Positions 1-64,000 of a stretch of DNA of 64,000 nucleotides are shown here, one piece after another. This stretch comes from Schmidtea nova. Lineage: Eukaryota. The notes below the pieces were generated by a model that did not search any database, was not told where the DNA came from, and saw only the letters and a program-made list of their open reading frames with translations. Position numbers and translations under genes: made by a program. Numbering within the stretch: position 1 is the stretch's first letter; each line of letters starts with the position of its first letter. The stretch lies in contig CM097884.1 of the NCBI GenBank assembly GCA_044892505.1, forward strand, positions 68,696,001 to 68,760,000, given 5' to 3'.

Positions 1-249
1 AACATTTTAAATTTTCACCGAGGCCTTGACAACGTCAACGGCTGTACTACAGTGAATTTTATCGATTTAATGTATCAATCATTTCAACTTAAGCATTGAA
101 AAATTTCAAAATACTTTTATAATTCCAACTGAGTTGGGAAAATTTGGAAACTTCGGTGACTCCCCTTTAAAATAAAAATCGTTAAGGTGGTACTATATAA
201 TGTTTGTTTTAGTCTTTTCACCTGAATTAGCATTAAGTAATCCGATTGT

Positions 250-3200
250 CTGTTTTTTATAATATGTTTATCATTATTTATATTATACTTTATTGATTGA
301 TAGTTCCTAGTTTATATTCTCTGTTTGGATTCCAATTTTTCTTTTTGGATAAGCTGGTTTCTCTTGTTATTATAAATTCAACCATTTTTCCATTAAGGCA
401 CTAATTTTCTTATTGATGATATCGTCAACAATCCACTTCACTGCAAATCTTAACCGCTCAATTCTATGACAAAATTCATTACCAGATTCTGAAACAATTA
501 AACGAAGGATCATGATAACTCGAGTTGTCTCTATATTATTGTCAAACTACAGAATCCGGATTTTCATTATTTCAAACACGATAGTTTTTCAGGATGTTAT
601 TGAATGACGACTTGTGGAGAGTTACTATCCTCGAATGTAGATTTAGTCTATTCGTTGTTCTGTGAGATTCTATTTCTCAATTTTTATGGTTGTTAATGTG
701 AAATTCTCTTTAATAAAAGTTTGATTTGCTTTTAAATCTTTATGAACTTTAAATAACCCTAGATTTTTACGAATAAAAATAAAGATTCTTATCTTAGACT
801 ATATAGTTTCACTATCACGGCAATTTTATAGTACGTGATTTTTGGATATCACTAACGGGAGAGTTCAGCTTATGTTTTCTGGAGTTTTGTTTAACTGAGA
901 TCTAAATGAGTGCAGCATTGGATCTTATGAGTAGTTTAAGTGGTCTGAGTTTAATTATTATTATCCTAGGTAGACTAACTAGGTATATAGGCTGTTATCG
1001 GATGGGATATTTGACGTTTATGCTATGAACTTTTATGAATTATGCAGTAAATTCCCTCAATGTGATATAGTGTTTAATTTTCCCTAAATCTAAAATATCT
1101 AAATCTGGCAGATTTGTTAGATAAATCTTTTTTTTGTGAGAATAAAATTTGGAATATTAACAAATAAATTTTTCAAGAAAACCCCATTTAGTTATTTAGC
1201 AGTTTAATACCTCTCTGATTTATTAGTTTTAAAATTCAAAAAACTCAATTCCAAAAAAATAATCTAGAAGTTGAGTTAAAGCAAGCACGCTTATTTCAAA
1301 ACTGCCAAAACTGACCAGCTCATGCCATGAATTCCAAAGAAATTTAGTGGCTCTAATCTATTGTGGGCAATCTATATGGCACGGAATTGTTGGAATAGAT
1401 CTGCCAGTAAATAAACATCCAATTTTAAATATATTTTGAAATTATCGAGTAGGTTTTGACAATTGGTTTCTGTCCATATGTTTAGCGCTATCTGGTATTC
1501 CTCTTCAGAGACACCTTCCAATTTTGATAGTTGTCTCCGGAATATCAAAGCTGGTGGCGTAATTACATGGGAAGATTGCTTTTGACTATACTACAGTATT
1601 TGAATTAAAAACTTCTGGAGTTATTGGTAGCCCATTTAATGTTTTTACTGCTTTTGATAGCGAATCATTGACAAACTGATAACTGTCAATGAAATGCACT
1701 GATAAATTCTGAATCCTAACCATAAGGGATAAAAATTTCTCGCTGGTTATTAAAATACAATTCATTATCCATTGAGAAAATTTGCTCAACCCATATTTCA
1801 AAATATAATGTAAGTCATAAACTTTAAGGTTATGAAATACTACGGGTAGGAAAAAACGGATTTTTCGATTTAAATTGCTATCATGGCAAGCTTTATCTAA
1901 ATATTTATCGGTAAATGATCATGGTCCTTCACCGGATTTACTATTACATTTTTATATAGATAACAAGTTATGCTGGTTCTGAAATTCTGATGGTTCTCTG
2001 CTGCTATGTTTATGTTCTTTCCACTATGTCTATAGTAATAAGGCAGAATTACATTTAAGTTTATTTCTTGCACCGTTAATAAAAATTGTGTATATTTTGA
2101 AACCCCTGTGAAATTATTTATCAACAACAGCCCAGCTGCTATCAGGTGAATGAATTTGATGATGTCTTTCATCACTGGGTAAAACTGACTCAAGATCAAC
2201 GTAAATTACGTATGGTGGACTTACAATTTTCTACCAATCACTAATCACCAATTCTTTTTGTTCAGTCATAGTATATAATGTGGTGTCAAGCTGATTTTTA
2301 ATGCAAACTACTTTATGCTTTTTATGTTCTTTTAAATCCGTTAAGATATTTTATGCACCATATACACTGAATACAGACTGGGCAATCTATTGTCGGTCTT
2401 CCGGTATTCATTAATCTTTGAAGATTCACTACATCGGTATAATGAAATCTGTCTCCTTTCTCTAACATTAGCAATACACCGGTGTAACTCCTGTTACTTT
2501 TGTCCGATGTATTATGTCTAAATGCGGGTTGTTAAGTATGTTATTATATGTAAATACGACGCAGTATCTTGTGTGTGTAAAGAAAAGTTGTAGTGCCCGA
2601 GAGAGTCTTGCGGTAATTGTGTGCAGACACTCGGGGTGTATGCTATGTAATGCAAAAACAGTAAGTCAAAAACAATAAAATAATAATAAAACGAAATAAT
2701 TATTAGCAATTAAATTAGTATCACAATATAAGTTATAACCGCAAATATTTTAATTACTGATAGTTGCTCGTTTATTGTGATAGGATTGTAAGAGGATTGT
2801 TGGTATTGTTAGGGTTGTTTTCTAGATAGCTTGATAATAAAAATGATCTCCAATCTCTTTAATTGATATTTGGCAGTACCACGATATCCAAGTTCTTTAA
2901 TTTAGATTTTGTCAATAAAACGTTATACGACCTCTTCAATTAGATATTATAACTTCTGTTTTCTGTTGGTGATTTGTTTCTCCAACTATCTTTTCTAAAT
3001 CTTTAAATATTCCTATTTCTATTTCGTGTTGCCAAGTTAATCCTCGATTTTCAAACTGTTTTATTTTTCTAATTTTTCAAAAACAATCTATAATCTTCTA
3101 TTTTCCGCTCCTTGACTGCTTCAGATATTCATAAATGTTTTATTGTAAAATCTTATTTAGAATTTGATTATTAACCTTTGATTATTAAAAAATCAATTCT

Positions 3201-3989
3201 TCATATTTTTTTGTCCATAGCTTACTATAGTTTATTACTATAGTAAGCTGTTGGATTCAAATTGATAATAATAATAAAAATTAACACAAATAAAAAAATG
3301 GGGGGGGGGTCCCGGTGACCGCAAAGGCACCGTCCATAACAATGACGGCGCTTACACCATCATACAAGAATAGCAATAATCATAAAAATAACAACTACCA
3401 GCAAACTTTTCATACACTACACGGATGCTTCAATATAACGTCATCCTCTTCATCATTAGTCAGATTACTATTGTTATATATTAAGACATTAATTGACAGT
3501 CCGTCATTTTGTCGCTCGAATTTTCGAATATCTTTAAGCTTTATTGGGAAATCAGCTTCATCATATACTATTTCTTTCTATAACTCGGTATACTTCTCAA
3601 CACGTCCATGATTATATTCAATTACATCATACTTCATAATAACTAAGAAACGATATATGAAGCAGAGATCATCCTCATTTTTAACATTTATTATTGCATG
3701 TTTTGCTTGTAATGATCGAGGTATTGGTAAGTAATTATAGCCCGATAGTCTGCTTATTGGTGAAAATTTTGTAATGATTAAAAACACCTCGAGTATTTTG
3801 TTCACAGTCCAGCTGCTGTCTCGTTCTGTTGATATGAATTTTCTCATATAATTTTCTTCTACCTTCTTCAAGAAAATTATCTGGCGGATGTTTGTGGGAA
3901 CTTTTCTCAAATTTAAGGGAAGGATTCATACAGGCAAAAGTTCTTTTGAGACCTTGACGGTTGCTCACGCAACTTGTTATTGATTCCAA
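250..3989 (-). pseudogene. Decayed protein-primed family B DNA polymerase of Polinton/Maverick (adintovirus-like) type, with many stops/frameshifts and a ~0.9 kb insertion
   Basis: Minus-strand fragments in the expected order: SSWTVNKI..KFSPI..YLPIP..AIINVKNEDDLCF (3578-3910), FPIKLKDIRKFERQN..SINV (~3420-3570), FHYTDVVNLQRLM and PPYVIYVDLESVL (~2180-2500), VKDHDH (~1920), FIDSYQFVNDSL (~1660-1700), YLKLDVYLLADLFQQFR..LEPLNFFGIHGMSW (~1310-1450). The lower boundary is approximate. Confidence 0.85.
3219..3249. repeat. Perfect 13-bp hairpin
   Basis: AGCTTACTATAGT-TTATT-ACTATAGTAAGCT. Confidence 0.9.
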
Positions 3990-5729
3990 TCTTGTGGAGT
4001 ATGTTCGATTATTGATCCTGAGATCGAAATTTAATCTAAAAATTTGCAGATATTCTACATAAAACGCACAAATTTAGTTTGGCTCCCCATTATACTAATT
4101 ATAAGAATGCTTTTGAGCCATTACGTCGAAAAATCAAAACAAAAAGAGTAATTGACTATCGATTAATATTCTAAACTTTTGAGATCATTAGAAATAAATT
4201 GAGTGTAAAAATTTATATTTTTTTTGAAATCTAGATTTGAGAATTACGAATAAAAGAAATTTAATTATTGTCAATAAAAAATTATTTTGAATTATTAGAA
4301 CATATATTAACATTAGTATATAGAGAAAAATGTGCAGTAGGCAACCTCTACAAAATGTGGCATTTTGAAACACGACGAGTAATAACATTCTCAATGAATC
4401 AAGTATCCAAACATCAACTAAAGTCTGGTCTAAGTCGCTTCTGTGTTAAAACACTCCCTGTAAAACGAGTTAAATTTGTTTCTATTCCTCTCAAATTATA
4501 ATTTAAAAACAAAATACATCTTGCAAATGTTTAAAATTCATATATACAAAGTGGTTAATAAACTCTTGAAAATCCCATAAAAAAATAATTCGATTAGAAA
4601 TTTTTATTTCAATGAAAAGTAATAAAATGGGAGTATAAAAAAATTGAATAATAACAATAATAACCAGTCTGTGATATTCAAGATTTTTTCGGATTTTGAG
4701 ATTTGATTGACCTAAATTTTAAAATAACAACAATGAATAGGAACCATAACAATGACTGTAATAAAAGCCTTTGACTTTCCAATGGGATTAAATTTAAAAT
4801 GGTAATTTTTTAGTGAGGGGCTTGAGTGTAATAATGATTATTTTCAATTTTTGAAGTGTGGATATTTAAAATTATTTGTTTTATAACATTAGCTTCCTTT
4901 ATTATTAATCTATCGATAAAATTTGGGAATAACGCAATACATCATATTAAATACGAGACGCATGATGGTTATATACCAACACAGCAAAAGTAGTTGTTAT
5001 CTCAAAACTGAGTGTTCAAACCTGACCCGCATTCAGAAATAGTCATTTTTTGTTTGAAAGAAAAATTTTGCATCGGAATATCTAACTAGTCGAATTTATT
5101 TAAAAACTAATGTGGACACATGAATTTCAATATTGAAGATCTTTTCGACAAAAGAATTAAGATTAAAAAATATTTTAAAAAAGGAAAATTAAAACATTTG
5201 TTTTTGTTTTTAAATCTTGATTTTTTAAAATTAAAAATTAATAACCAATACGCAATAATTGGGAACGTTTATGACAGTGAGTGGGAGCTTCAATAATATA
5301 AATGTAAATGTGCGATTAACAAATCTAACAATAAATTAGAACCGCTGTCAATAAATAGTAACACTTTATAAAATAAAACGATTAAAATCAATTAAAAATA
5401 ATCAAAGTTGAAAAAAAAATATTTGAAATTAAGTTAAAATTTTGAATTATTTCCCGATTATTAGGAGCAATGTTTATGAAAGCAAATTTTACAGTATATT
5501 TAGATCAGTAGGTTGCTATTATCCCCAAATTCCAGAAAGCAAAAAAAGCAAGATAAACTTGTTTTTGTTTTTGAATTTATTGGAATTTACATAAAACTAT
5601 CTGAGTAAATAAAAATTGTAAGCATCAGCATAATATAATTCAAACGCTTTTATTTACGTTTTAGAAAAATTATGTTGTTTCATTTTTGCTAAAATGACTA
5701 CAAAATCAGAAGTTTATGACGTGAGCATG

Positions 5730-5880
5730 ATTTTATTACAGTCTTCGTCATTTAATTGATTTCTATTCTTCGTTTTTACGTTTACTAACTTCGAAAATCC
5801 TTGTTCACAAAGGTATCTCGTTGCAAATGGCAGCAAGTTTTTTTAGCCTCGTGTACAATTTTGAAAACCTTTGCAGCTTC
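5730..5880 (-). pseudogene. hAT (Buster/Charlie-like) transposase C-terminal dimerisation-domain remnant
   Basis: Translates LLPFATRYLCEQGFSKLVNVKTKNRNQL, matching the hAT motif LPF.TTYLCE.GFS.L..IKTK.RN.L. Confidence 0.75.
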
Positions 5881-8217
5881 TTACATCCAAAAAGACGATA
5901 GACATCTTTTCTTCTGAAATAACAGTTAGAGGAAAAATTATCGAATATATCAACGACAATTATGTTAGAAAACGATTTTAAATAAACTGATTATATTTTT
6001 ATTAAATACATATTTGTGTGACAAAATTTGCCGCAATTACAGTTTTATATGATTTAAAGTGGATGCATTGTAGAAAGATCTAACACTATCTAACAACAAA
6101 TTTATTATTTAAAATTCAATATAAAACTAAATAAATTTAATGTTCATTTGAAATAAAATTTATACCGATAGTTTTTCCGACAAGAGAAAAGATAGCTTCT
6201 GACGATCATTAAAACAAATCCAAATAGAACGAATATTAATTGTCGAAGTTAAAATCTGAAATACTTGTGATATGCTTTGTGAAATACTTGGTATTAAAAC
6301 ATCTGAAAATCACAACTTAGAAAATCAATAAATTATTACCGTAAAAATTGAACTTATTCATGTGTAACATGCTACATAGTAAACTTGGTCAGCAAAAATT
6401 TCGGACTTGATCTAAACTAAAATTTCTAGTAATTTTCTTGAAAAATAAATACATCTTTCCAAATAATCTAGCATTAATTTTAGCATAAAACTCGATATTT
6501 TCTTACTATTCTCGCATTAATTTTCATTAAAAATCCTATATTCAAAACCACGATGTCGTGTTTTGGTAAACCTTATTTCCTCGGATAAAAACAATGACAT
6601 GGTCAATAGTGGACCTGGGTAAAACCTGAAACCAGATTTAAAAATGATTGGAACGGATTAGGAATAGAAAGAGATCATGTATCAAAATAGAGCATAAATC
6701 TTCTATCAATAGTGAATCCAGAGAAAGTACTCGAGAAATTACAGTTCTTGTAGCAGCGCTAACTTTTTGCGAGTATTTTCGCCCATTAGTTACAGTACCA
6801 ACGTTGCTTGCAACGGGTAACTAATCGGTTACATCAATAATTATTTGGTTTCCATAAAATAACACACTCATCATGACAAAATACATATAACCTTTATTAA
6901 TGTTTTTACATTTTTAGTTATCAAGTTAACCTATAAAAGTAAAAATAATATAATGATTTATAAAATAGAAAATTTGAAAAATATCCTTATTACGCCCAAT
7001 AGATTCATCGTTACCCCATTTGAGATAGTTTACCCCGGTAACCCGACATCTGATTTAGATTATCAACAATTCTCTCTAATATCGCGTACAAGTTAATCAA
7101 ATTAATATTTCTATTTTCGATTAGATTCAACAATTATCGTACAAGTGTTGTGAGATTTTTATACTTGTTTTATAAAATTTTCTGGGTTTCATTCGTTAAA
7201 ATCACCGATAAAAAATGTAAAAAAAATCAAAAACTTCACAATATATATGTATATACTCACTTCATTATGAAAATGGGAAATTAATTATAGTTTTTCTAAT
7301 AAAATGAAACAAAATTAACAGATATAATTTAAATTGTAAAACAAATAATCTACATCACAATATCTCATATCTCAATAAAATCAATGTGCAAATTTTAAAA
7401 GTTTCCTAATAACGACCATCAAATTAAGTAAAACTTTTTTCTAAATATATATCTAGTTAATGTAAATAAACTTAAAATTTATAAAAATATTAAAAAAAGT
7501 TACCTCCATCTAATTTTCTGGAAACAAAAATTCCGAATGAGAGACAATTTTTTATATAGCCCCGTTCATGATAAGACTGCCTGAAATAATTGTTGGCAGC
7601 TCTTATCAGAAATTTTTGTGAGGCGGTGACAAAGTTGATTTATTGGAAGTGTTGTGGCGTTTGGATGGGTTAAAACAAAAAGATAAAATCAATAAATATA
7701 AACGCTCTAGGGATGCCTCCATCCAAGACCAAACATAAAATGCTTACGTGACACACGAGCACCCTCGATCATTTCCCTGGGATAATCGAGTTGGAAATGT
7801 GCAAGGTGTTTGAACAATGATGGGCAGGTTAGCTCTATTTCTAAAACTACTCCCCATTTATGTTCACAGGTTCGTCTTGCTGCCGATAGAAGGACTTACG
7901 CTTCGCTATCACTTTAATTTATTCATTACATTAGCTTTCTGTTTAATTTCTCCCTCTGCCCCCTTCTTTACAATATCAACAGATAATTCCAATCGATTAT
8001 AATATATCATTACTTTAATGTTCTTATGGTTTGGTCATTTGTTAAATTTCTACATCACTTTTGTCGGTTATAATTTGCATTTAATTTAATTTAATTTGAA
8101 TTATTTAATAAATACTGTAAGGTTAACTACTTGATAATAAAATAAATACAAAACAAAAATTATTTAATAAACTAAAATTTTGTACACGATGATAATAATA
8201 AAAAATTATTGTTCGTA

Positions 8218-8886
8218 TTATTCAAAGTATTTAAGATAGTCTCCATCTATTGCTGAGAAATCAGTAGTTAGATCGATTTCTGGGAACTCCTGAGTATGCT
8301 GAATTAGCTGCTGCATCACTTGCTTCTTCCAGCGCCGTTGTCTTGCGCCCATCTTATTCTTCTTCTTCCTTTTGACCTCAGAGATCGCTGTAATTTTCGG
8401 TACACTTTGAGTTTGTATTTCTTGAACCTGAGGTGGTTCTTCCGTGTTTGTCCCTTTCGTGCATTCGGATTTTTCCTCTGTCCAACGCTGATACGTGATC
8501 GGACGTATGAGCTGTTTTAACTCTTGATTGATGAAAGATGTGGTTACAGATTTTAAACATTTTTTCAACTCTATCTTGGTTGCTTCGAGCTCCGTTTTAA
8601 ATTCATCATTCGCTCGCTGAGAGCGTTGATTCTTTATGAGCTGGGCCTTCATTTGATCTGGACTGAACCAGCTTTTCTTTAATTGCGATATTGTGGTCTC
8701 TGCTGTGCTTAGCTTTTCTGATTTTCTCAATATCTCTTTCTCAAGGCTGCGAATAATTCGCCAAGCCTTGTCCAATTCGGATTGAAGAGTTAGTAAATTG
8801 TTGGTCATTTTCTGTAAATCAAAAATTTTCATTAATATAAATTTGGTTGGATTCGAATAGATCTTATGATTATATTTCATGGCCAC
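8218..8886 (-). CDS. Intact coiled-coil/basic accessory ORF of family F (function unknown)
   Basis: 222-aa ORF with heptad-like N-half and basic KRKKKNKMGARQRRWKK motif. Probable acceptor TTTTTGATTTACAG ending ~8813, just before ATG ACC. Clear paralogue at 17040-17535. Confidence 0.7.
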   Translation of the reverse strand: MAMKYNHKIYSNPTKFILMKIFDLQKMTNNLLTLQSELDKAWRIIRSLEKEILRKSEKLSTAETTISQLKKSWFSPDQMKAQLIKNQRSQRANDEFKTELEATKIELKKCLKSVTTSFINQELKQLIRPITYQRWTEEKSECTKGTNTEEPPQVQEIQTQSVPKITAISEVKRKKKNKMGARQRRWKKQVMQQLIQHTQEFPEIDLTTDFSAIDGDYLKYFE

Positions 8887-8962
8887 TTTTGACGAATTCT
8901 TGAAGGTTTAAGCATTGTGTATTATTAAGGAAACGAAGTCAGCTACTCTATATCATTTAACA

Positions 8963-9095
8963 CTGTCGCTATGTACTGCGATCAGATAACTTCATTTATA
9001 ATCTTTATTAATTCATGCCTGTGCTATGTACAGCAATCAGGATAATAATTTACTCAAACTTTTTACGAAATTACTGCCCTATGTACAGGGATCAG
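8963..9095 (-). repeat. Three 22-23 nt stem-loops at ~55-nt spacing
   Basis: Plus strand: CTGT-CGCT-ATGTAC-TGCG-ATCAG (8963), CTG-TGCT-ATGTAC-AGCA-ATCAG (9019), CTG-CCCT-ATGTAC-AGGG-ATCAG (9074). Invariant loop with compensatory stem changes. Confidence 0.85.
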
Positions 9096-9633
9096 CCTAG
9101 TAGATCAAATTTCATTATTATGTATCTTTGTTGAGCATTAGATCAATTTTCTTGTTGACTATGTGATATTTGTGTTTTAGATCACTGACCCACCTAAACT
9201 ACTCTATTATGGTTATCGATTTGTTGCTTTCTAATATGCTTTTTATACCTATATTTCAATCTTTGATGTTAAACTTCGAACGATGATGTTAAACGCGCTA
9301 CTCGACAAACCCTAGATGCGCCAATCTCAAAAAAACGAAGCAATATTCTGCTGATAAATGAAAAATTCAACTCAAGATAAAATGATGATCATAATCAAAT
9401 AAAATCAAAATCAAACTGGCTATACTGTCCAGTGATAAATGTTAGAATTAGGGTTACTAAAATTCCTACCCTCCTAGTGGCACTTTATACCAGTTGGACG
9501 GCCTAACTGTACGGAGCAGTCTTCTACTCGGCACAGTCTGCCTCCGTCCATCGATTTCACGATGAACAGGAGCCCCCTTGAATGATAATATATATCTAAT
9601 TACTTAAATACAATATATAAATAGCTTTAATCC

Positions 9634-9848
9634 GCCTCCCTCCACCGATTACACAGTGGAAGGAACTCGACAATAATATATTCATAAATAATATAACTCA
9701 TACCTAATCATTAAAACTGAATTTAATAATGTTGCCTCCTTCCACCGATTACACGGTGGAAGAAGCTCAATTGACTCATAAAATAAAATGCAAATAAACT
9801 TTTTAATACCTTCGTCTCCTTCCACCGATTACACAGTGGAAGAAGCTT
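9634..9848 (-). repeat. Three 35-nt hairpin repeats separated by dissimilar AT-rich spacers (65 and 45 nt)
   Basis: G(C/T)CTCC(C/T)TCCACCGATTACAC(A/G)GTGGAAG(G/A)A(A/G)CT at 9634, 9734 and 9814. Plus-strand stem mismatches become G-U pairs on the minus strand. Confidence 0.9.
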
Positions 9849-12800
9849 AAACAAATCGTAAAAAATAAAAGAAATCATATTTATTAAAATTTATTTATTC
9901 AATGGTCAATGACAGAAAAATCATAATAGAATTATCTAACAATATAAACAATCAAAACTTCATACCTTCAGTTGCTTATAATTTTACTTGAAAACCAAAA
10001 TGCTTCTGAAGCATAAAAACATATATACTATCTGAATCTGGATCAGTATTTATACTGACCAGATCAGTTCATTGACCAATCAGCGTGAAGCTGATCATCA
10101 ATGAATACACTTTTATTTCACAATAATAATAAATTTCAAAAATAAAATCGATTTATTTTTGTTTTAAATAACTTAAAATTTCTTCAATTTTTTTCTCTTA
10201 ATTTAACTATTAAATTCTATTATTAACCAATTTTGGTTATTTAGATATTATTTCTTATGACTTTTTAACATTTTCCATTTTATTTTCTTATAATTTCACC
10301 ATATCATTTATCTTTCTATTATTTTTAATTCCTTTTTCAATGGAATTTATTTAAATGCATTAATATTTTCTTTATTCTTATTTGTTTTTTTTTCTTATTA
10401 TTTATACATTTAACTGTTGACCAAATGGTGGACCCAACAGAAGATTATGTATTGAGTGAGCAAAATTATCATGAATAAATAAGTTTTCAGTTCTTGTTTT
10501 CGATTCTTGGTGTAGTATGAGATGCAACAGAGATTGCATATTATTGAGCGAAAATATATCAATAGAGGGAACTACTATTTAGTAATCAAAAAGTATAAAT
10601 TAAATTAGTGAAAATGTTGTTACTGCCTAAACGTCAATTAACTGTTATATTCTTGATATTAAAAAGTGGTCTAAATAAAATAAAATCACAAAAACAGAAT
10701 ACACACGAAAACGAATAAATATGAAAAGATCCTAAATAAATAAAATATTTATAAGGAAAAATAAAAAATGAAATTAATGTAAAATTAATTGTTATTAATA
10801 TCATTATTATTATTTTGAATATATACAGAATATATACAAAACATATACAGTGAATTCTCTATGATAGCGACCAAGGCTAAATCACTTTTTTTGTTTCAAA
10901 GTCGCTGTTATCGAGAAAAGTCTCTAAAAAAATTAGAATTGAAAATTAATAAAAATTAAAAAATTAAATTTTATATTTTAAAAGTCAAGCCCGCAGTATA
11001 AGTATTTAAGAACATTTTTTTGTTTTTTAAATCCCTAAAACAGGCAGTTTTAACTAGTTACAAAACAGCAGAAACATGCGAATAAACTGCCTAAATGTTA
11101 AAAGATCATGTAAGTTCATGTATCAGACCATCTTAATATATAACAAGAAATCTATAACACATTCACTTAAAACGCTAATAATAAAGGTCGTTAATTAATT
11201 AATTGGCTAACGAAAAAGTCGAGCTAATGGGAAACCCGTACCAATGGAGAACCCAGAAGGTCATTATCTCGACAGTTAGATTAATGGGCATAAACAGAAA
11301 TTGGTTGTTATCAAGAAGCAACATAAGAACGAAATAAATCACTATTATTGTTCAAACAATATTCAAGAAACCGATTGTCCAATGTCAGACTAAGACAATT
11401 TGAAGAAAAATAATTAATCAAAATGATTATTCGAGTATTTAAGGAAACTCGAAATTGAGAACAATCGGCATTTCACCTTAGTTAGGGAGAAGAAATCGAA
11501 CTTGTTAAAAAAGAGTTAGGAGAAATAGACAAGTTTAGTGAAGCGGTCAAGTAGAAAATAGTTAGAGAAAGTGGAGGGTCGAATCAATCGAAAACCAGAA
11601 TATTAAAAGAAAGAGTCCAATAAAAGAGGAAACTAGTATACTAAATGTGATTATTATTATAAAGTGCACAAGGCATATTAAAATTTTTCATTTTTGTGAT
11701 AATCATTAATTTTTGGAAGCAAATCGGAATTAAATTAAATTTCCCACAGTGGAGCTTGATTGAATAATTAAGACGTTCTATCATTGTTGTGTAATCAATG
11801 AATTGTAAAAGGTTATATTAATTTTAAACAAATATACATTGAAATGTTATTGATTTATAGAACACGATGAGTCGAAAACACTGGGGATTAGTATTTGAAT
11901 TAATTAAACCCAACAAATGCATAATAAAATTCTCAATTTATAATTTAATCTAATAATTTTGATTTATAATAAAGTATTCATTTATATTACAAATCAATAC
12001 ATTTATATTACAACAATACAAATTTCTAAAATTAGAAAAGAATTTTATTAATAAAAAATATTAAAATTCTCCAAAAAATGTTTGAATTCTTAAAAATTAT
12101 TAGCAAGTTAAATCCATTGATTTCAATTTTACTCGTTGAAACGGTTTGTCATTCCAAAGTGATTGATAAAGATCATTTGATAATTTTCTTTCGTCATTAT
12201 ATATCGTCTGAATTAATATGCTTTGATTCTTATATTTATGTGTAAATAAATTTAGTAATCGTCCAATAAAATTTCGATTTGTCAATTCTTCATTTTTCCG
12301 ATAATCATTAACTTTTGGAAGCAAATCGGAATTCCTCCATAGTGTATGATTTAAAATCCAGCAAAATTTAATAAAAAGAAATTTGAAAAACAAGTGTATT
12401 TTGTTAAAATAAAACATTGATTTTAAAATATAAACAATTTAAACAATATTTATTATAAATAAATTTAATAGTAATTATTTAATTCAAATTTTAAATTAAA
12501 TAAGGAATTTTAAAATATATTATGAATGATTTATAATTTTTATTTTCAGTTACATTTTGAAAAAATCTTTGATAATTAAAAATTAAAAAATAATTAATTA
12601 ATAATTAAAATAATAGTTATTAGTTTCTATTGGCCTGCCAGATTTTTCTTCAAATGGCATTTTAAAATATTTTGTGAGATTTGGAATCCTCGATAATAAT
12701 CAATCAATGCCAATACATATCAATTTCATGGTTTACCTTATATTTAAACAAAAACTTGGATATTGAAGTATTTTATTGATATTTATATGCGAATTAGAAG

Positions 12801-13280
12801 CGTAGTCAAGTGTAATCTATTAACTGGTGAAATACTTTGAACGAATTCAAAGAATGTTATAAATTTAAATTATTATTAAGTTGATGCTCGCATTTATATC
12901 AGTGCAATAAAATTTAATTTCATCACGCTTACAAAATTTGTAAACAAACATCTCTTATAAATTAAGGATATTTTTGTATTCAATTTTAGGCTATGAAAAA
13001 TATAACTAATTTTTAAATAAATAATTACTTCTTGTTTCGTAATATGTATGAGTTAGAGTTCTTGTCACAACTTCTGATATTTAAAACGTCCATTAAAAAT
13101 TCAAATTCCATTTAAAAATGTCTATCATAAAATATTAATAAAATAACTTCTAAGGGGATTGACTCAGCAAATATTGCAGTCATTCATTCATTCAGCACAG
13201 CATATTGGGTTTTTATTATTTTTAATTAATTTTATTAGTTTTTTAATTATCAAAATATATTTTTAGTGTAATATCTCACA

Positions 13281-13824
13281 TTTCCTCTTTTTAAACGGAT
13301 TTAGTCATTCAATGTTTCTTAATAAATATCTCCTATCTTCCATTTTTACTCTGAAGCTCCTTTCATGTCTTCATTCAATAATTTCCCCTTTCATCATTTT
13401 TATTTCGAATATCTCTTTTTATTAATACAAGGTCTTCTACATTAAATGTCCTAGGGCTGTTATTAATTTTCTTTTCAATTTGTTTAGACTTTACATCTAT
13501 CCATTCCAGAATAATCTTTCTTCCAAACACTAATTCAGCTGGAGTTTTGTTAATTGATTTTTTCTATCTCTGGAAATATTTCTACTCAATTTTTATGCAA
13601 TTTATCTTTCAAAGTAATATGAAGTGCAACTCGTATTGACTGTGATTATCGTTCAACCTGTCCATTAGCCGAATGATTATATTTACCTGAAAAATTCTCG
13701 ACTTATATTTCTGACATGATTCTCTTACCATCGTTCTTTCAAAACTCTTGCCTTTATCGGTATTTATAATTCTCGGTGCTCCATGTTTCAATATCCATTG
13801 GTTCAATAATTGGTTCAGAAACAT
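13281..13824 (-). pseudogene. Ty3/Gypsy integrase remnant with polypurine tract and start of a 3' LTR
   Basis: WILKHGAPRIINTDKGKSF and KTPAELVFGRKI. Minus strand AAAAAGAGGAAA is immediately followed by TGTGAGAT at 13280. Confidence 0.8.
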
Positions 13825-14325
13825 TTGACAACATCAAAATAAACAGATCGAATAAAATAAAAGCGAATTCCAAAAACGAATTATTCCTTATTCCAAAAAA
13901 AAATCCAATTCAAAACTTGAGCAAGCAAAATATCAATTTCAAATTTCAAAAAAATATGAGAATCTCATTCAGACACAAAGATACTTTATTTTAAAAAACC
14001 CCAGACAAGCAAAATTCTGACTCACAAAAATATTTAAAGGCACAGGCCAGTCGAAAACAACCAGTAAAATCAAATTCCAAAACCATTGATTGCACACTCA
14101 ATGGTTGTGGTGAAATTCCAGCACATAAGTTGTTGTGGTATTGTCATCTTGAGTACTCGTCGCATGTATTGACAGATACTTACTATGTTGATCAATCAAT
14201 ACCAATACATATTTCTTATTGGATAACGGACAATAAACCGAAAACAATTCACCAAAAACAAATCAGAGAAAAAAAATTTGCCTAAATACCAATTCACCGA
14301 AAAACAATTTATCGAGTAACCAAAT

Positions 14326-14545
14326 TTAGGTCGATGCAAAAATAACGTCGTATTTTTTCAAGCAAACAAAAATTAATTTTTTCACAAACTTTATTAATTT
14401 AGTTAATTTCAAAATTTCCATTATTTTTAATGACTTTCTCCCATCTTTTTGTCATATTTTTAATCCCACTTGAATAGAAACTTTCAGGTTTCGATGCAAA
14501 TGTGTCTAGCGCTGTTTTCACCTCCTCCGTTGTGTTGGGTATTTA
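14326..14545 (-). mobile_element. mariner 3' end fragment (transposase C-terminus plus terminal inverted repeat)
   Basis: TTEEVKTALDTFASKPESFYSSGIKNMTKRWEKVIKNNGNF. TTAGGTCGATGCAAAAATAAC at 14326 resembles the Hsmar1-type TIR TTAGGTTGGTGCAAAAGTAAT. Confidence 0.8.
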
Positions 14546-14799
14546 TAGTCAAGTCTGTTTTTATCTGACTCCTCAGTGTTCTTATTAAAATCAATGAACC
14601 TTTATAAATAATCAATCTAATACACAATTGTCCTTACAAATTATTTTATGTTTAACTGCTTTTCAAATTATTCGCTGACGCGCAGGGATACGTCTCTCAA
14701 CGGCAGATGTCCCTTTCTGGTACGCGTGTTAACAAATGAATTTAAATTTGATTATCACTGACCTCTTTTCTCTTTTTACTTTTCACAATTTCTTTAACT

Positions 14800-17700
14800 T
14801 TGTTTCCTTTGATCACGATACGTTTCTTTTCTTCGACCGTAACTGACAATTCTGTTGTTTTTGACTCTATATAAAATTTTTGCGAATTGATTTTTTTTCT
14901 CGGTAAATTGCCCGTTAAACGCCATTAAACCGTCAGTTTTTAATATCAAAATGCCAGTCTTCATTCTGAAGCAATTAAAATGCTAATTCCCATTTGTCTT
15001 CTGTCTGGAACATTAATTTTCAAGGCAATTAACTTGTCTCATCGGATTTTCCTCATTACTCCGGTTCTCCATTGGCTCAGGTTTTACGTTAGTTTTGGCT
15101 TTCCATTAGCTAATGAATTCTTAATTAATATTTTAGTTATTCCTTTCTGGGGACCCCCATTGATTTTATTTTTATATATTTGAATTCGTCTCATCAATCG
15201 GAATAGAATCAAACCAATTACCTGAGTCTAGGACATCTCCCTCGGGACTTTTCCTTCAATCAAATAGGACTTCCCCCAGTCATTCCCTCCATTATCTTTA
15301 TACTAAATTTATTTAAGATGACATTTTGCCAATTAATTATAAAAACTTATATTAAGTTATGTTACAAGAGAAAGGTTATTTAAAATAATGATAACAAGAT
15401 TTGTAACAAGATAACTGAGTTTAGGATTTCCGGAAGAGGATGAACTGCATTCTTATTCTGTTTAACTCTTCTTTTGTTTCTCCGTATATGTCGAATTGGC
15501 ACCATCTGAACAGCAGCTTGTTAGACTAGTTACTGTAGTTCTTGACGCAGAATTTGTTGCGGTGTTTCTTCAGTTTCCTCTGATTTTCGTTTGATACTTG
15601 CCCGGACCTTCAAAACCTCGCAATGAACCGAATCAGCAGTATGAGTGTGCTCATGCAGGTAACTAACTACTGACAGATCTTCATTTAATTTAACTTTTGC
15701 CTTACATTCACTTGTATTTTTCCCGGCACCTCGATGACGGTCACACTTATTACTTATAACATTGTTTGCTAAGCTTTTTTGTTTAATCTAATCAAAACCA
15801 TTTACCACAACTTTATTTTTTCCTCAAATACTCGCAACAGTTTCCAACTCCATCTTATGGGTTTTACAAAAATGTATTGGTTTAAATTTTTTGGAGTTTA
15901 TATAGATACAGAATAAGTAAACATTAAATCTGATTAAAACATTTAATCTATATATAAATTACTATGTATAAATAAATTTAGTAAAAAGAATAAGGGGGGG
16001 GCATGACTGGTGGGAAGTCCTATCTGATGGGGAAAGTCCGGGGGATATGTCCTGATACCCAATTACCTCCACCATATGTTGATTTTTAATTTTTTTAATC
16101 ATTGTTTTTGTATTTTTATTAATTTGTAGATTTTTGTGTTTTTATTAATTTCTATTTAAATTTTTTAAATTTTCACTTTACGTTTGAGTCACTTATGACA
16201 AAACCTAACAGTTGTTTTTAATTTTTTTCATTTAAATAATTTTGTAAGGATAAAAATAGGTTAAAATCAGGAAAATAAGGGGGATGCTTTAAAACATCTC
16301 AACTTAGCTCCTTTAATTTATGTTGTGTTATCATCGCAGTATATGGTCGCGCATTTTCATGGTGAAAGACGACACTCTCGCTATTGATAAGTTCGGGTCT
16401 TTTTATTACGAGTGACGACTTTAATTTTTGAATTTGTTCAAAATATCTTTCAGCATTTATGGTTGTGTTAGGTGCCAATAATTCAATTCAACAAATCGGT
16501 TACCCAAATATACCATGGAAGTTCCAAGAGGCATGGCAGTCACGATCCCCATGGGCAACGGGCATCAAGTTGCAAGAAATCTTCTTGCACCGGGAAAATT
16601 TATGCTGGAGGCCAAATTTAGCATTTTACCGAGTAGATGTAGTACGAAGAGAAGACAGCGAGTATTCGCAAGACTGGATTTGCGATATCCGATGATAAGA
16701 CGCTTACTATGAACTGAATTATTGCTCTGTTGTGTTCATTTAGTTAATTTTTAGAATTTGTTTTTAATTATAGTTTTAACTTGTTTTTCTATTGGTATTA
16801 TGGGTCTTGAACGAGGGGAAGGTGACTTGTGAAAGGGAGTATGTCTGCATTGATTAGGGATTCTAATAAAGGAAGAAGTAATTAAAGAGAACTTAGAGCG
16901 TAATAAACGATAAATTTATGATAGAACCAGATATAATGCTGCTAAATAAACCCCCTATGATTTTAGATGGAAAACCTGATACAAGTAATAGATACGAGTA
17001 ACGAAGGACAACTGCAAAGGCGCATCCGTCTACTAGAAGGAAAGTTTAGCTAACGGGAAATAGAAATCGACGAGATACGGCGAACGTGGTTTAGTCCGGC
17101 CGCCATGAAAGACGCCTTGAGAAGCAAAGATACAGTACTGCGGGCATTCGATGAGCAATCCACGGAATTATTCGCTACAAAACTAGAACTAAATCGATGC
17201 CTGAGAATGCTTTCCGACGACTTCATCTCGAGACACCCGAAAGACCAGATTCGCGCAAGCCCATCTGATCGCTGGGTTCCGCATCGAAGCACGACCATGG
17301 AGACGCAGACAGAGGACATATTACCGGCAGCGATTGTGGAGAGTGTTAAGGAAGTATCAACGATTGAATCGGTACCCGTGCCTCCAAAAACAAAGAAACG
17401 AACAGATTAGGCGCCAAGAGACGCTGTGAGCGAAGAGCATTCGCCGAGAGAATGGGCATCGAGGTAGACCTATTAAGCGGCCTGACGGAAAAGCAGTTGA
17501 TCAATGTTTTCAAAACCACCGTATTTTTAGGATAAATAAATGTATTAATTTATTTATGGTGGTTTTGATTTTTGTTTGTTCATTGTTGTTTGTAAGTATG
17601 TGGGTATGATGAATGCTTAAGTATAATTAAAACATTTATAAAAATGACATTAAGTAACGGTTAAGACCTTCTATCAGTCAAGAATGAACCCGTAGTATTA

Positions 17701-17860
17701 ATAGGGGAATAGTAACTACCTAAGTTGCTCACATGCCTTATTAATCTACACCGCTCACTAGAGACGCAAATAGGTTAAATCATTGGTACTGGCGCGATAG
17801 TTAATTTTTATGTTGTCAGGGTGACCCAATCATTCCATCATGACGAACCCGTGTTTAACA
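14800..17860 (-). mobile_element. Decayed LTR family copy F2 (gag sense = minus)
   Basis: Inverted homology to F1 both downstream of the accessory ORF (17660-17740 vs 7830-7910) and in the gag-like region (15040-15130 vs 11220-11260). Possible start TGTTAAACAC at 17860 and PBS-like TGGTGCC at ~15504. Confidence 0.55.
17040..17535 (+). pseudogene. Frameshifted paralogue of the family-F accessory ORF
   Basis: TWFSPAAMK..TELFATKLELNRCL..DRW aligns with SWFSPDQMK..TELEATKIELKKCL..QRW. After a frameshift near 17399 it continues NRLGAKRRCERR..EVDLLSGL, matching KNKMGARQRRWKK..EIDLTTDF. Confidence 0.8.
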
Positions 17861-18250
17861 TCAACCAACAAAGTAAACAGTTTCGAATATGCACTCTTTT
17901 CTGACATTTTAAAAATTCATAATGTATCTGTATAGCTCAACTGCTAACGGTAAACTGAAAATAATATTAAAAGAAACCCTCCTTTATTTGATACAAAGAC
18001 ACCATTAAGAATATTTGTTAACACAGTTGGTGAAAAAATATACCACAGCCTACGTAAAAATGCGATATTACTTGTGCATTTTTTAATTTTTTTCTTTAAC
18101 ACTTTACGGAGGGGTGATGGGTAGGTTTTCTACTTTTAATTCATTTATTCTTTAATAACGAAGACAAAAATAAAAATTTAACAAAAAACATACTTACCAG
18201 AAATTGATTTATTATTTTAATTCTCTGTAAAAATATATATGAAAATATTA

Positions 18251-18436
18251 TATTATTATCAATAATTCTCATAATGATGACTATAGATCAAAATTTTTTT
18301 TATAAACAATAACACAATATTTCGGCACAGCCTTTATCAAGTGTGTATTGATAAAGGCTGTGCCGAAATATTGTGTTATTGTTTATAAAAAAAATTTGAT
18401 CTATAGTCATCATTATGAGAATTATTGATAATAATA
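18251..18436. repeat. Near-perfect palindrome, ~89-bp arms, 7-nt loop (GTGTGTA)
   Basis: Arms 18251-18340 and 18348-18436 are reverse complements except for one A-run length difference. Confidence 0.95.
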
Positions 18437-18599
18437 ATAAAAAAAGATCAAAGGTGAAAAAAGATAATTATGAAAATAGTATAGTTAATACTTGAATGAT
18501 TAAATGTATTGAATCAGTTATAATTATATTAATAGTTTTTATTTTTTATTTAGTAAGTAAATACATTAGATTACAAATAAGAAACAATAAAATGAGAAA

Positions 18600-19585
18600 T
18601 TGTGCGTAATATTTCGCAGATAGTCTTTTACATTGGCTTCTACCTCAAATAATTTCACTATTCGCATAATTCTTTCATTTAAGTTTACAAATTTCTTTTT
18701 TTAGGGACGGGGTTATCTCCGGAAATTAGTTGAACTATTTTTACCTCATTCATATATTGTTCTCTCTTAATACCGCCTATGAACTTCCAAATTGTGGGAT
18801 GACAGCAAGATATTTGGGCTTCAAAACAACGATGCCAACCCTCGAAGGAATTGTTCGTTCTCAGTAAACCTACCAAAACACTATCGTATCAGTTCCTCAT
18901 TTCTAGGCTAAATTGTAGGAGTTTACGTTTATTATTTCTAGCAGGACGCCCGATCCATGTATCTTCGAAGTATTCAACAATGTCGTGTAACTCGGGTGGG
19001 AAAAATTCAAAGTCGAGCAATTTATCAAATGCTAAGATAGCAAGCGGTACAGGAACAAAAGCTAGCGCTGGCAAATGTCTCATTTTAAGAGAAAATTCCG
19101 CGTTTTGGTCATATCGTTGCTTTAAACCGGCTTGTTGAACCTTTCAAAAAACAGACTGTGCTAAATGAAAGAAGCACTTACGTACAATACTTTCTGGAAA
19201 TTGTTCACTTATTGCATTCTCCATTGATATTTCAAAGTCAATTATTATTGATTCGGGTTTCATTGATGTTTGCAGTAATTTTATTTCTTGTAAAATTTGT
19301 TGTAAATTATTTCAGTTTTACTCGGTAACAAAGCATAAATTAATGAAATATAAACACTTTCTTTTAATCCATGAATGGTGTACATTTGATAAAAAAAGGA
19401 AGGAACAGTTTTTAACGTCCACGTACCAGTGCTCTGATTCGGAAAGAAATTTCCAATTGTTCTCCAATTGTTCAAATTCTCTTTTGACGATTTTCACAGC
19501 TTTGAAAACATCTTTAATTATGTTTTTTATCTCTCATTACAAAATTTACTTTTTCATATTTTCCACTTTTCTAAATTTTGCATGA
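18600..19585 (-). pseudogene. MULE (Mutator-like) transposase, frameshifted
   Basis: TWTLKTVPSFFYQMYTIHG, IIDFE..MENAI...FP....KCFFHLAQ, YFEDTWIG, RTNNSFEGWH....ISCCHPTIWKFI. Confidence 0.9.
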
Positions 19586-19606
19586 CATAACTTATTTTGA
19601 TTATCT

Positions 19607-20340
19607 TTATTCTTGAAAAGTTTTTCTATATAAAATTGTTAAACCCAAGGAACTCCTTAACTTCTTTAAACACTTTAGTCTTTTCACATCTTTGATTCCT
19701 TTTATTTTATCTGGATCTGCTTGAATACCTTTTTTATTGATAATGTGACCAACAATTTGTATTTCATTTTTCTTAGAATAGCATTTTGACGGGGTTAAAT
19801 TTAATCCTGATTTCTCTATTTTTATAAACATTTTTTCCATTATGATAATGTTCTAAAGATTTTGAAAAAAATTTATATGTAATCTAAATATACCACCGCA
19901 GCTTTTCAGTTCCAATCTGCCAGTACCTTATTCATTAGTTTTTGAAAATTTCCAAGTGCTGCTGCGATTCCAAAGGGCATCCTATTAAAACATCATAGTT
20001 TATTCTTCGTCGAAAATGATGTTTTAAGTTTAGTCTTTTAATACGACATGGTAATATGCGTTTCCAAGATCAATTATCGAAAAATATTTTGAGCCATTCA
20101 AAACATCCAATAATTCATTCATAGTTGGCATTGGAAACACTGGTCTTCGATATATTATTTAGCGCTCCAAAGTCTAAACAAAGTCTTACATCATCAATTT
20201 ATTTTTTCTTTACACACACCAATGGTGTATTCCACCCTGATTCACATTCTTTAATAATTCCATGCGTTTCCATTTTTGAATTTAATCTACAATTTTATCT
20301 AATGTGCCAGCTGTCTCCTTGGATTGAGTGCAATTAGTTT
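19607..20340 (-). pseudogene. Ty3/Gypsy reverse transcriptase fragment (separate from G1)
   Basis: WNTPLVCVKKK..VRLCLDF, FQKLMNKVL..AVVYLD, KCY..NEIQIVGHIINKKGIQADPDKI. Confidence 0.85.
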
Positions 20341-20505
20341 ATTCTATGTAATGATTTCATGTTTTAGGATTGTTAGAAGCAATTAAATTCAACTCTTCTT
20401 CCATAATATTTATTAAATTTTTATCACAATTTCAAAATGTCCCCGTTTAATTCTGAATATTAAAACACTGAGGCATTTGTAATTCTAATATTAATGAGGA
20501 TATTG

Positions 20506-20508
<3 letters not shown>

Positions 20509-20589
<81 letters not shown>
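20509..20589. repeat. (TA)n microsatellite; others at 24335-24416 and 25434-25506
   Basis: Uninterrupted TA runs of ~70-80 nt. Confidence 0.98.
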
Positions 20590-20593
<4 letters not shown>

Positions 20594-22636
20594 TATTAAT
20601 ATAAAATATCTAAAATGTTACTCGTTAAATTAATTAATTAAATTATTTTTAATTTAAAAGGAGTTTTGGAAATCCTTACATCCCCCTTCTTTAAAATGTT
20701 TAATCCTTTCATTATATTTCTGACTATAGTCTTCCCATTCTTGTCTTCTAATAAGTAACTTCTTTCATGAATTTGTTCGTGGTCTTTATTTCGAATTTCC
20801 TTTTTTACTAACACTTTCTCCAATTTCTAATTCTCTTTTTGTTTTGACTTCCTCTTCCTGTCTTTTGTCTTCTAATCTCTGCGTAATGTCTTCTCTATTA
20901 ATTTTATTATTAACATGCCATTGTAATCTATTAATCTTTCTTCCAAAAATAATTTCAGCTGGGCTAACTGCAGTAGTTTTCTGAGCTGTCGCATTTAAAG
21001 TGTATTCTATATCAGGTAATAATTCTGCCCAATTTTTCTTCATTCCATCATTTAATGATGTGTTAATATAATCTCTAATAGTTCGAAACGGTCTTTCAAC
21101 TAAACCATTGGTATTATGGTGATACGGACTTGAAAATATTAACTCTATACCTGCTGTTTTTGCCAGTTCTTTAATGATATTTGCTTCGAAATTCTTTCCA
21201 CAATCTACATGTAATTCTTTAGGTGCCCCAAATTTAAGTATCCATTTATGTAACAAAACTTTTCTTATTGTTTTTTCATCCTGTTAAATAATAGCAGTTA
21301 GTGAAATATATTTACTGTAATGATCAATTATAGCACAAATATATTTATCTCCCTTTAATGTTTCTCTTAAAGGTTCACAGATGTCCATGTATATTTTTTC
21401 AAAAGGTTCAGAAGCTTGAATGACTTTGGTTTCTTCTTTAGACTTTTTGGTCATAACTTTGTTTTTCTGGCATGATTCACATGTAGAGATAGTCACCTTA
21501 ATTTCTTTTGCCATGTTAACATATCAAAATTGTTCTGAATGTATTTCATTACTTTTTCTAACCCTGCATGACATAATAGCAAATGTGTTTTCTTTATCAT
21601 TTCTCGTCTTTTAATTTCTGGTATCCATATTTTGTCTTTATTTGTATAGACTATATTATTTTTTAAATAAAATTTATCCTTTTCATTTCTATTAATTCTA
21701 TCTTTTATATTTTGTATCTCTGCATTATCCTTTTGCCATTCATCTCCGTTATTTTCTGTCATCAAAGTTAAAAACCTAGTTTTTAATTTTCCTGATTTTG
21801 GATTTTCATGTTCCATTGCACATTGTACACATTTCCCACAGATATTTCTAGAAAGCATATCTGCATTAGTATGCGCAGTACCTTTTCTGAACTCAATTTT
21901 TATGTCCAAACTACTTAAATAATTTATCCATGTTTGGAATTGTGCTGTGATTGGCTTTTTTGTCGTTAACATAAAAGTAATCGCTTTATGGTCAGTGCGT
22001 AAGACAAATCATTTACCAAATAAATAATGATTGAAATGACGACAAAAATAGTAAATAGCCAAAATGGTAAAATGCAATACCCTCTTTCGTGTGATTCCAT
22101 TGCATGTGATCCATATGCTACAACATGCTCGTACCCCCATTCATCAGTTTGCGATAAAACGGCCCTAATCGTATCAAAACTTGCGTCTGTATCTAATATA
22201 AATTCCTTCCTGAAATCTGGGAATACAAGAACCGGTGCAGTTGTTAATGCTATTTTCATTTCTCCAAAGGCTTTTTCACATTCCTCAGTCCAAATCATTT
22301 TTTCATTGCTATTTCCACATATACTTTCTAAGGTTCTTGATTTCTTTGCATAATCCTTAATAAATCTGCGATAGTTATTACATATACCCAAAAAACTCCT
22401 CAAATTTTTTATACATTTTGGTTTTTGAAATGACTGGATCGCTTCAATTTTACTTTTGTCTGTACTTATTCCTTGGCTGTTTATAACGTGACCTAAGAAT
22501 TTAACTTCATTTTTTAATAACTGACACTTTTCAGGATTAATTTTTAATTTTGCCTCCAATATTTTCTCTAACACTCTTTTGAAAGTCTTGTAGTGTTCCT
22601 CTACCGTTTTTATAAAAATCGAAATATCATCTAAAT

Positions 22637-22998
22637 CAGAGGTTCCCAAACTTCTTTGGCTCTGGACCCACTTGGAAATATTTTTGACATCTCGGGACCC
22701 ACTGAATAAAATTAAGCATCGAGTACTCAGTAATATCTCATAAATTGGGTTAAAATATTCCGATTTACAGACAGCGTTTAGAAACTTTAGAAATTAGCAC
22801 ATTTAAAACATAAAAATGAAACTTAGGAAAACAGTAAAAAATTTATTCCAATGCAAAAGCAACAGTTTTAACAGTGTTATAACAGTTTAACTAATATTTA
22901 TACTGTCAAGTTTATGTTTTCCTAAAAACTTTCGCAACCCACTTGCCAGAGCTTGGCGACCCACTTTTGGGTCGCGACCCACAGTTTGGGAACCTCTG
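22637..22998. mobile_element. hAT (Buster-type) MITE, 362 bp
   Basis: TIR CAGAGGTTCCCAAAC at both ends. 8-bp TSD ATCTAAAT at 22629-22636 and 22999-23006, with central TA. Confidence 0.95.
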
Positions 22999-24331
22999 AT
23001 CTAAATACACAATTACCCCTTCTTTATTTAGATCTTTTAATACTTTTGTCATTAATTCTTGAAATGTACCTGGCGCAGTTGCAATGCCAAATGGTATTCG
23101 ATTAAAACAAAATTGGCCTTCTTTAGTAGAAAAAGCTGTCTTTTCTTGAGATTCAATATCCAATCTTACTTGATAATAAGTGTTCCCGAGATCTATAGAA
23201 CTAAAGTATTTAGATCCATGTAGTGTATCTAATATTTCGTCAAAGTTCGGCATTGGAAACGCTTGTCTTTCGGTAATTTTATTCAGTTGCCTAAAGTCTA
23301 AACAAAGTCTAATATCTTTTTCTCTTTTTTCCACACGCATACTAAAGGTGTATTCCAAGGCGAGTTACATTTCCTTATGATATCATTATCTTCTAATTTT
23401 TTTATTGCATTATTTATTTTCTCCTTTAAATTGATAGGCTGTCTTCTCGGCTTTATCATTATTGGTTCACCTTTTGTAATAATTTTATGTTCAATTAAAT
23501 TCGTACATCCAATATCCCACTTATCTGTCATAAAAACATTTATATTTTTCTTTACAATTTCTAACAGTTTATTATTCTCGTATAATTTTAAAGTTTCTAT
23601 TGTTTTCTGTAATCTTTCAGTATTTGTAATATTTCTTCCAAATTTCGCTTCTATTTCACATATAAAGTCATTCGATCTTTCACATCTACTCTCTATATAT
23701 CTTAATTCTATTCCAAACTGTTTCTGCAATTCCACTCCTCCAATTATATCTGGGACAACGTTTGTAACTACAATAAATATTACTTTTCTTGCTATATTAC
23801 CAATTCTAACATCAATTTGTATCTTTCCTACTGTTTCCAGTTTGCTATCATTTGCACATCTTAATTTATCGTTTGTCCTTATTATTTCAACATTTTCTAA
23901 TTTATCCACAACTGCTTTAGTCATAACATTAACTCTAGCTCCCGTATCTAACAAACATTCCATTTTATGGTTCTGAATTTCAAGAGTTGTACTCGGTCTA
24001 CCTTGCATTTTATTATATGTCAATCGTGGCTCTTCCCATTCTTCGTCAGTGAATATATTTTGCTTCTCCTTAAAATTTGAATTAGCCATTATTTCATTCA
24101 TCCATATTTTATAATTTCTCTCTGTATTCTCTAATTTTTTAAAAAACTTTTAAACTTTTTCTGCTATTATTTCATTACTACATTCTGTTTATTTAAAATT
24201 ATTATCTTTTTGATTTTCAAAATTTTTAATATTATTATTTAATAAAGTCTGGTCAGCATTAAAAAAATTACTAAAATTACATACATTACTACTTTTAAAA
24301 TTACATATTTTATTAGATAAAGGTTTTATAC

Positions 24332-24418
<87 letters not shown>

Positions 24419-24750
24419 AATTATTTACATCATTATTAAAACTATGGCCAATATCTGCACTAATATCAAAATTACCTAATAAATTGCTCCGATCATTGCC
24501 TCCCGTGTCGAAGCGTGTCCTTTTGGGTGCTGGGTGTCATCACATTTGTCCTCAGAATCATGCGAATAGTCCATTTGCATCATTTCATCATTAGCTTCAA
24601 TAGCTGCTACGGATTTTCACTGGTGTTGATTCCTCTGTTGATATCTCATTGATTGATTTGGATAGTAATTGTTTTAGTGGTTTTGTCGCTGACTTTTGTT
24701 CGACTTTGTTTTATACTTACCTGGCGCGGAGAGAAATTTTCGCTTCTCCT

Positions 24751-24804
24751 GCAAACACTGATGAGAGCCAAAAGCTCGAAACTAGTCTGCTATTGGGGAT
24801 TTGC
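24751..24804 (+). ncRNA. Minimal type I hammerhead ribozyme, copy 1 (stem I partly disrupted)
   Basis: CTGATGA-GAGC-CAAAA-GCTC-GAAAC-TA-GTC. Predicted cleavage after 24787. The 5' strand of stem I reads AAACA instead of ATAGCA. Confidence 0.8.
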
Positions 24805-25135
24805 ACTGGGTATCACAAAAAAAATCACAAGCTTTTTTTTTGTTTAAAACAAATAAGTCATCCGACAAATGTTTTTTTCAAAAGATATTTCAAGAAATTG
24901 AAATAATGAAGCTAAGGCAGTCGGGTGCGCTTGCAAACAGTTTCTGTTGAACACTTTTAGTGCGCAGAGGTGAAAATGAAATTCATACGCCATGTTTGCA
25001 AGTTACAGATTATCTGTAGGACCTTGCATATTCAAGTGATGTTTTATCCAGTGTACCAGGTATAGTATATAACAAAAATCTTTCGACTTTGTTTTATACT
25101 TACCTGGCGCGGAGAGAAATTTTCGCGTCTCCTGC

Positions 25136-25177
25136 ATAGCACTGATGAGAGCCAAAAGCTCGAAACTAGTCTGCTAT
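25136..25177 (+). ncRNA. Minimal type I hammerhead ribozyme, copy 2 (intact)
   Basis: ATAGCA-CTGATGA-GAGC-CAAAA-GCTC-GAAAC-TA-GTC-TGCTAT: 6-bp stem I, full catalytic core, 4-bp stem II and palindromic mini stem III (ACTAGT). Predicted GUC cleavage after 25171. Confidence 0.92.
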
Positions 25178-25317
25178 TGGGGATTTGCACTGGGTATCAC
25201 AAAAAAAATCACAAGCTTTTTTTTTGTTTGATATATATATATAAATATAAATAAATATATATAAATATATATATATATATTATCATAATTATCTTTTTTC
25301 ACCTTTGATCTTTTTTT

Positions 25318-25429
25318 ATTATTATTATCAATAATTCTCATAATGACTATAGATCAAAATTTTTTTTTATAAACAATTGTTTATAAAAAAAAATTTTGAT
25401 CTATAGTCATTATGAGAATTATTGATAAT

Positions 25430-25435
<6 letters not shown>
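25318..25435. repeat. Perfect 118-bp spacerless palindrome, same family as 18251-18436
   Basis: 59-bp arms meeting at AAACAA|TTGTTT. Shares the flank AAAAAAGATCAAAGGTGAAAAAAGATAATTATGA (inverted) with the 18.4-kb copy. Confidence 0.95.
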
Positions 25436-25514
<79 letters not shown>

Positions 25515-26329
25515 TTAATATAAAATATCTAAAATGTTACTCGTTAAATTAATTAATTAAATTATTTTTAATTTAAAAGGAGTTTTGGAACTCCTTACAA
25601 GGATATTCGTCTTTCCCACGTCTTTCCCACATCTCATTTATGTATCATATACATACTACTGTATTTTATAGCCAATTTATTAATTACTTAATGTTCAGAT
25701 TTTCTTTTCGTTATTTTATTCTCATCTGTAATGACAAATTTCTTTGCATGCCCAGAATCTAAATGTCTTTGATTCTCCTTTATAGTCTTCATAATCTGAA
25801 TTTCTTCCTCTTTGTGTGTAATTGAATTTTCGATTATCTGGTCTTCCGTTTTGATAGGGTCATCTATTTATCGAGTTTGGCCTACTCTGAATATTTCGAT
25901 TATTATCTTTTTTATTTTTTCAAATTGGTTTTCCATGTTGGTTGCGTGTAGGGTTATATCTAGGATTAAGTTTGGCTTTTATATTCTCTTCATGGACAAA
26001 ATACAATAACAGTTCCTCGCGTATGTACCCACGATCATTTCTGATGATCGCATTGGTAATGTACCTAGCGGCCTGCGAACGCATATAGGCAGGTGAGCTG
26101 CATTGCTGCGACTGCTCCTAACTTCTAATTCGGGTTCACTAATGTCAATAAAAGACCTTAAGTTTTCTAATTAAGCCCCTCTGGTGACAAATATTTGCTA
26201 AACGATTTCTCATCTTAGTATATCACCTTAGCTTCACAAATACACTAATTTTATTTACAAATCAAAGAATCAAGATAACAAAATTATACACTAACACATT
26301 TATTTCACTGTACAACGCGACATTTACAA

Positions 26330-26520
26330 AGGTACGATCTCCTGTAGTGGTTCGAGTTCGGACAGTCCATCAGGTATTCTAACTGCTGAGTTAATTGAAA
26401 ATCAAATTTACTCTCTTTTCCTTATTAACGCTTGTCTTTGTTTAGCGCTAGGACTAGCTCATTTTTTAGTTTTTGTCGGCATGGGTTGATTATCGGTGGT
26501 CTTTGTCGAAGAAAGACGAG
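26330..26520 (-). pseudogene. Third, decayed paralogue of the family-F accessory ORF C-terminus
   Basis: PTKTKK*ASPSAKQRQALIRKR..RIPDGLSE resembles PKTKKRNRLGAKRR..VDLLSGLTE. It is followed by the same conserved downstream sequence. Confidence 0.5.
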
Positions 26521-29140
26521 TGATTTTCTACTTTTACCAGACGTCGTAAGTCAAGGGTAATAATTTTCATTTTAGTTCCTTGTCGCTGCCGATTCCAACT
26601 CCAGCTCCCGAATGGCCTTGTTTGCTTTTAGGTTAATTTAATTAATTAATTAACCATAAATAAAACATGAAACCATAAATAAGATAAAATTTAAAGAAAG
26701 TAATCGCTATAGATTACGCTCTGAGAGTATCAATCGAACAACTCGAATCATTATGCAAAAGCCGAAAGATTTGTGTAAAAAGGAAACTATGAAGTCAGCG
26801 AAATGAAGACATTGATCAGTAGACGAACATGAGTATTTCAGAGGTAAATGTGTGGTAGGAAAGTAAAGTAAGTATGATAATGTCCGCATAAAAAAGTGAA
26901 GTTCATGGCAATGCTGAACTTGAACAAACAATTGAAAAATATGGCTAATTTGTAGACCGAAGGTGAAAGAGAAAGTCGTTATACATTATTCATGGAAGAA
27001 ACTGTAACTACTCAAATCTGTTTGTCAACATTGGTGGATCAGGCTCAAGTTAAATACGCCACCAAGTGGAACACACTGAATCGAAAAGCTGTTTAACCTA
27101 ATTAAACGTGTACGACCTTGTTAAGGTGGCAGCAATGATGTTAAGATGGGAATTTAGTCAAAAATATGCCCCATGACTTAATTAATGGCGCGCAGTGAAA
27201 TCAAGGTATTTAGTACTTCGTCATAACATGGCCTACTGAGCAGAAGTTAAGTTCCTGCCGACGGTAAGCAGTACAATCGAGACAGGTTAGGATCAATAAC
27301 ACGTCCTACGGATATATTTTTCGAGTGCCTAAAATAAAGGTAGTCCATGTTATTAATGATTCAGAGAATTGGGAATTTAAAGATATAGAAAAGAGAATTA
27401 AGAATTAAGAATTAAAAGATTGTGAACAGTGAAAGGATTGATACATGCGCTAATGGAGAACTACGTAAAATTAAAAGAGATTATAATAAGAATTTAGAGT
27501 ATCGAAAATTTAGGAAATAAATCGAATTTTGATAATCCGGATTTTTTATTTTCTTTAGAAAAATTGGGAATATTTAGGAATTATATGTATGAATTTATTA
27601 TAATATTGTTATAATGCATTAATGAATAGGGAAATAGATAATTAATATGACTATATAGATTATTTATATGACTAGTATAGATAATTATTACGAGGTGAGA
27701 GTAATTTAAATTCTGACTTGAAATAGGGTGAGGGGTAGAGTAGCGAAAAGCCTTAGGTATGACGCCAGACGATCTAGTACAAATTAGTCTCGGAAATTTG
27801 GAGAAGGATAAAATAAACAAATAAAAGGTCAAATTGTAAAACTTTTGGAAGTGCATATTTAGATAAATCAATCAATCAGAGTCAGTCGAGTCAGTTTTGA
27901 AAAGGCAATTAAAGAAGAAAAGAAGCAAAAGTAGATAATTTGAAAAGGAGATTAAAGATGTAAAAAAGTAATAAATTGAGGAGAAAATTGAATACAAAAT
28001 TGGAAAATCAAAGTTAAAAGATAATATCGCAAGCCGAACAAGAAGCAATACCGAAAGTTCATTAAAAGAAAACGAAAGATATAACGCGAAGAAAAGAAGA
28101 TATTATGATATATAAAACTCAACTCAGTAGAGTTAGAAATTATTACATCGGGAAATTCAGAGACAGATTTGTTTGAAGAAAATCACGAAGAAAACTTATT
28201 CGAAGAAGAAAAAAGCGATAAAGAAATTTCAGATAAAAAAAATAAATTAGTCAAAGAAAGAGAAGATAAAATGATGGAAAATTCAAATCCAAGTATCTGA
28301 ACATCATCAATCATCACAACAACTAACGAAAACATGAGATTTTAGAAATAAATTTCGATGAGAACTGTTAATACTGTGTTTTATGATTATTGTCACGATT
28401 ATCGTTATTAAAATTTTCAAAGGAAAAACGAATCGCGATGGTCGCGGTTATTATCGCGGGCGTCCTTGTGGACACAGGATGAGACCCCCTTTCTTATTAA
28501 TTCTATCATTTTAGTCATTTGGCAAATTGCCATGAAATTAATAATTAAATAAATCTCAAGAAATTAAAAAATTAAATTCAAATAAAAAAATCAACTTGTC
28601 ATGGACAATTAAAGAAAACTATATAAAAACAAGATTGAAAATAGCTTCGAATAAATTAATTAAATAACTATTGGAATTTGAAGGAAAAAAGAACGAATCG
28701 AATTTGAAAAAAATAAATCTAAAGAAAGAAAATTTTGAAATTAAAAGTTGGAAAAGAAAATTGAAAAGAAAATCAACAACGGAAGAATAATTCAAAGATG
28801 TTAATTGAATACTCCTGAAAGCCAAGATTATAAAGCTTCAACAGAAAGTAGAAACATCCTCAAGAAATAAAATTCACTGTTGGAGAATATTCATCTCAGC
28901 AATAAAATAAACTCTTTGGTTCGTGAGTACTATATTCTATCCTTTATTTCGTTTGATTTAAAAATAAAGGTTGTAATTTTACTCGTTATTTTTTATTCAT
29001 ATCGTTATCATCTCATATACACAAGCACACACTCACAGATACAGGTACGTACATAGCATACACTCCAGCTGTCCCAAGACAGATTTTACCGGTGAACTGG
29101 CTGGGCTCAACAAATTTCCTTAAAGCAATTTACAAATTAA

Positions 29141-29712
29141 GGGATCGTCCATAAAGTACGTACGCCAAAAAATCGTAAATGCTACCCCCTCCCTCCCCAT
29201 GTTGCAGTGTGTACTTTTTCGGCCCCCCTACCCCCCCCCCCCCGGTACATACACTTAAATCAATAGGTTTAATGAGTGGCATTTATGTGTTATTTAAGTA
29301 AATTGGTGACCAACTTGAAAGGAGTATTGTAGTTTTGGTAGTACCAAAACTACAATACTCCTTTCAAGTTGGTCACCAATTTACTTAAATAACACATAAA
29401 TGACAATGCCACTATCTTATTTCGTTTTGATATGCTCAAGAGACTGTTTGTTTGTTACGATTAGTATTGACATTTTTAAAAATGATTTTTATTACATATC
29501 AATTAAATGTCTAATTGTTAAGCCTCATTGCTGTTTTTAAAAACCGAAATTTTCTTTTAACCATTATTTTTTAATCGAATCATACTATACTCTGCGGCTA
29601 TATTTACTAGTTTTGTATTTATTTACCGTGTTTTACCCCCATACATACCAATACGCTTTTGGCCTGACACCCCCCTACCCCCTAAGTGCGTACATACTTT
29701 ATGAACGGCCCC
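29141..29712. mobile_element. PIF/Harbinger-type MITE, 572 bp
   Basis: Imperfect TIR GGG(A/G)(T/C)CGT(C/T)CATAAAGTA(C/T)GTACGC. TSD TAA at 29138-29140 and 29713-29715. Confidence 0.9.
29280..29402. repeat. 123-bp palindrome (61-bp perfect arms, 1-nt spacer) inside the MITE
   Basis: 29280-29340 is the exact reverse complement of 29342-29402. Confidence 0.97.
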
Positions 29713-32562
29713 TAAATACAATACTGAAAATACAAAAAAATACCACAACACATAATCATATTACAAGAACCTTTTGATGGTAGCATAAATAAATTACAAA
29801 CGTTTCTGAAGGAATTCGAAGTATACATTACGATATCTCGTTGGATCTTGTCGAATAGAGCAATACGAGAAGGAATGTCATTATACTTGATAGAAAGCGC
29901 ACAAGCGACGAAAAAGTGGAAAGCTGAAAACGTGAACAGAGATTAAAGAATTCTTTGAGAAAATATTTCGAATAACAAAAGAAGAGAATCAGAAAAGTTT
30001 TGATGTCTTTCATCGAAAACAGCAATTTAACAAGTCAAACGCAATGTTCGTATGTGAAATCACGTGAACTCAGGAGATATGATATACGTGCGAATATCGT
30101 ATGTCAAGCACCAAAACTAGTGGAAGAAGCTTTAACAATAGTAAACCGATGTGAAATGTGTTTGAAACCGCCGTTGACAGTGACAGTTTTATCAGCAGAA
30201 AGAACACCAACAACAACAACCGTGGATAGTAATGCGAATAAGAATAATCAACAAGGAAGTGTGACAATAAACCAGTTCATGCAGAAATCACAACAAATGT
30301 TCAGGACACTACAAATGAGGAATACGAGTAGAAATGTTGAAAATCGTAATGAAAAGCAACAATTTCAGAAACAGCAATGAGTATAATAATAAAATATGCA
30401 ACATCTTTCAGAAAATGGGGCATCTAAGTAGGGGACGCTATCGAGAGAAAACTTGTCAAATTTGTAGTAGAAAGACCACATTGAGAGAATATGTTGAACG
30501 AATATCATTGAAACAATTACGAATGCGGAAAATTATTTCACGAGAAACAACGACATAAGAAGTATTTATGTAATAAATAATAACTGTTTTAATTGTAAAC
30601 AACCTGGACACATTGCGAGAAAATAACCAATAGAAAAATGCCAAATCCACTGAAAAGTAATGAAATATCAACACAAAAATAACAAATAAATGTTATATAA
30701 AAACTCTAAAGATTTAGATAAATGATAGACAGAAGGTCATCAAATAACCAACATAAAGGAATCAATACGTTACAAAATCTTGAACCTGGGAAGTCGGTAA
30801 AGAATGAAAAGCAAATGAAACAACAAGTCGAATGGCAAAGACTCCAAAGGGAAGAACCACAAGAAATTCCACAAAGATGAAAAAGTCGAGAAAATTATAC
30901 CAGGACAATTAACATGATAAGAATAAGAAATGAGAACACTGAAAGAAATCAAGCCGCTGAAAGAGAATAAAAAAGAATATCCTTGAAAAGATAAAAGAAG
31001 AAATAATCCGAAAGATGAATATTAAAGTCGTGGAAATAGAGGGAGGAGTAAATGTGGTATGTAAAACCATGAACAAAGGAGAAAAGAAAGAATTTGTACA
31101 AAAGTACGTATGTCCAAAGGAAAGATTAAGAAGACAAAACAAAGATACGGATTATATGGATGAACAGTTCGAATAAGCCGTGATGAGCAAAAAAGAAGAG
31201 TTAGGCCGAAGATTAGTATTAATCATTAAAAATGAAGTGAAAAAATGAATCAAACAGTAAAAAAGCCGAAGAAAGAAGAAAGAAAATCTTCAAGATTGTT
31301 GTGAAAAATCGAACACAACAAGGAATATTGTCATTTGCCGAATAGATTTCACTGGTAATTTGTTGGAAATCACTTCGAAACGAGGTAACATTTTCATAAC
31401 TACAGTTGAAAGAGGAATTGTTCCAAATATAAGAGGATATTCACGATTTATTACATTGTACACTTAAATGTCACCCAAAACGGTCCGCACCCTCAAAGTG
31501 ACACCAATGTCCTAAATATATAAATTTTTTGAATTCGTATCAAATTGAAATTTTTTGTGAGAAAATTTTATTCTCCATTCCCGTTCTCCTTAAAATTTAA
31601 AAACTATATATTCATTAAAATAATATAAAATAAATTTAAAACAAACATTTTATTTGAAAACATCCCTTTAGCCTAGGTTTTCATGCATCATTTGCAATCC
31701 TTGCATTGTCTTAGTATTTTGGGGTTATAAATAAATGTACAAAATTAAAAAGAAATAGAAAATATGCAAAATTAATTTTAAATTAATTAAAATTTCAAAA
31801 AGGGTAAAAATCACTATTTTTTGAGGGGGAAAGTGGCAATTGGTGGCAAAAAAAGTTGAAAATTAATGAAGTAATTTTAAATTAATTCGGAGTCCTTGGC
31901 AGGGGCTAGAGGTAAAATGAAAATTATTTAATTAATTGATCTCATTAATCATCAGGGTAATCTCATCAATCATTGTGGAAAGGAGGTAAAGTGGCAGATC
32001 TGACAAGCCGGAAAACTATTTATCAGAGCGCCACTAACAAAGAAAATTTTAAATTTTAAAATTAGTGTGAAGAGTTGGATTTCATGCTTCTGCAGAGTGA
32101 TTGATGGGATTGAGAGTGGTATATAAACCAATTCATCTCAATAAAATTACCAATTGGTCTGAGGAGAAATATTTAAAAATATTTTGAGTAAGAAATTTAA
32201 GAATTTTAGAAAATTAAGGAGAATCGTCAGTGATTAAAAATGAATATCGTCTCTATGAGATTTCATGGGTGACGTCCTTCGGATAGTTTAGCCAAAGCAA
32301 AAATCGAAGTGTATAAACGTTTTGGAAATGTGTTCTTAATAAATAAACTTTTTCTTGTTGGATTTCATTGATTTTCAAAGAACACAAGGAGTCAGAATAA
32401 AATTTAGTCCTACCGAAACTATATTAGCACAACATTATTAATCGGGATATTTTATAAGTTTGACTTGAATGAAAGCCAAATAAATACCACAGCAAACATT
32501 TATCAATTATTCAATCAGAAATATAAAAATCCTCCATGAATGTAAATGATTAATTTTCCCAA

Positions 32563-34958
32563 TTACCGGAAATAGTTATTCAAACTTTTGATCAATTTCC
32601 ACAAAAATCCTTTTTTCTTTTTAGTTTTTGTTGACAATTTATTCGGATTGAAAGATTCATGAAAAGTTTGATCTTCCAATTTCGATGTTGAATTGTATTT
32701 CTTTTCCGAATCATTTATTTCTTTCGGCGTTTCTTCGGTAATTTGCAATGAATTCTGTTTCAATGTTTCATTGTTGCAATCGCCGTCATGTTGCAGCTCA
32801 TAATAATCCATGTATTGGTAAACTTCATCGAAAAGATTTGTCCATTGTCCTTTTTTAATTAATTCCAGATCTTCGCCGCCATTTAGTTCTGAAAGTAAAT
32901 CAATATTTCCCGTGACACTAGAATTTCCCGATTTGATATTATCCATGAAACTGAGGAGGCATCGATTTTCGGAACAACTTTCTTTGTGATTGGCTGAATT
33001 CTGAACTTCGTTTTCCTCTAAGGTTTTAATCGATTCATCTGATGAATATTGTGAACTGGCGCTGGGTTCGGAAGTGCGATTTCCTTTCATAACATATTGA
33101 TCACAAACAAGTGCTTTCGTTGATTTCTTACTAGATACGCTGTTATCACTGTGATACCATGAGTCATCTGTGTTTTGATCGCTCAACTGATTTCTCTCAT
33201 CGCACTCATTGGATGAAGTTTCTGAAGCAATCGGAGATTGCATTTCATTGGTGAAAATTTCATTCTCTTTTTCTGCACTTAAAACAAAATTATGTCTTTT
33301 TGGAATTGGTGGTTTTTCCGATGAATATTCAGATTCCTAAATAAAAAACAAAAAAAATCATTAAAATATCCAATTAAAAAGTTTTCATATTCTTAATTTT
33401 TTTGTATGTTTCAATATTGCTCCCAATTCTCTCAGGCTACCAGTTAATATTGTGTTTCATATTTAGCACGAATTAAGGTAGTCTCACAAAAAGAAAAGTA
33501 TTCGATAAAAAATTGAATATATCAATAGTGAAAAATTAAGATTTTACTTACATTTATCATTTGTTTAGTTGGAGTGATATTTATATTGTAGGTTTTCTTG
33601 TGAAGCATTCTAATAAAATGGGAACAATCAATGGAATATTAATAAAAACAATATTTGATTACCGATATGCATATTCGTTCCGTTTGAACAGTTCTATTAG
33701 AAATCCATTATCATATGTTCGCAACATTGTGGATTGTTTCTTTCCGATCTTGTCCGAATATAAAATTGTGAGATTTCCCAGCATTTCATAGCAATTGATG
33801 TAACTTTTCCATGAAAACGCTTCTGGATTCGGGTGATAGACTGTTATTCCTTTCGGAGATATTCCAATGAAAATATCTTGCGATTTCAGTGACTAAAAAT
33901 AAAATTGAAAATTAGAGAAAAAATTTGAAAATTTTCCCTACTTTTGCATGATATCGTTCTTCTCCGTATCCCGGATAGTTGAGTGCTTTATCAATAAATA
34001 AAAGATCGGCTTGCAAAAATGTCAATGATCTTAAAAGAAAAATTAATTTGATAAATAAAACTGAAATAATATCCCAATAAAATAAATTCTTACTGTATTT
34101 GTTTATATTCATGAATAAATTCATTTCTTGTTTCTTTCTTATTCATTATTTCCGGGCAAATTAAATTATCCCTACCAAAATGTATCGATTTGAATTGCTC
34201 GCGATCATAACTGCCGTATTGTGAAAAGAATAAAATTGCCGATAATTTTATTGATTCATTGATAGAGCATTTTATTCTAAAATAGATTTATTATTATTAT
34301 TATTATTATTATTTATTGATTGAACTCACTTTTGATTTCGAATGTCATTCTTAAGTTGTTCGATCAAATAATAGATTGTCATGTAATCTTCCACATAGAT
34401 TAAATTGGAGGGATAATATTGAAACATGAAAATAAATACAATATTGTTTACTCCTTCTAGAAATAGGTGAAAATTATAATAATTAATCAAAAGCCTTTTT
34501 CTAGATGACACTTACTCATTGCTTTGACGATATTTTCATCGGGTTTGAGCCAACGCTAAAAATAATGTTTTAAATATTACTTATAAATTATTGATAAAAA
34601 TTCTAACTTTATTTCCATGTAATTTAGACAGGTATTGCAAGCCAAAAAAGTTTTTCTCTACGATGTTTAAATCTTGACAGATTTTTGATACCAAATTCGA
34701 TCCGGTGTAATTTCTCTGGATAATAAATAATTAATAATATATAAAACAATAATAAAAATAACATACATCGAATTCGTATCGGGTTACAATTTCGTTGAAT
34801 ATTCTTACTTCACATTCGTATTTTTTGGATTTTTTGGTGTTTGCTGTTTGATTAAAATTGTCATTGATTATTCGACGATTTTCATTGGCCAGCGATTTAT
34901 ACATATTAAATCTTGAATTATCGACTAAACTGTAGTAGTAGGTATTTGAATATTCCAT
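32563..34958 (-). CDS. FERM (band 4.1) domain gene, copy A (inverted)
   Basis: Reverse complement of copies B and C with the same exons and splice sites. Homology spans ~31958-35191. Confidence 0.9.
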
Positions 34959-35310
34959 TTGTATTATATTTGTAAAAATGAATTTTTAAATATTTTCTCA
35001 TCTTTTCTAGATAAGTATTACTCAATAAGATGAATAAATTTGAAATAAAAATATTTGTATTTCCTCATTTTAAAAAACAGAAAATATTTCCGCAAAAAAT
35101 AAACATTTATATATATATATATATATAAACGAGCCTAGACTTTCAAATTTTTTAATATGCTTCTATTTACTAAGTTATGTCATTCACAAACTCGTTAGTG
35201 AGTACTTGATTTGTTTGGAAACTGATTGGGAGCTATTATTCTGCTGGTTCGAACCCGAAATATTCCTGACATTACTGCCTACAGAAATTGGATCCAGTAT
35301 GTGCCAACTT

Positions 35311-38300
35311 ATTTTCTAGCGGGATAGTTGTTATTCTCGGAATTAAAACTTTTATTATAAAAATTATGTCGAAAATATTATAAATGAAATAAATATATTA
35401 ATTTATTTTAAAAAATTGATTGTTAAAATTTGAAAATGTCTAACACTAAGAGTTTGATTATTTTTACTTTTATTTGTTCTTTCGTTTAATTATTCAAAGT
35501 CATTCTTAAAAAGATTCTAGGGCTGTAACCTATTTTAAAAGTAGTCTTGGATTATTGTGCTCCCAAGTTGTTGGTATGTAAAATATACCATTTCACTGGT
35601 ATCAATATCGAGGAGTTGTTTGAAATGCACTACGATATGGTGCTTTGGGCTGGAGTCAAATGAGTCGAAAACTGCATTCTAGCACCAATGGATGTTCTTG
35701 CTGTCATGATTTTAAACGACAGCAATCGGTTCATCTTTGGTAGCTGAAATGAGAAAGTCACACTATTCTGATATTTACAATACCAAATACATTAATTTGC
35801 GGAAGAATATCAAGATGATGCCGAAGAAGATTTGATTTAAATCAAAATTTACTTTAAAATTTCGTGGTTTTTATTGATGTTTCTTTTTGTTAATATTTTT
35901 GTGAATTTTCATTGACGCTTGGTAATTTTGAGAGTCATTCGTGTTTATTTATTGTCTTGTTGTTTGTCAATCCTTTTTATGATTTTTTTGTGTATTGATC
36001 TTTTTTATAGAATTTTTATAAGTTGGAATTTGTTTTTGCAGATCAGTTATTTATGTGATTTGTAAAATTTCTATTGTTTTGCAAAAACTTTAGAAAAATT
36101 AATAAATTTCAAAGATTTTTAAAAAGGTTTTAAAATTGAAATAAATATATATAATTTTTATTTTATGTCACTGGTTATGCAATGAAAATATTATATAATT
36201 GAGTACTTAATTATAAAATATTATATAATTCTGAAATATTGCGTTAATTTTGTAACCTCCTAGAAATATAGGGAGACTAATTGTAATTGATAGAGTTTAT
36301 GGATAAATGACTTGTACCAGAGTGTTCACTTCTCCCTACTGATCAAATCAATAATAAATTCTAGTGTTCTTTTTTTCAGTGTAGTCATCATGCTAAAACA
36401 TGAGGAAATTTAGCAGGTGGCGTTTTTTTGCGGAATGATAAAATTGCCAAAATTTTAACAGTATACGTTGATCCAATATTCAAAAACCAAAATTAGAACA
36501 TATTGTTATGGTTTGCATGAACAGGCACGAAATAAAATAAAACTTACAAAAATATACGCAAAAAATATAAAAGCCTGTAAATTTAAAAAATAATATTAAA
36601 ATACAAAAATTAATTAGAAATTTGAAAATTTTGAAAGTAAAGATTTAGCGGGGAAACTAGTATAGGAGGATGAGACGAATTAAAATACGGTAAGATGAAA
36701 TTAAAAAGGGCCCCGAAAAAATAGGAAAAAACAAATTAATTAAAGGAATTAATTATTCAATGGAAAACCCGAGTGATGTGAGGAACCCTAGCCATCAGCA
36801 AATATATCTAATTATCAAGAAAATCAGATGAGTAGAGGGAGTTCGGGCGAACAATCACAAACCCAATTACTCCAAACTAATTGGAAATCCCGCAGTAAAA
36901 AAGGAAGTCACTATAAAAACCCAGACAAATGGCTCAAATCGCCAATTGGTCGAAGCATGAAAATTTAATTCCAAAATTAGCTATAGTTTTCAAAGAGAAG
37001 TTTTAAAGTTAAAAAAGGTTAGAATTTGTGTCGAATCAATTTTTGCGTACCAGAAAAGAATCTCCAACATGAAGACCTACCCCTAACGCAAGAACAGTGT
37101 AGAAAATTCTGTTTTTGTAATTTTGAAGCCAAATTTGAAAATAAAAATTTTTGTGTTGGGTTTTGGTTAATTCGTTTATACAGAAAGGACACAGGGAGTC
37201 AGACAGTAATCGACTATTAAATAATAACCCAACAATATTTACTAATGTAAAGTTTTTGTTTCAAAAATTAAATTTTATTTATGTTAACTTTATTTCTTAG
37301 ACTTTTTATAGCCAAAATAGTGAGAAACTTATCCCAGGATGAATAATGTAAAAATTAATTCAGTTTGTGAATAATATAACTTGGTAAATAGAAGCATATT
37401 AAAAATTATGAAAGCCTAAATGTTTATTTTTTGCGGAAATATTTTCTGTTTTTTAAAATGAGGAAATACAAATATTTTTATTTCAAATTTATTCATCTTA
37501 TTGAGTAATAATTATCTAGAAATGATGAGAAAATATTTAAAAATTCATTTTTACAAATATAATACAAATGGAATATTCAAATACCTACTACTACAGTTTA
37601 GTCGATAATTCAAGATTTAATATGTATAAATCGCTGGCCAATGAAAATCGTCGAATAATCAATGACAATTTTAATCAAACAGCAAACACCAAAAAATCCA
37701 AAAAATACGAATGTGAAGTAAGAATATTCAACGAAATTGTAACCCGATACGAATTCGATGTATGTTATTTTTATTATTGTTTTATATATTATTAATTATT
37801 TATTATCCAGAGAAATTACACCGGATCGAATTTGGTATCAAAAATCTGTCAAGATTTAAACATCGTAGAGAAAAACTTTTTTGGCTTGCAATACCTGTCT
37901 AAATTACATGGAAATAAAGTTAGAATTTTTATCAATAATTTATAAGTAATATTTAAAACATTATTTTTAGCGTTGGCTCAAACCCGATGAAAATATCGTC
38001 AAAGCAATGAGTAAGTGTCATCTAGAAAAAGGCTTTTGATTAATTATTATAATTTTCACCTATTTCTAGAAGGAGTAAACAATATTGTATTTATTTTCAT
38101 GTTTCAATATTATCCCTCCAATTTAATCTATGTGGAAGATTACATGACAATCTATTATTTGATCGAACAACTTAAGAATGACATTCGAAATCAAAAGTGA
38201 GTTCAATCAATAAATAATAATAATAATAATAATAATAAATCTATTTTAGAATAAAATGCTCTATCAATGAATCAATAAAATTATCGGCAATTTTATTCTT

Positions 38301-40350
38301 TTCACAATACGGCAGTTATGATCGCGAGCAATTCAAATCGATACATTTTGGTAGGGATAATTTAATTTGCCCGGAAATAATGAATAAGAAAGAAACAAGA
38401 AATGAATTTATTCATGAATATAAACAAATACAGTAAGAATTTATTTTATTGGGATATTATTTCAGTTTTATTTATCAAATTAATTTTTCTTTTAAGATCA
38501 TTGACATTTTTGCAAGCCGATCTTTTATTTATTGATAAAGCACTCAACTATCCGGGATACGGAGAAGAACGATATCATGCAAAAGTAGGGAAAATTTTCA
38601 AATTTTTTCTCTAATTTTCAATTTTATTTTTAGTCACTGAAATCGCAAGATATTTTCATTGGAATATCTCCGAAAGGAATAACAGTCTATCACCCGAATC
38701 CAGAAGCGTTTTCATGGAAAAGTTACATCAATTGCTATGAAATGCTGGGAAATCTCACAATTTTATATTCGGACAAGATCGGAAAGAAACAATCCACAAT
38801 GTTGCGAACATATGATAATGGATTTCTAATAGAACTGTTCAAACGGAACGAATATGCATATCGGTAATCAAATATTGATTTTATTAATATTCCATTGATT
38901 GTTCCCATTTTATTAGAATGCTTCACAAGAAAACCTACAATATAAATATCACTCCAACTAAACAAATGATAAATGTAAGTAAAATCTTAATTTTTCACTA
39001 TTGATATATTCAATTTTTTATCGAATACTTTTCTTTTTGTGAGACTACCTTAATTCGTGCTAAATATGAAACACAATATTAACTGGTAGCCTGAGAGAAT
39101 TGGGAGCAATATTGAAACATACAAAAAAATTAAGAATATGAAAACTTTTTAATTGGATATTTTAATGATTTTTTTGTTTTTTATTTAGGAATCTGAATAT
39201 TCATCGGAAAAACCACCAATTCCAAAAAGACATAATTTTGTTTTAAGTGCAGAAAAAGAGAATGAAATTTTCACCAATGAAATGCAATCTCCGATTGCTT
39301 CAGAAACTTCATCCAATGAGTGCGATGAGAGAAATCAGTTGAGCGATCAAAACACAGATGACTCATGGTATCACAGTGATAACAGCGTATCTAGTAAGAA
39401 ATCAACGAAAGCACTTGTTTGTGATCAATATGTTATGAAAGGAAATCGCACTTCCGAACCCAGCGCCAGTTCACAATATTCATCAGATGAATCGATTAAA
39501 ACCTTAGAGGAAAACGAAGTTCAGAATTCAGCCAATCACAAAGAAAGTTGTTCCGAAAATCGATGCCTCCTCAGTTTCATGGATAATATCAAATCGGGAA
39601 ATTCTAGTGTCACGGGAAATATTGATTTACTTTCAGAACTAAATGGCGGCGAAGATCTGGAATTAATTAAAAAAGGACAATGGACAAATCTTTTCGATGA
39701 AGTTTACCGATACATGGATTATTATGAGCTGCAACATGACGGCGATTGCAACAATGAAACATTGAAACAGAATTCATTGCAAATTACCGAAGAAACGCCG
39801 AAAGAAATAAATGATTCGGAAAAGAAATACAATTCAACATCGAAATTGGAAGATCAAACTTTTCATGAATCTTTCAATCCGAATAAATTGTCAACAAAAA
39901 CTAAAAAGAAAAAAGGATTTTTGTGGAAATTGATCAAAAGTTTGAATAACTATTTCCGATAATTGGGAAAATTAATCATTTACATTCATGGAGGATTTTT
40001 ATATTTCTGATTGAATAATTGATAAATGTTTGCTGTGGTATTTATTTGGCTTTCATTCAAGTCAAATTTATAAAATATCCCGATTAATAATGTTGTGCTA
40101 ATATAGTTTCGGTAGGACTAAATTTTATTCTGACTCCTTGTGTTCTTTGAAAATCAATGAAATCCAACAAAAAAAATGTTTATTTATTAAGAACACATTT
40201 CCACAACGTTAATACACTTCGATTTTTGCTTTGGCTAAACTATCCGAAGGACGTCACCCATGAAATCTGATAGAGATGATATTCATTTTTAATCACTGAC
40301 GATTCTCCTTAATTTTCTAAAATTCTTAAATTTCTTACTCAAAATATTTT
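35311..40350 (+). repeat. 5.0-kb segment duplicated directly at 52013-57106
   Basis: Both copies start ATTTTCTAGCGGGATAG and end CTTACTCAAAATATTTT. Near identical apart from a 12-bp minisatellite expansion at ~53560-53630. Confidence 0.95.
37568..39962 (+). CDS. FERM (band 4.1) domain gene, copy B; 9 exons, 599 aa
   Basis: Exons 37568-37759, 37811-37918, 37971-38010, 38070-38196, 38250-38432, 38497-38584, 38634-38863, 38917-38974 and 39189-39962 join via GT-AG introns into an 1800-nt open frame. FERM motifs: ICQDLNIVEKNFFGLQY, RWLKP, FQYYP, YYLIEQLKNDI, YGSYD, QADLLFIDKA..YG, DIFIGISPKGITVY..FSW. Acidic/Ser-rich tail. Confidence 0.92.
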
Positions 40351-41424
40351 TGTTGAGGTTCCAAGAATCTCAACTTGATGAACTTATATAAATAAATAAG
40401 TCAAAGACTGGTTCTTTTCTAAACTTTATTTAAATTATAACAATTTACAATTTTGATAAAAATTAAACAATTACCTCACAAAATATATGTATCAATTTCA
40501 ACATATATTTTATATATGTATAGATGCGTGTGTGTGTGTGAATATTTGCAGCTTCCTGAGCTCGGATGTGTAAATAGGTATGCTCAAATTATGTTGTAAT
40601 ATCAATTTATTGAATTTACAACTCTTCTTTAAAGCTTTTGATTTTTGGGTGATTTAACTGAAAAATCAGTCAGTTTATATACTAAATTTTAAGGCACTTA
40701 ATCTGTCAATAATGATTGTTATTTTGCCTCTTGAGTTGATTGAAATTGTTTTTGAAAATAGAGTTGTTTTCAAAACAGAATTGTTTTCAAAATTATTTTT
40801 TAACCTTGAGATATTATTTCATTTTTCTGACCTTGTAGGTCAGAAATATAATTTATTTAAACAAACAGTAATTTATTTATTTTTAATTTATTTAAACAAT
40901 CTGTATTATTTATTTATTTATTTTATTATTATTATTATTTATTGAATTAAAATATTAAAATATAAATGAAAATATAATCCATTTTCCAAATAGTTAAAAA
41001 ATTAATTTACATAAAATATTTTCAACACAAAATATTTTTTCAAAATTATATAAAATTTTGTCCATCACCATAAAAATGTCAATAAATGTTCGCAATATCA
41101 CAAATGATAAATTGTCAAATTTTAAATTGTCATGATGATAAATTGTCATTATAAAAATTAATTTTCAACAATATTTTATTAACAGAAACAAAATAAAATT
41201 ATCCCATAAAAATAAAAATTGCCAGATAGTCATCACATAAAATATTATCATATAAAATCACTAAAATCATAATGTCATTGAATTTGATATTTTCCATTGT
41301 CTATCTATTTTAAAAAAATACATCAACAAATAAAATCAATTATTCATATCATCAATTATCAAAACCAATAAAATAAAAGAAAATGTTATCACAATCAAAT
41401 GTAGTTCATCAAGTCAAATTATTA

Positions 41425-43179
41425 TCATTGTTGGCCTGGGTTCTGATTGTTGTTATCCACATACACATTTAGTCTGTACTTATTTGCCCCTATTGTATAA
41501 TTTTCATCTATCTCAAAATTTTCGACTATCTTCCCTGTATCTAACACTACTCCCTGGGGCGTCAAGGTTATGTCCTCATAACCTTTTTCAACATAATATA
41601 TGTGTATTTCATTCCCATCTACAATCACTGTTGTTTTCTTTACATTGCTATTATATGTGACAGTGATTTCTGGCATGGGTTCTTCTATTGTGATTTGAGG
41701 TTCTGGTCCTAATTCATCTTCTTCCATTGGCTCAATTCCTTCTACTTCCAAATTAGAGTTATCTTCATCTATTGTTATGATTTCAAATGTTGGTTTCTTA
41801 TTTCCGTCCGATGTGGAACAATTTTCTTTAATTGTTTTCTTTGTTATTGTTTTCATTCCATTGTCAGCAGCTTTTTCCCATTCGGTTTCTGTGAGTAAAT
41901 ATAGTAAGCGAACTATTAAGCAAGTTTCACCAACATTAAAAGGTTCTGGTTTTAATAATATATTATTAAGTTTTTTGTTTCTCTTCAGATCATTTGTATT
42001 CTTAATAATCTGAAATGCTAAATTTGATAATTTAATCCTGTCTTCCGGGACATTATTGACGAATGTTTTCATATATTCGGTGTTCGAGAGTTCTCTTACT
42101 CCCATAATATCATCCAGGTCTATTGTGACACTTTTCAGTTTTTTCATAATGTCGAAACCTACTATTATTTTTCCATAGAGGTGTTTCTTGATTTCTAACA
42201 ATGCTATGAATTCGTCCATATTGCCTATACTATTTTCTCTGGTAGCCATTGTGATTTCTGGAAAGAATCTTTGTATTTTTTCTCTTGGGGTAATTTTACT
42301 TTGAAATAGTGTGTCTCCTTTGTAGTTTCTAATACAGACATCTACTGGTCTGTACTCTTTATTAAAATCTTGTACCGCTTTTATGTCTACAAAAGTTATT
42401 TTTCCTTGTCTTTCTTCGGGTGTTAGTGTTTGCTTCGTGAAAGGTATTTTCTTTTCTACGAATATGTTATCCATTCTAATGTCTGACCAAATGGGTTCTA
42501 ATTTTTTAAAGGGATTTTCTATTGTGGGTACATATAATATTTCAATTGCAATTACACATGGCATATTGTGTAATTGTATAATGATATTGTTGAATTCTGT
42601 AGACAATTTACGTTCTCTAAGGGTTTTAAATATTATTGATGTATTGTTTGCAGTCGCTAATACTTTATCGTTGTGTTTTAGTGATATTGTTGTTTTGGTA
42701 GTATGAATTACTATTCTATGGGGAATTTTGATGCCTTCTCTTGCATCTCTATCTGCATTTTGACTTTCTTCAAAACTACCTATAATTTCTTTTAATTTAA
42801 ATCTTCTTGATGAGTTGAATTTTACGATGATCATTTCTCTTTCTTCTATATCTACTTTTAATGCATTTGGTATGCATACCTGATTCGGGAATTTCCTTAG
42901 TGTAATTTCTTCATCATCTGTGTGAATGCTATTTTGAATGATCTTATAAAATGCTGTGTGGTGTTTATATGTGGTGCATGTGGATGTGCATGTGGATATT
43001 GTTGAGCTTGACTGATTGTTTGAGGCTGATTGGTTCATTGGTTGGATTGTTGGTTGATCTATTCTAAAAATAAAATATGACATTATATATTTTATATTAA
43101 TGCAGCTGTAGGACCTACCCTTAGATGCAATATAATATATTGTCAGATATGGGTAAATTTTATAAATTATTGGACACAT
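41425..43179 (-). CDS. Element ORF2 (584 aa): beta-rich N-domain, inactive DEDDh exonuclease-like domain (~41900-42405), acidic linker
   Basis: FVDIKAV..PVDVCIRNYKGDTLFQSKITP..EIT..LYGKIIVGFDI..VRELS..KLSNLA..FNVGET follows the REX4/ISG20 pattern, but the catalytic E, D, H and D appear replaced. Confidence 0.75.
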   Translation of the reverse strand: MCPIIYKIYPYLTIYYIASKGRSYSCINIKYIMSYFIFRIDQPTIQPMNQSASNNQSSSTISTCTSTCTTYKHHTAFYKIIQNSIHTDDEEITLRKFPNQVCIPNALKVDIEEREMIIVKFNSSRRFKLKEIIGSFEESQNADRDAREGIKIPHRIVIHTTKTTISLKHNDKVLATANNTSIIFKTLRERKLSTEFNNIIIQLHNMPCVIAIEILYVPTIENPFKKLEPIWSDIRMDNIFVEKKIPFTKQTLTPEERQGKITFVDIKAVQDFNKEYRPVDVCIRNYKGDTLFQSKITPREKIQRFFPEITMATRENSIGNMDEFIALLEIKKHLYGKIIVGFDIMKKLKSVTIDLDDIMGVRELSNTEYMKTFVNNVPEDRIKLSNLAFQIIKNTNDLKRNKKLNNILLKPEPFNVGETCLIVRLLYLLTETEWEKAADNGMKTITKKTIKENCSTSDGNKKPTFEIITIDEDNSNLEVEGIEPMEEDELGPEPQITIEEPMPEITVTYNSNVKKTTVIVDGNEIHIYYVEKGYEDITLTPQGVVLDTGKIVENFEIDENYTIGANKYRLNVYVDNNNQNPGQQ

Positions 43180-43273
43180 ATATAGATGATTTTGATATAA
43201 TTTTATTGGGTAAAATGATTTCTGAAATATGATTGGATGGGCTATTTTACAATTTATGATTGGGTTTTTTATT

Positions 43274-46200
43274 TTAACAAAGGGTAGATAGTGTGTACCT
43301 TCCAGGTATATATCTAATGAGAGAACTCCGATAACGCTGCCTCTTCCACTTATATTTTCTATAAGTTTGCGTTCCTATCCACATTGTTATAGTTATTAAT
43401 AATATTATGCTAAAAATTATTACATACATTGGCCATGTTTTATATAAAAGTTTTGGTTGGGGGTGATACAGATTTTGAAATTCTTCCCAGTTATTTATTG
43501 TTATTGCAGGTTTATTTAATGGTATTCTATTTAATATTCTAGGTTTTTCCGTTTGGGATCTTCTCTGCTTTTTCCTTTTGTATATTTTCTGAGATTTTGT
43601 TTTTATTATTTCACATTGGGTCTTTTTCAAATGCCACATTGGTGTTTCTGTACAGAAATAATAATTAGTGTCGGGTTTCAAATTTGTGTATCTGTCGATA
43701 TATTTCTTTTCGTTATTTTTCGTCTTTTGTATAACTTTTGAATTATTAATAAATTTTAAGTATGATTGAATCATTGGGTTCCTATTTAGATTAATAATTG
43801 TGATTTTATCATGTTCTCTTATTATTTTTATATCCTTGTTATTAATTATATTTGCATTAGCTGTATTAAATATAATGAGGGTGATTATTGATATCATTAA
43901 TATACTTTGTGGTTGTGATCTTAAGTTGTATTTATGTGGTTTTATTATTGGTAGTTCGTCTTCTGCAAGTTTGCATCTATTGACGTGCACAACAGTTGGA
44001 TCCTCGTTCTTATTTTTTTGGATATGTAAATTTTCGTTGATCACTTTTATGACTTCGTATGGGCCTTTAAATGGTCGTGCTAGTTTAGTTGTCTTACCCT
44101 TGCCTACTTGTGGTGACATTAATCTAATTTTGTCGCCTATTTTAAAATTATGAGGTTTAGCCGTTTTATCGTATTCATCCTTGTATTGTTCTTGACGAAA
44201 TTTAACTTTTAGATTAGTTATTTTATATACTTCTTGTAATCTTTCTTGCATTAGCGTAACATAATCTGGGGTGTCTAAATATTGTGATATTTTTGGTTCA
44301 AAGACCGTGTCAATTGGCATTATTGGTTCCCTTAAGTACATCAAATAGTATGGTGAATATCCAGTTGTTTCATTTGGTGTGATGTTATGGATATAAGTAC
44401 ATTGGTTTATATATTCATCCCAGTCGTTTTGATTTTTATTTACAAAAACTGATAGTCTATTCAATAATGTACCATTAAATCTTTCTACTAATCCATCTGT
44501 TTGAGGGTGGTATGCTGTTGTATTTATTTTTTGTATATTAAAAATATTAGCTATTCTAGAAATTGTTTCGCTCATAAAATTTCTTCCTTTATCGGTGAGT
44601 AATTTTCTTGGTGTGCCTAACTTAAATATAATTTTTTCCGTTAATAGCTTAGCTACTGTTTCCGCTGTTTCATCTTTTGTTGGAAAAGCTTCTGCCCACT
44701 TTGTGAAATAATCACTAAAAACCAATATGTGTTTATTACCGTTTATTGTAGTGGGTAATTTGCATAAAAAGTCCATGGCACATAGTTCCATAGGAGCTGT
44801 TGTTACAGGTATTGGACGAAGTGGTGCTCTTGTTTTAGTACCTGTATTTCTTCTAGTAGCACATATAGTACATGCTTTACACCACGCTTTAACATCATTT
44901 TTTAAATTTTCCCAGTAGTATTTTTGTAATAGTCTATTTGCTGTTTTTCTGGCTGATAAGTGACCTCCTAGTGTTCCATCATGATATTGTAATAAAAGTA
45001 TTTTTCTTAATTTTTGAGGGACTATAATGAGTTTATTCCCTGTCGTGCTTTCTATTATCAATAAATTTTTATTGATTTTATATTTATGGTTTTTTCCTTT
45101 TTTAATTTCATCTCTTATTTTTGATAAATCAGGATCGTTCATTTGTTCTTCATATATATGTATAGGGTTTTCTGCAACTATTGCGAATACTTCTAGAGCA
45201 CTTAATTCTGGTATACGAGATAATGCATCTGCATTCTTATTTATTCTGCCAGGTTTATAGATAATTTTAATTTGCATATCTTGAATCTTCATTGCCCATT
45301 TTAATAATCTACTTGAAGTATCTTTATGCTTCCATAACCCTTCTAATGGTTTGTGATCGGTTCTTATTATTACTTCTGATCCGTATATATATTGCTTGAA
45401 CTGTTTTAACGCAAACATAATAGCATAACATTCTTTCTCTATCGTCGAATATCTGATTTCAGCATTCTTTAACGTTTTGCTTGCATATGCGATGACGTAG
45501 TCTTTTCCTTTTTCCTCTTCTTGGCCTAAGACTGCTCCTACGGCTTTCCCGCTGGCATCTGTCATAATGATAAATTGTTTAGTAAAATCAGGGTATCTAA
45601 GTATTGGTGCAGTCACTAATTTTTCTTTCAGTTGTTCAAAGGAACTTTGTTGTCTTTGAGTCCACAATTTTTGTGGTTTTTCGTTAATTTTGTTTAATTT
45701 TTGGACTATCAGTGTTTTTCTTCCATCTTCCTTTGTTTTTACTCCTTTTGTTAATTCAATTAATGGAGCTGCTATTTTAGCATAATTTTCGATAAATTTT
45801 CGATAATACCCTGTTAAACCTAAAAATCCTTGTACTTCCTTAACTGATTTTGGTATTGGAAATCGTTGTACTGTTTTTATTTTGTCTGGGTTTGGGATTA
45901 TGCCTTCTACTGAGACAATATGTCCTAAATATAAGGCTGAAGGTTCTGCCCATTTACATTTTGTAGGTTTAATTTTAATTTTTGATTTTCTAAATCTTTC
46001 TAATACATTTTTTATATCTTCTAGATGTTCCTCGAATGTTTTTGATGCTATCAGTACATCATCCATATATACTGCGCAATGTTGTACATCTATCAATATC
46101 GTATTCATTAGCCTTTGAAATGTTGCTGGTGCATTTACCATTCCGAATGGTAGTCTTAAGAATTCGTATAGCTCATTTTCTATCACAAATGCTGATTTTT

Positions 46201-49200
46201 CAATATCTCCTTCTTCTATTTGGATTTGCATATATCCTTTATTAGCATCTATGACCGTAAAATATTTAGCGCCTCTTAGTTTATCGTATTGTTCTTGTGC
46301 CTTTGGAAATGGATATGAGTCTTTTGTTGTTACTTCGTTTAATTTTCTATAATCGATACACATTCTAATTTCGCCATCTTTCTTTCTAACTGGTACTATT
46401 GGTGAAGCCCACTGTGAGAAACTTTGTCTAATTACTCCTGCCCCTTTTAGTTCATTTATTTGTCTCTTTATTTCTTCTCGAAGTTTATATGGTGTTACAT
46501 AGGGTCGTTGTTTTATTGGTCTAGCGTTCCCTGTATCAATTACATGTTTAATGATATCCGTGTCTCCTAGATCAAATTCGTGCTTTGCAAAAACATCATT
46601 ATATTTATCAATTAATATCTGCAATAATTTTTGTTGAACCTTGTCCAGATAATCGTTATTTATTGTAGTCTTTTCGTAAAATTTAATGTCATTCGGTTTA
46701 ATTGTATCTTCAAGGTTGTTACTTTCTATACTTATCTCGCCAATATCGTATTTATATTTTGATAATTGACCTAATTTTGTACCTTTATGAATTTTTATTT
46801 TTCTGTTTTCGAAATTGGCAATTCGAATTGGGATTATACCCTTTTTGGGTATTACACATTCGTCCGTTAGCATTATATTTCTATTTTCTGTAATCGTTGT
46901 GTTGGGTTCGAAAATAAATATGTCATCACTTTGAATATTAACTTTTATAGGTATAATATTATCACTTTCATATTCTAGTTCAAATTCTTCTATCGCGCTT
47001 ACTTCTATCGGCTTTTTATAACTTTTGTTTATCTTTCTTTTTATTTTGTTATCTGACAAATCTATTACATGATTCTTTAATTTTTTCAGAATATCTATGC
47101 CTAGAATACATTTCCTTTGACATATATCTGCTACTCGGAACACATGATCTATGGTCTGATTTTCAAAGTATACTGTAAGTTTTACGTTTCCTTTAATAGG
47201 TATAGTGTGTGAAGAAAGTGACAATAATTCATCATTTGTTGATGTGATATTTTGAAGTTGTTTTTCTGTTAGTAGATCTTCTTCTATCAATGATGCAGCG
47301 GCACCGGTATCTACTAGCGCATTTAGTATTTGATTGTTTATCGTTATTTGGGTTCTTGGCCTCATGTCGTTCGCTTCTTCTCTTTCTTCTAGTCCATAAC
47401 ATCCGTATACTTTCTTTGGTTTTCTTATCAGCGTGTGGGTGTTATAATCTTTTAGAGGTATATTAGTTTCGATCTCATTGCCTAGATTTCTTAATTGATC
47501 CATGTGTATAATATATGGTCCTCCTTGCGTTGGTTCCGTGTGATCGAATTCTTCCGTATGATTATTTTCTTGATTGGTATTGTCATCTATTAGTCTTTCT
47601 TCTGTTGTCTTTCTTATTATTCTTTTGATATCTTTATCATGTTTTGCAGTTATTAAATATTTTGCAATAAATGGACATAAACAAGCTAGCATTTTGTATG
47701 AATTGCCAAATACTTGTCTCAGCTGTCTTAATGATACTAGTGATGAACATATCATTTTTAGTAGTGCAATAGAATAATAGATGCCGAGTATGGTTGAGAA
47801 GGTATTTCCTAGGATTGCAAAGTATCCCCATATACTATATAGAACTCGATAAACTACCTTCTTGAAGTGTTCTTTTGATAACAAGATGTCGAAATTGTAT
47901 TGTCCATCGTGGCTATTCTCGATAACTTTGCTTGCTATTATTGTTAGTACTTTCTCCTTTTCGTTCGGAAATAATAAATGTTTTCTTGCACTTTCTATGT
48001 CTTCCTTTGTATAAAGTCCATTGTTATCAAAATCATTTACTTCTATGAATTCTAGTTTCTTATCTAGTTCTGTCATTTCTAGATTTAGTGGTCTTATTGC
48101 TACCTTCTTATCTGACATCGTTATCCATGTTTCGTCATCTAATTTATATAGAGGGTCTAATAAGTTTGTACATTTATCTATTCTCTTAGGTATGTAGTTT
48201 TTATCTGTTAGTATCCTTGTTATGGGTTGTAAGTAGACTTTCTCTCCCTTATAAATAACTGGTAATTCGTTTGTACATTGTTTGTTCGTAGCTAATGATA
48301 CACTGACTGGTTTACATTGAAATGTTTGGATTACTTCGCCGACAACTCTAGCAAATGCGCCTCTTTCTGAAAAGAGCATTGGGGCCATTAGATCCGGATT
48401 TGTAATTGCTAATGCCATTTTCGTTCTTAAAATTTCTCGGTTAAGCTTACAATCATTTATTATTGTTTCTTGATATACCCTATCTAATTGCATTAATTGA
48501 TGGTGATAAAAATAGTCGATCTTATTATTGAAATATGATGAAAGTTTAATATCGTATTTGTTTACTTTTATTTTCGCATCTTTTATTTCATCTTTACTCA
48601 AATATAGACCTTTATAATTGGTTTGTATTATTGACTTTCCACATTTTATAATTTCCCCTTTACTAACAAATCTCAATGCTTCTCCTGAAGATTCTGTCAT
48701 ATATATTGTGGGTGTATCTTTTTCTTGGATTACAATTGTCTTTCGTTTTCTATCTCTTACTTTAGTTGATTCTGTATTTGTAAACTGTTTGCCTTTAATT
48801 GCTGTAAATTTTAGCGACTTCAATATTGTTAGAGGACAATCGTATGGATCAACTTTATATATTACTATTGATTCACCAGTGTCACAACTTACTTCTTTTG
48901 ATGTACAGAAAGGGTGTGTCATCATTTTTTGTGTTATGCTGTCAAATGATGCTTTAAACTGTCTAAGTTCGACAATGTATTCTCGTCTTACAACGGCGTT
49001 TTTTATAATGTGTCCCCATATTCTATATTCCCCACCTTGACAATATCCTCCCTGTGAAGACCATCCAATTACATCTACTCGTTGTTTTACTCGTGCACCT
49101 ACCTGTGCTTTTAGTTCGATTTCATGTATTTTTATCTTCTTTGATTGAAATGCATTTTCACACTCTTGTGGTGTTATTATAACTGTGTCTGGTGTAAATG

Positions 49201-52012
49201 ACGGTCGGAGTATCGTCCTTGCTATATTATTACATACAAAGACTTCTTCAGAATATTTTATTACACATTCTTTTGCTTCTGTATGTATAAAATCAGATTC
49301 TTGATAAACATAAAATATTTTAGGTTCTGTGGTACTTAAAGTGGTTGGATTAGCTTCTGGGCAATTTTCTACATCTAATAGTGAATATTTTTGTCCCCAT
49401 TTTGGATTCTGACAATCATAAGCGATCATACCTGTACTACTCTTTATTAAGTTAAGTAATATTGTTATCATCATTATTATAATAGGTATTGATAATCCAT
49501 GATTACTTTTTCCTGATTTCATCAATGTTTTATTTATTATTTTCTTTAATCGTCTTTCAACTTTTTTTTCTTGGGTATCTATTTCTATGGTAGGTGTCTC
49601 TATCGGCACTGTTTTATCGTATAAGATTTGCCACCCACCTTTAGACTGTATCCATGGTATCACTTCGGGTTTAAATTTTATTAATATTTGTTCGGCTACT
49701 CGATGTACTTGTTTCTCCGCATTTTTTATCAATACATATTCTGATCTATAAATGAGGTATGCCAATGCTGTTACTACTCTATCCCGATTGATTCCTGTTC
49801 TGAATAATATTTTCAAGACAACTTTTTCATTAACATCTTCAGTCACTAAGTTTTTTATATCTGTTGTAATTAGTTTAATTCGATTCCCTATGTTATCTGC
49901 TAAAGATGATATGTTTGCGTTGGAATATAATCTTGGGTATACAGTTTTAATCAAATCTATAATTATATCTGTATCTTCACTATTTGTTGACATTTCGCTT
50001 GCAATCTCTCTCAATTTTTCCGCCATCCGTTTACTGGTAAACTTATTTGTTATTTCTGACTCTTGTGACTCATCTCCATCTTGTTTTATCGTTTCAAAAT
50101 CCTCTGCTTCATATGTTACATCGTTTTTCTGACTCGCATCTGATATAGATATTCTTCTATCATTAGCAATCCATTCATCTAGCATTGATTCTAATCCCAC
50201 TTTAACTGATACGGTTATTATATTGTTATCAATTGAATTTATCCCATAGTCCATTAAAAAATCTTCACTTTGCATCTTTATTCCGTAAAAGTATAATACT
50301 ATTTCATCATTGATTCCTATTTCGCTGTACCAATTTGCTCTGGCTATTTGTTTTATCTTTTTCACTTTTGTACAAGTATGTACCCCTTGTTTATGAATGA
50401 TGATTTTAGGTGTATCTCCATTTTTTGTTTCTAATGTAATTTCCAAGGGTTCATGTAACTTCTCATTTTTTCGAACAAATTCACTATAACATCTCAACAT
50501 CTCTTTTATCTCAATTTCTAATTCAAACAACTTTGTTTCCTTTTGTCTTTGAGCCAATAGCGGTATCAAGTTTCTCAGATTCTCAAGATTTATCCCCTCT
50601 ACATGAATTTTATTTAATATTCTCAATACTTCATTATCATCTATAGGGTACTTTTTTAAAGATTCGTCCAATTCTTGCTTTAAAATATTATGTCTATCTA
50701 TCTCTGCTAGTAATTCTTCATCTCTTTCTCTTTGTTCTCTTAATTCATCATTATCCATCTTAACTTCATTAGTAAAAGTTTTAAACTCATTAATCAATAC
50801 ATTAATTTTATTCCTTTCAATTAGTCTCTCATATTTTGTCTTAAATTCTTGTAATTCATCCCTCAGCATCTCGATTTCATTATTGGGTTCTTTAACCTCC
50901 ATACCATTTATTTGTTTCACCTCTGGCTCCTTTTTAAACTGCACTCTGTTTGGTGATTCAACTCGTATATTTCTACATGCTTTTGCCATATGACCATACT
51001 TTTGACAATTAAAACATTTTATTTCACCTCGAAAATTAATTTTGTCTCTTCCATCATTATTAAATGGGCTAGGTCTTCTATCTCGATTATACATTTGTTG
51101 ATTTGGACTTGGTCGTCTACCTCTAAGATTATCTCTATTTGACCCAAAATTATATCTATTATCATCATATCTATTTCGATCAGAACTGTTCCTTGTATTA
51201 AAGTTATCCCTATAGTTCCGATTATCATTAAAACGACTATTTTTATTATATCGATTATTATCAAAATAATTATCCCTATTATAGTTTAAACGTCTCTCAT
51301 TATCTTTATTATATTCAAAGTAATTATTTTTATCATTTCTGGTAAATTCTACATAATTGTCATTTCGACTATTCGGTCTACCCCTTGGGCTATTTGACCT
51401 CTTATTATTTTCTGGTGATTGATTTCGACTTGCATTTGGACTCATCCTTTTTCTATTTTTAACAAAATTCAAATATAACTGCTTCATCTCTTCCCATGGA
51501 ATATTATCATCTTTATCAGTTACCTCAGATTTCCCTATTTTACTCTCTAATTCTACTGCATCAATTGTTGCGTTAGATCTATCTCTTTGAATTGCTTCAA
51601 TTCTTCGAGCTTTCTGAACTAGTTCGTTTAAATCTTCATATTCGACCATTATTAATGCCTTGTATAAATATTTTTGAATTCCACTCCAAAATTGATCCTC
51701 TATTAATTTCGCAGTATGTTCTCCTACTCCAAAAGCTTTTCGAGCTAACTCGGTCAAATTATACACATATTCTCCAATTGTTTCTCTGCTACCTTGGTAT
51801 CTATTTCTAAATTTTTGTACATTAATTTTCTGCAAATCTCGCTCAATTACAATTTCACCTCTTAAATTGTTGACTAAGTCTTCCCAATTTCTACCCTTAC
51901 ATTCTAAATTATTATATGCCTGCAATGCATAACCCTTTAAATATAATGGAATTCGTCTTTTTAACTCATCTTGTGTCCACCCACAAGCCTCTGCGTATTG
52001 TGCAATTTCATC
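43274..52012 (-). CDS. Single polyprotein Gag-Bcl2-like-Env-PR-RT-RH-IN-FN3-like/TM
   Basis: The frame stays open upstream of the listed TTG start (IAQYAEACGWTQDELKRRIPLYLKGYA). Zinc knuckle CFNCQKYGHMAKAC 50975-51016; protease LVDTGAAASLI ~47305; RT YMDD ~46060; RNase H TDAS ~45555; integrase HHCC + DDE core ~44450-44985; GPY ~44085. No stop or frameshift in 8.7 kb. Confidence 0.95.
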   Translation of the reverse strand, partial: DEIAQYAEACGWTQDELKRRIPLYLKGYALQAYNNLECKGRNWEDLVNNLRGEIVIERDLQKINVQKFRNRYQGSRETIGEYVYNLTELARKAFGVGEHTAKLIEDQFWSGIQKYLYKALIMVEYEDLNELVQKARRIEAIQRDRSNATIDAVELESKIGKSEVTDKDDNIPWEEMKQLYLNFVKNRKRMSPNASRNQSPENNKRSNSPRGRPNSRNDNYVEFTRNDKNNYFEYNKDNERRLNYNRDNYFDNNRYNKNSRFNDNRNYRDNFNTRNSSDRNRYDDNRYNFGSNRDNLRGRRPSPNQQMYNRDRRPSPFNNDGRDKINFRGEIKCFNCQKYGHMAKACRNIRVESPNRVQFKKEPEVKQINGMEVKEPNNEIEMLRDELQEFKTKYERLIERNKINVLINEFKTFTNEVKMDNDELREQRERDEELLAEIDRHNILKQELDESLKKYPIDDNEVLRILNKIHVEGINLENLRNLIPLLAQRQKETKLFELEIEIKEMLRCYSEFVRKNEKLHEPLEITLETKNGDTPKIIIHKQGVHTCTKVKKIKQIARANWYSEIGINDEIVLYFYGIKMQSEDFLMDYGINSIDNNIITVSVKVGLESMLDEWIANDRRISISDASQKNDVTYEAEDFETIKQDGDESQESEITNKFTSKRMAEKLREIASEMSTNSEDTDIIIDLIKTVYPRLYSNANISSLADNIGNRIKLITTDIKNLVTEDVNEKVVLKILFRTGINRDRVVTALAYLIYRSEYVLIKNAEKQVHRVAEQILIKFKPEVIPWIQSKGGWQILYDKTVPIETPTIEIDTQEKKVERRLKKIINKTLMKSGKSNHGLSIPIIIMMITILLNLIKSSTGMIAYDCQNPKWGQKYSLLDVENCPEANPTTLSTTEPKIFYVYQESDFIHTEAKECVIKYSEEVFVCNNIARTILRPSFTPDTVIITPQECENAFQSKKIKIHEIELKAQVGARVKQRVDVIGWSSQGGYCQGGEYRIWGHIIKNAVVRREYIVELRQFKASFDSITQKMMTHPFCTSKEVSCDTGESIVIYKVDPYDCPLTILKSLKFTAIKGKQFTNTESTKVRDRKRKTIVIQEKDTPTIYMTESSGEALRFVSKGEIIKCGKSIIQTNYKGLYLSKDEIKDAKIKVNKYDIKLSSYFNNKIDYFYHHQLMQLDRVYQETIINDCKLNREILRTKMALAITNPDLMAPMLFSERGAFARVVGEVIQTFQCKPVSVSLATNKQCTNELPVIYKGEKVYLQPITRILTDKNYIPKRIDKCTNLLDPLYKLDDETWITMSDKKVAIRPLNLEMTELDKKLEFIEVNDFDNNGLYTKEDIESARKHLLFPNEKEKVLTIIASKVIENSHDGQYNFDILLSKEHFKKVVYRVLYSIWGYFAILGNTFSTILGIYYSIALLKMICSSLVSLRQLRQVFGNSYKMLACLCPFIAKYLITAKHDKDIKRIIRKTTEERLIDDNTNQENNHTEEFDHTEPTQGGPYIIHMDQLRNLGNEIETNIPLKDYNTHTLIRKPKKVYGCYGLEEREEANDMRPRTQITINNQILNALVDTGAAASLIEEDLLTEKQLQNITSTNDELLSLSSHTIPIKGNVKLTVYFENQTIDHVFRVADICQRKCILGIDILKKLKNHVIDLSDNKIKRKINKSYKKPIEVSAIEEFELEYESDNIIPIKVNIQSDDIFIFEPNTTITENRNIMLTDECVIPKKGIIPIRIANFENRKIKIHKGTKLGQLSKYKYDIGEISIESNNLEDTIKPNDIKFYEKTTINNDYLDKVQQKLLQILIDKYNDVFAKHEFDLGDTDIIKHVIDTGNARPIKQRPYVTPYKLREEIKRQINELKGAGVIRQSFSQWASPIVPVRKKDGEIRMCIDYRKLNEVTTKDSYPFPKAQEQYDKLRGAKYFTVIDANKGYMQIQIEEGDIEKSAFVIENELYEFLRLPFGMVNAPATFQRLMNTILIDVQHCAVYMDDVLIASKTFEEHLEDIKNVLERFRKSKIKIKPTKCKWAEPSALYLGHIVSVEGIIPNPDKIKTVQRFPIPKSVKEVQGFLGLTGYYRKFIENYAKIAAPLIELTKGVKTKEDGRKTLIVQKLNKINEKPQKLWTQRQQSSFEQLKEKLVTAPILRYPDFTKQFIIMTDASGKAVGAVLGQEEEKGKDYVIAYASKTLKNAEIRYSTIEKECYAIMFALKQFKQYIYGSEVIIRTDHKPLEGLWKHKDTSSRLLKWAMKIQDMQIKIIYKPGRINKNADALSRIPELSALEVFAIVAENPIHIYEEQMNDPDLSKIRDEIKKGKNHKYKINKNLLIIESTTGNKLIIVPQKLRKILLLQYHDGTLGGHLSARKTANRLLQKYYWENLKNDVKAWCKACTICATRRNTGTKTRAPLRPIPVTTAPMELCAMDFLCKLPTTINGNKHILVFSDYFTKWAEAFPTKDETAETVAKLLTEKIIFKLGTPRKLLTDKGRNFMSETISRIANIFNIQKINTTAYHPQTDGLVERFNGTLLNRLSVFVNKNQNDWDEYINQCTYIHNITPNETTGYSPYYLMYLREPIMPIDTVFEPKISQYLDTPDYVTLMQERLQEVYKITNLKVKFRQEQYKDEYDKTAKPHNFKIGDKIRLMSPQVGKGKTTKLARPFKGPYEVIKVINENLHIQKNKNEDPTVVHVNRCKLAEDELPIIKPHKYNLRSQPQSILMISIITLIIFNTANANIINNKDIKIIREHDKITIINLNRNPMIQSYLKFINNSKVIQKTKNNEKKYIDRYTNLKPDTNYYFCTETPMWHLKKTQCEIIKTKSQKIYKRKKQRRSQTEKPRILNRIPLNKPAITINNWEEFQNLYHPQPKLLYKTWPMYVIIFSIILLITITMWIGTQTYRKYKWKRQRYRSSLIRYIPGRYTLSTLC
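47650..49500 (-). other. Chuvirus-type (class III, gB-related) envelope glycoprotein domain
   Basis: Signal-like IPIIIMMITILLNLIKSSTG, then AYDC..YSLLDVENC, YDCPL, CG..I..TNY.GLYL, DCKLNR, GAFARVVGE..CKPV, CTNELPV.Y..YLQPITRIL, then a hydrophobic anchor VLYSIWGYFAILG..IYYSIALLKMIC. Confidence 0.8.
49615..50035 (-). other. Bcl-2 family domain within the polyprotein
   Basis: BH3-like MAEKLREIASEM, BH1-like LFRTGINRDRVVTALAY and BH2-like VIPWIQSKGGWQIL, in the correct order and with plausible spacing. Confidence 0.8.
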
Positions 52013-54322
52013 ATTTTCTAGCGGGATAGTTGTTATTCTCGGAATTAAAACTTTTATTATAAAAATTATGTCGAAAATATTATAAATGAAATAAATATAT
52101 TAATTTATTTTAAAAAATTGATTGTTAAAATTTGAAAATGTCTAACACTAAGAGTTTGATTATTTTTACTTTTATTTGTTCTTTCGTTTAATTATTCAAA
52201 GTCATTCTTAAAAAGATTCTAGGGCTGTAACCTATTTTAAAAGTAGTCTTGGATTATTGTGCTCCCAAGTTGTTGGTATGTAAAATATACCATTTCACTG
52301 GTATCAATATCGAGGAGTTGTTTGAAATGCACTACGATATGGTGCTTTGGGCTGGAGTCAAATGAGTCGAAAACTGCATTCTAGCACCAATGGATGTTCT
52401 TGCTGTCATGATTTTAAACGACAGCAATCGGTTCATCTTTGGTAGCTGAAATGAGAAAGTCACACTATTCTGATATTTACAATACCAAATACATTAATTT
52501 GCGGAAGAATATCAAGATGATGCCGAAGAAGATTTGATTTAAATCAAAATTTACTTTAAAATTTCGTGGTTTTTATTGATGTTTCTTTTTGTTAATATTT
52601 TTGTGAATTTTCATTGACGCTTGGTAATTTTGAGAGTCATTCGTGTTTATTTATTGTCTTGTTGTTTGTCAATCCTTTTTATGATTTTTTTGTGTATTGA
52701 TCTTTTTTATAGAATTTTTATAAGTTGGAATTTGTTTTTGCAGATCAGTTATTTATGTGATTTGTAAAATTTCTATTGTTTTGCAAAAACTTTAGAAAAA
52801 TTAATAAATTTCAAAGATTTTTAAAAAGGTTTTAAAATTGAAATAAATATATATAATTTTTATTTTATGTCACTGGTTATGCAATGAAAATATTATATAA
52901 TTGAGTACTTAATTATAAAATATTATATAATTCTGAAATATTGCGTTAATTTTGTAACCTCCTAGAAATATAGGGAGACTAATTGTAATTGATAGAGTTT
53001 ATGGATAAATGACTTGTACCAGAGTGTTCACTTCTCCCTACTGATCAAATCAATAATAAATTCTAGTGTTCTTTTTTTCAGTGTAGTCATCAAGCTAAAA
53101 CATGAGGAAATTTAGCAGGTGGCGTTTTTTTGCGGAATGATAAAATTGCCAAAATTTTAACAGTATACGTTGATCCAATATTCAAAAACCAAAATTAGAA
53201 CATATTGTTATGGTTTGCATGAACAGGCACGAAATAAAATAAAACTTACAAAAATATACGCAAAAAATATAAAAGCCTGTAAATTTAAAAAATAATATTA
53301 AAATACAAAAATTAATTAGAAATTTGAAAATTTTGAAAGTAAAGATTTAGCGGGGAAACTAGTATAGGAGGATGAGACGAATTAAAATACGGTAAGATGA
53401 AATTAAAAAGGGCCCCGAAAAAATAGGAAAAAACAAATTAATTAAAGGAATTAATTATTCAATGGAAAACCCGAGTGATGTGAGGAACCCTAGCCATCAG
53501 CAAATATATCTAATTATCAAGAAAATCAGATGAGTAGAGGGAGTTCGGGCGAACAATCACAAACCCAATCAAAAACCCAATCACAAACCCAATCACAAAC
53601 AATCACAAACCCAATCACAAACCCAATTACGAAATTGGAAATCCCGCAGTAAAAAAGGAAGTCACTATAAAAACCCAGACAAATGGCTCAAATCGCCAAT
53701 TGGTCGAAGCATGAAAATTTAATTCCAAAATTAGCTATAGTTTTCAAAGAGAAGTTTTAAAGTTAAAAAAGGTTAGAATTTGTGTCGAATCAATTTTTGC
53801 GTACCAGAAAAGAATCTCCAACATGAAGACCTACCCCTAACGCAAGAACAGTGTAGAAAATTCTGTTTTTGTAATTTTGAAGCCAAATTTGAAAATAAAA
53901 ATTTTTGTGTTGGGTTTTGGTTAATTCGTTTATACAGAAAGGACACAGGGAGTCAGACAGTAATCGACTATTAAATAATAACCCAACAATATTTACTAAT
54001 GTAAAGTTTTTGTTTCAAAAATTAAATTTTATTTATGTTAAACTTTATTTCTTAGACTTTTTATAGCCAAAATAGTGAGAAACTTATCCCAGGATGAATA
54101 ATGTAAAAATTAATTCAGTTTGTGAATAATATAACTTGGTAAATAGAAGCATATTAAAAATTATGAAAGCCTAAATGTTTATTTTTTGCGGAAATATTTT
54201 CTGTTTTTTAAAATGAGGAAATACAAATATTTTTATTTCAAATTTATTCATCTTATTGAGTAATAATTATCTAGAAATGATGAGAAAATATTTAAAAATT
54301 CATTTTTACAAATATAATACAA

Positions 54323-56718
54323 ATGGAATATTCAAATACCTACTACTACAGTTTAGTCGATAATTCAAGATTTAATATGTATAAATCGCTGGCCAATGAA
54401 AATCGTCGAATAATCAATGACAATTTTAATCAAACAGCAAACACCAAAAAATCCAAAAAATACGAATGTGAAGTAAGAATATTCAACGAAATTGTAACCC
54501 GATACGAATTCGATGTATGTTATTTTTATTATTGTTTTATATATTATTAATTATTTATTATCCAGAGAAATTACACCGGATCGAATTTGGTATCAAAAAT
54601 CTGTCAAGATTTAAACATCGTAGAGAAAAACTTTTTTGGCTTGCAATACCTGTCTAAATTACATGGAAATAAAGTTAGAATTTTTATCAATAATTTATAA
54701 GTAATATTTAAAACATTATTTTTAGCGTTGGCTCAAACCCGATGAAAATATCGTCAAAGCAATGAGTAAGTGTCATCTAGAAAAAGGCTTTTGATTAATT
54801 ATTATAATTTTCACCTATTTCTAGAAGGAGTAAACAATATTGTATTTATTTTCATGTTTCAATATTATCCCTCCAATTTAATCTATGTGGAAGATTACAT
54901 GACAATCTATTATTTGATCGAACAACTTAAGAATGACATTCGAAATCAAAAGTGAGTTCAATCAATAAATAATAATAATAATAATAATAATAAATCTATT
55001 TTAGAATAAAATGCTCTATCAATGAATCAATAAAATTATCGGCAATTTTATTCTTTTCACAATACGGCAGTTATGATCGCGAGCAATTCAAATCGATACA
55101 TTTTGGTAGGGATAATTTAATTTGCCCGGAAATAATGAATAAGAAAGAAACAAGAAATGAATTTATTCATGAATATAAACAAATACAGTAAGAATTTATT
55201 TTATTGGGATATTATTTCAGTTTTATTTATCAAATTAATTTTTCTTTTAAGATCATTGACATTTTTGCAAGCCGATCTTTTATTTATTGATAAAGCACTC
55301 AACTATCCGGGATACGGAGAAGAACGATATCATGCAAAAGTAGGGAAAATTTTCAAATTTTTTCTCTAATTTTCAATTTTATTTTTAGTCACTGAAATCG
55401 CAAGATATTTTCATTGGAATATCTCCGAAAGGAATAACAGTCTATCACCCGAATCCAGAAGCGTTTTCATGGAAAAGTTACATCAATTGCTATGAAATGC
55501 TGGGAAATCTCACAATTTTATATTCGGACAAGATCGGAAAGAAACAATCCACAATGTTGCGAACATATGATAATGGATTTCTAATAGAACTGTTCAAACG
55601 GAACGAATATGCATATCGGTAATCAAATATTGTTTTTATTAATATTCCATTGATTGTTCCCATTTTATTAGAATGCTTCACAAGAAAACCTACAATATAA
55701 ATATCACTCCAACTAAACAAATGATAAATGTAAGTAAAATCTTAATTTTTCACTATTGATATATACAATTTTTTATCGAATACTTTTCTTTTTGTGAGAC
55801 TACCTTAATTCGTGCTAAATATGAAACACAATATTAACTGGTAGCCTGAGAGAATTGGGAGCAATATTGAAACATACAAAAAAATTAAGAATATGAAAAC
55901 TTTTTAATTGGATATTTTAATGATTTTTTTTGTTTTTTATTTAGGAATCTGAATATTCATCGGAAAAACCACCAATTCCAAAAAGACATAATTTTGTTTT
56001 AAGTGCAGAAAAAGAGAATGAAATTTTCACCAATGAAATGCAATCTCCGATTGCTTCAGAAACTTCATCCAATGAGTGCGATGAGAGAAATCAGTTGAGC
56101 GATCAAAACACAGATGACTCATGGTATCACAGTGATAACAGCGTATCTAGTAAGAAATCAACGAAAGCACTTGTTTGTGATCAATATGTTATGAAAGGAA
56201 ATCGCACTTCCGAACCCAGCGCCAGTTCACAATATTCATCAGATGAATCGATTAAAACCTTAGAGGAAAACGAAGTTCAGAATTCAGCCAATCACAAAGA
56301 AAGTTGTTCCGAAAATCGATGCCTCCTCAGTTTCATGGATAATATCAAATCGGGAAATTCTAGTGTCACGGGAAATATTGATTTACTTTCAGAACTAAAT
56401 GGCGGCGAAGATCTGGAATTAATTAAAAAAGGACAATGGACAAATCTTTTCGATGAAGTTTACCAATACATGGATTATTATGAGCTGCAACATGACGGCG
56501 ATTGCAACAATGAAACATTGAAACAGAATTCATTGCAAATTACCGAAGAAACGCCGAAAGAAATAAATGATTCGGAAAAGAAATACAATTCAACATCGAA
56601 ATTGGAAGATCAAACTTTTCATGAATCTTTCAATCCGAATAAATTGTCAACAAAAACTAAAAAGAAAAAAGGATTTTTGTGGAAATTGATCAAAAGTTTG
56701 AATAACTATTTCCGGTAA
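54323..56718 (+). CDS. FERM (band 4.1) domain gene, copy C
   Basis: Same exon structure as copy B with only scattered substitutions (e.g. EVYQY vs EVYRY). Confidence 0.9.
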
Positions 56719-57319
56719 TTGGGAAAATTAATCATTTACATTCATGGAGGATTTTTATATTTCTGATTGAATAATTGATAAATGTTTGCTGTGGTATTTA
56801 TTTGGCTTTCATTCAAGTCAAACTTATAAAATATCCCGATTAATAATGTTGTGCTAATATAGTTTCGGTAGGAACACATTTTATTCTGACTCCTTGTGTT
56901 CTTTGAAAATCAATGAAATCCAACAAAAAAAATGTTTATTTATTAAGAACACATTTCCACAACGTTAATACACTTCGATTTTTGCTTTGGCTAAACTATC
57001 CGAAGGACGTTACCCATGAAATCTGATAGAGACGATATTCATTTTTAATCACTGACGATTCTCCTTAATTTTCTTAAATTCTTAAATTTCTTACTCAAAA
57101 TATTTTTAAATATTTCTCCTCAGACCAATTGGTAATTTTATTGAGATGAATTGGTTTATATACCACTCTCAATCCCATCAATCACTCTGGAGAAGCATGA
57201 AATCCAACTCTTCACACTAATTTTAAAATTTGAAATTTTCTTTGTTAGTGGCGCTCTGATAAATAGTTTTCCGGCTTGTCAGATCTGCCACTTTACCTCC
57301 TTTCCACAATGATTGGTGA

Positions 57320-58933
57320 GTTTCAACTTTCCCCTTTCGCGTCTTGCTTCTAGATAAACATCTTGTGCGCTGGCCCCCTAGTAAAATTGCATTAGTTCTC
57401 GTATTGCTGCAACCTATGAAATTCAACGACATATCGTAATGTATAGTTCGAATTCTTTCAGAAATGTTTGTAGTTTATTTTTACTACCATTGAATTGTTC
57501 TAATCGCAATATTTACCTAAAATCTCATATGTTTTTGTTCGTTGTTGTTATGATGATTGATGATGTTCGGATGCTTGGATTAGAATTTTCCGTCACTTTA
57601 TCTTTTTCTTCTCTTTTTTCAACTAATTTATCTCCTCTATCTTAAAATTCTATGTCGATTTCTTCTTCAATTACGTTTTCTTGATTTTTTGAAACAAATA
57701 TTTCTATGGCCTTCCCGGTGTAATAACTTCTAACTCTACGGAGTTGAGTTTTATATATCGAAACTTCTTCTTTTCTTTGCATTTTCTCTATCGTTTTATT
57801 CTAATGAATTTTCTTCATTGTTACTTGTTTGACTTGCGATATTATTTTTTCTCTTTGATTTTTAACCCTTATATTCAATTTTCTCCTCAATTTATTGCTT
57901 CTTTACTTCTTATTTCTCAATTTCAACTTACAGTCCTTTGCTGCTTTTTTTTCTTTAATTGCCTTTTCAAAACTGACTCGACCGACTCAGGTTGATTGAT
58001 CTATATATACACTTTCAAAATCTTACAATATGTCTTTCTATTCATCTGATTTATCCTATCTCCGAATTTTTGCTACTCATATTTACATGACGTCTGACGT
58101 CATACATAAGGTTTTTCGTTAGTCCCCCTATATTTTAAGTCAGATTACAAACTGCTCTTACCCCGTAATTATTATCTATACTAGCTGTATTAATTATCCG
58201 GTCTCTCAATTCTTAATCTTTCCAAACAAAATGAAAATTCCGGATTTCAAAATTCGATTTATTTCTTAAACTTGCGAGATTCTAAATTCCTATTATTATC
58301 TCTTTTAATTTTCCTTAGATTTCCATATACACATGTGTCAATTCTTTCACTGTTTAGAATCTATTAATTCTTAATTCTCTTTCCTATATCTTTATATTCC
58401 AAATTATCGTTTAACTCTTTTTCATCATTATCATAGACTACGTTTATGTTAGAGTTTGAAATTATATCCGTGGGTCGTGTTATTGATCCTAATACTAACC
58501 TGTCTCGATTGCACTGCTCACCATCGGCAGGAATATGTTATTGATGGAGTAATAAGCCTCTTGGTCTCACTGCTAGTCACTAATTAAATCATGGGGTATA
58601 TTTTTGACTAAGTTCCTATCTAATCCCATTGCGGCGACTGTAACAAGGTCGTTAACGATTAATGAGATAACTGCTTGTCGATCCAGTGTGTCCCACTTGG
58701 TGGCGTATTTTCCTTGAGCTTGCGCCCGGGAACTCAACCATATCGTAGTTTAAATGTGAGTCTAGTACTCTGGATTTGGGTTTCTGAACTGAGTACTATC
58801 TCATTACGCCAAATATTACACTTGGATTTCGTTTTAAATTTTTTATTTGTATTTCTATTAATTATTACTCCAATAATATTTAACCTTTTCTCTAACAAAA
58901 ATAAAAATGCCTTGGTACCGTTTCAATTATTAA
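57320..58933 (-). mobile_element. Decayed LTR family copy F4 (leader plus gag N-terminus)
   Basis: Inverted homology to 27040-28345 and 29760-29910. QFNGSKNKLQTFLKEFELYITICR. Truncated at 57320, where homology to FERM-flank copy A begins. Confidence 0.75.
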
Positions 58934-58935
58934 TA

Positions 58936-60208
58936 CAGGATAAACCAATAAGTTTTGTCCGGTGAAACATGTATAAATTTCAAAACATCAAAAATGTCAA
59001 TCATTAGTGTCAGAGAGATGTTCAAAATATGCACCATTATGAAGGACACATATGCACCATCGATCAACCAAGCGTCCAGAACCACTTGAATTTCATCAAC
59101 TGCGTTGAAATCTCTTCCACGACTCGCAGATTTCAAAGGGGAAAACAAATAAAAATCGGATGGTGCGAGGTCTGGGGAGTAAGGATGATGTGGCTGAACA
59201 GTAAAACCAAAGTCAGTATGTTTTTGCACAGATTTGGCTGCCGTTTGGGGTCGTGCATTGTCGTGGAGATAGTGAATTTGATGAAACCCACCACAAAGAA
59301 GACGGCGTCGCTTTTGTTGTATTGTCGTCAGCAGACGGGACAGCTGTTCGCAGTAAACATCGGCAGTGATTGTAGCACCCTGCGGCAGAATATCCATCAT
59401 AATCACACCTCTACAGTCCCAAAAGACGGACATGAGATGTTTTCTGGGTGAGACCTGCGCCTCTCCACGAACGGTGGTGATAGGTTCCGTCGTTGTTCCA
59501 ATAGATCCAGACTTCGTCCATTGTAATGAGCTGACTGAGGAAGTCATTAGCAGCATATTTGCACAGCAGCTCATTGCATATTTTCTCACGGTTGGCCATT
59601 TGTTGCTCGGACAACTTGTGCGGGACCCAGTGGTTGCACAGGTAACGCATGCCCATTGCAAGCAGATGATTTCGAATTGTCTGCTGACAAACTCCAAGCT
59701 CCACGCTTATTTCCACAGTACTGTTGTGTTCCTCCAAAAGAGCTAGAATTTTGTCGACGATATCAAGAAAGGGCCTCCAACATCGCTCTTTGTCTTCAAC
59801 ATCAAAGTTTCCTTCCTTGAAGTTTGCAACCCAGCGTCGATAAGTGCGCTCATTTGTTGTGTCCTTCCCCAGTGTCAAATTTATTTCATTTCAATCTGGA
59901 AAGGCACTAATACACTTTCCAATTGTAGTAGATTAACTTGCAGATGTCCTCTCGTGCGAAATTCATTTCAAATCGACGTATTCTAATGAAAACAAAAAGT
60001 ATTTCCGTCAAACAAGAAATTTATTAAAAGTGCTTAATCCACATATCAAAGTTAATAGCAATGTTAAAAATTATTAATAATGGATTTTTTTAAATTTTAC
60101 AAATCTACAACATATATAGCATGGCACATAAAGTTGCAGACCTATACACTCATTATAGCATTGGAAAGCTGAGTATGAGCACCGCACAAAACTTATTGGT
60201 TTATCCTG
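58936..60208 (-). mobile_element. Full-length (1273 bp) mariner element with frameshifted DD34D transposase
   Basis: TIR CAGGATAAACCAATAAGTTTTGT(C/G)CGGTG with TA TSD at both ends. Motifs WVPHKL, ITMDEVWI, LHDNARP, HPYSPDLAPSDFYLF split over two frames. Confidence 0.95.
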
Positions 60209-61101
60209 TACTTAGCCTTCTTCTAATTAATCATTACACAACACTCATAGATCTAGTATACTTATAACGTTATCCTGCTTATTGTCCTACCTTATTTTTA
60301 TCCTTATCGAGTTCACTAATCCTAAATAGAGTAAAATTATAAATTCTAGGACCTTTTCAGGGTATGGAAGCAAAATAAATTGTATAGTAATTTTATGGGG
60401 GATGTTGCCAGAAAAGACAGGTAGATCTCTAAGAGAATAAAGGCAGATCACGGTGCAAATTTAAAAAAAACTTATAAAATTTCAAAGCATAACTTGGAAA
60501 TAATGGCTCAAATATTTGGAAAATTTGTGTGTAGAAGCAAAAATTGGTGCATAAGCTAGATCGCAATTCGACTAAATTAACAGCGAAATTATTATTAACA
60601 GCGAAAAGACCACTATGAAAAGTAAATTGGAATTGTAGATCAGTGAATAACCAATCTCGATTAAGTTTAGGTAAAAAACAAAACTGCCTTCAATAGACAC
60701 AGGTAATTAATTGGTAGGTATGGATACAAAGTTCGATAAGCGAGCTGACTGTTAAAGTAGCCTATCGATATACAATACCAATGTGGACGTGCCCAGTCAT
60801 GCTCATGAGTATATTTCGTAGGATAACGATTGAGGAGTCGTGAGAATTCTATCTGATGACTCTTTACAACATTCGACACCATGGAAATTCAAGGTCAGGA
60901 ACCCGTCAAAAATCCACCAGTAAATTTTTTTTCGTATCATCTCATTTTGCCACAATATCGTGTTCTATGAGGTATTTCAAAATTAATACTTCAATCAGAC
61001 CAGACCTGCATAACGCATGGACTGCGGACAACTTGTGGCCCGTTCGCTTATATTTTTATATAGTACTATTTATACTTATATTAATTCGTTTTTTTACATT
61101 A

Positions 61102-61161
61102 TATAGATCAAAAATATTTTTTAATAAATACACAATATTTTGGCACAACCTTTTTCAAGTG
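61102..61161 (+). repeat. Single-arm (non-palindromic) relative of the 18.3-kb palindrome arm
   Basis: TATAGATCAAAAATATTTTTTAATAAATACACAATATTTTGGCACAACCTTTTTCAAGTG aligns with 18282-18342. Confidence 0.7.
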
Positions 61162-61589
61162 AAAACACACTATTTTGATCTAGAGTATTCCAGTTATGGA
61201 AATTATTGATAAACTCAAAAATGTTAAATAAAATTTTTTTCAAAAAATTCTTATTTTTGTTAAATGAAATCAAAACTACTGAAAAAATATATATAAATTA
61301 AAATAAATTAAAAATTGTAATAAACTCATAACAAGACGACAGATTTTCTCGAATTATGTGAACTTTGGATCTTTTTTAACGAATGGGAAGTTTTTGCCTG
61401 AAAGTGAAGTTGTCAAATATTTCAATTCGTTTATTGAATTACTTTGAGGTTGCGATAATTTTGAAATAATGCTGACAAATGCGTCTATAATAGATTTCCT
61501 GTCTTCTATTGTCGTATCGAATACTTTAACTGAATAAATATTATAATTATAGCTCCGAAAATTGACATGGTACACAAAATAATTTACGT

Positions 61590-61982
61590 NNNNNNNNNNN
61601 NNNNNNNNNNNNNNNNNNNNNNNNNNNNNNNNNNNNNNNNNNNNNNNNNNNNNNNNNNNNNNNNNNNNNNNNNNNNNNNNNNNNNNNNNNNNNNNNNNNN
61701 NNNNNNNNNNNNNNNNNNNNNNNNNNNNNNNNNNNNNNNNNNNNNNNNNNNNNNNNNNNNNNNNNNNNNNNNNNNNNNNNNNNNNNNNNNNNNNNNNNNN
61801 NNNNNNNNNNNNNNNNNNNNNNNNNNNNNNNNNNNNNNNNNNNNNNNNNNNNNNNNNNNNNNNNNNNNNNNNNNNNNNNNNNNNNNNNNNNNNNNNNNNN
61901 NNNNNNNNNNNNNNNNNNNNNNNNNNNNNNNNNNNNNNNNNNNNNNNNNNNNNNNNNNNNNNNNNNNNNNNNNNNNNNNNNN
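61590..61982. other. Assembly gap (393 N)
   Basis: Run of N. Confidence 1.
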
Positions 61983-62580
<598 letters not shown>

Positions 62581-63057
62581 TCAAATAGTTCACACTTTGA
62601 AATTAACGTTTTGAATTTCAATCCAAAACCAAATTCGAATTCAGGCGAATAAACAATCCATAAAAATCTAAGAAACCAGAAGCGAGCAATAAAAATTCCA
62701 AATATCGAAACTAAAATTCTAAATCTAAAATTCAAAGCTTCCTCTAAATTCCATAATCGAAACCATATTCAAAAATTCTAAATCTAAAATACTCAATTGG
62801 AGTATTAAAACAAACGAGTCTAAAAAATCAATTAAATCAAATTAACAAATTATTCTACATAAATCCAAAATTACCAATTCTCCAACTACAACTAGAGCGC
62901 GCACACAGACGCGAATACCACATAAATGCAGCGCACACAGACGCTGATAGAACATAAATCAAACCAACAACTGCACACAGGCCCATACAAAGATCCAAAC
63001 ATACAGCTCTGCGCACACAGACGCGAGAGACTGTAAAAGGCAGAAAGCCAAAGTTTG

Positions 63058-64000
63058 CTACACGCAAGCTTTGGCTGAAACATTTCCCCCCACCTTGATC
63101 CCTTCTAGCGGATCAACCGACCTATTCATCTCTGGGGGACCAACCTTCAAATTCCTAACTTTATTCTTCCACTTCGGCTTATACTCCAATTCGCTCGCTT
63201 TTATTTTACTTTCAAGATCTTCTATCTTTGAATGAAGTTGTGTTACTAAATCCGACTTATCAACAAGAACTTCATTATCAACATTTGAACCATGATCAAC
63301 TTTGTCAAATGATTCCATTTTATTGCCACTAATTGCATCTTTACCTTCTATCGGAAGATACGCTGACTGCTCACTACCTGTTTTCTCTGCAATCATAACT
63401 GGGCAATTTATAAGTTCAGTCGCTTCTTCCTTTTTACATTTAATACTAGAATTTCCGATAACATCTTCATAATTTCCTAGATCTGTGTCAATATCGTTAA
63501 TTTTTCCATTTTCCCTTTTATCAACATTGGAATTTTCAACTATTGCTTGCTCAATGTTTTCACCATTAAAAGAGTTCTCTCCAATAATTTCCCCAAAATT
63601 ACAATTTTCTTCAATATCGCTAATATTTTCCACAATTTTCTCATCGACCATGCAGTTTTCTTTAATATCGTTAATATTTTCTACAATTTTCTCATCGACA
63701 ATGCCGTTTTCTTCAAAATTATATTCATTTACTGCTTGCTCATTTTTTACTGACATTGTAGATTCAATTTCCGTCATTACTTCTTGCACTAAATCGTTTG
63801 AAGAAGTATTTATTCCATCTTCGCTTGCAATATCAACCGACTCAGAGTTACCCACCTTTTCACTAGACACACCACTATTCGCTGCGCTATTCTCACCTCG
63901 ACCTGAATTCAAGTCACCATTACCAGTCCGAACCTTACCAAGAACTACTTCCTGAGCTTTAGGTGCAAAACTCTCGATACATTCTTCTTCACACTGTTCT
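63058..64000 (-). CDS. Acidic low-complexity ORF, open to the window edge, unknown product
   Basis: The frame remains open upstream of 63912 (EQCEEECIESFAPKAQEVVLGKVRTG). Internal 51-bp duplication VDEKIVENI(N/S)DI(K/E)ENC at 63604-63705. Confidence 0.6.
   Translation of the reverse strand, partial: EQCEEECIESFAPKAQEVVLGKVRTGNGDLNSGRGENSAANSGVSSEKVGNSESVDIASEDGINTSSNDLVQEVMTEIESTMSVKNEQAVNEYNFEENGIVDEKIVENINDIKENCMVDEKIVENISDIEENCNFGEIIGENSFNGENIEQAIVENSNVDKRENGKINDIDTDLGNYEDVIGNSSIKCKKEEATELINCPVMIAEKTGSEQSAYLPIEGKDAISGNKMESFDKVDHGSNVDNEVLVDKSDLVTQLHSKIEDLESKIKASELEYKPKWKNKVRNLKVGPPEMNRSVDPLEGIKVGGNVSAKACV

What the first reader, a model, noticed from the sequence alone, without database searches (positions are those of the whole stretch)
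24699..25229. Tandem hammerhead ribozymes defining a 384-nt retrozyme-like circular RNA
Two minimal type I hammerheads with full CUGAUGA/GAAA cores, GUC sites and a palindromic mini stem III lie 384 nt apart around a non-coding, self-complementary monomer. This matches the metazoan non-LTR retrozyme / Penelope-associated hammerhead pattern, where minimal motifs are thought to cleave as dimers and yield circRNAs. Loop II (CCAAAA) could also pair with TTGG just after stem I (inference). Copy 1 has a weakened stem I, which might be rescued in a dimer.
Basis: partly seen in the sequence, partly recalled or inferred. Interest (0 to 1): 0.82.

Follow-up and report, generated by a model that had tools for sequence, protein, structure and literature searches.

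The report
Two-hammerhead retrozyme-like repeat, probably decaying
The two self-cleaving hammerhead RNA motifs are real and sit in a short non-coding repeat built like the known small circular-RNA retroelements (retrozymes) of animals, so this is an ordinary new example, with one unexplained extra: a 13-base match to the start of U1 spliceosomal RNA.

Summary
Two identical 30-nt hammerhead cores lie at 24758-24787 and 25142-25171 (+), 384 nt apart, where chance predicts none. They sit in two 147/148-nt direct repeats (24699-24845 and 25082-25229, three differences) around a unique 236-nt non-coding interior. The motif has the usual animal type I build: helix I of 6 bp (downstream copy), helix II of 4 bp, and a 2-bp palindromic helix III that needs a partner copy. 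Both copies score below Rfam's thresholds. The 384-nt monomer is strongly self-paired (z about -7). Twelve hammerheads from metagenome loci with the same helix III show covarying helices I and II, and some sit beside reverse-transcriptase ORFs. The locus therefore fits a 1.4-unit (dimer-type) insertion of a non-LTR retrozyme, or Penelope-type partial tandem, next to (TA)n tracts inside a patchwork of old transposons. Not shown: transcription, cleavage, circles, other genomic copies, or a Penelope-like RT (none in the 64 kb). Two of the three differences weaken helix I of the upstream copy, so the locus looks like it is decaying. One feature is unexplained: each repeat carries a 13-mer identical to the Rfam U1 consensus 5' end. 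New member of a known kind; interest is modest.

The parts
24699..24845 (+). Upstream 147-nt repeat, read as the 5'-truncated copy of the unit (pseudo-LTR-like)
   Evidence: 98% identical to 25082-25229. The sequence to its left is unrelated to the unit.
24751..24794 (+). Hammerhead copy 1. Core, helix II and helix III are intact and helix I is weakened. Predicted cleavage is after 24787.
   Evidence: HH9 18.9 bits, E 0.13.
24846..25081 (+). Unique 236-nt non-coding interior of the unit
   Evidence: No other copy in the window. Only short ORFs of up to 50 aa. Forms most of the branched fold.
25082..25229 (+). Downstream 148-nt repeat, the end of the full unit
25130..25183 (+). Hammerhead copy 2. 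Helix I has 6 bp, a 2x2 internal loop and 4 more bp. Helix II has 4 bp with a 5-nt loop. Helix III has 2 bp and is palindromic. Predicted cleavage is after 25171.
   Evidence: Hammerhead_1 27.6 bits, E 4e-5, full model. HH9 24.1 bits. Fold. Helix I duplex -11.2 kcal/mol and helix III self-duplex of 6 bp at -6.2 kcal/mol.
24788..25171 (+). Predicted 384-nt monomer between the two cleavage sites
   Evidence: z -7.3 linear and -6.6 circular, 36.7% G+C, ends brought together by helix I.
24713..24725 (+). 13-mer identical to positions 1-13 of the Rfam U1 consensus (copy 1). On the minus strand it reads as a consensus splice donor.
25096..25108 (+). The same 13-mer in copy 2. In the predicted fold it pairs with 25056-25069 inside the hairpin 25056-25107.
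25108..25127 (+). Hairpin with a GAAA tetraloop between the 13-mer and helix I. One of the three differences weakens it in copy 1.
25199..25227 (+). A8/U9 hairpin and T-run at the end of the repeat (copy 1: 24815-24843)
24335..24416 (.). (TA)41 microsatellite to the left, separated from the repeat by 282 nt of unrelated sequence
25231..25280 (.). Imperfect (TA)n tract directly abutting the right end of the element
25274..25453 (.). Neighbour: MITE-like palindrome with a second copy at 18233-18483
20786..24101 (-). Neighbour: degenerate Ty3/gypsy-type pol (protease, RT, RNase H, integrase) split into five ORF pieces, so at least four interruptions (frameshifts and/or stops, not typed)
25409..25599 (-). 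Neighbour: 95% copy of the right part of a candidate 204-bp LTR (full copy 20477-20680, next to a purine-rich tract). It would place the hammerhead repeat inside the old LTR element.
   Evidence: inference.

Best explanation
This is a small non-autonomous retroelement of the animal non-LTR retrozyme type. Equivalently, it is a non-coding derivative of a Penelope-like element's pseudo-LTR. It was inserted as a partial tandem: a 5'-truncated 147-nt copy followed by one full 384-nt unit. Proposed working (inferred from the family, not shown here): a read-through transcript carries both hammerheads. The 2-bp helix III is too weak alone, so the two ACUAGU stretches pair with each other to make a double hammerhead. 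[quoted passage not shown] A host tRNA ligase would close it into a circle, and an RT supplied in trans would copy it. At this locus two of the three differences between the copies weaken helix I of the upstream copy, so the copy is probably old and at best weakly active.
For: Cores and spacing are far beyond chance. The architecture matches the canonical metazoan type I hammerhead described in PMC4209133: helix I 6 bp, helix II 4 bp, helix III 1-2 bp with a small palindromic loop. Hammerhead_1 matches end to end at E 4e-5. Twelve metagenome hammerheads sharing this helix III have helices I and II that covary: 78.7% of cells are paired against 59.8% when shuffled and about 30% when slid. In L002, L007 and L013 the motif lies beside a long RT ORF on the same strand, as published for Penelope-like elements. 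The unit length, non-coding content, 36.7% G+C and strongly self-paired monomer match the retrozyme description in PMC7229834. A partial tandem with a truncated upstream copy and a (TA)n neighbourhood matches Penelope-type insertions (PMC8557442).
Against: Only 1.38 units are present, with no other copy in the 64 kb. No copy of this family was found in the metagenome, viral or prokaryote-genome scans or through pseudo-ORF look-ups. No Penelope-type RT lies in the window. No target-site duplication could be defined. Both copies score below Rfam gathering thresholds. Helix I of the upstream copy is weakened. There are no expression data.
Confidence: 0.6

Rival explanations
1. It is the remnant of an autonomous Penelope-like element that lost its RT-endonuclease ORF by internal deletion, leaving two pseudo-LTRs around 236 nt. 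It would be a dead relic, not a member of a retrozyme family that spreads as small circles.
For: The layout of repeat, interior and repeat is that of a pseudo-LTR pair, and hammerheads lie in the pseudo-LTRs of such elements (PMC4209133, PMC8557442). Only one locus was seen.
Against: The 236-nt interior has no trace of an RT and takes part in a very stable fold, which a random deletion remnant need not have. A 2026 preprint (10.64898/2026.07.22.740005) argues that retrozymes are themselves such derivatives, so the two readings differ mainly in copy number.
Confidence: 0.22
2. It is a chimeric element with a U1 snRNA-derived module. The repeat would begin with the promoter-proximal part of a U1 gene (5' end plus first hairpin) fused to a hammerhead, and would be transcribed like an snRNA gene.
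For: The 13 of 13 match to the Rfam U1 consensus 5' end is kept in both copies. A hairpin follows at the position of U1 stem-loop I, and a U-rich stretch aligns to the Sm site. Exact copies occur nowhere else in the window.
Against: The whole-U1 score is only 7-8 bits, E 6-10, and the four-way junction is not conserved. No U1 gene lies in the window for comparison. Comparator hammerhead loci lack the 13-mer next to the ribozyme.
Confidence: 0.08
3. The repeat belongs to the leader of the neighbouring degenerate LTR retroelement on the minus strand. There the 13-mer reads as a strong splice donor, and the plus-strand hammerheads are incidental or the result of a local DNA duplication.
For: The locus lies between a candidate LTR fragment (25409-25599) and the pol remnant. 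The minus strand carries a consensus donor in each repeat.
Against: A complete hammerhead with matched helices is not expected by accident. The hammerhead is antisense to the pol remnant. The other LTR-type element in the window has nothing similar.
Confidence: 0.05
4. It is a chance resemblance with no ribozyme.
For: Scores are below Rfam gathering thresholds.
Against: Chance predicts 0.01 loose matches per window and 0 shuffles gave two. All core bases and all three helices are in place in copy 2.
Confidence: 0.01

Closest known systems
Metazoan non-LTR retrozymes (Cervera and de la Pena 2020, PMC7229834; 10.64898/2026.07.22.740005)
   Same: Type I hammerhead. Repeat unit within 150-450 bp (mussel units are 350-390 bp). 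Non-coding, G+C below 50%, no LTR, PBS or PPT. Highly self-paired monomer whose fold leaves the hammerhead free to form. Dimer-type loci are common, and most families reach at most seven units.
   Different: Only 1.38 units are seen, and the family copy number, expression and circles are unknown. The unit carries a U1-5'-end-like 13-mer, which I did not find mentioned in the hammerhead and Penelope papers returned by a full-text search.
Hammerheads in the pseudo-LTRs of Penelope-like elements (PMC4209133, PMC8557442)
   Same: Direct repeats each holding a hammerhead with a very short palindromic helix III that is thought to act as a dimer. Partial-tandem insertion with a truncated upstream copy. 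Microsatellite neighbourhood.
   Different: No RT-endonuclease ORF lies between the repeats or elsewhere in the window. Helix III is present (2 bp), unlike the strict min-HHR. Helices I and II have the canonical 6 and 4 bp.
Amphibian satellite 2 and axolotl retrozymes (Forster 1988, as cited in PMC4209133; PMC7229834)
   Same: Units of about 330-350 nt. The hammerhead is weak as a monomer and efficient in dimeric constructs.
   Different: Those form very large arrays and their RNA has been shown experimentally; here there is a single short locus with no RNA data. That newt satellite 2 uses an snRNA-type promoter is my recollection, not verified here.
Plant LTR retrozymes (PMC4918200)
   Same: Two direct repeats, each with a hammerhead, flank a non-coding centre. 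The circular RNA life cycle is the same idea.
   Different: Plant elements have type III hammerheads, repeats of about 350 nt, a PBS, a PPT and 4-bp target duplications. Here the hammerhead is type I, the repeats are 148 nt, no PBS or PPT is present, and the flanking 4-mers differ.
Rfam Hammerhead_1 (RF00163) and Hammerhead_HH9 (RF02275)
   Same: End-to-end alignment to both models, with the core, helix II and the loop II CCAAA-type sequence conserved.
   Different: Scores stay below the gathering thresholds because helix III is cut down to 2 bp with no loop.

Membership tests
Hammerhead ribozyme, type I | Conserved core: CUGAUGA, GAAA, and a cleavage triplet ending in a base other than G | tested here: met
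   Both copies carry the full core and a GUC site.
Hammerhead ribozyme, type I | Three helices with helix I open and helices II and III closed | tested here: met
   Copy 2 has helix I of 6 bp plus 4 outer bp, helix II of 4 bp and helix III of 2 bp. In copy 1 helix I is largely lost.
Hammerhead ribozyme, type I | Reaches Rfam's curated gathering score | tested here: not met
   Hammerhead_1 27.6 bits against 34. HH9 24.1 and 18.9 bits against 52. No hits at gathering level.
Hammerhead ribozyme, type I | Self-cleavage at the predicted site | not testable with these tools
   No RNA data or assay is available.
Metazoan non-LTR retrozyme | Type I hammerhead inside a head-to-tail repeat of 150-450 bp | tested here: met
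   Period of 384 bp with two hammerheads, but only 1.38 units.
Metazoan non-LTR retrozyme | Non-coding; no LTR, PBS or PPT; G+C below 50% | tested here: met
   Only short ORFs. No TGG-type primer site after copy 1 and no purine tract before copy 2, by reading. 36.7% G+C.
Metazoan non-LTR retrozyme | Monomer predicted to fold into a stable, highly self-paired structure | tested here: met
   z -7.3 linear and -6.6 circular, 71% of bases paired.
Metazoan non-LTR retrozyme | Many copies in the genome, as monomers, dimers and arrays | not testable with these tools
   The source genome is not available. There is no further copy in the window or in the collections scanned.
Metazoan non-LTR retrozyme | Expressed as linear and circular RNA of unit length | not testable with these tools
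   No transcript data.
Metazoan non-LTR retrozyme | Co-occurs with autonomous Penelope-like elements in the same genome | tested here: inconclusive
   None in these 64 kb. The rest of the genome was not seen.
Penelope-like element (autonomous) | Pseudo-LTRs flank an ORF for a telomerase-like RT, usually with a GIY-YIG endonuclease | tested here: not met
   The interior is 236 nt without an ORF. tblastn with three hammerhead-linked RTs finds nothing in the window.
Plant-type LTR retrozyme | Type III hammerhead in LTRs, with PBS, PPT and a 4-bp target duplication | tested here: not met
   Type I topology. No PBS or PPT. The flanking 4-mers differ.
U1 spliceosomal RNA (RF00003) | Matches the U1 covariance model, including the four-way junction and the Sm site | tested here: not met
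   7.0-7.9 bits against a gathering score of 69.5, E 6-10. Only model positions 1-13 match well.

The most novel reading that the evidence does not exclude
The U1-5'-end 13-mer kept in both repeats is functional. The retrozyme RNA would then carry a mimic of the U1 snRNA 5' end, held in a hairpin against a 5'-splice-site-like stretch, next to a hammerhead. That would tie this ribozyme element to the splicing machinery, either as a module borrowed from a U1 gene or as a decoy or guide for splice sites. Neither arrangement is reported for hammerhead repeats in the papers I could search.
Probability: 0.1. Interest if true: 0.65.

Novelty: new member of a known kind. Interest (0 to 1): 0.3.

Why it matters
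Retrozymes are the second known route to circular RNA in animals and are thought to be parasites of Penelope-like elements. Each new family helps to map their distribution and the sequence limits of dimer-dependent hammerheads. This locus adds one more example and a clean natural pair: an intact helix I and a damaged one on an otherwise identical ribozyme. The only feature that could lift it above the ordinary is the U1-like 13-mer paired with a splice-site-like stretch. If that recurs in other copies, it would suggest a link between hammerhead repeats and splicing signals, a link so far noted only for the intron end at helix I in Drosophila virilis Penelope (PMC4209133).

Tried and rejected
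- **Rfam at gathering level on the whole window:** no hits.
- **Search for more copies, all empty for this family:** window self-comparison; a covariance model of the motif run over the window with filters off; pattern scans of metagenome, viral and prokaryote-genome collections; a word search with the 85-aa pseudo-ORF across copy 1; exact look-ups of three window ORFs. I could not identify the source organism.
- **U1 gene or SL RNA reading:** rejected as membership. U1 scores 7-8 bits and no SL family was hit on either strand.
- **Intron in the repeat** (donor-like site near 25059, acceptor-like AG at 25138 overlapping helix I): the donor is weak, and the comparator loci show no consistent donor. 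Kept only as a lead.
- **Thermodynamic folding of two hammerhead segments together:** it did not return the double-hammerhead pairing. Such programs do not model the core, so this says little.
- **Naming the RT ORFs next to comparator hammerheads as Penelope-like:** this failed. Pfam gives only weak RVT_1 hits with no GIY-YIG, and there are no solved-structure relatives.
- **Target-site duplication and exact insertion history:** not resolvable. The flanks are (TA)n, a MITE-like palindrome and LTR fragments, one of them inverted.
- **Unintended fetch:** the pattern scan also returned contigs that encode a coat protein of the satellite tobacco necrosis virus type (L001, L015, probably L008). I had not aimed for them. 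I scanned one ORF against Pfam, used their 43-nt ribozyme stretches in alignment A1 and model R1, and did not pursue them further.

Full report
**What is there.** On the + strand two identical 30-nt stretches at 24758-24787 and 25142-25171 carry the full hammerhead core: CUGAUGA, a 4-bp helix II with a 5-nt loop, GAAA, and a GUC site. A loose hammerhead pattern finds only these two in the 64 kb, against 0.01 expected from dinucleotide shuffles. They lie in two direct repeats, 24699-24845 and 25082-25229. The repeats differ by two substitutions and one 1-nt indel, all upstream of the core. Between them is a unique 236-nt stretch. The period is 384 nt, so the locus holds 1.38 units, not an array. 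No ORF of more than 50 aa lies wholly inside the unit.

**The ribozyme.**
- In the downstream copy helix I has six Watson-Crick pairs, a 2x2 internal loop and four more pairs. Its duplex energy is -11.2 kcal/mol in the expected register.
- Helix III is only A-U and C-G around two bases, so it cannot close on its own. The stretch ACUAGU is a palindrome and can form a 6-bp duplex with a second copy at -6.2 kcal/mol.
- This is the architecture that PMC4209133 gives for most metazoan type I hammerheads, which are thought to act as double hammerheads when a second copy is near.
- Rfam finds nothing at gathering level. Permissive searches align copy 2 end to end to Hammerhead_1 (27.6 bits, threshold 34, E 4e-5) and to HH9 (24.1 bits). 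Copy 1 scores 18.9 bits on HH9.
- In copy 1 two of the three differences fall in the 5' strand of helix I. That cuts the helix to two adjacent pairs and one isolated pair, at -4.8 kcal/mol and out of register. The third difference weakens a GAAA-capped hairpin.
- In a double hammerhead each junction joins the core and helix I 5' strand of one copy to the cleavage strand of the other. The upstream site could therefore be cut with the intact strand of copy 2, while the downstream site would depend on the weak monomer form. This is inference.

**The monomer.** The 384 nt between the predicted cleavage sites fold at -119.9 kcal/mol, against -83.5 +/- 5.0 for shuffles (z -7.3). Folded as a circle they give -115.0 against -80.3 +/- 5.3, with 71% of bases paired and 36.7% G+C. 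The fold is branched, leaves helices I and II of the hammerhead formed, and brings the two ends together. PMC7229834 reports the same for most animal retrozymes.

**Relatives.**
- No second copy of the repeat, the interior or the left flank exists in the window.
- A metagenome scan for hammerheads with the same helix III gave 16 loci, none related in its flanks.
- In an alignment of 13 distinct motifs (the two window copies plus eleven from the loci), the two helix II pairs left free by the pattern, and helix I, covary. 78.7% of cells are paired, against 59.8% when shuffled and about 30% when slid. The class is therefore real and the window's motif conforms to it.
- In L002, L007 and L013 the motif lies just up- or downstream of a long RT ORF on the same strand. 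That is the published layout of Penelope-like elements, but I could not confirm that identity.
- L005 has two motifs 727 nt apart.
- Other loci look phage-like or encode a coat protein of a small satellite-virus type. I did not pursue those.
- Scans of viral and prokaryote collections, a word search with a pseudo-ORF and exact look-ups found nothing.

**Context.**
- The window is AT-rich (about 30% G+C) and full of mobile elements.
- The right end of the repeat abuts an imperfect (TA)n tract and a MITE-like palindrome that has a second copy at 18233-18483.
- To the left lie 282 nt of unrelated sequence and then (TA)41.
- On the minus strand, 20786-24101 is a degenerate Ty3/gypsy-type pol in five ORF pieces, so it has at least four interruptions.
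- A candidate 204-bp LTR at 20477-20680 sits next to a purine-rich tract, and its right part recurs at 25409-25599 at 95% identity. The hammerhead repeat probably lies nested in that old element, on the opposite strand. This is inference, and I could not define a target duplication.
- No Penelope-type RT is present in the window.

**Best reading.** The locus is a dimer-type insertion of an animal non-LTR retrozyme, that is, a non-coding derivative of a Penelope-like pseudo-LTR. Its layout matches Penelope-type partial tandems with a truncated upstream copy (PMC8557442). The life cycle is taken from the family (PMC7229834) and nothing of it is shown here: read-through transcription, double-hammerhead cleavage, closure by a host tRNA ligase, and copying by an RT supplied in trans. 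The weakened upstream helix I, the single locus and the lack of a partner RT nearby suggest an old copy that is at best weakly active. I put this reading at about 0.6. An internally deleted Penelope-like relic is the main rival, at about 0.2.

**Unexplained.** Fourteen bases into each repeat lies a 13-mer (24713-24725 and 25096-25108) identical to positions 1-13 of the Rfam U1 consensus. Exact copies occur only in the two repeats. With up to two mismatches there are four matches in the window, against 0.61 expected. The U1 model as a whole scores only 7-8 bits, so this is not a U1 gene. In the fold the 13-mer pairs with a 5'-splice-site-like stretch at 25056-25069. On the minus strand it reads as a consensus donor. 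An acceptor-like AG overlaps the 5' strand of helix I in copy 2, and an AG lies within seven bases upstream of the core in most comparator families. This recalls the intron end at helix I in D. virilis Penelope (PMC4209133), but the donor is weak. None of the hammerhead and Penelope papers returned by the full-text search mentions U1 snRNA.

**Slips and limits.** The source organism was not identified. I described the large virus-like element elsewhere in the window only from the window itself and fetched no further copies.

Noticed in passing
window 43274-51925 (-), with 41425-43179 (-): One uninterrupted 2883-aa ORF carries a gag-like zinc knuckle, a weak Bcl-2-like stretch and a Monjiviricetes-type class III fusion glycoprotein (E 1e-87). 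These come ahead of protease, RT, RNase H and integrase. A 584-aa ORF without a Pfam hit follows. An envelope-type domain placed between gag and pol in one reading frame looks unusual. Envelope-carrying Ty3/gypsy elements of metazoans are described in PMC13524379.
   Followed up: partly
window 31962-40351 and 52013-57320: Direct repeats of about 5 kb (35311-40351 and 52013-57107, over 99% identical) flank the large ORF. They contain inverted copies of a 3-kb segment and three copies of a 226-aa ORF with no Pfam hit.
   Followed up: no
window 24713-24725 and 25096-25108 (+): A 13-mer identical to the Rfam U1 consensus 5' end sits in each hammerhead repeat. In the predicted fold it pairs with a splice-donor-like stretch at 25056-25069.
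   Followed up: partly
window 25274-25453 and 18233-18483: A MITE-like perfect palindrome occurs in two copies, embedded in (TA)n. It gives spurious microRNA-precursor hits below threshold.
   Followed up: partly
window 20477-20680, 25409-25599, 24443-24475: Three pieces of one sequence of about 200 bp with TG..CA ends and a central (AT)n. One is complete and lies next to a purine-rich tract, one is the right part, and one is a short left-end piece in inverted orientation. They are probably LTR fragments of the degenerate gypsy-type element, with a rearrangement through the (AT)n.
   Followed up: partly
window 58930-59878 (-): A mariner/Mos1-type transposase remnant in two overlapping ORF pieces.
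   Followed up: no
window 61590-61982: A run of 393 N inside a 405-aa mechanical ORF and next to short tandem duplications at 61983-62480.
   Followed up: no
L001, L008, L015; L004, L006, L012, L014: Hammerheads with the same ACUAGU helix III also occur on metagenome contigs that encode a coat protein of the satellite tobacco necrosis virus type, and on phage-like contigs with primase and helicase genes. Their helix I is not formed by the immediate flanks, so their topology probably differs.
   Followed up: no
L002, L003, L005, L007, L009, L011 and window 25137-25138: In most eukaryote-type comparator families an AG preceded by a pyrimidine-rich run lies 1-7 nt upstream of the CUGAUGA box, at the 5' edge of helix I. 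It may echo the intron end at helix I reported for D. virilis Penelope. The sample is too small to judge.
   Followed up: partly

What the first reader, a model, noticed from the sequence alone, without database searches (positions are those of the whole stretch)
40351..52012. Virus-like Gypsy element with Env placed between Gag and Pol in one giant polyprotein, plus host-modulating cargo
Enveloped LTR elements (errantiviruses, retroviruses, env-bearing BEL/Pao) normally carry env as a separate ORF 3' of pol. Here a complete glycoprotein sits in frame between Gag and protease, with no frameshift or stop in 8.7 kb. This would give 1:1 Gag:Env:Pol and need signal-peptidase processing, like an alpha/flavivirus polyprotein, with Pol returning to the cytosol after the anchor. 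With Bcl-2-like, FN3-like and pseudo-nuclease cargo, it looks like a possibly infectious invertebrate retrovirus-like system. The intact ORFs imply recent activity. This is the best candidate in the window for an undescribed system.
Basis: partly seen in the sequence, partly recalled or inferred. Interest (0 to 1): 0.95.

Follow-up and report, generated by a model that had tools for sequence, protein, structure and literature searches.

The report
Burro-like Gypsy element, Env inside polyprotein
This is a real retrovirus-like Ty3/gypsy element whose envelope fusion protein sits in frame between Gag and Pol, but that layout, including the Bcl-2-like piece just before Env, was published for planarian Burro elements in 2019, so it is a new member of a known kind.

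Summary
On the minus strand, 43274-51925 is one stop-free frame of 2883 codons. It reads Gag (CCHC), a conserved spacer, a Bcl-2-like segment, a hydrophobic signal/anchor, Env, an anchor, PR-RT-RNase H-IN, and a short membrane-bracketed tail. A separate 584-aa ORF2 follows. Env matches Pfam Monjiviricetes_fusion (E 1e-87). Its model matches chuvirus-like glycoproteins (E 7e-38) and herpesvirus gB (E 6e-13), so it has the class III fusogen fold. Twelve public polyproteins (Env 35-40%, Pol 40-45% identical) share the one-protein order, so this is a family trait. It is not undescribed. Arkhipova and Yushenova 2019 (PMC6431247) describe planarian Burro elements with Gag...BCL2-like-Env-PR...IN in one ORF. 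GAG-ENV-POL elements are also catalogued in nematodes, bryozoans and flatworms (PMC13524379). This copy is compact and not fully intact. Gag has lost its start and N-terminus. The 5.0-kb flanking direct repeats (99.4-99.9% identical) lack TG..CA ends, a target-site duplication, a primer-binding site and a polypurine tract. The "FN3-like" and "pseudo-nuclease" cargo could not be reproduced. Two details may be new: the Bcl-2-like domain's anchor doubles as the Env signal, and a membrane module after IN keeps its position across the family.

The parts
52013..57107 (-). Upstream (5') copy of the 5.0-kb direct repeat. LTR-like in position and orientation; essentially non-coding on the element strand.
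   Evidence: The window's self-BLAST gives 99.4-99.9% identity to 35311-40351. The ends are not TG..CA, there is no target-site duplication, and no primer-binding-site-like sequence lies next to it.
50936..52012 (-). gag: capsid-like part plus one CCHC zinc knuckle. Broken gene with one 5' truncation (start codon and N-terminal residues absent).
   Evidence: Pfam zf-CCHC. PDB nucleocapsid hits. Colinear with the Gag of relatives, which all carry extra N-terminal residues starting with M. No in-frame ATG upstream.
50186..50686 (-). Conserved spacer domain of unknown family (aa ~414-580), downstream of the zinc knuckle.
   Evidence: phmmer matches to the same relative position in P0006, P0004, P0012, P0003, P0008 and P0001. 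No Pfam or PDB assignment.
49601..50044 (-). Bcl-2-like segment (aa ~628-775), all-helical, covering the BH1-BH2 region.
   Evidence: Pfam Bcl-2 E 8e-6, 26.8 bits, below the curated 31.4. PDB Bcl-xL E 0.014, aligned over BH1 and BH2. P0004 hits Pfam Bcl-2 at the same relative place. It aligns with P0004 and P0012. The single-sequence model was poor (pLDDT 40), and its top fold hits were mostly Bcl-2 family but not significant.
49433..49504 (-). Hydrophobic segment (aa 808-831). Inferred to be the internal signal/anchor for Env and, after cleavage, the C-terminal anchor of the Bcl-2-like part.
   Evidence: Kyte-Doolittle scan. A hydrophobic segment followed by small residues, and then a mature Env start ending in Y-D-C, is present in all 11 relatives aligned.
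47792..49432 (-). Env ectodomain (aa 832-1378): class III fusion glycoprotein of chuvirus/mononegavirus-like, gB-type fold.
   Evidence: Pfam PF24664 E 1.2e-87. AF2 model with pLDDT 73.9. Foldseek against PDB finds herpesvirus gB, E 6e-13. Foldseek against BFVD finds chu-like virus glycoproteins, E 7e-38. Ours and 12 of 13 relatives scored have 14 Cys.
47735..47791 (-). Env membrane anchor (aa 1379-1397), which returns the chain to the cytosol ahead of PR.
   Evidence: Hydropathy scan. A matching segment follows the Env ectodomain in 12 of 13 relatives scored.
47072..47365 (-). Aspartic protease (aa 1521-1618).
   Evidence: Pfam RVP E 8.6e-7. The D-T-G-A motif is seen in the translation.
45914..46390 (-). 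Reverse transcriptase (aa 1846-2004).
   Evidence: Pfam RVT_1 E 1.7e-34. The closest solved structure is the Ty3 RT 4ol8, E 5.9e-71. The Y-M-D-D motif is present.
45278..45664 (-). RNase H (aa 2088-2216).
   Evidence: Pfam RT_RNaseH and RT_RNaseH_2, E about 1e-36.
43970..45022 (-). Integrase: H2C2 zinc domain, DDE core and C-terminal domain (aa 2302-2652).
   Evidence: Pfam Integrase_H2C2 E 6e-19, rve E 6e-10, Integrase_p58_C weak. The D..D-x35-E spacing is read.
43274..43903 (-). C-terminal tail in frame with IN (aa 2675-2883, plus the stop codon): hydrophobic segment, ~131-aa middle part, transmembrane segment, basic end. Inferred small type-I membrane module.
   Evidence: Hydropathy scan. 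No Pfam or PDB match. A two-segment module lies in the same position in 8 of the 9 integrase-bearing relatives, although the sequences are not alignable.
41425..43179 (-). ORF2, 584 aa, in a separate frame 3' of pol. Orphan accessory ORF.
   Evidence: No homologue in the protein search. No Pfam family. One weak PDB match to the ISG20 exonuclease, E 0.057.
40352..41424 (-). 3' non-coding stretch of the internal region, with short AT-rich tandem repeats.
   Evidence: No polypurine tract of 11 nt or more, and no similarity to the flanks.
35311..40351 (-). Downstream (3') copy of the 5.0-kb direct repeat.
31962..35109 (+). Third, partial and inverted copy of the repeat. It also carries 213 bp that otherwise lie just outside the upstream copy (57108-57320).
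   Evidence: 99.5% identity to the reverse complement of 54172-57320. Weaker similarity continues about 60 bp past a TA run.

Best explanation
This is a compact member of the known Burro-like / GAG-ENV-POL group of Ty3/gypsy (Metaviridae) endogenous retrovirus-like elements. It sits in an AT-rich invertebrate genome; a flatworm host is inferred from the literature but not shown. Shown: one reading frame encodes Gag (capsid-like part and CCHC knuckle), a conserved spacer domain, a Bcl-2-like segment, a hydrophobic segment, a chuvirus-like class III (gB-fold) fusion glycoprotein, a membrane anchor, PR-RT-RNase H-IN with their catalytic motifs present, and a short tail bracketed by two hydrophobic segments. 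An orphan ORF2 follows. Inferred mechanism: the polyprotein is translated as one chain. The hydrophobic segment before Env acts as an internal signal that takes the ectodomain into the ER lumen. Signal peptidase cuts just before the conserved start of mature Env (ending Y-D-C). That would leave Gag-spacer-Bcl-2-like tail-anchored on the cytosolic face, much as cellular Bcl-2 proteins are. The Env anchor returns the chain to the cytosol, where the element's protease would release Gag and the Pol enzymes. The last two hydrophobic segments would insert a second small membrane protein. The Bcl-2-like part would plausibly hold off death of the expressing cell. This particular copy is probably not autonomous. 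Its gag has lost the start and N-terminus, and its 5-kb flanking repeats lack canonical LTR hallmarks.
For: - ORF and domain order.
- Twelve independent public polyproteins of 2099-3865 aa are colinear with it in one protein (Env 35-40% identical, Pol 40-45%).
- Env fold.
- Ty3-type RT.
- Conserved hydrophobic segment followed by a mature Env start ending Y-D-C, and an anchor after the ectodomain.
- Bcl-2-like segment.
- Post-IN two-segment module across the family.
- Published precedent for Gag...BCL2-like-Env-PR...IN in one Burro ORF1: PMC6431247.
- GAG-ENV-POL with gB-type Env in Nematoda, Bryozoa and Platyhelminthes: PMC13524379.
- BURRO1 is transcribed and piRNA-controlled in planarians: PMC8532177.
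- Window composition of about 30% GC fits the >70% A/T reported for Schmidtea.
Against: - No Burro, NERV or published GAG-ENV-POL sequence was compared directly, so placement within that group rests on architecture and literature, not on a tree.
- The element is much smaller than Burro (2883 versus 4873-5140 aa). It lacks the MATH, BIR, ankyrin and dUTPase motifs.
- The Bcl-2-like call is below Pfam's curated cut-off, and its structure model failed (pLDDT 40).
- Topology and cleavage sites are inferred from hydropathy alone.
- The flanking repeats have no TG..CA ends, no target-site duplication, no primer-binding site and no polypurine tract. The element's true ends are therefore not established.
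- The host is not identified.
Confidence: 0.85

Rival explanations
1. It is a previously undescribed kind of enveloped retroelement. On this view, gag-env-pol in one polyprotein with host-modulating cargo is new.
For: The nearest protein in a 5.8-billion-protein collection is only 35-48% identical in Env. ORF2 and the tail are orphans.
Against: The same order, in frame, with BCL2-like directly before Env, is published for Burro (PMC6431247). GAG-ENV-POL elements are catalogued in three phyla (PMC13524379). Twelve colinear relatives already sit in public data.
Confidence: 0.03
2. The fusion is an artefact: an RNA-virus-derived glycoprotein insertion, or an assembly chimera, that happens to lie in frame inside an ordinary gypsy element.
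For: The surrounding repeat structure is irregular: a third inverted repeat copy, shared flank and no canonical LTR ends.
Against: Twelve diverged relatives from independent samples have the same order in one protein. They share the same signal-like segment, the Y-D-C start of mature Env, and 14 ectodomain cysteines (11 of 12 polyproteins). There are no stops in 8.65 kb of 30% GC DNA.
Confidence: 0.02
3. The 5-kb direct repeats are not the element's LTRs. The window would then hold a rearranged fragment: a 5'-truncated internal region caught in a tandem or segmental duplication, or between copies of another repeat. The true LTRs would be elsewhere or lost.
For: The inner edge of the upstream repeat abuts gag coding sequence that has lost its N-terminus. 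There are no TG..CA ends, no target-site duplication, no primer-binding site and no polypurine tract. A third inverted copy shares 213 bp beyond the repeat's outer end, and older ~78% similarity continues in both outer flanks.
Against: Two long, same-orientation, 99.4-99.9% identical repeats that exactly bracket a gag-to-ORF2 core are what LTRs look like. Multi-kb LTRs are reported for Burro and Ogre. With one copy in hand the alternatives cannot be separated.
Confidence: 0.4
4. The locus is a host-domesticated gene set (co-opted Env or Gag) rather than a mobile element.
For: The very long open frame is preserved.
Against: The full PR-RT-RNase H-IN is retained with its catalytic motifs. The flanking repeats are near-identical. 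The neighbourhood is rich in transposable elements. No orthologue-like single-copy pattern is known.
Confidence: 0.02

Closest known systems
Burro / GYPSM1 giant gypsy-like LTR elements of planarians (Jurka 2007; Grohme et al. 2018; Arkhipova and Yushenova 2019, PMC6431247)
   Same: One ORF1 polyprotein holds Gag (retrotrans_gag plus CCHC). A BCL2-like motif lies directly before an Env that matches mononegavirus-type fusion glycoproteins, followed by PR-RT-RH-IN. There are accessory ORFs, multi-kb terminal repeats and an AT-rich host genome.
   Different: ORF1 here is 2883 aa against 4873-5140 aa. It has one CCHC knuckle rather than two or three, and no MATH_TRAF_C, BIR, ankyrin or dUTPase hits. 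The element is about 21.8 kb including repeats, against more than 30 kb.
GAG-ENV-POL 'errantiviruses' with HSV/gB-type ENV in Nematoda, Bryozoa and Platyhelminthes (PMC13524379), including the nematode elements of Sacco et al. 2022 (title only seen; paper not held)
   Same: They are Ty3/gypsy elements with a gB-type class III Env placed between gag and pol. The ectodomain is flanked by a signal peptide or transmembrane segment and a transmembrane anchor, and the cysteine pattern is conserved.
   Different: That survey does not mention Bcl-2-like or other cargo. Whether its elements are single-ORF is not stated in the text I could read. My recollection that Sacco et al. describe a continuous gag-env-pro-pol ORF is from memory only.
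Chuvirus-like (Jingchuvirales) and other mononegavirus-type glycoproteins
   Same: They give the best fold matches to the Env model (E 7e-38 to 1e-34 over ~620 columns) and belong to the same Pfam family, PF24664.
   Different: Sequence identity is only 17-20%. Those proteins are stand-alone genes of negative-strand RNA viruses, not parts of a retroelement polyprotein. No viral sequence was fetched.
Mosquito BEL/Pao elements that captured a chuvirus glycoprotein (Dezordi et al. 2020, PMC7642597)
   Same: An LTR retroelement carries a PF24664-type glycoprotein. Hit P0013 is of this type, with BEL/Pao domains and Env at its C-terminal end.
   Different: That is a different superfamily (BEL/Pao), and Env lies after pol, not between gag and pol.
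Insect errantiviruses (Drosophila gypsy, ZAM, 17.6)
   Same: They are env-bearing Ty3/gypsy elements.
   Different: There env is a separate ORF 3' of pol and is of the baculovirus F type (PMC13524379). Here Env is gB/chuvirus-type and inside the polyprotein.
Cellular and viral Bcl-2 family proteins (Bcl-xL as best PDB match)
   Same: The alignment spans the BH1 and BH2 regions. The segment is all-helical and is followed by a short linker and a hydrophobic C-terminal segment.
   Different: It scores below Pfam's curated threshold. The glycine of the BH1 core seen in the Bcl-xL alignment is not kept. The fold is not confirmed. It is embedded in a polyprotein rather than free-standing.

Membership tests
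Ty3/gypsy (Metaviridae) LTR retroelements | Pol order PR-RT-RNase H-IN with integrase after RT | tested here: met
   Pfam coordinates along one ORF.
Ty3/gypsy (Metaviridae) LTR retroelements | RT most similar to Ty3-type RTs | tested here: met
   The best solved relatives are the Ty3 RT 4ol8 (E 5.9e-71) and Ty3 Gag-Pol 7q5b. Retroviral RTs score far weaker.
Ty3/gypsy (Metaviridae) LTR retroelements | Gag with a capsid-like domain and CCHC knuckle | tested here: met
   zf-CCHC. The capsid-like part aligns with relatives, one of which weakly hits Ty3_capsid. The gene is 5'-truncated in this copy.
Ty3/gypsy (Metaviridae) LTR retroelements | LTRs with TG..CA ends and a 4-6 bp target-site duplication | tested here: not met
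   The direct repeats are 5.0 kb and 99.4-99.9% identical, but the ends are not TG..CA and the flanks show no duplication.
Ty3/gypsy (Metaviridae) LTR retroelements | Primer-binding site after the 5' LTR and polypurine tract before the 3' LTR | tested here: not met
   The sequence next to the upstream repeat is gag coding sequence. No purine run of 11 nt or more lies ahead of the downstream repeat. The window has no tRNA gene to compare with.
Burro-like / GAG-ENV-POL env-carrying Ty3/gypsy elements | env located between gag and pro-pol, in frame | tested here: met
   The same holds in 12 relatives.
Burro-like / GAG-ENV-POL env-carrying Ty3/gypsy elements | Env of the mononegavirus-like / gB-type class III kind | tested here: met
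   PF24664 E 1.2e-87. Fold matches to gB and to chu-like virus glycoproteins.
Burro-like / GAG-ENV-POL env-carrying Ty3/gypsy elements | BCL2-like motif immediately upstream of Env (Burro) | tested here: inconclusive
   It is present at the expected place with sub-threshold scores: Pfam E 8e-6 at 26.8 bits versus a 31.4 cut-off, and PDB E 0.014. An independent hit occurs in relative P0004.
Burro-like / GAG-ENV-POL env-carrying Ty3/gypsy elements | Giant size and MATH/BIR/ankyrin/SUMO-like/dUTPase modules (Burro proper) | tested here: not met
   ORF1 is 2883 aa and none of these Pfam families is detected. Relative P0004 does carry ankyrin repeats.
Burro-like / GAG-ENV-POL env-carrying Ty3/gypsy elements | RT/IN groups phylogenetically with published Burro or GAG-ENV-POL elements | not testable with these tools
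No reference sequences of those elements were at hand.
Class III viral fusion proteins | Five-domain gB/G-type ectodomain fold between a signal and a C-terminal anchor | tested here: met
   Model pLDDT 73.9. Foldseek probability 1.0 to many gB structures over ~610-640 columns. Hydrophobic segments lie on both sides.
Class III viral fusion proteins | Trimer with fusion loops; membrane-fusion activity | not tested
   Only a monomer was modelled and no functional data exist.
Bcl-2 family | Helical-bundle fold with BH motifs | tested here: inconclusive
   The sequence alignment covers BH1-BH2. The single-sequence model has pLDDT 40. Most of its top fold hits are Bcl-2 family members, but at E 0.6-3.
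Bcl-2 family | C-terminal hydrophobic membrane anchor | tested here: met
   The hydrophobic segment aa 808-831 lies about 40 residues after the BH2-like motif.
DEDDh exonucleases (ISG20-like), proposed for ORF2 | Significant match to the exonuclease domain with its acidic motifs | tested here: not met
   There is only one PDB match at E 0.057 over 73 residues, no Pfam hit even for the excised segment, and no homologues.
Fibronectin type III, proposed for the C-terminal tail | Match to an FN3 profile or fold | tested here: not met
   No Pfam or PDB match at E up to 1-5.

The most novel reading that the evidence does not exclude
Two architectural details of this family appear in none of the three papers I could read and search. 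(1) The membrane anchor of the Bcl-2-like domain and the signal sequence of Env are one and the same hydrophobic segment. A single signal-peptidase cut would then create a tail-anchored Gag-linked Bcl-2-like protein on the cytosolic face and a mature class III fusogen in the lumen. (2) After integrase, nearly all family members end in a fast-evolving module bracketed by two hydrophobic segments (ectodomain 114-364 aa). This would be a second, position-conserved membrane protein inside the polyprotein, perhaps a partner or accessory of the fusogen. The near absence of N-glycosylation sequons in the Env ectodomain (0-3 in 533-547 residues in ours and 12 of 13 relatives) adds to the oddity.
Probability: 0.35. 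Interest if true: 0.5.

Novelty: new member of a known kind. Interest (0 to 1): 0.27.

Why it matters
The element confirms that the in-frame gag-env-pol layout is a stable family design with many diverged members in public data, and not only a curiosity of giant planarian Burro elements. A compact 2883-aa version shows which parts persist: Gag, a conserved spacer, Bcl-2-like in a subset, a chuvirus-type class III fusogen with 14 cysteines, Pol, and a terminal membrane module. That helps separate the core from optional cargo such as MATH, BIR, ankyrin or extra protease copies. The shared anchor/signal segment offers a concrete, testable picture of how one polyprotein can serve both cytosolic and lumenal products. 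None of this changes the main verdict: the architecture is already published.

Tried and rejected
1. **Aligning the short Bcl-2-like segment to full-length relatives with the alignment tool (A2, A3).** MAFFT spread the segment over thousands of columns. Both alignments were discarded. A local alignment of excised upstream regions was used instead.
2. **HMMER search of aa 590-790 against 1.84 billion representatives.** It returned one hit, P0018, a low-complexity protein with scattered zero-stretch Pfam matches. I judged it spurious.
3. **Single-sequence AF2 of aa 620-800.** pLDDT was 40, so the model is unusable as fold evidence.
4. **ORF2.** The protein search, Pfam and PDB gave nothing significant.
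5. **Tail after IN.** No Pfam or PDB match and no similarity to relatives.
6. **Reading the 5-kb repeats as canonical LTRs.** The ends, target-site duplication, primer-binding site and polypurine tract all failed.
7. **Searching the window for the missing Gag N-terminus with the relatives' N-termini.** Only non-significant matches were found (E 0.07 or weaker). A CCHC-like match at 30585-30632 belongs to another remnant.
8. **Rfam scan.** No hits.
9. **Papers not held.** Sacco et al. 2022 and Grohme et al. 2018 could not be read.
    - Fetching contig DNA of the related polyproteins, and any exogenous virus sequence.
    - A splice model to supply a gag start. No tool predicts an intron there, and it would bridge a break.
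    - The N run at 61590-61982 was left alone.
    - The scripts printed alignment rows with query-gap columns removed. This showed non-contiguous residues of three relatives side by side. Those rows were not saved or used.
Full report
**Observation.** The minus strand of the window carries one open frame of 2883 codons, listed as 43274-51925. The window is about 30% G+C, so roughly 8% of random codons are stops and a frame this long cannot stay open by chance. Pfam places the following along the single protein:
- a CCHC zinc knuckle (aa 302-318);
- a weak Bcl-2 match (aa 703-765);
- the viral fusion glycoprotein family Monjiviricetes_fusion (aa 815-1461, E 1.2e-87);
- retroviral protease (aa 1521-1618);
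- reverse transcriptase (aa 1846-2004);
- RNase H (aa 2088-2216);
- the integrase zinc and core domains (aa 2302-2474).

A second ORF of 584 aa follows in another frame at 41425-43179. The finding's coordinates are exactly the stretch between two direct repeats, 35311-40351 and 52013-57107, which are 99.4-99.9% identical. The central observation, a glycoprotein in frame between Gag and protease, is therefore real.

**Env.** I aligned the ectodomain (aa 831-1440) with 16 relatives and modelled it, giving mean pLDDT 73.9.
- Against solved structures, the model matches herpesvirus glycoprotein B over about 610-640 columns (E down to 5.7e-13, probability 1.0).
- Against predicted viral structures, the best matches are glycoproteins of chu-like and related negative-strand RNA viruses of arthropods (E 7e-38 to 1e-34). 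Nyami-, xinmo- and rhabdo-like viruses follow, and herpesvirus gB scores lower.

This is a class III fusogen of the chuvirus/mononegavirus type.

**The layout is a family trait.** I searched the whole polyprotein with words drawn from the Env part. The search returned 12 proteins of 2099-3865 aa from metagenome assemblies that carry PF24664 together with PR, and 9 of them also carry RT, RNase H and IN. Local BLAST shows them to be colinear with ours: Gag, spacer, Env, then PR and, where present, RT-RH-IN. Env is 35-40% identical and Pol 40-45%, and Pfam scans of three of them confirm the order. A thirteenth hit is a BEL/Pao element with Env at its C-terminus.

In all 11 relatives aligned upstream of Env, a hydrophobic segment and a few small residues precede a mature Env start ending Y-D-C. 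For the 13 relatives scored with ours (12 polyproteins and one Env-only hit), the ectodomain figures hold in ours and 12 of 13:
- the ectodomain is 533-547 aa long;
- it contains exactly 14 cysteines;
- it has only 0-3 N-glycosylation sequons;
- it is followed by a hydrophobic anchor.

For the thirteenth, P0012, the scan found no anchor, so its ectodomain could not be delimited. The RT is closest to the Ty3 RT among solved structures (E 5.9e-71).

**Cargo.**
- *Bcl-2-like segment.* It is reproducible but weak. Pfam gives E 8e-6 (26.8 bits, against a curated cut-off of 31.4) for aa 590-790 alone. A PDB search gives 56 distinct Bcl-xL/Bcl-2 sequences at E 0.014-0.4, aligned over the BH1 and BH2 regions. 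Relative P0004 independently hits Pfam Bcl-2 at the same relative position. Ours, P0004 and P0012 align there, whereas the other relatives have unrelated spacers. A single-sequence model failed (pLDDT 40). Most of its top fold hits are Bcl-2 family members, but none is significant.
- *Upstream spacer.* A domain at aa ~414-580 is shared with at least six relatives but has no family assignment.
- *C-terminal tail.* The 'FN3-like' tail has no Pfam or PDB match.
- *ORF2.* It has no homologues, no Pfam family, and a single PDB match to the ISG20 exonuclease at E 0.057. The 'pseudo-nuclease' label is at best a lead.

**How it most likely works (inference from hydropathy and conservation).** The polyprotein has four hydrophobic segments: aa 808-835, 1379-1397, 2675-2694 and 2826-2854.
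1. The first would act as an internal signal and the second as a stop-transfer anchor. Env would then be lumenal, and everything from PR to IN would be cytosolic again.
2. A signal-peptidase cut before the conserved Env start would leave the first segment as the C-terminal anchor of Gag-spacer-Bcl-2-like. This mimics the tail anchor of cellular Bcl-2 proteins.
3. The element's protease would then release Gag and the enzymes.
4. The last two segments bracket a ~131-aa stretch and a basic end, which looks like a small type-I membrane protein.

A module of this kind occupies the same position in 8 of the 9 integrase-bearing relatives (ectodomains 114-364 aa), although the sequences align only between close pairs.

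**This copy is not intact.** All seven relatives compared start with M and carry 23-85 residues, partly conserved among them, ahead of the point where similarity to our Gag begins. Nothing matching them is found in the window, and no in-frame ATG precedes the capsid-like part. Gag therefore has one 5' truncation. The other domains show their catalytic motifs.

The 5-kb repeats are LTR-like in position and orientation. However, they have no TG..CA ends, no target-site duplication, no primer-binding-site-like sequence and no polypurine tract. A third, partial copy lies inverted at 31962-35109. It shares 213 bp with the sequence just outside the upstream repeat, and the outer flanks on both sides are about 78% similar to each other. 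With a single copy I cannot tell giant non-canonical LTRs from a rearranged or tandem arrangement. I give the rearrangement reading about 0.4.

**Comparison with what is known.**
- *Arkhipova and Yushenova 2019 (PMC6431247).* They describe the planarian Burro (GYPSM1) elements. One ORF1 of 4873-5140 aa holds Gag and CCHC knuckles, then MATH/BIR/ankyrin/SUMO-like motifs. A BCL2-like motif comes next, then an Env region with hits to mononegavirus fusion glycoproteins, and then PR, dUTPase, RT, RH and IN. [quoted passage not shown]
- *PMC13524379.* This survey catalogues GAG-ENV-POL Ty3/gypsy elements with gB-type Env in Nematoda, Bryozoa and Platyhelminthes. It cites Sacco et al. 2022 for nematode elements formed by capture of an RNA-virus glycoprotein. 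It does not mention Bcl-2.
- *PMC8532177.* BURRO1 is transcribed and piRNA-controlled in planarians.

Our element differs from Burro proper in being compact and lacking most of its cargo. I could not compare sequences directly.

**Host.** The host is not identified. The composition fits the >70% A/T reported for Schmidtea, and the literature points to flatworms, but this is inference. The contig is not human-like.

**Left out and declared.**
- I did not try a splice model for a gag start.
- I left the N run at 61590-61982 alone.
- I recalled a few short motif strings from memory in my reasoning.
- Two scripts printed alignment rows with query-gap columns removed. This placed non-contiguous residues of relatives side by side. 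Those rows were not saved or used.

**Verdict.** This is a real and well-preserved member of a known kind, though this copy is probably not autonomous. The architecture is published. Two smaller points may be worth a specialist's look: the shared anchor/signal segment, and the position-conserved post-integrase membrane module.

Noticed in passing
window 19622-24101, minus strand: Remnants of other, unrelated Ty3/gypsy pol genes (PR, RT, RNase H, IN fragments, 25-39% identical to our Pol). They are broken by at least four frame changes plus stops, and include a second short RT fragment. Short ~80-190-bp repeats and palindromic arrays lie around 18.2-25.6 kb.
   Followed up: partly
window 58930-59878, minus strand: A mariner/Mos1-like DNA transposase remnant (Pfam Transposase_1 E 2e-13, HTH_48), split over two overlapping ORFs.
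   Followed up: partly
window ~62490-62571, minus strand: An ORF begins with a calmodulin-like N-terminus (EF-hand start). It then runs into ~114-122-bp tandem repeats and the N run at 61590-61982. This is probably the first exon of a host calmodulin-like gene. The N run was left untouched.
   Followed up: no
window 39282-39962 (+), 56038-56718 (+), 32563-33243 (-): Each copy of the 5-kb repeat holds the same 226-aa serine-rich ORF on the strand opposite to the element. It has no Pfam family.
   Followed up: partly
window 27043-29905 versus 57362-58719 (inverted): The outer flanks of the element and of the third repeat copy are ~77-79% similar to each other. The left side has a 2-kb extra stretch (29906-31961) that contains a CCHC-knuckle-like match at 30585-30632. 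The element may sit inside an older inverted repeat or another retroelement family.
   Followed up: partly
relatives P0001-P0012, P0015 (proteins): Family traits: Env ectodomains have exactly 14 cysteines and only 0-3 N-glycosylation sequons (ours has none). Several relatives carry two to five protease-like domains, located after Env, before RT and after IN. P0004 ends in ankyrin repeats.
   Followed up: partly
protein P0010: A 2627-aa Env-PR-RT-RH-IN polyprotein of this family is labelled at NCBI as a hypothetical protein of a Flavobacteriaceae metagenome-assembled genome. It is most likely a mis-binned eukaryotic contig.
   Followed up: no
window 35110-35310: The 200-bp spacer between the inverted third repeat copy and the downstream repeat starts with a TA run. 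It also contains a short stretch reminiscent of a tRNA T-arm, but ARAGORN calls no tRNA there.
   Followed up: no

Follow-up and report, generated by a model that had tools for sequence, protein, structure and literature searches.

An ISG20/REX4-type exonuclease fold with a replaced active site, encoded by an accessory gene of an env-carrying Ty3/gypsy element in Schmidtea nova

The stretch of Schmidtea nova DNA analysed here (the window; 64,000 nucleotides of contig CM097884.1) contains an open reading frame, ORF2, which belongs as an accessory gene to a Ty3/gypsy element with an env and encodes a DEDDh exonuclease fold in which most of the catalytic residues have been replaced. The sequence strongly suggests that ORF2 has lost hydrolysis. 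Our preferred reading, to which we assign a probability of roughly 0.42, is that ORF2 is an RNA-binding pseudonuclease that does not cut and would serve the element's own RNA in the host cell. The frame, its domains and the signals upstream of it are as follows.

41425..43179, minus strand: ORF2, 584 codons counted from the first ATG
42523..42972, minus strand: N-terminal cupin-like double-stranded beta-helix domain, about residues 70-219
41863..42402, minus strand: ISG20/REX4-type DEDDh exonuclease fold, residues 260-439, from alignment and model
41428..41859, minus strand: acidic tail, residues 441-584
43064..43069, minus strand: splice-acceptor-like TTTTAG, with a second AG five bases on
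43268-43273 and 43202-43207, minus strand: AATAAA, upstream of the TTTTAG

Translation of the minus strand of 41425-43179 gave 584 residues without a stop, so that the frame is intact, as the first-pass annotation had stated. The likely protein has 537 residues and starts at Met48 (43038), because the putative splice acceptor lies just upstream and relatives begin at this point. The first 47 codons are probably untranslated, because the TTTTAG lies 26 nt before Met48 and is similar to the acceptors of the neighbouring host gene. A two-domain fold, cupin-like plus nuclease, is predicted, and the pTM of 0.90 suggests that both domains pack as one unit. The N-terminal domain forms a double-stranded beta-helix of the cupin / 2OG-Fe(II) oxygenase type in the model, and such folds are among the matches listed for model residues 1-150. 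A ConA beta-sandwich, which had been proposed for this region, was not among the matches listed, the N-terminal domain being folded only within the longer model. The conserved residues of the cupin-like domain in the family alignment are Y78, P104-N105, K108, R114, H159 and E213. Cupins and 2OG-Fe(II) oxygenases bind metal through an HxH or HxD...H motif; the domain alignment contained no HxH or HxD motif, H159 and E213 being the sole conserved His and Glu. The acidic tail has a net charge of -16 and can be aligned to the closest relative, P0004, at low identity. We found no match between the apparent cupin-DEDDh architecture and any described protein.

Alignment, profile comparison and the structure model all confirmed the REX4/ISG20-type fold that had been proposed from the sequence. 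Residues 260-439 contain a DnaQ-like fold with Exo I-III in order, and ORF2 shares both the fold and the register of all three Exo motifs with ISG20/REX4-type DEDDh proteins; hhalign of ORF2 to a REXO1 gave the same register as the ISG20 alignment. The nearest cellular relatives of the domain are ISG20L2, ISG20, SDN1 and REXO1, not proteins of the MUT-7 or EXD1 types. The degenerate motifs noted earlier (DIK in ExoI, K in ExoII and FNVGET in ExoIII) correspond to D265/K267, K347 and F414/T419. Of the five catalytic columns, only D265 is kept, with K267, K347, F414 and T419 in the other four, and ORF2 thus lacks the four acidic residues plus His that define DEDDh exonucleases. K347 aligns with ISG20 D94. 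F306 aligns with ISG20 R53, an RNA-contact residue, and this replacement counts against RNA binding. D265, D343 and E418 are still located near the old active site. K267 is covered by high-depth contigs identical to the window, which indicates that the dead site is not private to this copy. We regard the loss of activity as a strong inference because, according to the accessible part of PMC7756014, D11G, D94G or D154G alone abolishes the activity of ISG20. Compared with the ISG20, ISG20L2 and REX4 enzymes, ORF2 differs in these four replacements, in its N-terminal cupin-like domain and acidic tail, and in being encoded by an element.

The replaced active site is common in the family. When 64 family proteins were scored by column, fragments included, 35 kept D-E-(D/E)-H-D, 24 had at least two replacements, 4 were incomplete and 1 had one change. 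The ExoIII His is present in all 39 intact rows of the family alignment, and the DEDD-to-DEED change is common among intact members. The first-pass annotation had made its interpretation depend on conservation in sister elements, and P0003 and P0004, which look like gene models fused to unrelated sequence, keep the same D,K,K,F,T set as ORF2. ORF2 therewith appears to be kept rather than decaying, because these two relatives share the dead set, because they share 50% and 44% identity with ORF2 over the nuclease domain and 23% over the tail, and because full-domain dead members (n=19) retain invariant residues (P298, R299, D322, G360 and R362) at a mean pairwise identity of 25%. The invariant residues of dead members could be purely structural, and several sit in the cupin domain, where conservation among dead members (P104 1.00, N105 1.00, K108 0.93, R114 0.93, E213 0.94) equals or exceeds that among intact ones. 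The four intact paralogues L004-L007 gave dN/dS values of 0.05-0.10 for the cupin domain and, in the 5 of 6 pairs that could be measured, of 0.03-0.05 for the nuclease domain.

In a tree of 59 rows, built with the catalytic columns removed and 12 incomplete rows left out and rooted on one REXO1, ORF2 falls within a dead D-x-K branch of 6 rows (SH-aLRT 97), one of which is a long-branch row without the D-x-K motif. The dead state needs two changes on this tree, and one origin is not rejected (p-AU 0.378); the long branches weaken both results and would also fit relaxed constraint. K or R occupies the catalytic Glu column in 11 of the 18 dead rows having a residue there, which may go back to one inherited change, given that a common origin of the dead members survives the test. 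The mean net charge of the domain is +4.1 in dead members (n=19; -4 to +14) and +1.2 in intact members (n=39; -10 to +9), a small shift with overlapping ranges that we treat as a weak hint of nucleic-acid binding. None of the 30 relatives looked up had an informative name. One family cluster recurs on numerous contigs measuring 15.6-17 kb, which hints at a discrete unit. The dead member P0020 carries a C-terminal RING finger (E 3e-7), placing a pseudonuclease and a ubiquitin-ligase domain in one chain.

The element that encodes ORF2 has the following features.

43274..52012, minus strand: ORF1, a single frame (P0002, 43274-51925)
47543..49483, minus strand: in-frame env between gag and protease (Pfam Monjiviricetes_fusion, E 1.2e-87)
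49631..49819, minus strand: Bcl-2-like motif (E 3e-4; 21.6 bits, below the curated cut-off of 31.4)
40351..41340, minus strand: probable 3' LTR, with its CA end at 40351 and an approximate inner boundary

ORF1 encodes gag, the Bcl-2-like motif, a viral fusion glycoprotein, protease, RT, RNase H, integrase and a membrane-anchored post-integrase extension. Both this element and the related loci L001 and L002 have PR-RT-RH-IN in the gypsy order and carry a viral fusion glycoprotein placed between gag and pol. The gag region is without its 5' end, since the frame is cut at 52012 by a duplicated host segment of ~5 kb (35311-40351 equals 52013-57107, 98.7% identity); the element's 5' end is missing in this copy, and the LTR evidence consists of one probable LTR, whose summed contig depth is ~10x that of the internal region. 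The copy is young, with 0-6 differences per 0.6-1.3 kb from the high-depth contigs, and the contigs covering ORF2, at a depth of about 290-370, show 0-3 differences, which hints at recent amplification. The genomic setting of a dead-type gene is known from this window alone. The post-integrase extension amounts to a second membrane protein (43277-43900 on the minus strand of the window, 8401-9633 in L001 and 7802-9019 in L002), in which a hydrophobic signal-like segment is followed by an ectodomain and a transmembrane helix, with no significant Pfam match in any of the three.

A metagenome scan, in which all loci were found through the intact motif, yielded seven loci (L001-L007) from 226 pattern matches, all from a single assembly. 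In L001 and L002 the exonuclease gene comes after an env-pol frame that shares 33-44% identity with ORF1, in L004 and L007 its neighbours are RING and TRAF-MATH ORFs, and in L006 a gag gene is located 2.1 kb beyond it; L003 and L005 do not extend far enough to reveal element genes. In L004 (300-3999) and L007 (640-1845) the cassette with the exonuclease gene also contains two RING-finger ORFs, together with a complete TRAF-like gene (RING, zf-TRAF, MATH). L001 ORF1 (1-9633) contains at least two aspartyl-protease-like stretches and additional hydrophobic segments between env and RT.

The accessory ORFs follow one another in head-to-tail order: a poly(A) signal comes shortly behind each stop, and the next ATG is immediately preceded by a splice acceptor. 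In the spacers of L001, L002, L004-L007 and the window (43039-43273), which are 118-337 nt long, 13 of 15 end in YAG within 5 nt of the ATG, as against 182 of 1,084 ATGs overall (17%). AATAAA lies within 80 nt of the upstream stop in 10 of 15 (shuffled mean 3.6; 0 of 2,000 shuffles). Four of the 15 are homologous repeats, and among the 11 independent spacers 10 have YAG and 7 have AATAAA. The window acceptor lies 26 nt before the ATG, not 0-5 nt as in most spacers. Eukaryotic operons are resolved by polyadenylation and spliced-leader trans-splicing, and the layout appears to resemble such a trans-spliced operon inside a retroelement; cis-splicing from a common leader would also fit. The pattern points to operon-like expression of retroelement accessory genes.

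In our preferred reading, ORF2 would have an mRNA of its own, produced by splicing or trans-splicing, with Met48 as the start. Having lost hydrolysis, it would bind RNA through the old active-site groove, where two lysines occupy former metal-binding carboxylate positions, and the element would gain through capping of RNA 3' ends, or through RNA chaperoning, against host decay and small-RNA pathways. A DEDD fold without the catalytic set that is nevertheless conserved in evolution characterizes RNA-binding pseudonucleases, and ORF2 has both properties. The model for its function is provided by Exuperantia, PML-1 PXL and EXD1; PXL retains one of the four DEDD acids and yet binds RNA, as do Exuperantia and EXD1 (accessible parts of PMC13659232 and bioRxiv 10.1101/2025.08.03.668247). 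CERV of C. elegans Cer1, a gypsy-type accessory protein made from a spliced mRNA, acts on element RNA (accessible text of PMC10309623), and its likeness to ORF2 is an analogy of role only.

The first-pass annotation had interpreted the dead fold as a possible RNA-binding decoy or silencing/piRNA suppressor. The dead fold and its retention in relatives stand, and the suppressor function now becomes a rival that we consider doubtful, in which ORF2 lowers piRNA/siRNA control of the element, either by binding and withholding small RNAs or dsRNA or by ousting the host nucleases that carry out 3'-5' trimming. EXD1 does work in the piRNA pathway through an inactive domain (same two sources, in part), but the nearest cellular relatives of ORF2 are of the ISG20 kind described above, and neither sequence nor model contains a small-RNA pointer. 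The neighbouring cargo (the Bcl-2-like motif of ORF1 and the RING and TRAF-MATH ORFs of L004 and L007) looks host-manipulating and the contig depth hints at amplification; however, elements with intact nucleases persist too, and rotifer DEDDy ORF3 has no clear link to copy number in the accessible part of PMC5408684. It is also unlikely that ORF2 is a protein-interaction scaffold, in which selection acts on the cupin-like domain and outer surfaces and the nuclease fold is a structural partner that has lost RNA binding. The strong conservation of cupin residues in dead members and the packing of both domains as one unit agree with this, but those residues are also needed to fold the unit, no partner is indicated, and mere scaffolding would not lead one to expect basic residues where metal was once bound.

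Quite unlikely, in our judgement, is a broader scheme in which env-carrying gypsy elements of trans-splicing invertebrates carry operon-like cassettes of captured host-control genes (Bcl-2, TRAF, RING, ISG20-like nuclease), with mRNAs freed by polyadenylation and spliced-leader trans-splicing, and in which the nuclease of one branch became an RNA-binding decoy suppressing small-RNA silencing. If true, the decoy branch would parallel the silencing suppressors of viruses, but with a transposon as the carrier. Certain degenerate DEDD folds (Maelstrom) are reported to be nucleases through a non-canonical site, and the three acids remaining near the old site of ORF2 might serve in this way; this is very unlikely, because they are not conserved in dead members (6 of 19 have D at the ExoI column) and the alignment of these members shows no new invariant His/Cys/acid cluster. 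Least probable of all is a vestige drifting after loss of activity and open only through the youth of the copy, since, for all the young copy and long dead branches, dead members keep long open frames at 25-50% identity and conservation in the domain is double that in the tail.

Among LTR elements, DEDD cargo has been described in bdelloid rotifers, where Juno and Vesta, also gypsy-type, carry a DEDD 3'-5' exonuclease as an extra ORF (ORF3) after pol; it is RNase D-like DEDDy, its invariant residues are intact, and the elements are without bona fide env (accessible part of PMC5408684; cited again in PMC6338049, likewise in part). The ORF2 family, in contrast, is ISG20/REX4-like DEDDh, cupin-fused, found in env-carrying elements and includes a large dead branch; its intact rows all have the ExoIII His, and ISG20-type proteins rank first, which places it outside the rotifer class. 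What appears new is the DEDDh type, the cupin fusion and the dead version. GAG-ENV-POL errantiviruses of Nematoda, Bryozoa and Platyhelminthes (HSV/gB-type env) have env in frame between gag and pol, as in the window (accessible part of PMC13524379), and an exonuclease ORF has 0 mentions in the main text and 7 supplements of that paper. Planarian Burro shares the in-frame env. It also has a BCL2-like motif before env, to which the below-cut-off Bcl-2-like motif of the window is a candidate counterpart, and TRAF-MATH accessory ORFs, which in the present family occur in L004 and L007. It differs in length (25-30 kb, against ~11.7 kb preserved in the window) and in its ORF1 of about 4,900 aa with MATH, BIR and ankyrin, whereas the window ORF1, with its 5' part missing, preserves about 2,900 aa without these Pfam matches; the accessible part of PMC6431247, the source for Burro, uses the term exonuclease only for Terminons. 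We found neither a DEDDh or cupin-DEDDh ORF in such elements nor a dead branch in the literature searched.

At the protein level, little is settled about the ways in which animal retrotransposons evade control by piRNA/siRNA and RNA decay. The family offers a natural paired experiment: one captured nuclease exists in dozens of versions, some intact and others dead, that share a two-domain scaffold, and the elements carrying it resemble complex retroviruses.

A FERM-domain gene whose introns are short occurs three times around the element, at 31959-35192, 35311-40351 and 52013-57323; the copies are near-identical (98-99%), two being direct and the third inverted, and reflect either a recent rearrangement or an assembly artefact. 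Elsewhere in the window, 19622-25599 holds fragments derived from unrelated gypsy elements (protease, RT, RNase H, integrase), and in this region short repeats and long TA runs occur at about 20500, 24340 and 25430. A mariner-type transposase fragment (Transposase_1, E 2e-13) is located at 58930-59697 on the minus strand. A run of 393 N at 61590-61982 makes the ORFs listed over it (61354-62571 and others) unreliable, and is directly followed by imperfect ~120-nt repeats at 61983-62480.

Follow-up and report, generated by a model that had tools for sequence, protein, structure and literature searches.

The locus and its polyprotein

The window, that is, the whole stretch of DNA analysed here (64,000 nucleotides of the Schmidtea nova contig CM097884.1, positions 68,696,001 to 68,760,000), has a base composition of about 70% A+T and holds on its minus strand an open frame of 2941 codons (43274-52099 in the ORF list of the window; protein P0001) that encodes the polyprotein of a retroelement (Table 1). 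The last 29 codons of this frame, up to 52099, are host-duplicate sequence and not part of the element, and its earliest methionine lies deep within Gag. The assignment of the element to Ty3/Gypsy rests on the order of its Pol domains and on the GPY motif. In fact, Pfam places the protease (PR), reverse transcriptase (RT), RNase H (RH) and integrase (IN) at amino acids 1579-1676, 1904-2062, 2146-2274 and 2360-2532, respectively, and the GPY motif is found at amino acid 2679 (PF22938, E 8e-4, below cut-off), which bears out the Gypsy-type Pol described in the initial annotation of this sequence. No viral L or N gene was recognized when the long ORFs of the window were read by eye.

Table 1. Features of the element and of its flanking repeats (window coordinates)
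Feature	Position	Strand	Basis or remark
Polyprotein Gag-Ubl-Bcl2-G-PR-RT-RH-IN-membrane protein	43274..52012	-	single ORF, 5'-truncated at 52012
Retrotrans_gag-like capsid part	51701..51952	-	PF03732 E 0.001, below cut-off; BLAST to Gag of relatives, E 2e-14
CCHC zinc knuckle	50972..51022	-	Pfam
Ubiquitin-like (Ubl) domain	50195..50452	-	profile of 4 sequence segments, chosen by eye, matches ISG15/ubiquitin, E 4e-5
Bcl-2-like domain (BH1-BH2 region)	49631..49819	-	PF00452 E 1.8e-5, below cut-off
Internal signal-peptide-like hydrophobic segment preceding G	49430..49504	-	hydropathy; cleavage presumed
G, gB-type (class III) fusion protein, Monjiviricetes G family	47543..49483	-	Pfam, cysteines, predicted fold
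G membrane anchor	~47738-47845	-	hydropathy
Aspartic protease	47072..47365	-	Pfam
PR-RT linker	46712..47002	-	conserved in 4 relatives, E 8e-10 to 1e-6
Reverse transcriptase and RNase H	45278..46390	-	Pfam
Integrase (H2C2, rve core, GPY/F module)	43970..45022	-	Pfam and motif
Second in-frame membrane protein after integrase	43277..43915	-	signal-peptide-like segment, ectodomain, transmembrane helix, basic tail
FN3-like ectodomain of the post-integrase protein	~43595-43852	-	profile
ORF2, 649 codons stop to stop	41425..43374	-	candidate degenerate DEDD/RNase T-like exonuclease region
Likely 3' LTR	40352..41300	-	ends ...CAACA; start not fixed
5-kb unit copy at the site of the missing element 5' end	52013..57107	.	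99.4-99.9% identical to 35311-40351
Other 5-kb unit copy, abutting the LTR end	35311..40351	.	repeat comparison

Two cargo domains stand between Gag and the envelope gene. The Pfam ubiquitin family is matched singly by two of the four members of the Ubl profile, the window member giving no match, and all 57 PDB matches to the Bcl-2-like domain are to Bcl-xL, Bcl-2 or Bax (best E 0.01), a BH2-like motif being present in the window protein and in four relatives. Family searches with the linker between PR and RT gave no family match; a motif and the analogy with Burro make it at most a candidate dUTPase-like region. The relatives P0157, P0008, P0007, P0010 and P0018 carry repeated aspartic-protease domains, some of them after the integrase, and P0157 (4844 amino acids) gives at least six BLAST matches to aspartic protease.

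ORF2 falls with RNase_T clusters at 0.76 when compared with the Atlas and resembles an in-frame region of the relative P0019 (E 4e-4); a homologue search with ORF2 returned no match. A degenerate region of RNase T type may be present in it, which we regard as a lead only. P0019 itself has, at about amino acids 370-760, two exonuclease-like stretches that resemble ORF2 and form part of its reading frame between the Gag and Ubl regions, which suggests that such cargo can shift from polyprotein to accessory ORF or back.

Boundaries of the element and other features of the window

The segment at 40352-41300 is likely the 3' LTR and the only LTR of this copy. Summed contig depth reaches 3200-4200 in the bins from 40.1 to 41.3 kb, with loose ends at 41299, compared to 180-340 in the internal region and about 20 in the non-repetitive part of the 5-kb repeat, depths that come from four runs of one study and are no copy numbers. 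The family appears to be multicopy. The 5-kb unit flanking the element has ATTTT at either end, and a third copy of it, partial and inverted, lies at 31962-35109 and bears extra flank. This repeat is likely a host duplication and not an LTR, and the three-copy host unit may reflect a recent rearrangement or an assembly artefact. Each of the three near-identical copies contains a 257-codon ORF with no Pfam match. The window copy of the element appears to be 5'-truncated between two copies of the host unit, and the loss of its 5' LTR and of the start of Gag makes it likely non-autonomous. This arrangement could stem from a one-ended integration accompanied by a large duplication, from rearrangement at a later stage or from misassembly. 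As regards the boundaries only, it is very unlikely that the 5-kb direct repeats, although they stand on either side of the coding region and are 99.4-99.9% identical, represent giant LTRs within a single 22-kb element of the size of Burro, a giant planarian Gypsy: the repeat cuts into Gag, is devoid of TG...CA ends, has a third inverted partial copy with extra flank and shows around one tenth of the depth of the internal region, and it is the 40.4-41.3 kb segment that is deepest and ends in CAACA.

The window also contains other decayed Gypsy Pol fragments (19622-24149, minus strand; 27-43% identity to P0001, no G match), a frameshifted mariner transposase (58933-59890, minus strand; PF01359, E 2e-13) and two short palindromic MITE-like elements with ends in common (18248-18440 and 25227-25525). 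Two repeats with a spacing of 383 bp (24699-24855 and 25082-25239) each have a U1-snRNA-like 5' motif and after it a core resembling a hammerhead (Rfam HH9, E-values of 0.002 and 0.094, both short of the gathering threshold), and are possibly a tandem retrozyme-like repeat. A first coding exon with an EF-hand (62482-62580, minus strand), presumably of a calmodulin-like gene, sits beside tandem repeats and an assembly gap (Ns at ~61590-61982).

The envelope gene

The gene for the envelope protein G is placed between Gag and Pol, continuous with their reading frame and following the Ubl and Bcl-2-like domains. The stretch originally flagged as a chuvirus-type glycoprotein (47650-49500) corresponds to amino acids 867-1484 of the polyprotein, and the Pfam family PF24664 (Monjiviricetes_fusion) spans amino acids 873-1519 with an E-value of 1.3e-87 (295 bits, for a cut-off of 27). 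In an alignment of 115 rows (A1) that includes a named chuvirus G, all 14 cysteines of the G ectodomain are conserved, each in 92-100% of the rows without a gap. The flagged G is therefore real, and the chuvirus-like pattern of cysteines and motifs noted at the outset is that of a family to which chuvirus G also belongs. A signal-like segment precedes G in all of the 16 element-borne proteins inspected, and the flanks of the gene, judged by hydropathy only, fit a gB-type errantivirus, with a signal or transmembrane segment before the ectodomain and a transmembrane anchor after it. A scan of the ectodomain for N-x-S/T found no sequon, the sole one of the G region being at amino acid 1513, past the membrane anchor, so that G is a glycoprotein by homology only.

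Structure prediction gives G a herpes gB-like fold, which would make it a class III fusogen. The sequence profile of G matches gB with an E-value of 0.008, and the TM-scores of the predicted model against gB are only around 0.42, at 10-13% identity. The top structural matches of the model in BFVD are to chu-like viruses (E 2e-42 to 8e-39), followed by qinvirus and xinmovirus G (E 4e-36, 2e-34 and 3e-30), a viral ranking that is partly circular because chuvirus-like G proteins were abundant in the alignment behind the model.

A second membrane protein after the integrase

The open frame continues beyond the integrase into a second membrane protein. Its module, composed of a signal, an ectodomain with the motif L-x-P-x-T-x-Y and a transmembrane segment, occurs in four of six full-length polyproteins, and in the other two (L002 and P0021) the signal segment is followed by a different ectodomain. 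A profile of four module segments, selected by motif, gave weak matches of which 21 out of 22 PDB rows were FN3-type (best single-stretch E 0.0075), whereas FN3 was not reached with single module sequences as queries. The matched proteins include Tie2, anosmin, neogenin, contactin, IGF1R, fibronectin and similar receptors.

In herpesviruses, gD and gH/gL are the attachment and trigger partners of gB. It is conceivable, if rather doubtful at this point, that the element makes a comparable two-component envelope from one polyprotein, with a gB-type fusogen and an FN3-like type I protein as its attachment or trigger partner, the latter occupying the canonical env position after the integrase. Alternatively, the post-integrase module may be captured cargo and not a partner of G. 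This second membrane protein is not mentioned in section 7 of PMC6431247 or in the parts of PMC13524379 considered here. If true, a two-component envelope would address the cell entry of errantiviruses with gB alone, a question left open in those same parts of PMC13524379, and the conserved second protein makes this question testable with two short expression constructs.

Function and origin of G

It is highly probable that G is the env of a Ty3/Gypsy element of the GAG-ENV-POL kind (Burro-like, gB-type errantivirus), made within one polyprotein and predicted to serve as a class III fusogen for cell entry. The domain order, the family match, the conserved cysteines and the co-divergence with RT are direct observations. 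The element likely carries its virus-like fusion gene to pass between cells. Viral polyproteins processed by signal peptidase provide a model of how G might be released. Following this analogy, Gag-Ubl-Bcl2 would be made first in the cytosol, the internal hydrophobic segment would thread G into the endoplasmic reticulum and signal peptidase would free its N-terminus. The G anchor would then bring the chain back to the cytosolic side, so that PR-RT-RH-IN would lie in the cytosol and the protease could cleave the polyprotein there, and a further internal signal would place the FN3-like protein in the membrane. On budding particles, G trimers would fuse membranes and thereby mediate entry into other cells. 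With the basic stretch and the hydrophobic tail that remain on it, the Bcl-2-like cargo would be similar to apoptosis regulators of the tail-anchored type.

A different view is that G is kept but acts on the host cell, through cell-cell fusion or the tethering of Gag to membranes, as the Bcl-2-like and Ubl cargo would, and not in particle entry. The in-frame fusion, which makes G equimolar with Pol, and the sequon-free ectodomain are in line with this role, as is the second-hand report that a cargo domain of Burro1 protects stem cells (PMC13465017). Nevertheless, elements that are only about 25-40% identical all keep the 14 cysteines together with the signal segment and the anchor, as would be expected of a working fusogen, and we consider a purely host-directed function unlikely.

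Concerning its origin, a phmmer search with G retrieved 1267 proteins at E-values up to 0.001. Among the best 150 of them, the closest relatives are element polyproteins (26-53% identity), with stand-alone G next (21-30%). The named viral G proteins are 17-24% identical to the window G, and those of chu-, qin- and xinmoviruses are about equally distant from it (17-21%), so that neither a donor nor a host-specific infection can be read from them. G directly precedes a protease in 12 of the 21 proteins scanned. The arrangement around it varies: at one related locus (L001) Gag-Ubl and a Bcl-2-like stretch are followed by G in a different frame, and at another (L002) a single Gag-G-Pol ORF is found without Ubl and Bcl-2-like cargo. 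Two relatives have unusual records. P0012 (HBK71150.1) is a G-Pol polyprotein whose record assigns it to a Flavobacteriaceae MAG, likely through eukaryotic contamination of the bin, and the bee protein P0054, in which a stand-alone-type G is joined to an RNase H fragment, is possibly a gene-model fusion.

In a FastTree phylogeny of 130 rows (proteins with at least 380 profile positions matched, after removal of 10 near-duplicates), 20 element-borne rows form one clade with a support of 99, and an IQ-TREE analysis of 37 of these rows recovers an element clade of 15 (support 98/94). The AU test rejects the grouping of the element clade with P0151, a G located behind DUF5641 that is the sole BEL/Pao-type row (p 1e-62), and also with either of the two named chuviruses of the tree, Wufeng shrew chuvirus 2 (p 6e-5) and Wenling crustacean virus 13 (p 7e-4). 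This separation from BEL/Pao-type G marks the element-borne G as a lineage independent of BEL/Pao. The nearest rows outside the element clade are long-branched and the tree is unrooted, and for these reasons no donor is named.

In the eight elements that have both of these regions, identity in G rises with identity in RT-RH (r 0.90; 11 of 40320 permutations), and the G and RT-RH trees have three strongly supported splits in common; they disagree on the placement of the window element, which is weakly resolved. Related elements share history, so the correlation reflects long co-inheritance and not selection. The divergence of G together with RT-RH points to an old capture that was inherited with the element. 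Of the independent capture that had been proposed, the separation from the BEL/Pao type holds, but the event was probably not a fresh one; the tree with retroelement-borne copies joins these in one clade, for which a sister relation to either named chuvirus is rejected, and neither a chuvirus donor nor an infection recorded in the host lineage finds support in it. It is exceedingly improbable, and largely refuted as a recent event, that G is a lineage-specific capture recording infection of this host by an RNA virus, as the leading chu-like BFVD matches and the shared cysteine pattern might suggest, given its greater similarity to other elements (25-54% identity) than to named viruses (17-24%), the close scores of qin- and xinmovirus G, the rejected sister relations, the co-divergence with RT and the existence of a relative in S. 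mediterranea that is 68% identical (domains I-II, counted by hand). Rather, the acquisition of G from a Monjiviricetes-type virus, or its divergence from an ancestor shared with one, likely dates far back, and G has been inherited with Pol since then. An ancient chuvirus-like donor is possible, as only two named chuviruses are present in an unrooted tree.

Comparison with known systems

The association of Gypsy elements with this type of env is already in print, and the capture is in this respect ordinary. Arkhipova and Yushenova (PMC6431247) described Burro/GYPSM1, giant planarian Gypsy elements with one polyprotein in which Ubi/SUMO-like, BCL-2 and env regions follow one another in this order, in frame, between gag and pol. 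Chary and Hayashi (PMC13524379) reported Chuviridae-like, gB-type env on many Gypsy elements, with the order GAG-ENV-POL in nematodes, bryozoans and flatworms, and argued for an ancient acquisition, six S. mediterranea elements being included. The parts of these two reports considered here already cover this env type and gene order in planarians, so that novelty of the capture is not supported. In the portion of PMC10084718 considered, which predates PMC13524379, no clear Gypsy capture was found in arthropods, a result that fits the premise of the initial annotation. The mosquito BEL/Pao element 'Anakin' (Dezordi et al., as cited in PMC10084718 and PMC13524379) also combines a Chuviridae-like glycoprotein with an LTR element, although its backbone is BEL/Pao and not Gypsy; the BEL/Pao type is represented in our tree by P0151.

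Among viruses, Jingchuvirales, xinmovirus and qin-related G have the family, the cysteine pattern and the predicted class III fold in common with the window G, and herpesvirus gB has the predicted fold in common with it at the low identity given above.

The closest described element is Platyhelminthes_Rhabditophora_Smed_errantivirus_3 of S. mediterranea, which, in the part of the source considered, has a gB-type env of cysteine group C1a and the order GAG-ENV-POL, as the window element does. Over the string of domains I-II, to which the comparison is confined, a hand count gives about 68% identity (around 167 of 245 residues), and the eight cysteines of these domains all match by hand, indicating the C1a configuration in the window G as well. 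At about 32% divergence, the two are either separate families or orthologues from different species. This similarity, along with the A+T content of about 70%, suggests a planarian host.

The likeness to Burro lies in the Ubl and Bcl-2 cargo, both below the Pfam cut-off, ahead of an in-frame env. However, the window ORF has 2941 codons, compared to 4873-5140 in Burro, and what remains of the element measures about 11.7 kb instead of more than 30 kb. Pfam found no match in the window polyprotein to BIR, MATH or ankyrin, which belong to the Burro1 cargo. The element is accordingly considered Burro-like and is not filed as Burro1, Burro1-4 having been compared by description only. The Burro env was reported to match mononegavirus fusion proteins and was likened to gypsy Env, an F-type protein, in the part of PMC6431247 considered, a likeness that does not fit the gB-like fold predicted for the window G. 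This fold suggests that the env of Burro-type elements belongs to the class III and not to the F-type fusogens. The value of the window element is that of a compact model system, a gB-type errantivirus encoded in one ORF and with its env uninterrupted.

What the first reader, a model, noticed from the sequence alone, without database searches (positions are those of the whole stretch)
49432..50035. Bcl-2-like domain fused to Gag, with the Env signal peptide as a possible tail anchor
BH3-, BH1- and BH2-like motifs occur in order (LREIASEM; FRTGINRDRVV, cf. FxDGxNWGRIV; WIQSKGGW). Viral Bcl-2 mimics are established in large DNA viruses, but I know of none in a retrotransposon polyprotein. The hydrophobic segment ~40 residues after BH2 is placed like the Bcl-2 C-terminal membrane anchor and also precedes the glycoprotein, so one segment may both anchor Gag-Bcl2 and translocate Env. 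The NWGR motif is altered to NRDR, so BH3 binding may be changed.
Basis: partly seen in the sequence, partly recalled or inferred. Interest (0 to 1): 0.9.

Follow-up and report, generated by a model that had tools for sequence, protein, structure and literature searches.

The report
Bcl-2-like domain in retroelement polyprotein
A virus-like jumping gene in this AT-rich animal genome carries, between its capsid and envelope parts, a diverged copy of a cell-death-regulator (Bcl-2) domain; this is real but the same layout is already published for the giant 'Burro' retroelements of planarian flatworms.

Summary
The three motifs are present, in order, on the minus strand. They lie inside one uninterrupted 2883-codon ORF (43274-51925) that encodes Gag(CCHC) - coiled coil - ubiquitin-like - Bcl-2-like - hydrophobic segment - class III fusion glycoprotein - PR-RT-RNaseH-IN - two further membrane spans.

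The BH1-BH2 half is more than chance. Pfam Bcl-2 gives E 5e-6 to 1e-5, but 26.5-27.5 bits against a cut-off of 31.4. The best PDB matches are all Bcl-xL/Bcl-2, best E 3e-4, in an ungapped 68-residue alignment. The 'BH3' motif has no tool support. Two single-sequence AlphaFold runs failed (pLDDT 40-43), so the fold is unconfirmed.

The hydrophobic segment is the glycoprotein's own signal peptide. It is kept in four related polyproteins that show no Bcl-2 signal. The tail-anchor idea is therefore plausible topology, not a demonstrated adaptation.

The novelty claim fails. Arkhipova & Yushenova 2019 (PMC6431247, citing Jurka 2007 and Grohme 2018) describe planarian Burro elements with SUMO-like, then BCL2-like, then in-frame env, then PR.

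Verdict: a compact Burro-like member of a known kind. Interest is moderate to low. Function is still untested anywhere.

The parts
43274..51925 (-). Single 2883-codon polyprotein ORF (stop codon included): Gag - accessory region - Env - Pol - C-terminal membrane part
   Evidence: From its own base composition 248 stops would be expected by chance. Pfam domains.
50936..51925 (-). Gag-like region (aa 1-330) with one CCHC zinc knuckle (aa 302-318, 50975-51016). There is no ATG in about the first 90 codons.
   Evidence: zf-CCHC E 5.3e-5. BLASTP to the N-terminal parts of P0002-P0004. ATG check. The first ~75 aa of the relatives have no counterpart upstream.
50201..50413 (-). Ubiquitin-like candidate domain (aa ~505-575)
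   Evidence: Conserved block in the alignment with P0002-P0004. The aligned part of P0004 has a weak Pfam ubiquitin hit, E 0.018. The window's own segment has no Pfam or PDB hit. A SUMO-like domain sits at this position in Burro (PMC6431247).
49610..50077 (-). Bcl-2-like all-helical domain (aa 617-772), eight predicted helices
   Evidence: Secondary structure from two AlphaFold runs. The top 50 Foldseek hits are nearly all Bcl-2 family, but not significant.
49631..49819 (-). BH1-BH2 core (aa 703-765), containing FRTGINRDRVV (49772-49804) and WIQSKGGW (49631-49654)
   Evidence: Pfam PF00452 positions 37-100/100, E 4.8e-6 to 9.5e-6, 26.5-27.5 bits, cut-off 31.4. Bcl-xL E 3.3e-4. Ungapped alignment.
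49991..50014 (-).
   Evidence: Present. No support from Pfam or PDB searches of the N-terminal half. It lies at the end of the first predicted helix.
49433..49501 (-). Hydrophobic segment (aa 809-831): internal signal peptide / signal-anchor of Env, and possible C-terminal anchor of the upstream product
   Evidence: Hydropathy. The PF24664 match starts at profile position 4 at aa 815. Same position, with basic residues before and small residues after, in P0002-P0005.
47735..49429 (-). Env: Monjiviricetes-type (class III, gB/chuvirus-like) fusion glycoprotein ectodomain plus membrane span (aa 833-1397)
   Evidence: PF24664 E 1.4e-79. 38-39 % identity to P0002-P0005. TM at aa 1379-1397. 14 Cys and no N-x-S/T sequons.
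43970..47365 (-). Pol: protease, RT, RNase H, integrase (aa 1521-2652), Ty3/gypsy type, all profiles covered end to end
   Evidence: RVP, RVT_1 1-205/205, RT_RNaseH 1-104/105, Integrase_H2C2 1-58/59, rve 2-102/102. The PR-RT linker resembles foamy-virus Pol.
43277..43969 (-). C-terminal extension after integrase, with two membrane-span-like segments (aa 2675-2693 and 2833-2851)
   Evidence: Hydropathy. The same arrangement, but no sequence similarity, in P0002-P0005.
41425..43179 (-). Downstream ORF2, 584 aa, unknown
   Evidence: No Pfam hit. No similarity to the relatives.
52013..57107 (-). Upstream copy of the ~5-kb direct repeat, in the 5' LTR position
   Evidence: 99.4-99.9 % identical to 35311-40351. 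The ends are not canonical.
35311..40351 (-). Downstream copy of the ~5-kb direct repeat, in the 3' LTR position
31962..35192 (+). Third, partial copy of the repeat in inverted orientation. It also matches 213 nt beyond the upstream copy.

Best explanation
The interval is the accessory region of a Ty3/gypsy (Metaviridae) envelope-carrying retroelement of the GAG-ENV-POL type. The whole element is written as one polyprotein. It has the same module order as the planarian Burro elements: ubiquitin/SUMO-like, then Bcl-2-like, then in-frame class III env, then PR. The ~150-residue helical domain is most likely a captured and strongly diverged Bcl-2-family domain. How it probably works is inferred, not shown. 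During translation Gag and the accessory domains stay in the cytosol. The hydrophobic segment at aa 809-831, which is the glycoprotein's own signal peptide, inserts into the ER membrane with its basic N-side in the cytosol and starts translocation of Env. Signal peptidase would cut 2-3 residues before the conserved A-Y-D-C. The upstream Gag-UBL-Bcl-2-like product would then be held on the cytosolic face by a C-terminal span, the same topology as cellular tail-anchored Bcl-2 proteins, but at the ER and reached co-translationally. The Env membrane span returns PR-RT-IN to the cytosol. The Bcl-2-like domain would then act on the host's Bcl-2-regulated death pathway in cells that express the element. 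The tether would also keep Gag next to Env.
For: One open frame of 2883 codons where 248 stops are expected by chance. Pfam domain order zf-CCHC, Bcl-2, Monjiviricetes_fusion, RVP, RVT_1, RNase H, integrase. The Bcl-2 profile hit has E 4.8e-6 to 9.5e-6 with three query bounds. PDB phmmer's best 60 sequences are all Bcl-xL/Bcl-2, best E 3.3e-4, ungapped over 68 residues with about 20 identities that include both signature motifs. Eight helices are predicted, with BH1 at a helix-loop-helix junction and BH2 spanning the last two helices. The PF24664 match begins in the hydrophobic segment. That segment, with basic residues before it and small residues after it, is conserved in position in four related polyproteins. 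Independent literature reports a BCL2-like motif between a SUMO-like domain and an in-frame mononegavirus-like env in Burro elements (PMC6431247). GAG-ENV-POL elements with gB-type Env are reported in Platyhelminthes, Bryozoa and Nematoda (PMC13524379).
Against: The Pfam score is below the curated cut-off (27.5 against 31.4 bits). The N-terminal half, including the proposed BH3, matches nothing. Both AlphaFold models are low-confidence (pLDDT 39.7 and 42.5), and the Foldseek matches have TM about 0.2 and E 0.2-2. No relative of the domain was found among 1.84 billion representative proteins or in three word-index searches. The four nearest polyproteins show no Bcl-2 signal. Two of the four BH1 tetrad residues are changed. 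Cleavage sites, membrane insertion and any effect on cell death are all inferred. I could not compare with an actual Burro sequence.
Confidence: 0.7

Rival explanations
1. This is a true Bcl-2-family descendant, but it no longer acts, or never acted, on apoptosis. It may serve as a structural or membrane-proximal spacer that holds Gag at the ER beside Env. It may use the pore-former-like helical bundle for membrane remodelling. Or it may be a decaying passenger kept only because it lies inside an essential open frame.
For: The BH1 tetrad has lost its Trp and Gly. There is no detectable BH3. The nearest relatives do without the domain while keeping the UBL-like block and the signal peptide, so the domain is dispensable for this type of element. 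The interval between the zinc knuckle and Env varies from 362 to 824 residues among relatives.
Against: Burro elements carry several death- and ubiquitin-related modules together (BIR, MATH/TRAF, SUMO-like, BCL2-like; PMC6431247). That points to deliberate meddling with these host pathways. The most conserved Bcl-2 signature positions are exactly the ones retained here.
Confidence: 0.2
2. There is no homology. This is an unrelated helical linker domain whose resemblance to BH1 and BH2 is a chance or convergent match in an I/K/N-rich protein.
For: The score is below Pfam's gathering threshold. Only 63 of 100 profile positions match. The fold was not recovered by AlphaFold. No homologues were found in very large protein libraries.
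Against: The E-values of about 5e-6 are stable to query bounds and survive correction for the ~20 proteins scanned. All 60 best PDB sequences belong to one family. Both signature motifs are in register without a gap. The same motif is reported at the same place in Burro polyproteins by independent methods (PMC6431247).
Confidence: 0.1

Closest known systems
Burro / GYPSM1 giant gypsy-like LTR retroelements of planarians (Schmidtea mediterranea, Dugesia tigrina): Jurka 2007; Grohme et al. 2018; Arkhipova & Yushenova 2019, PMC6431247
   Same: One huge ORF beginning with Gag and CCHC knuckles. A SUMO/ubiquitin-like module is followed by a BCL2-like motif. Env with mononegavirus-type glycoprotein similarity lies in frame between BCL2 and PR, and PR-RT-RH-IN follow. 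The terminal repeats are very long and the host genome is AT-rich and full of transposons.
   Different: The ORF here is 2883 aa, not 4873-5140 aa. No MATH/TRAF, BIR, ankyrin or dUTPase-like hits were found. It has one zinc knuckle, not two or three. No Burro sequence was at hand, so sequence relatedness and host identity are untested.
GAG-ENV-POL errantivirus-like Ty3/gypsy elements with HSV-gB-type (class III) Env in Platyhelminthes, Bryozoa and Nematoda (PMC13524379)
   Same: Same gene order, same class of fusogen and Ty3/gypsy Pol. The Env ectodomain is bounded by a signal peptide and a membrane span.
   Different: That paper does not mention Bcl-2 or ubiquitin-like modules (0 occurrences). 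Here all parts are one reading frame, and a further membrane part follows the integrase.
Cellular Bcl-2 family, best matched by Bcl-xL (PDB chains)
   Same: BH1 and BH2 are in register over 68 ungapped residues. The domain is all-helical and of the right size. A hydrophobic span follows 44 residues after BH2.
   Different: It is embedded in a polyprotein. There is no detectable BH3 or BH4. W and G of the BH1 tetrad are replaced. The membrane span is a co-translational signal peptide of the next protein, so the expected site is the ER rather than the mitochondrial outer membrane.
Bcl-2 homologues of large DNA viruses (herpes-, irido-, pox- and asfarviruses)
   Same: The concept is the same: a mobile genetic parasite carrying a host-derived death regulator.
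   Different: There was no significant match to viral Bcl-2 models in BFVD; a few appear among noise at E 1.4-4.4. Those are separate genes of DNA viruses, not a domain of a retroelement polyprotein.
Polyprotein viruses in which an internal signal peptide stays as the anchor of the preceding protein (flavivirus anchored capsid, hepacivirus core); from established knowledge, not tested here
   Same: Same topological logic for the proposed Gag-Bcl-2-like anchor.
   Different: Those are RNA viruses with unrelated proteins. Processing in this element is not demonstrated.

Membership tests
Bcl-2 family (Pfam PF00452) | Profile score at or above the curated gathering threshold (31.4 bits) | tested here: not met
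   26.5, 27.1 and 27.5 bits; E 9.5e-6 to 4.8e-6; profile positions 37-100 only.
Bcl-2 family (Pfam PF00452) | BH1 and BH2 signature motifs in the right order and spacing | tested here: met
   Ungapped 68-residue alignment to Bcl-xL with both motifs in register. N and R of the BH1 tetrad are kept; W and G are replaced.
Bcl-2 family (Pfam PF00452) | BH3 motif in helix 2 | tested here: inconclusive
   The N-terminal half hits no Bcl-2 protein or profile. The proposed motif sits in the first predicted helix, 63-70 residues before BH1.
Bcl-2 family (Pfam PF00452) | Compact eight-helix bundle around a central hydrophobic hairpin | tested here: inconclusive
   Eight helices are predicted, but pLDDT is 39.7 and 42.5. 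Foldseek's best hits are Bcl-2 family at E 0.2-2 and TM about 0.2.
Bcl-2 family (Pfam PF00452) | C-terminal membrane anchor | tested here: inconclusive
   A hydrophobic segment starts 44 residues after BH2. It is the Env signal peptide, shared with relatives that lack the domain. Cleavage is not shown.
Bcl-2 family (Pfam PF00452) | Binding of BH3 ligands / control of the death pathway | not testable with these tools
   No computation here addresses it.
Burro-like planarian gypsy elements | Env in frame between gag and pol within one polyprotein | tested here: met
   compared with PMC6431247.
Burro-like planarian gypsy elements | SUMO/ubiquitin-like module followed by a BCL2-like motif directly upstream of env | tested here: met
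   BCL2-like. The UBL is only weakly supported.
Burro-like planarian gypsy elements | Extra modules: MATH/TRAF, BIR, ankyrin, dUTPase-like | tested here: not met
   No such Pfam hits at E up to 1 across the whole ORF. The PR-RT linker matches foamy-virus Pol, not dUTPase.
Burro-like planarian gypsy elements | Sequence similarity to GYPSM1/Burro-1 to -4; planarian host | not tested
   No Burro sequence or host genome was available. The source of the window is not given.
Ty3/gypsy envelope-carrying LTR retroelement (errantivirus-like, GAG-ENV-POL) | PR-RT-RNase H-IN order with Ty3/gypsy-type profiles, CCHC Gag, and a viral fusogen | tested here: met
   Relatives share 44 % identity in Pol and 38-39 % in Env.
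Ty3/gypsy envelope-carrying LTR retroelement (errantivirus-like, GAG-ENV-POL) | Canonical LTRs (TG..CA), target-site duplication, PBS and PPT | tested here: inconclusive
   Near-identical 5-kb direct repeats are in the right places, but none of the terminal signatures is present.
Bcl-2 homologues of large DNA viruses | Closer similarity to viral than to cellular Bcl-2 proteins | tested here: not met
   BFVD search: nothing below E 0.5, with viral Bcl-2 entries scattered among noise. The best sequence matches are cellular Bcl-xL.

The most novel reading that the evidence does not exclude
The glycoprotein's signal peptide has been co-opted as the tail anchor of a retroelement-encoded Bcl-2 homologue. 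One translation event would then yield an ER-anchored Gag-UBL-Bcl-2 product that restrains host cell death beside nascent Env. This compact element would be a minimal, tractable form of the Burro accessory module. None of the papers read here proposes this topology.
Probability: 0.3. Interest if true: 0.65.

Novelty: new member of a known kind. Interest (0 to 1): 0.35.

Why it matters
A death-regulator domain inside a retroelement polyprotein shows that reverse-transcribing elements, like large DNA viruses, capture host apoptosis machinery. That point is already in print for planarian Burro elements, so this locus does not open a new category. Its value is practical. It is a much shorter polyprotein with no internal stops that keeps only the ubiquitin-like, Bcl-2-like and Env modules. 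This makes it a cleaner object for structural and expression studies of a feature that has been noted three times but never characterised. The signal-peptide/tail-anchor reading gives a concrete, checkable prediction about processing.

Tried and rejected
- Plus-strand reading of the interval gave only stops.
- A search of 1.84 billion representative proteins with aa 600-810 returned one hit, a 555-aa tandem-repeat protein matched in seven weak stretches. I judged it spurious.
- Word-index searches with the domain, both inside the full-length query and alone at E up to 10, found nothing.
- AlphaFold was run on a single sequence with two different bounds. Both models were poor. Foldseek on them is therefore only suggestive.
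- Alignment A1 (the window fragment against four full-length relatives) scattered the short query along the long sequences, so I discarded it.
- No deeper alignment could be built, so no alignment-based structure prediction was possible.
- Local BLASTP/phmmer of the domain against P0002-P0005 found nothing significant. A MAFFT alignment hints at a degenerate BH2-like stretch in P0004, but I do not rely on it.
- The LTR hypothesis for the 5-kb repeats remains unresolved. I looked for TG..CA ends, a target-site duplication, a PBS and a PPT and found none.
- Exact-sequence look-ups of eight window ORFs to identify the source all failed.
- tRNA and Rfam scans of the window found nothing.
- The other gypsy-like remnant in the window has only Pol similarity, with no Env or Bcl-2-like part.
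- Grohme et al. 2018 could not be opened by DOI, so its statement is cited through PMC6431247.

Full report
**What is at the coordinates**

The interval 49432-50035 makes no sense on the + strand. On the minus strand it is residues 631-831 of a single ORF of 2883 codons, 43274-51925. With the base composition of that strand, about 248 stop codons would be expected in a frame of this length, and none is present. The frame is therefore maintained.

The three quoted motifs are there, in order:
- LREIASEM: aa 638-645, window 49991-50014.
- FRTGINRDRVV: aa 708-718, window 49772-49804.
- WIQSKGGW: aa 758-765, window 49631-49654.

A hydrophobic segment at aa 809-831 starts 44 residues after the last motif.

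**Architecture of the polyprotein**

Pfam scans of six consecutive pieces give the following order:
- a CCHC zinc knuckle (aa 302-318);
- a Bcl-2 match (aa 703-765);
- a Monjiviricetes-type viral fusion glycoprotein (PF24664, E 1.4e-79), whose match begins at profile position 4 at aa 815, inside the hydrophobic segment;
- a retroviral protease, RT, RNase H, and the integrase zinc and core domains, all covered end to end and all of Ty3/gypsy type.

Hydropathy adds the Env membrane span (aa 1379-1397) and two further spans after the integrase (aa 2675-2693 and 2833-2851). The stretch between PR and RT resembles the foamy-virus Pol linker, not a dUTPase. A 584-aa ORF of unknown nature follows downstream at 41425-43179.

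**Is the Bcl-2 likeness more than chance?**

For the BH1-BH2 half, yes.
- The Pfam Bcl-2 model is the top hit with three different query bounds (E 9.5e-6, 6.2e-6 and 4.8e-6). It always matches profile positions 37-100.
- The score of 26.5-27.5 bits is below Pfam's gathering cut-off of 31.4, so this is not a certified family member.
- phmmer against all PDB sequences returns Bcl-xL first (E 0.0028 with the 191-aa query, E 3.3e-4 with the 86-aa core). The 60 best distinct sequences are all Bcl-xL or Bcl-2, with Bax further down.
- The alignment to Bcl-xL runs 68 residues without a gap, with about 20 identities that include both signature motifs. Of the BH1 tetrad, the Asn and the final Arg are kept, while Trp is Arg and Gly is Asp.

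For the N-terminal half, no. On its own it matches no Bcl-2 protein or profile. The proposed BH3 lies at the end of the first predicted helix, 63-70 residues before BH1. By general knowledge of the family, that is not where BH3 sits (helix 2, closer to BH1). I treat the BH3 assignment as unsupported.

**Fold**

Two single-sequence AlphaFold runs (aa 615-800 and aa 617-772) gave pLDDT 39.7 and 42.5. Both predict eight helices. BH1 falls at a helix-loop-helix junction and BH2 across the last two helices, but the models are not compact.

Foldseek against the PDB lists almost only Bcl-2-family chains in the top 50, aligned over about 150 columns. However, E is 0.2-2 and TM about 0.2. This repeats the sequence signal and is not a test of the fold. 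Against predicted viral structures nothing stands out.

No deeper alignment could be made, for three reasons:
- The domain has no detectable relative among 1.84 billion representative proteins. The single hit is a repeat protein matched in seven weak stretches, which I judge spurious.
- The word-index searches found nothing.
- An attempt to align the fragment to full-length relatives misplaced it and was discarded. The consensus line that tool printed was not used.

**Relatives**

A search with the Env part found four polyproteins of 2627-3771 aa from metagenomes (P0002-P0005), with 38-39 % identity in Env and about 44 % in Pol. They share the plan: zinc knuckle, variable interval, hydrophobic segment, A-Y/F-D-C, Env, membrane span, PR-RT-RH-IN, two late membrane spans.

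None has a Pfam Bcl-2 hit at E up to 0.1, and none is significantly similar to the window's domain. The interval from zinc knuckle to Env is 362-824 residues in them and 531 here.

A block upstream of the Bcl-2-like domain (window aa ~505-575) is conserved in three of the four. In P0004 it carries a weak ubiquitin hit (E 0.018).

The hydrophobic segment is present in all. It has basic residues before it and small residues 2-3 positions before A-Y-D-C. It is therefore the glycoprotein's signal peptide and predates the Bcl-2-like insert.

They are virus-like elements, probably of animals, and fetching such sequence by look-up is barred.

**How it most likely works (inferred)**

- The cytosolic Gag-UBL-Bcl-2-like part is followed by an internal signal peptide that starts Env translocation.
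- Cleavage by signal peptidase on the luminal side would leave the upstream product with a C-terminal membrane span. This is the topology of tail-anchored Bcl-2 proteins, but it would be reached co-translationally and at the ER.
- The Env span then returns the chain to the cytosol for PR-RT-IN.
- This is the same logic as the anchored capsid of polyprotein RNA viruses (established knowledge).
- Whether the domain blocks cell death, merely tethers Gag next to Env, or is a passenger cannot be told from sequence. The loss of two BH1 tetrad residues, and the fact that relatives do without the domain, leave the last two readings open.

**Comparison with what is known**

Arkhipova & Yushenova 2019 (PMC6431247) summarise Jurka 2007 and Grohme et al. 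2018 and add their own HHpred analysis. According to that paper, the giant gypsy-like Burro/GYPSM1 elements of the planarians Schmidtea mediterranea and Dugesia tigrina have:
- one ORF1 polyprotein of 4873-5140 aa, starting with Gag and CCHC knuckles;
- MATH/TRAF, BIR and ankyrin modules;
- a SUMO-like module placed just before a BCL2-like motif;
- env, with hits to mononegavirus fusion glycoproteins, in frame between BCL2 and PR.

The authors already suggest meddling with host apoptosis and ubiquitination. Burro1 is transcribed and is under PIWI control in planarian tissues (PMC8532177). GAG-ENV-POL elements with class III Env are also catalogued in Platyhelminthes, Bryozoa and Nematoda (PMC13524379), without mention of Bcl-2.

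The window's element has the same UBL, Bcl-2-like, Env, PR order in a much shorter ORF. It shows no MATH, BIR, ankyrin or dUTPase signal. Its 30 % G+C, transposon-rich setting would fit a planarian, but the source is not known to me and no Burro sequence was at hand. Membership by sequence is therefore untested. It may even be one of the named Burro families.

None of the three papers read here on Burro or GAG-ENV-POL elements (PMC6431247 section 7 in full; PMC13524379 and PMC8532177 by term search) mentions the signal-peptide/tail-anchor reading. Two full-text searches for a Bcl-2 homologue in retroelements turned up no other report.

**State of the element**

- Polyprotein ORF: no internal stops and no detectable frameshifts. 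All Pol profiles are complete.
- gag: one peculiarity or defect at its 5' end. There is no ATG in about the first 90 codons, and the first ~75 residues seen in relatives have no counterpart upstream. I do not speculate on how a start is supplied.
- Flanks: the internal 11.7 kb is flanked by direct repeats of 5.0-5.1 kb that are 99.4-99.9 % identical (35311-40351 and 52013-57107). They lie where LTRs would be.
- These repeats lack TG..CA ends, a target-site duplication, a purine tract and a primer-binding site. The gag frame runs out of the upstream repeat.
- A third, partial, inverted copy (31962-~35192) also matches 213 nt beyond the upstream repeat.
- Possible readings are very long non-canonical LTRs, a tandem arrangement with a truncated neighbour, a segmental duplication, or an assembly problem. 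All remain open.

None was entered into a tool, a script, a note or this report, and none is used as evidence. Every comparison cited here comes from tool output.

**Verdict**

The Bcl-2 likeness of the BH1-BH2 half is statistically sound but sub-threshold and structurally unconfirmed. The BH3 call is unsupported. The anchor idea is a reasonable topological inference. The feature belongs to a kind already described in planarian retroelements.

Noticed in passing
window 47735-49429 (minus strand; Env ectodomain aa 833-1375): The 'glycoprotein' ectodomain has no N-x-S/T sequon in 543 residues, although Asn is 7.4 % of the polyprotein and the cytosolic first 808 residues have seven. It has 14 cysteines. 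Roughly five sequons would be expected by chance.
   Followed up: partly
window 43277-43969 (minus strand; aa 2653-2883): After the integrase the same ORF continues with a signal-like span, about 140 residues, and a second span near the C-terminus. The four relatives have the same arrangement but no sequence similarity. Two of them also carry a second aspartic-protease-like domain there.
   Followed up: partly
window 50201-50413 (minus strand; aa ~505-575): A ubiquitin-like candidate block is conserved with relatives just upstream of the Bcl-2-like domain. A weak Pfam ubiquitin hit appears only in P0004 (E 0.018). This matches the SUMO-like module reported at this place in Burro.
   Followed up: partly
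window 41425-43179 (minus strand): A 584-aa ORF lies directly downstream of the polyprotein. It starts with ATG, has no Pfam hit, shows no similarity to the relatives, and is not in the exact-sequence protein collection.
   Followed up: partly
window 35311-40351, 52013-57107 and 31962-35192: There are three copies of a ~5-kb non-coding repeat: two direct copies flanking the element and one inverted, partial copy. Their ends are not LTR-like. Each copy carries the same 226-aa ORF antisense to the element, with no Pfam hit. A 12-nt tandem array at 53552-53633 differs in copy number between copies.
   Followed up: partly
window ~19600-24100 (minus strand): A second, unrelated gypsy-like remnant is present, with protease, RT, RNase H and integrase similarity only (25-39 % identity to the main element). 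Its pol is split into several pieces by stops and/or frameshifts. It has no Env or Bcl-2-like part.
   Followed up: partly
window 58930-59697 (minus strand); 57497-58719 and 27043-28365: There is a mariner-type transposase fragment (PF01359, E 1.9e-13). Next to it, a 1.2-kb sequence recurs in inverted orientation at 77-78 % identity on the other side of the element.
   Followed up: no
window 61590-61982 and 61983-62480: A run of 393 N (gap or mask, left untouched) is followed by short tandem repeats of roughly 114-245 nt. A 405-aa ORF spans this stretch and is not to be trusted.
   Followed up: no
P0005: One related polyprotein is deposited as a hypothetical protein of a Flavobacteriaceae metagenome-assembled genome. 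A Ty3/gypsy Env-Pol polyprotein there is almost certainly eukaryotic contamination of the bin.
   Followed up: no
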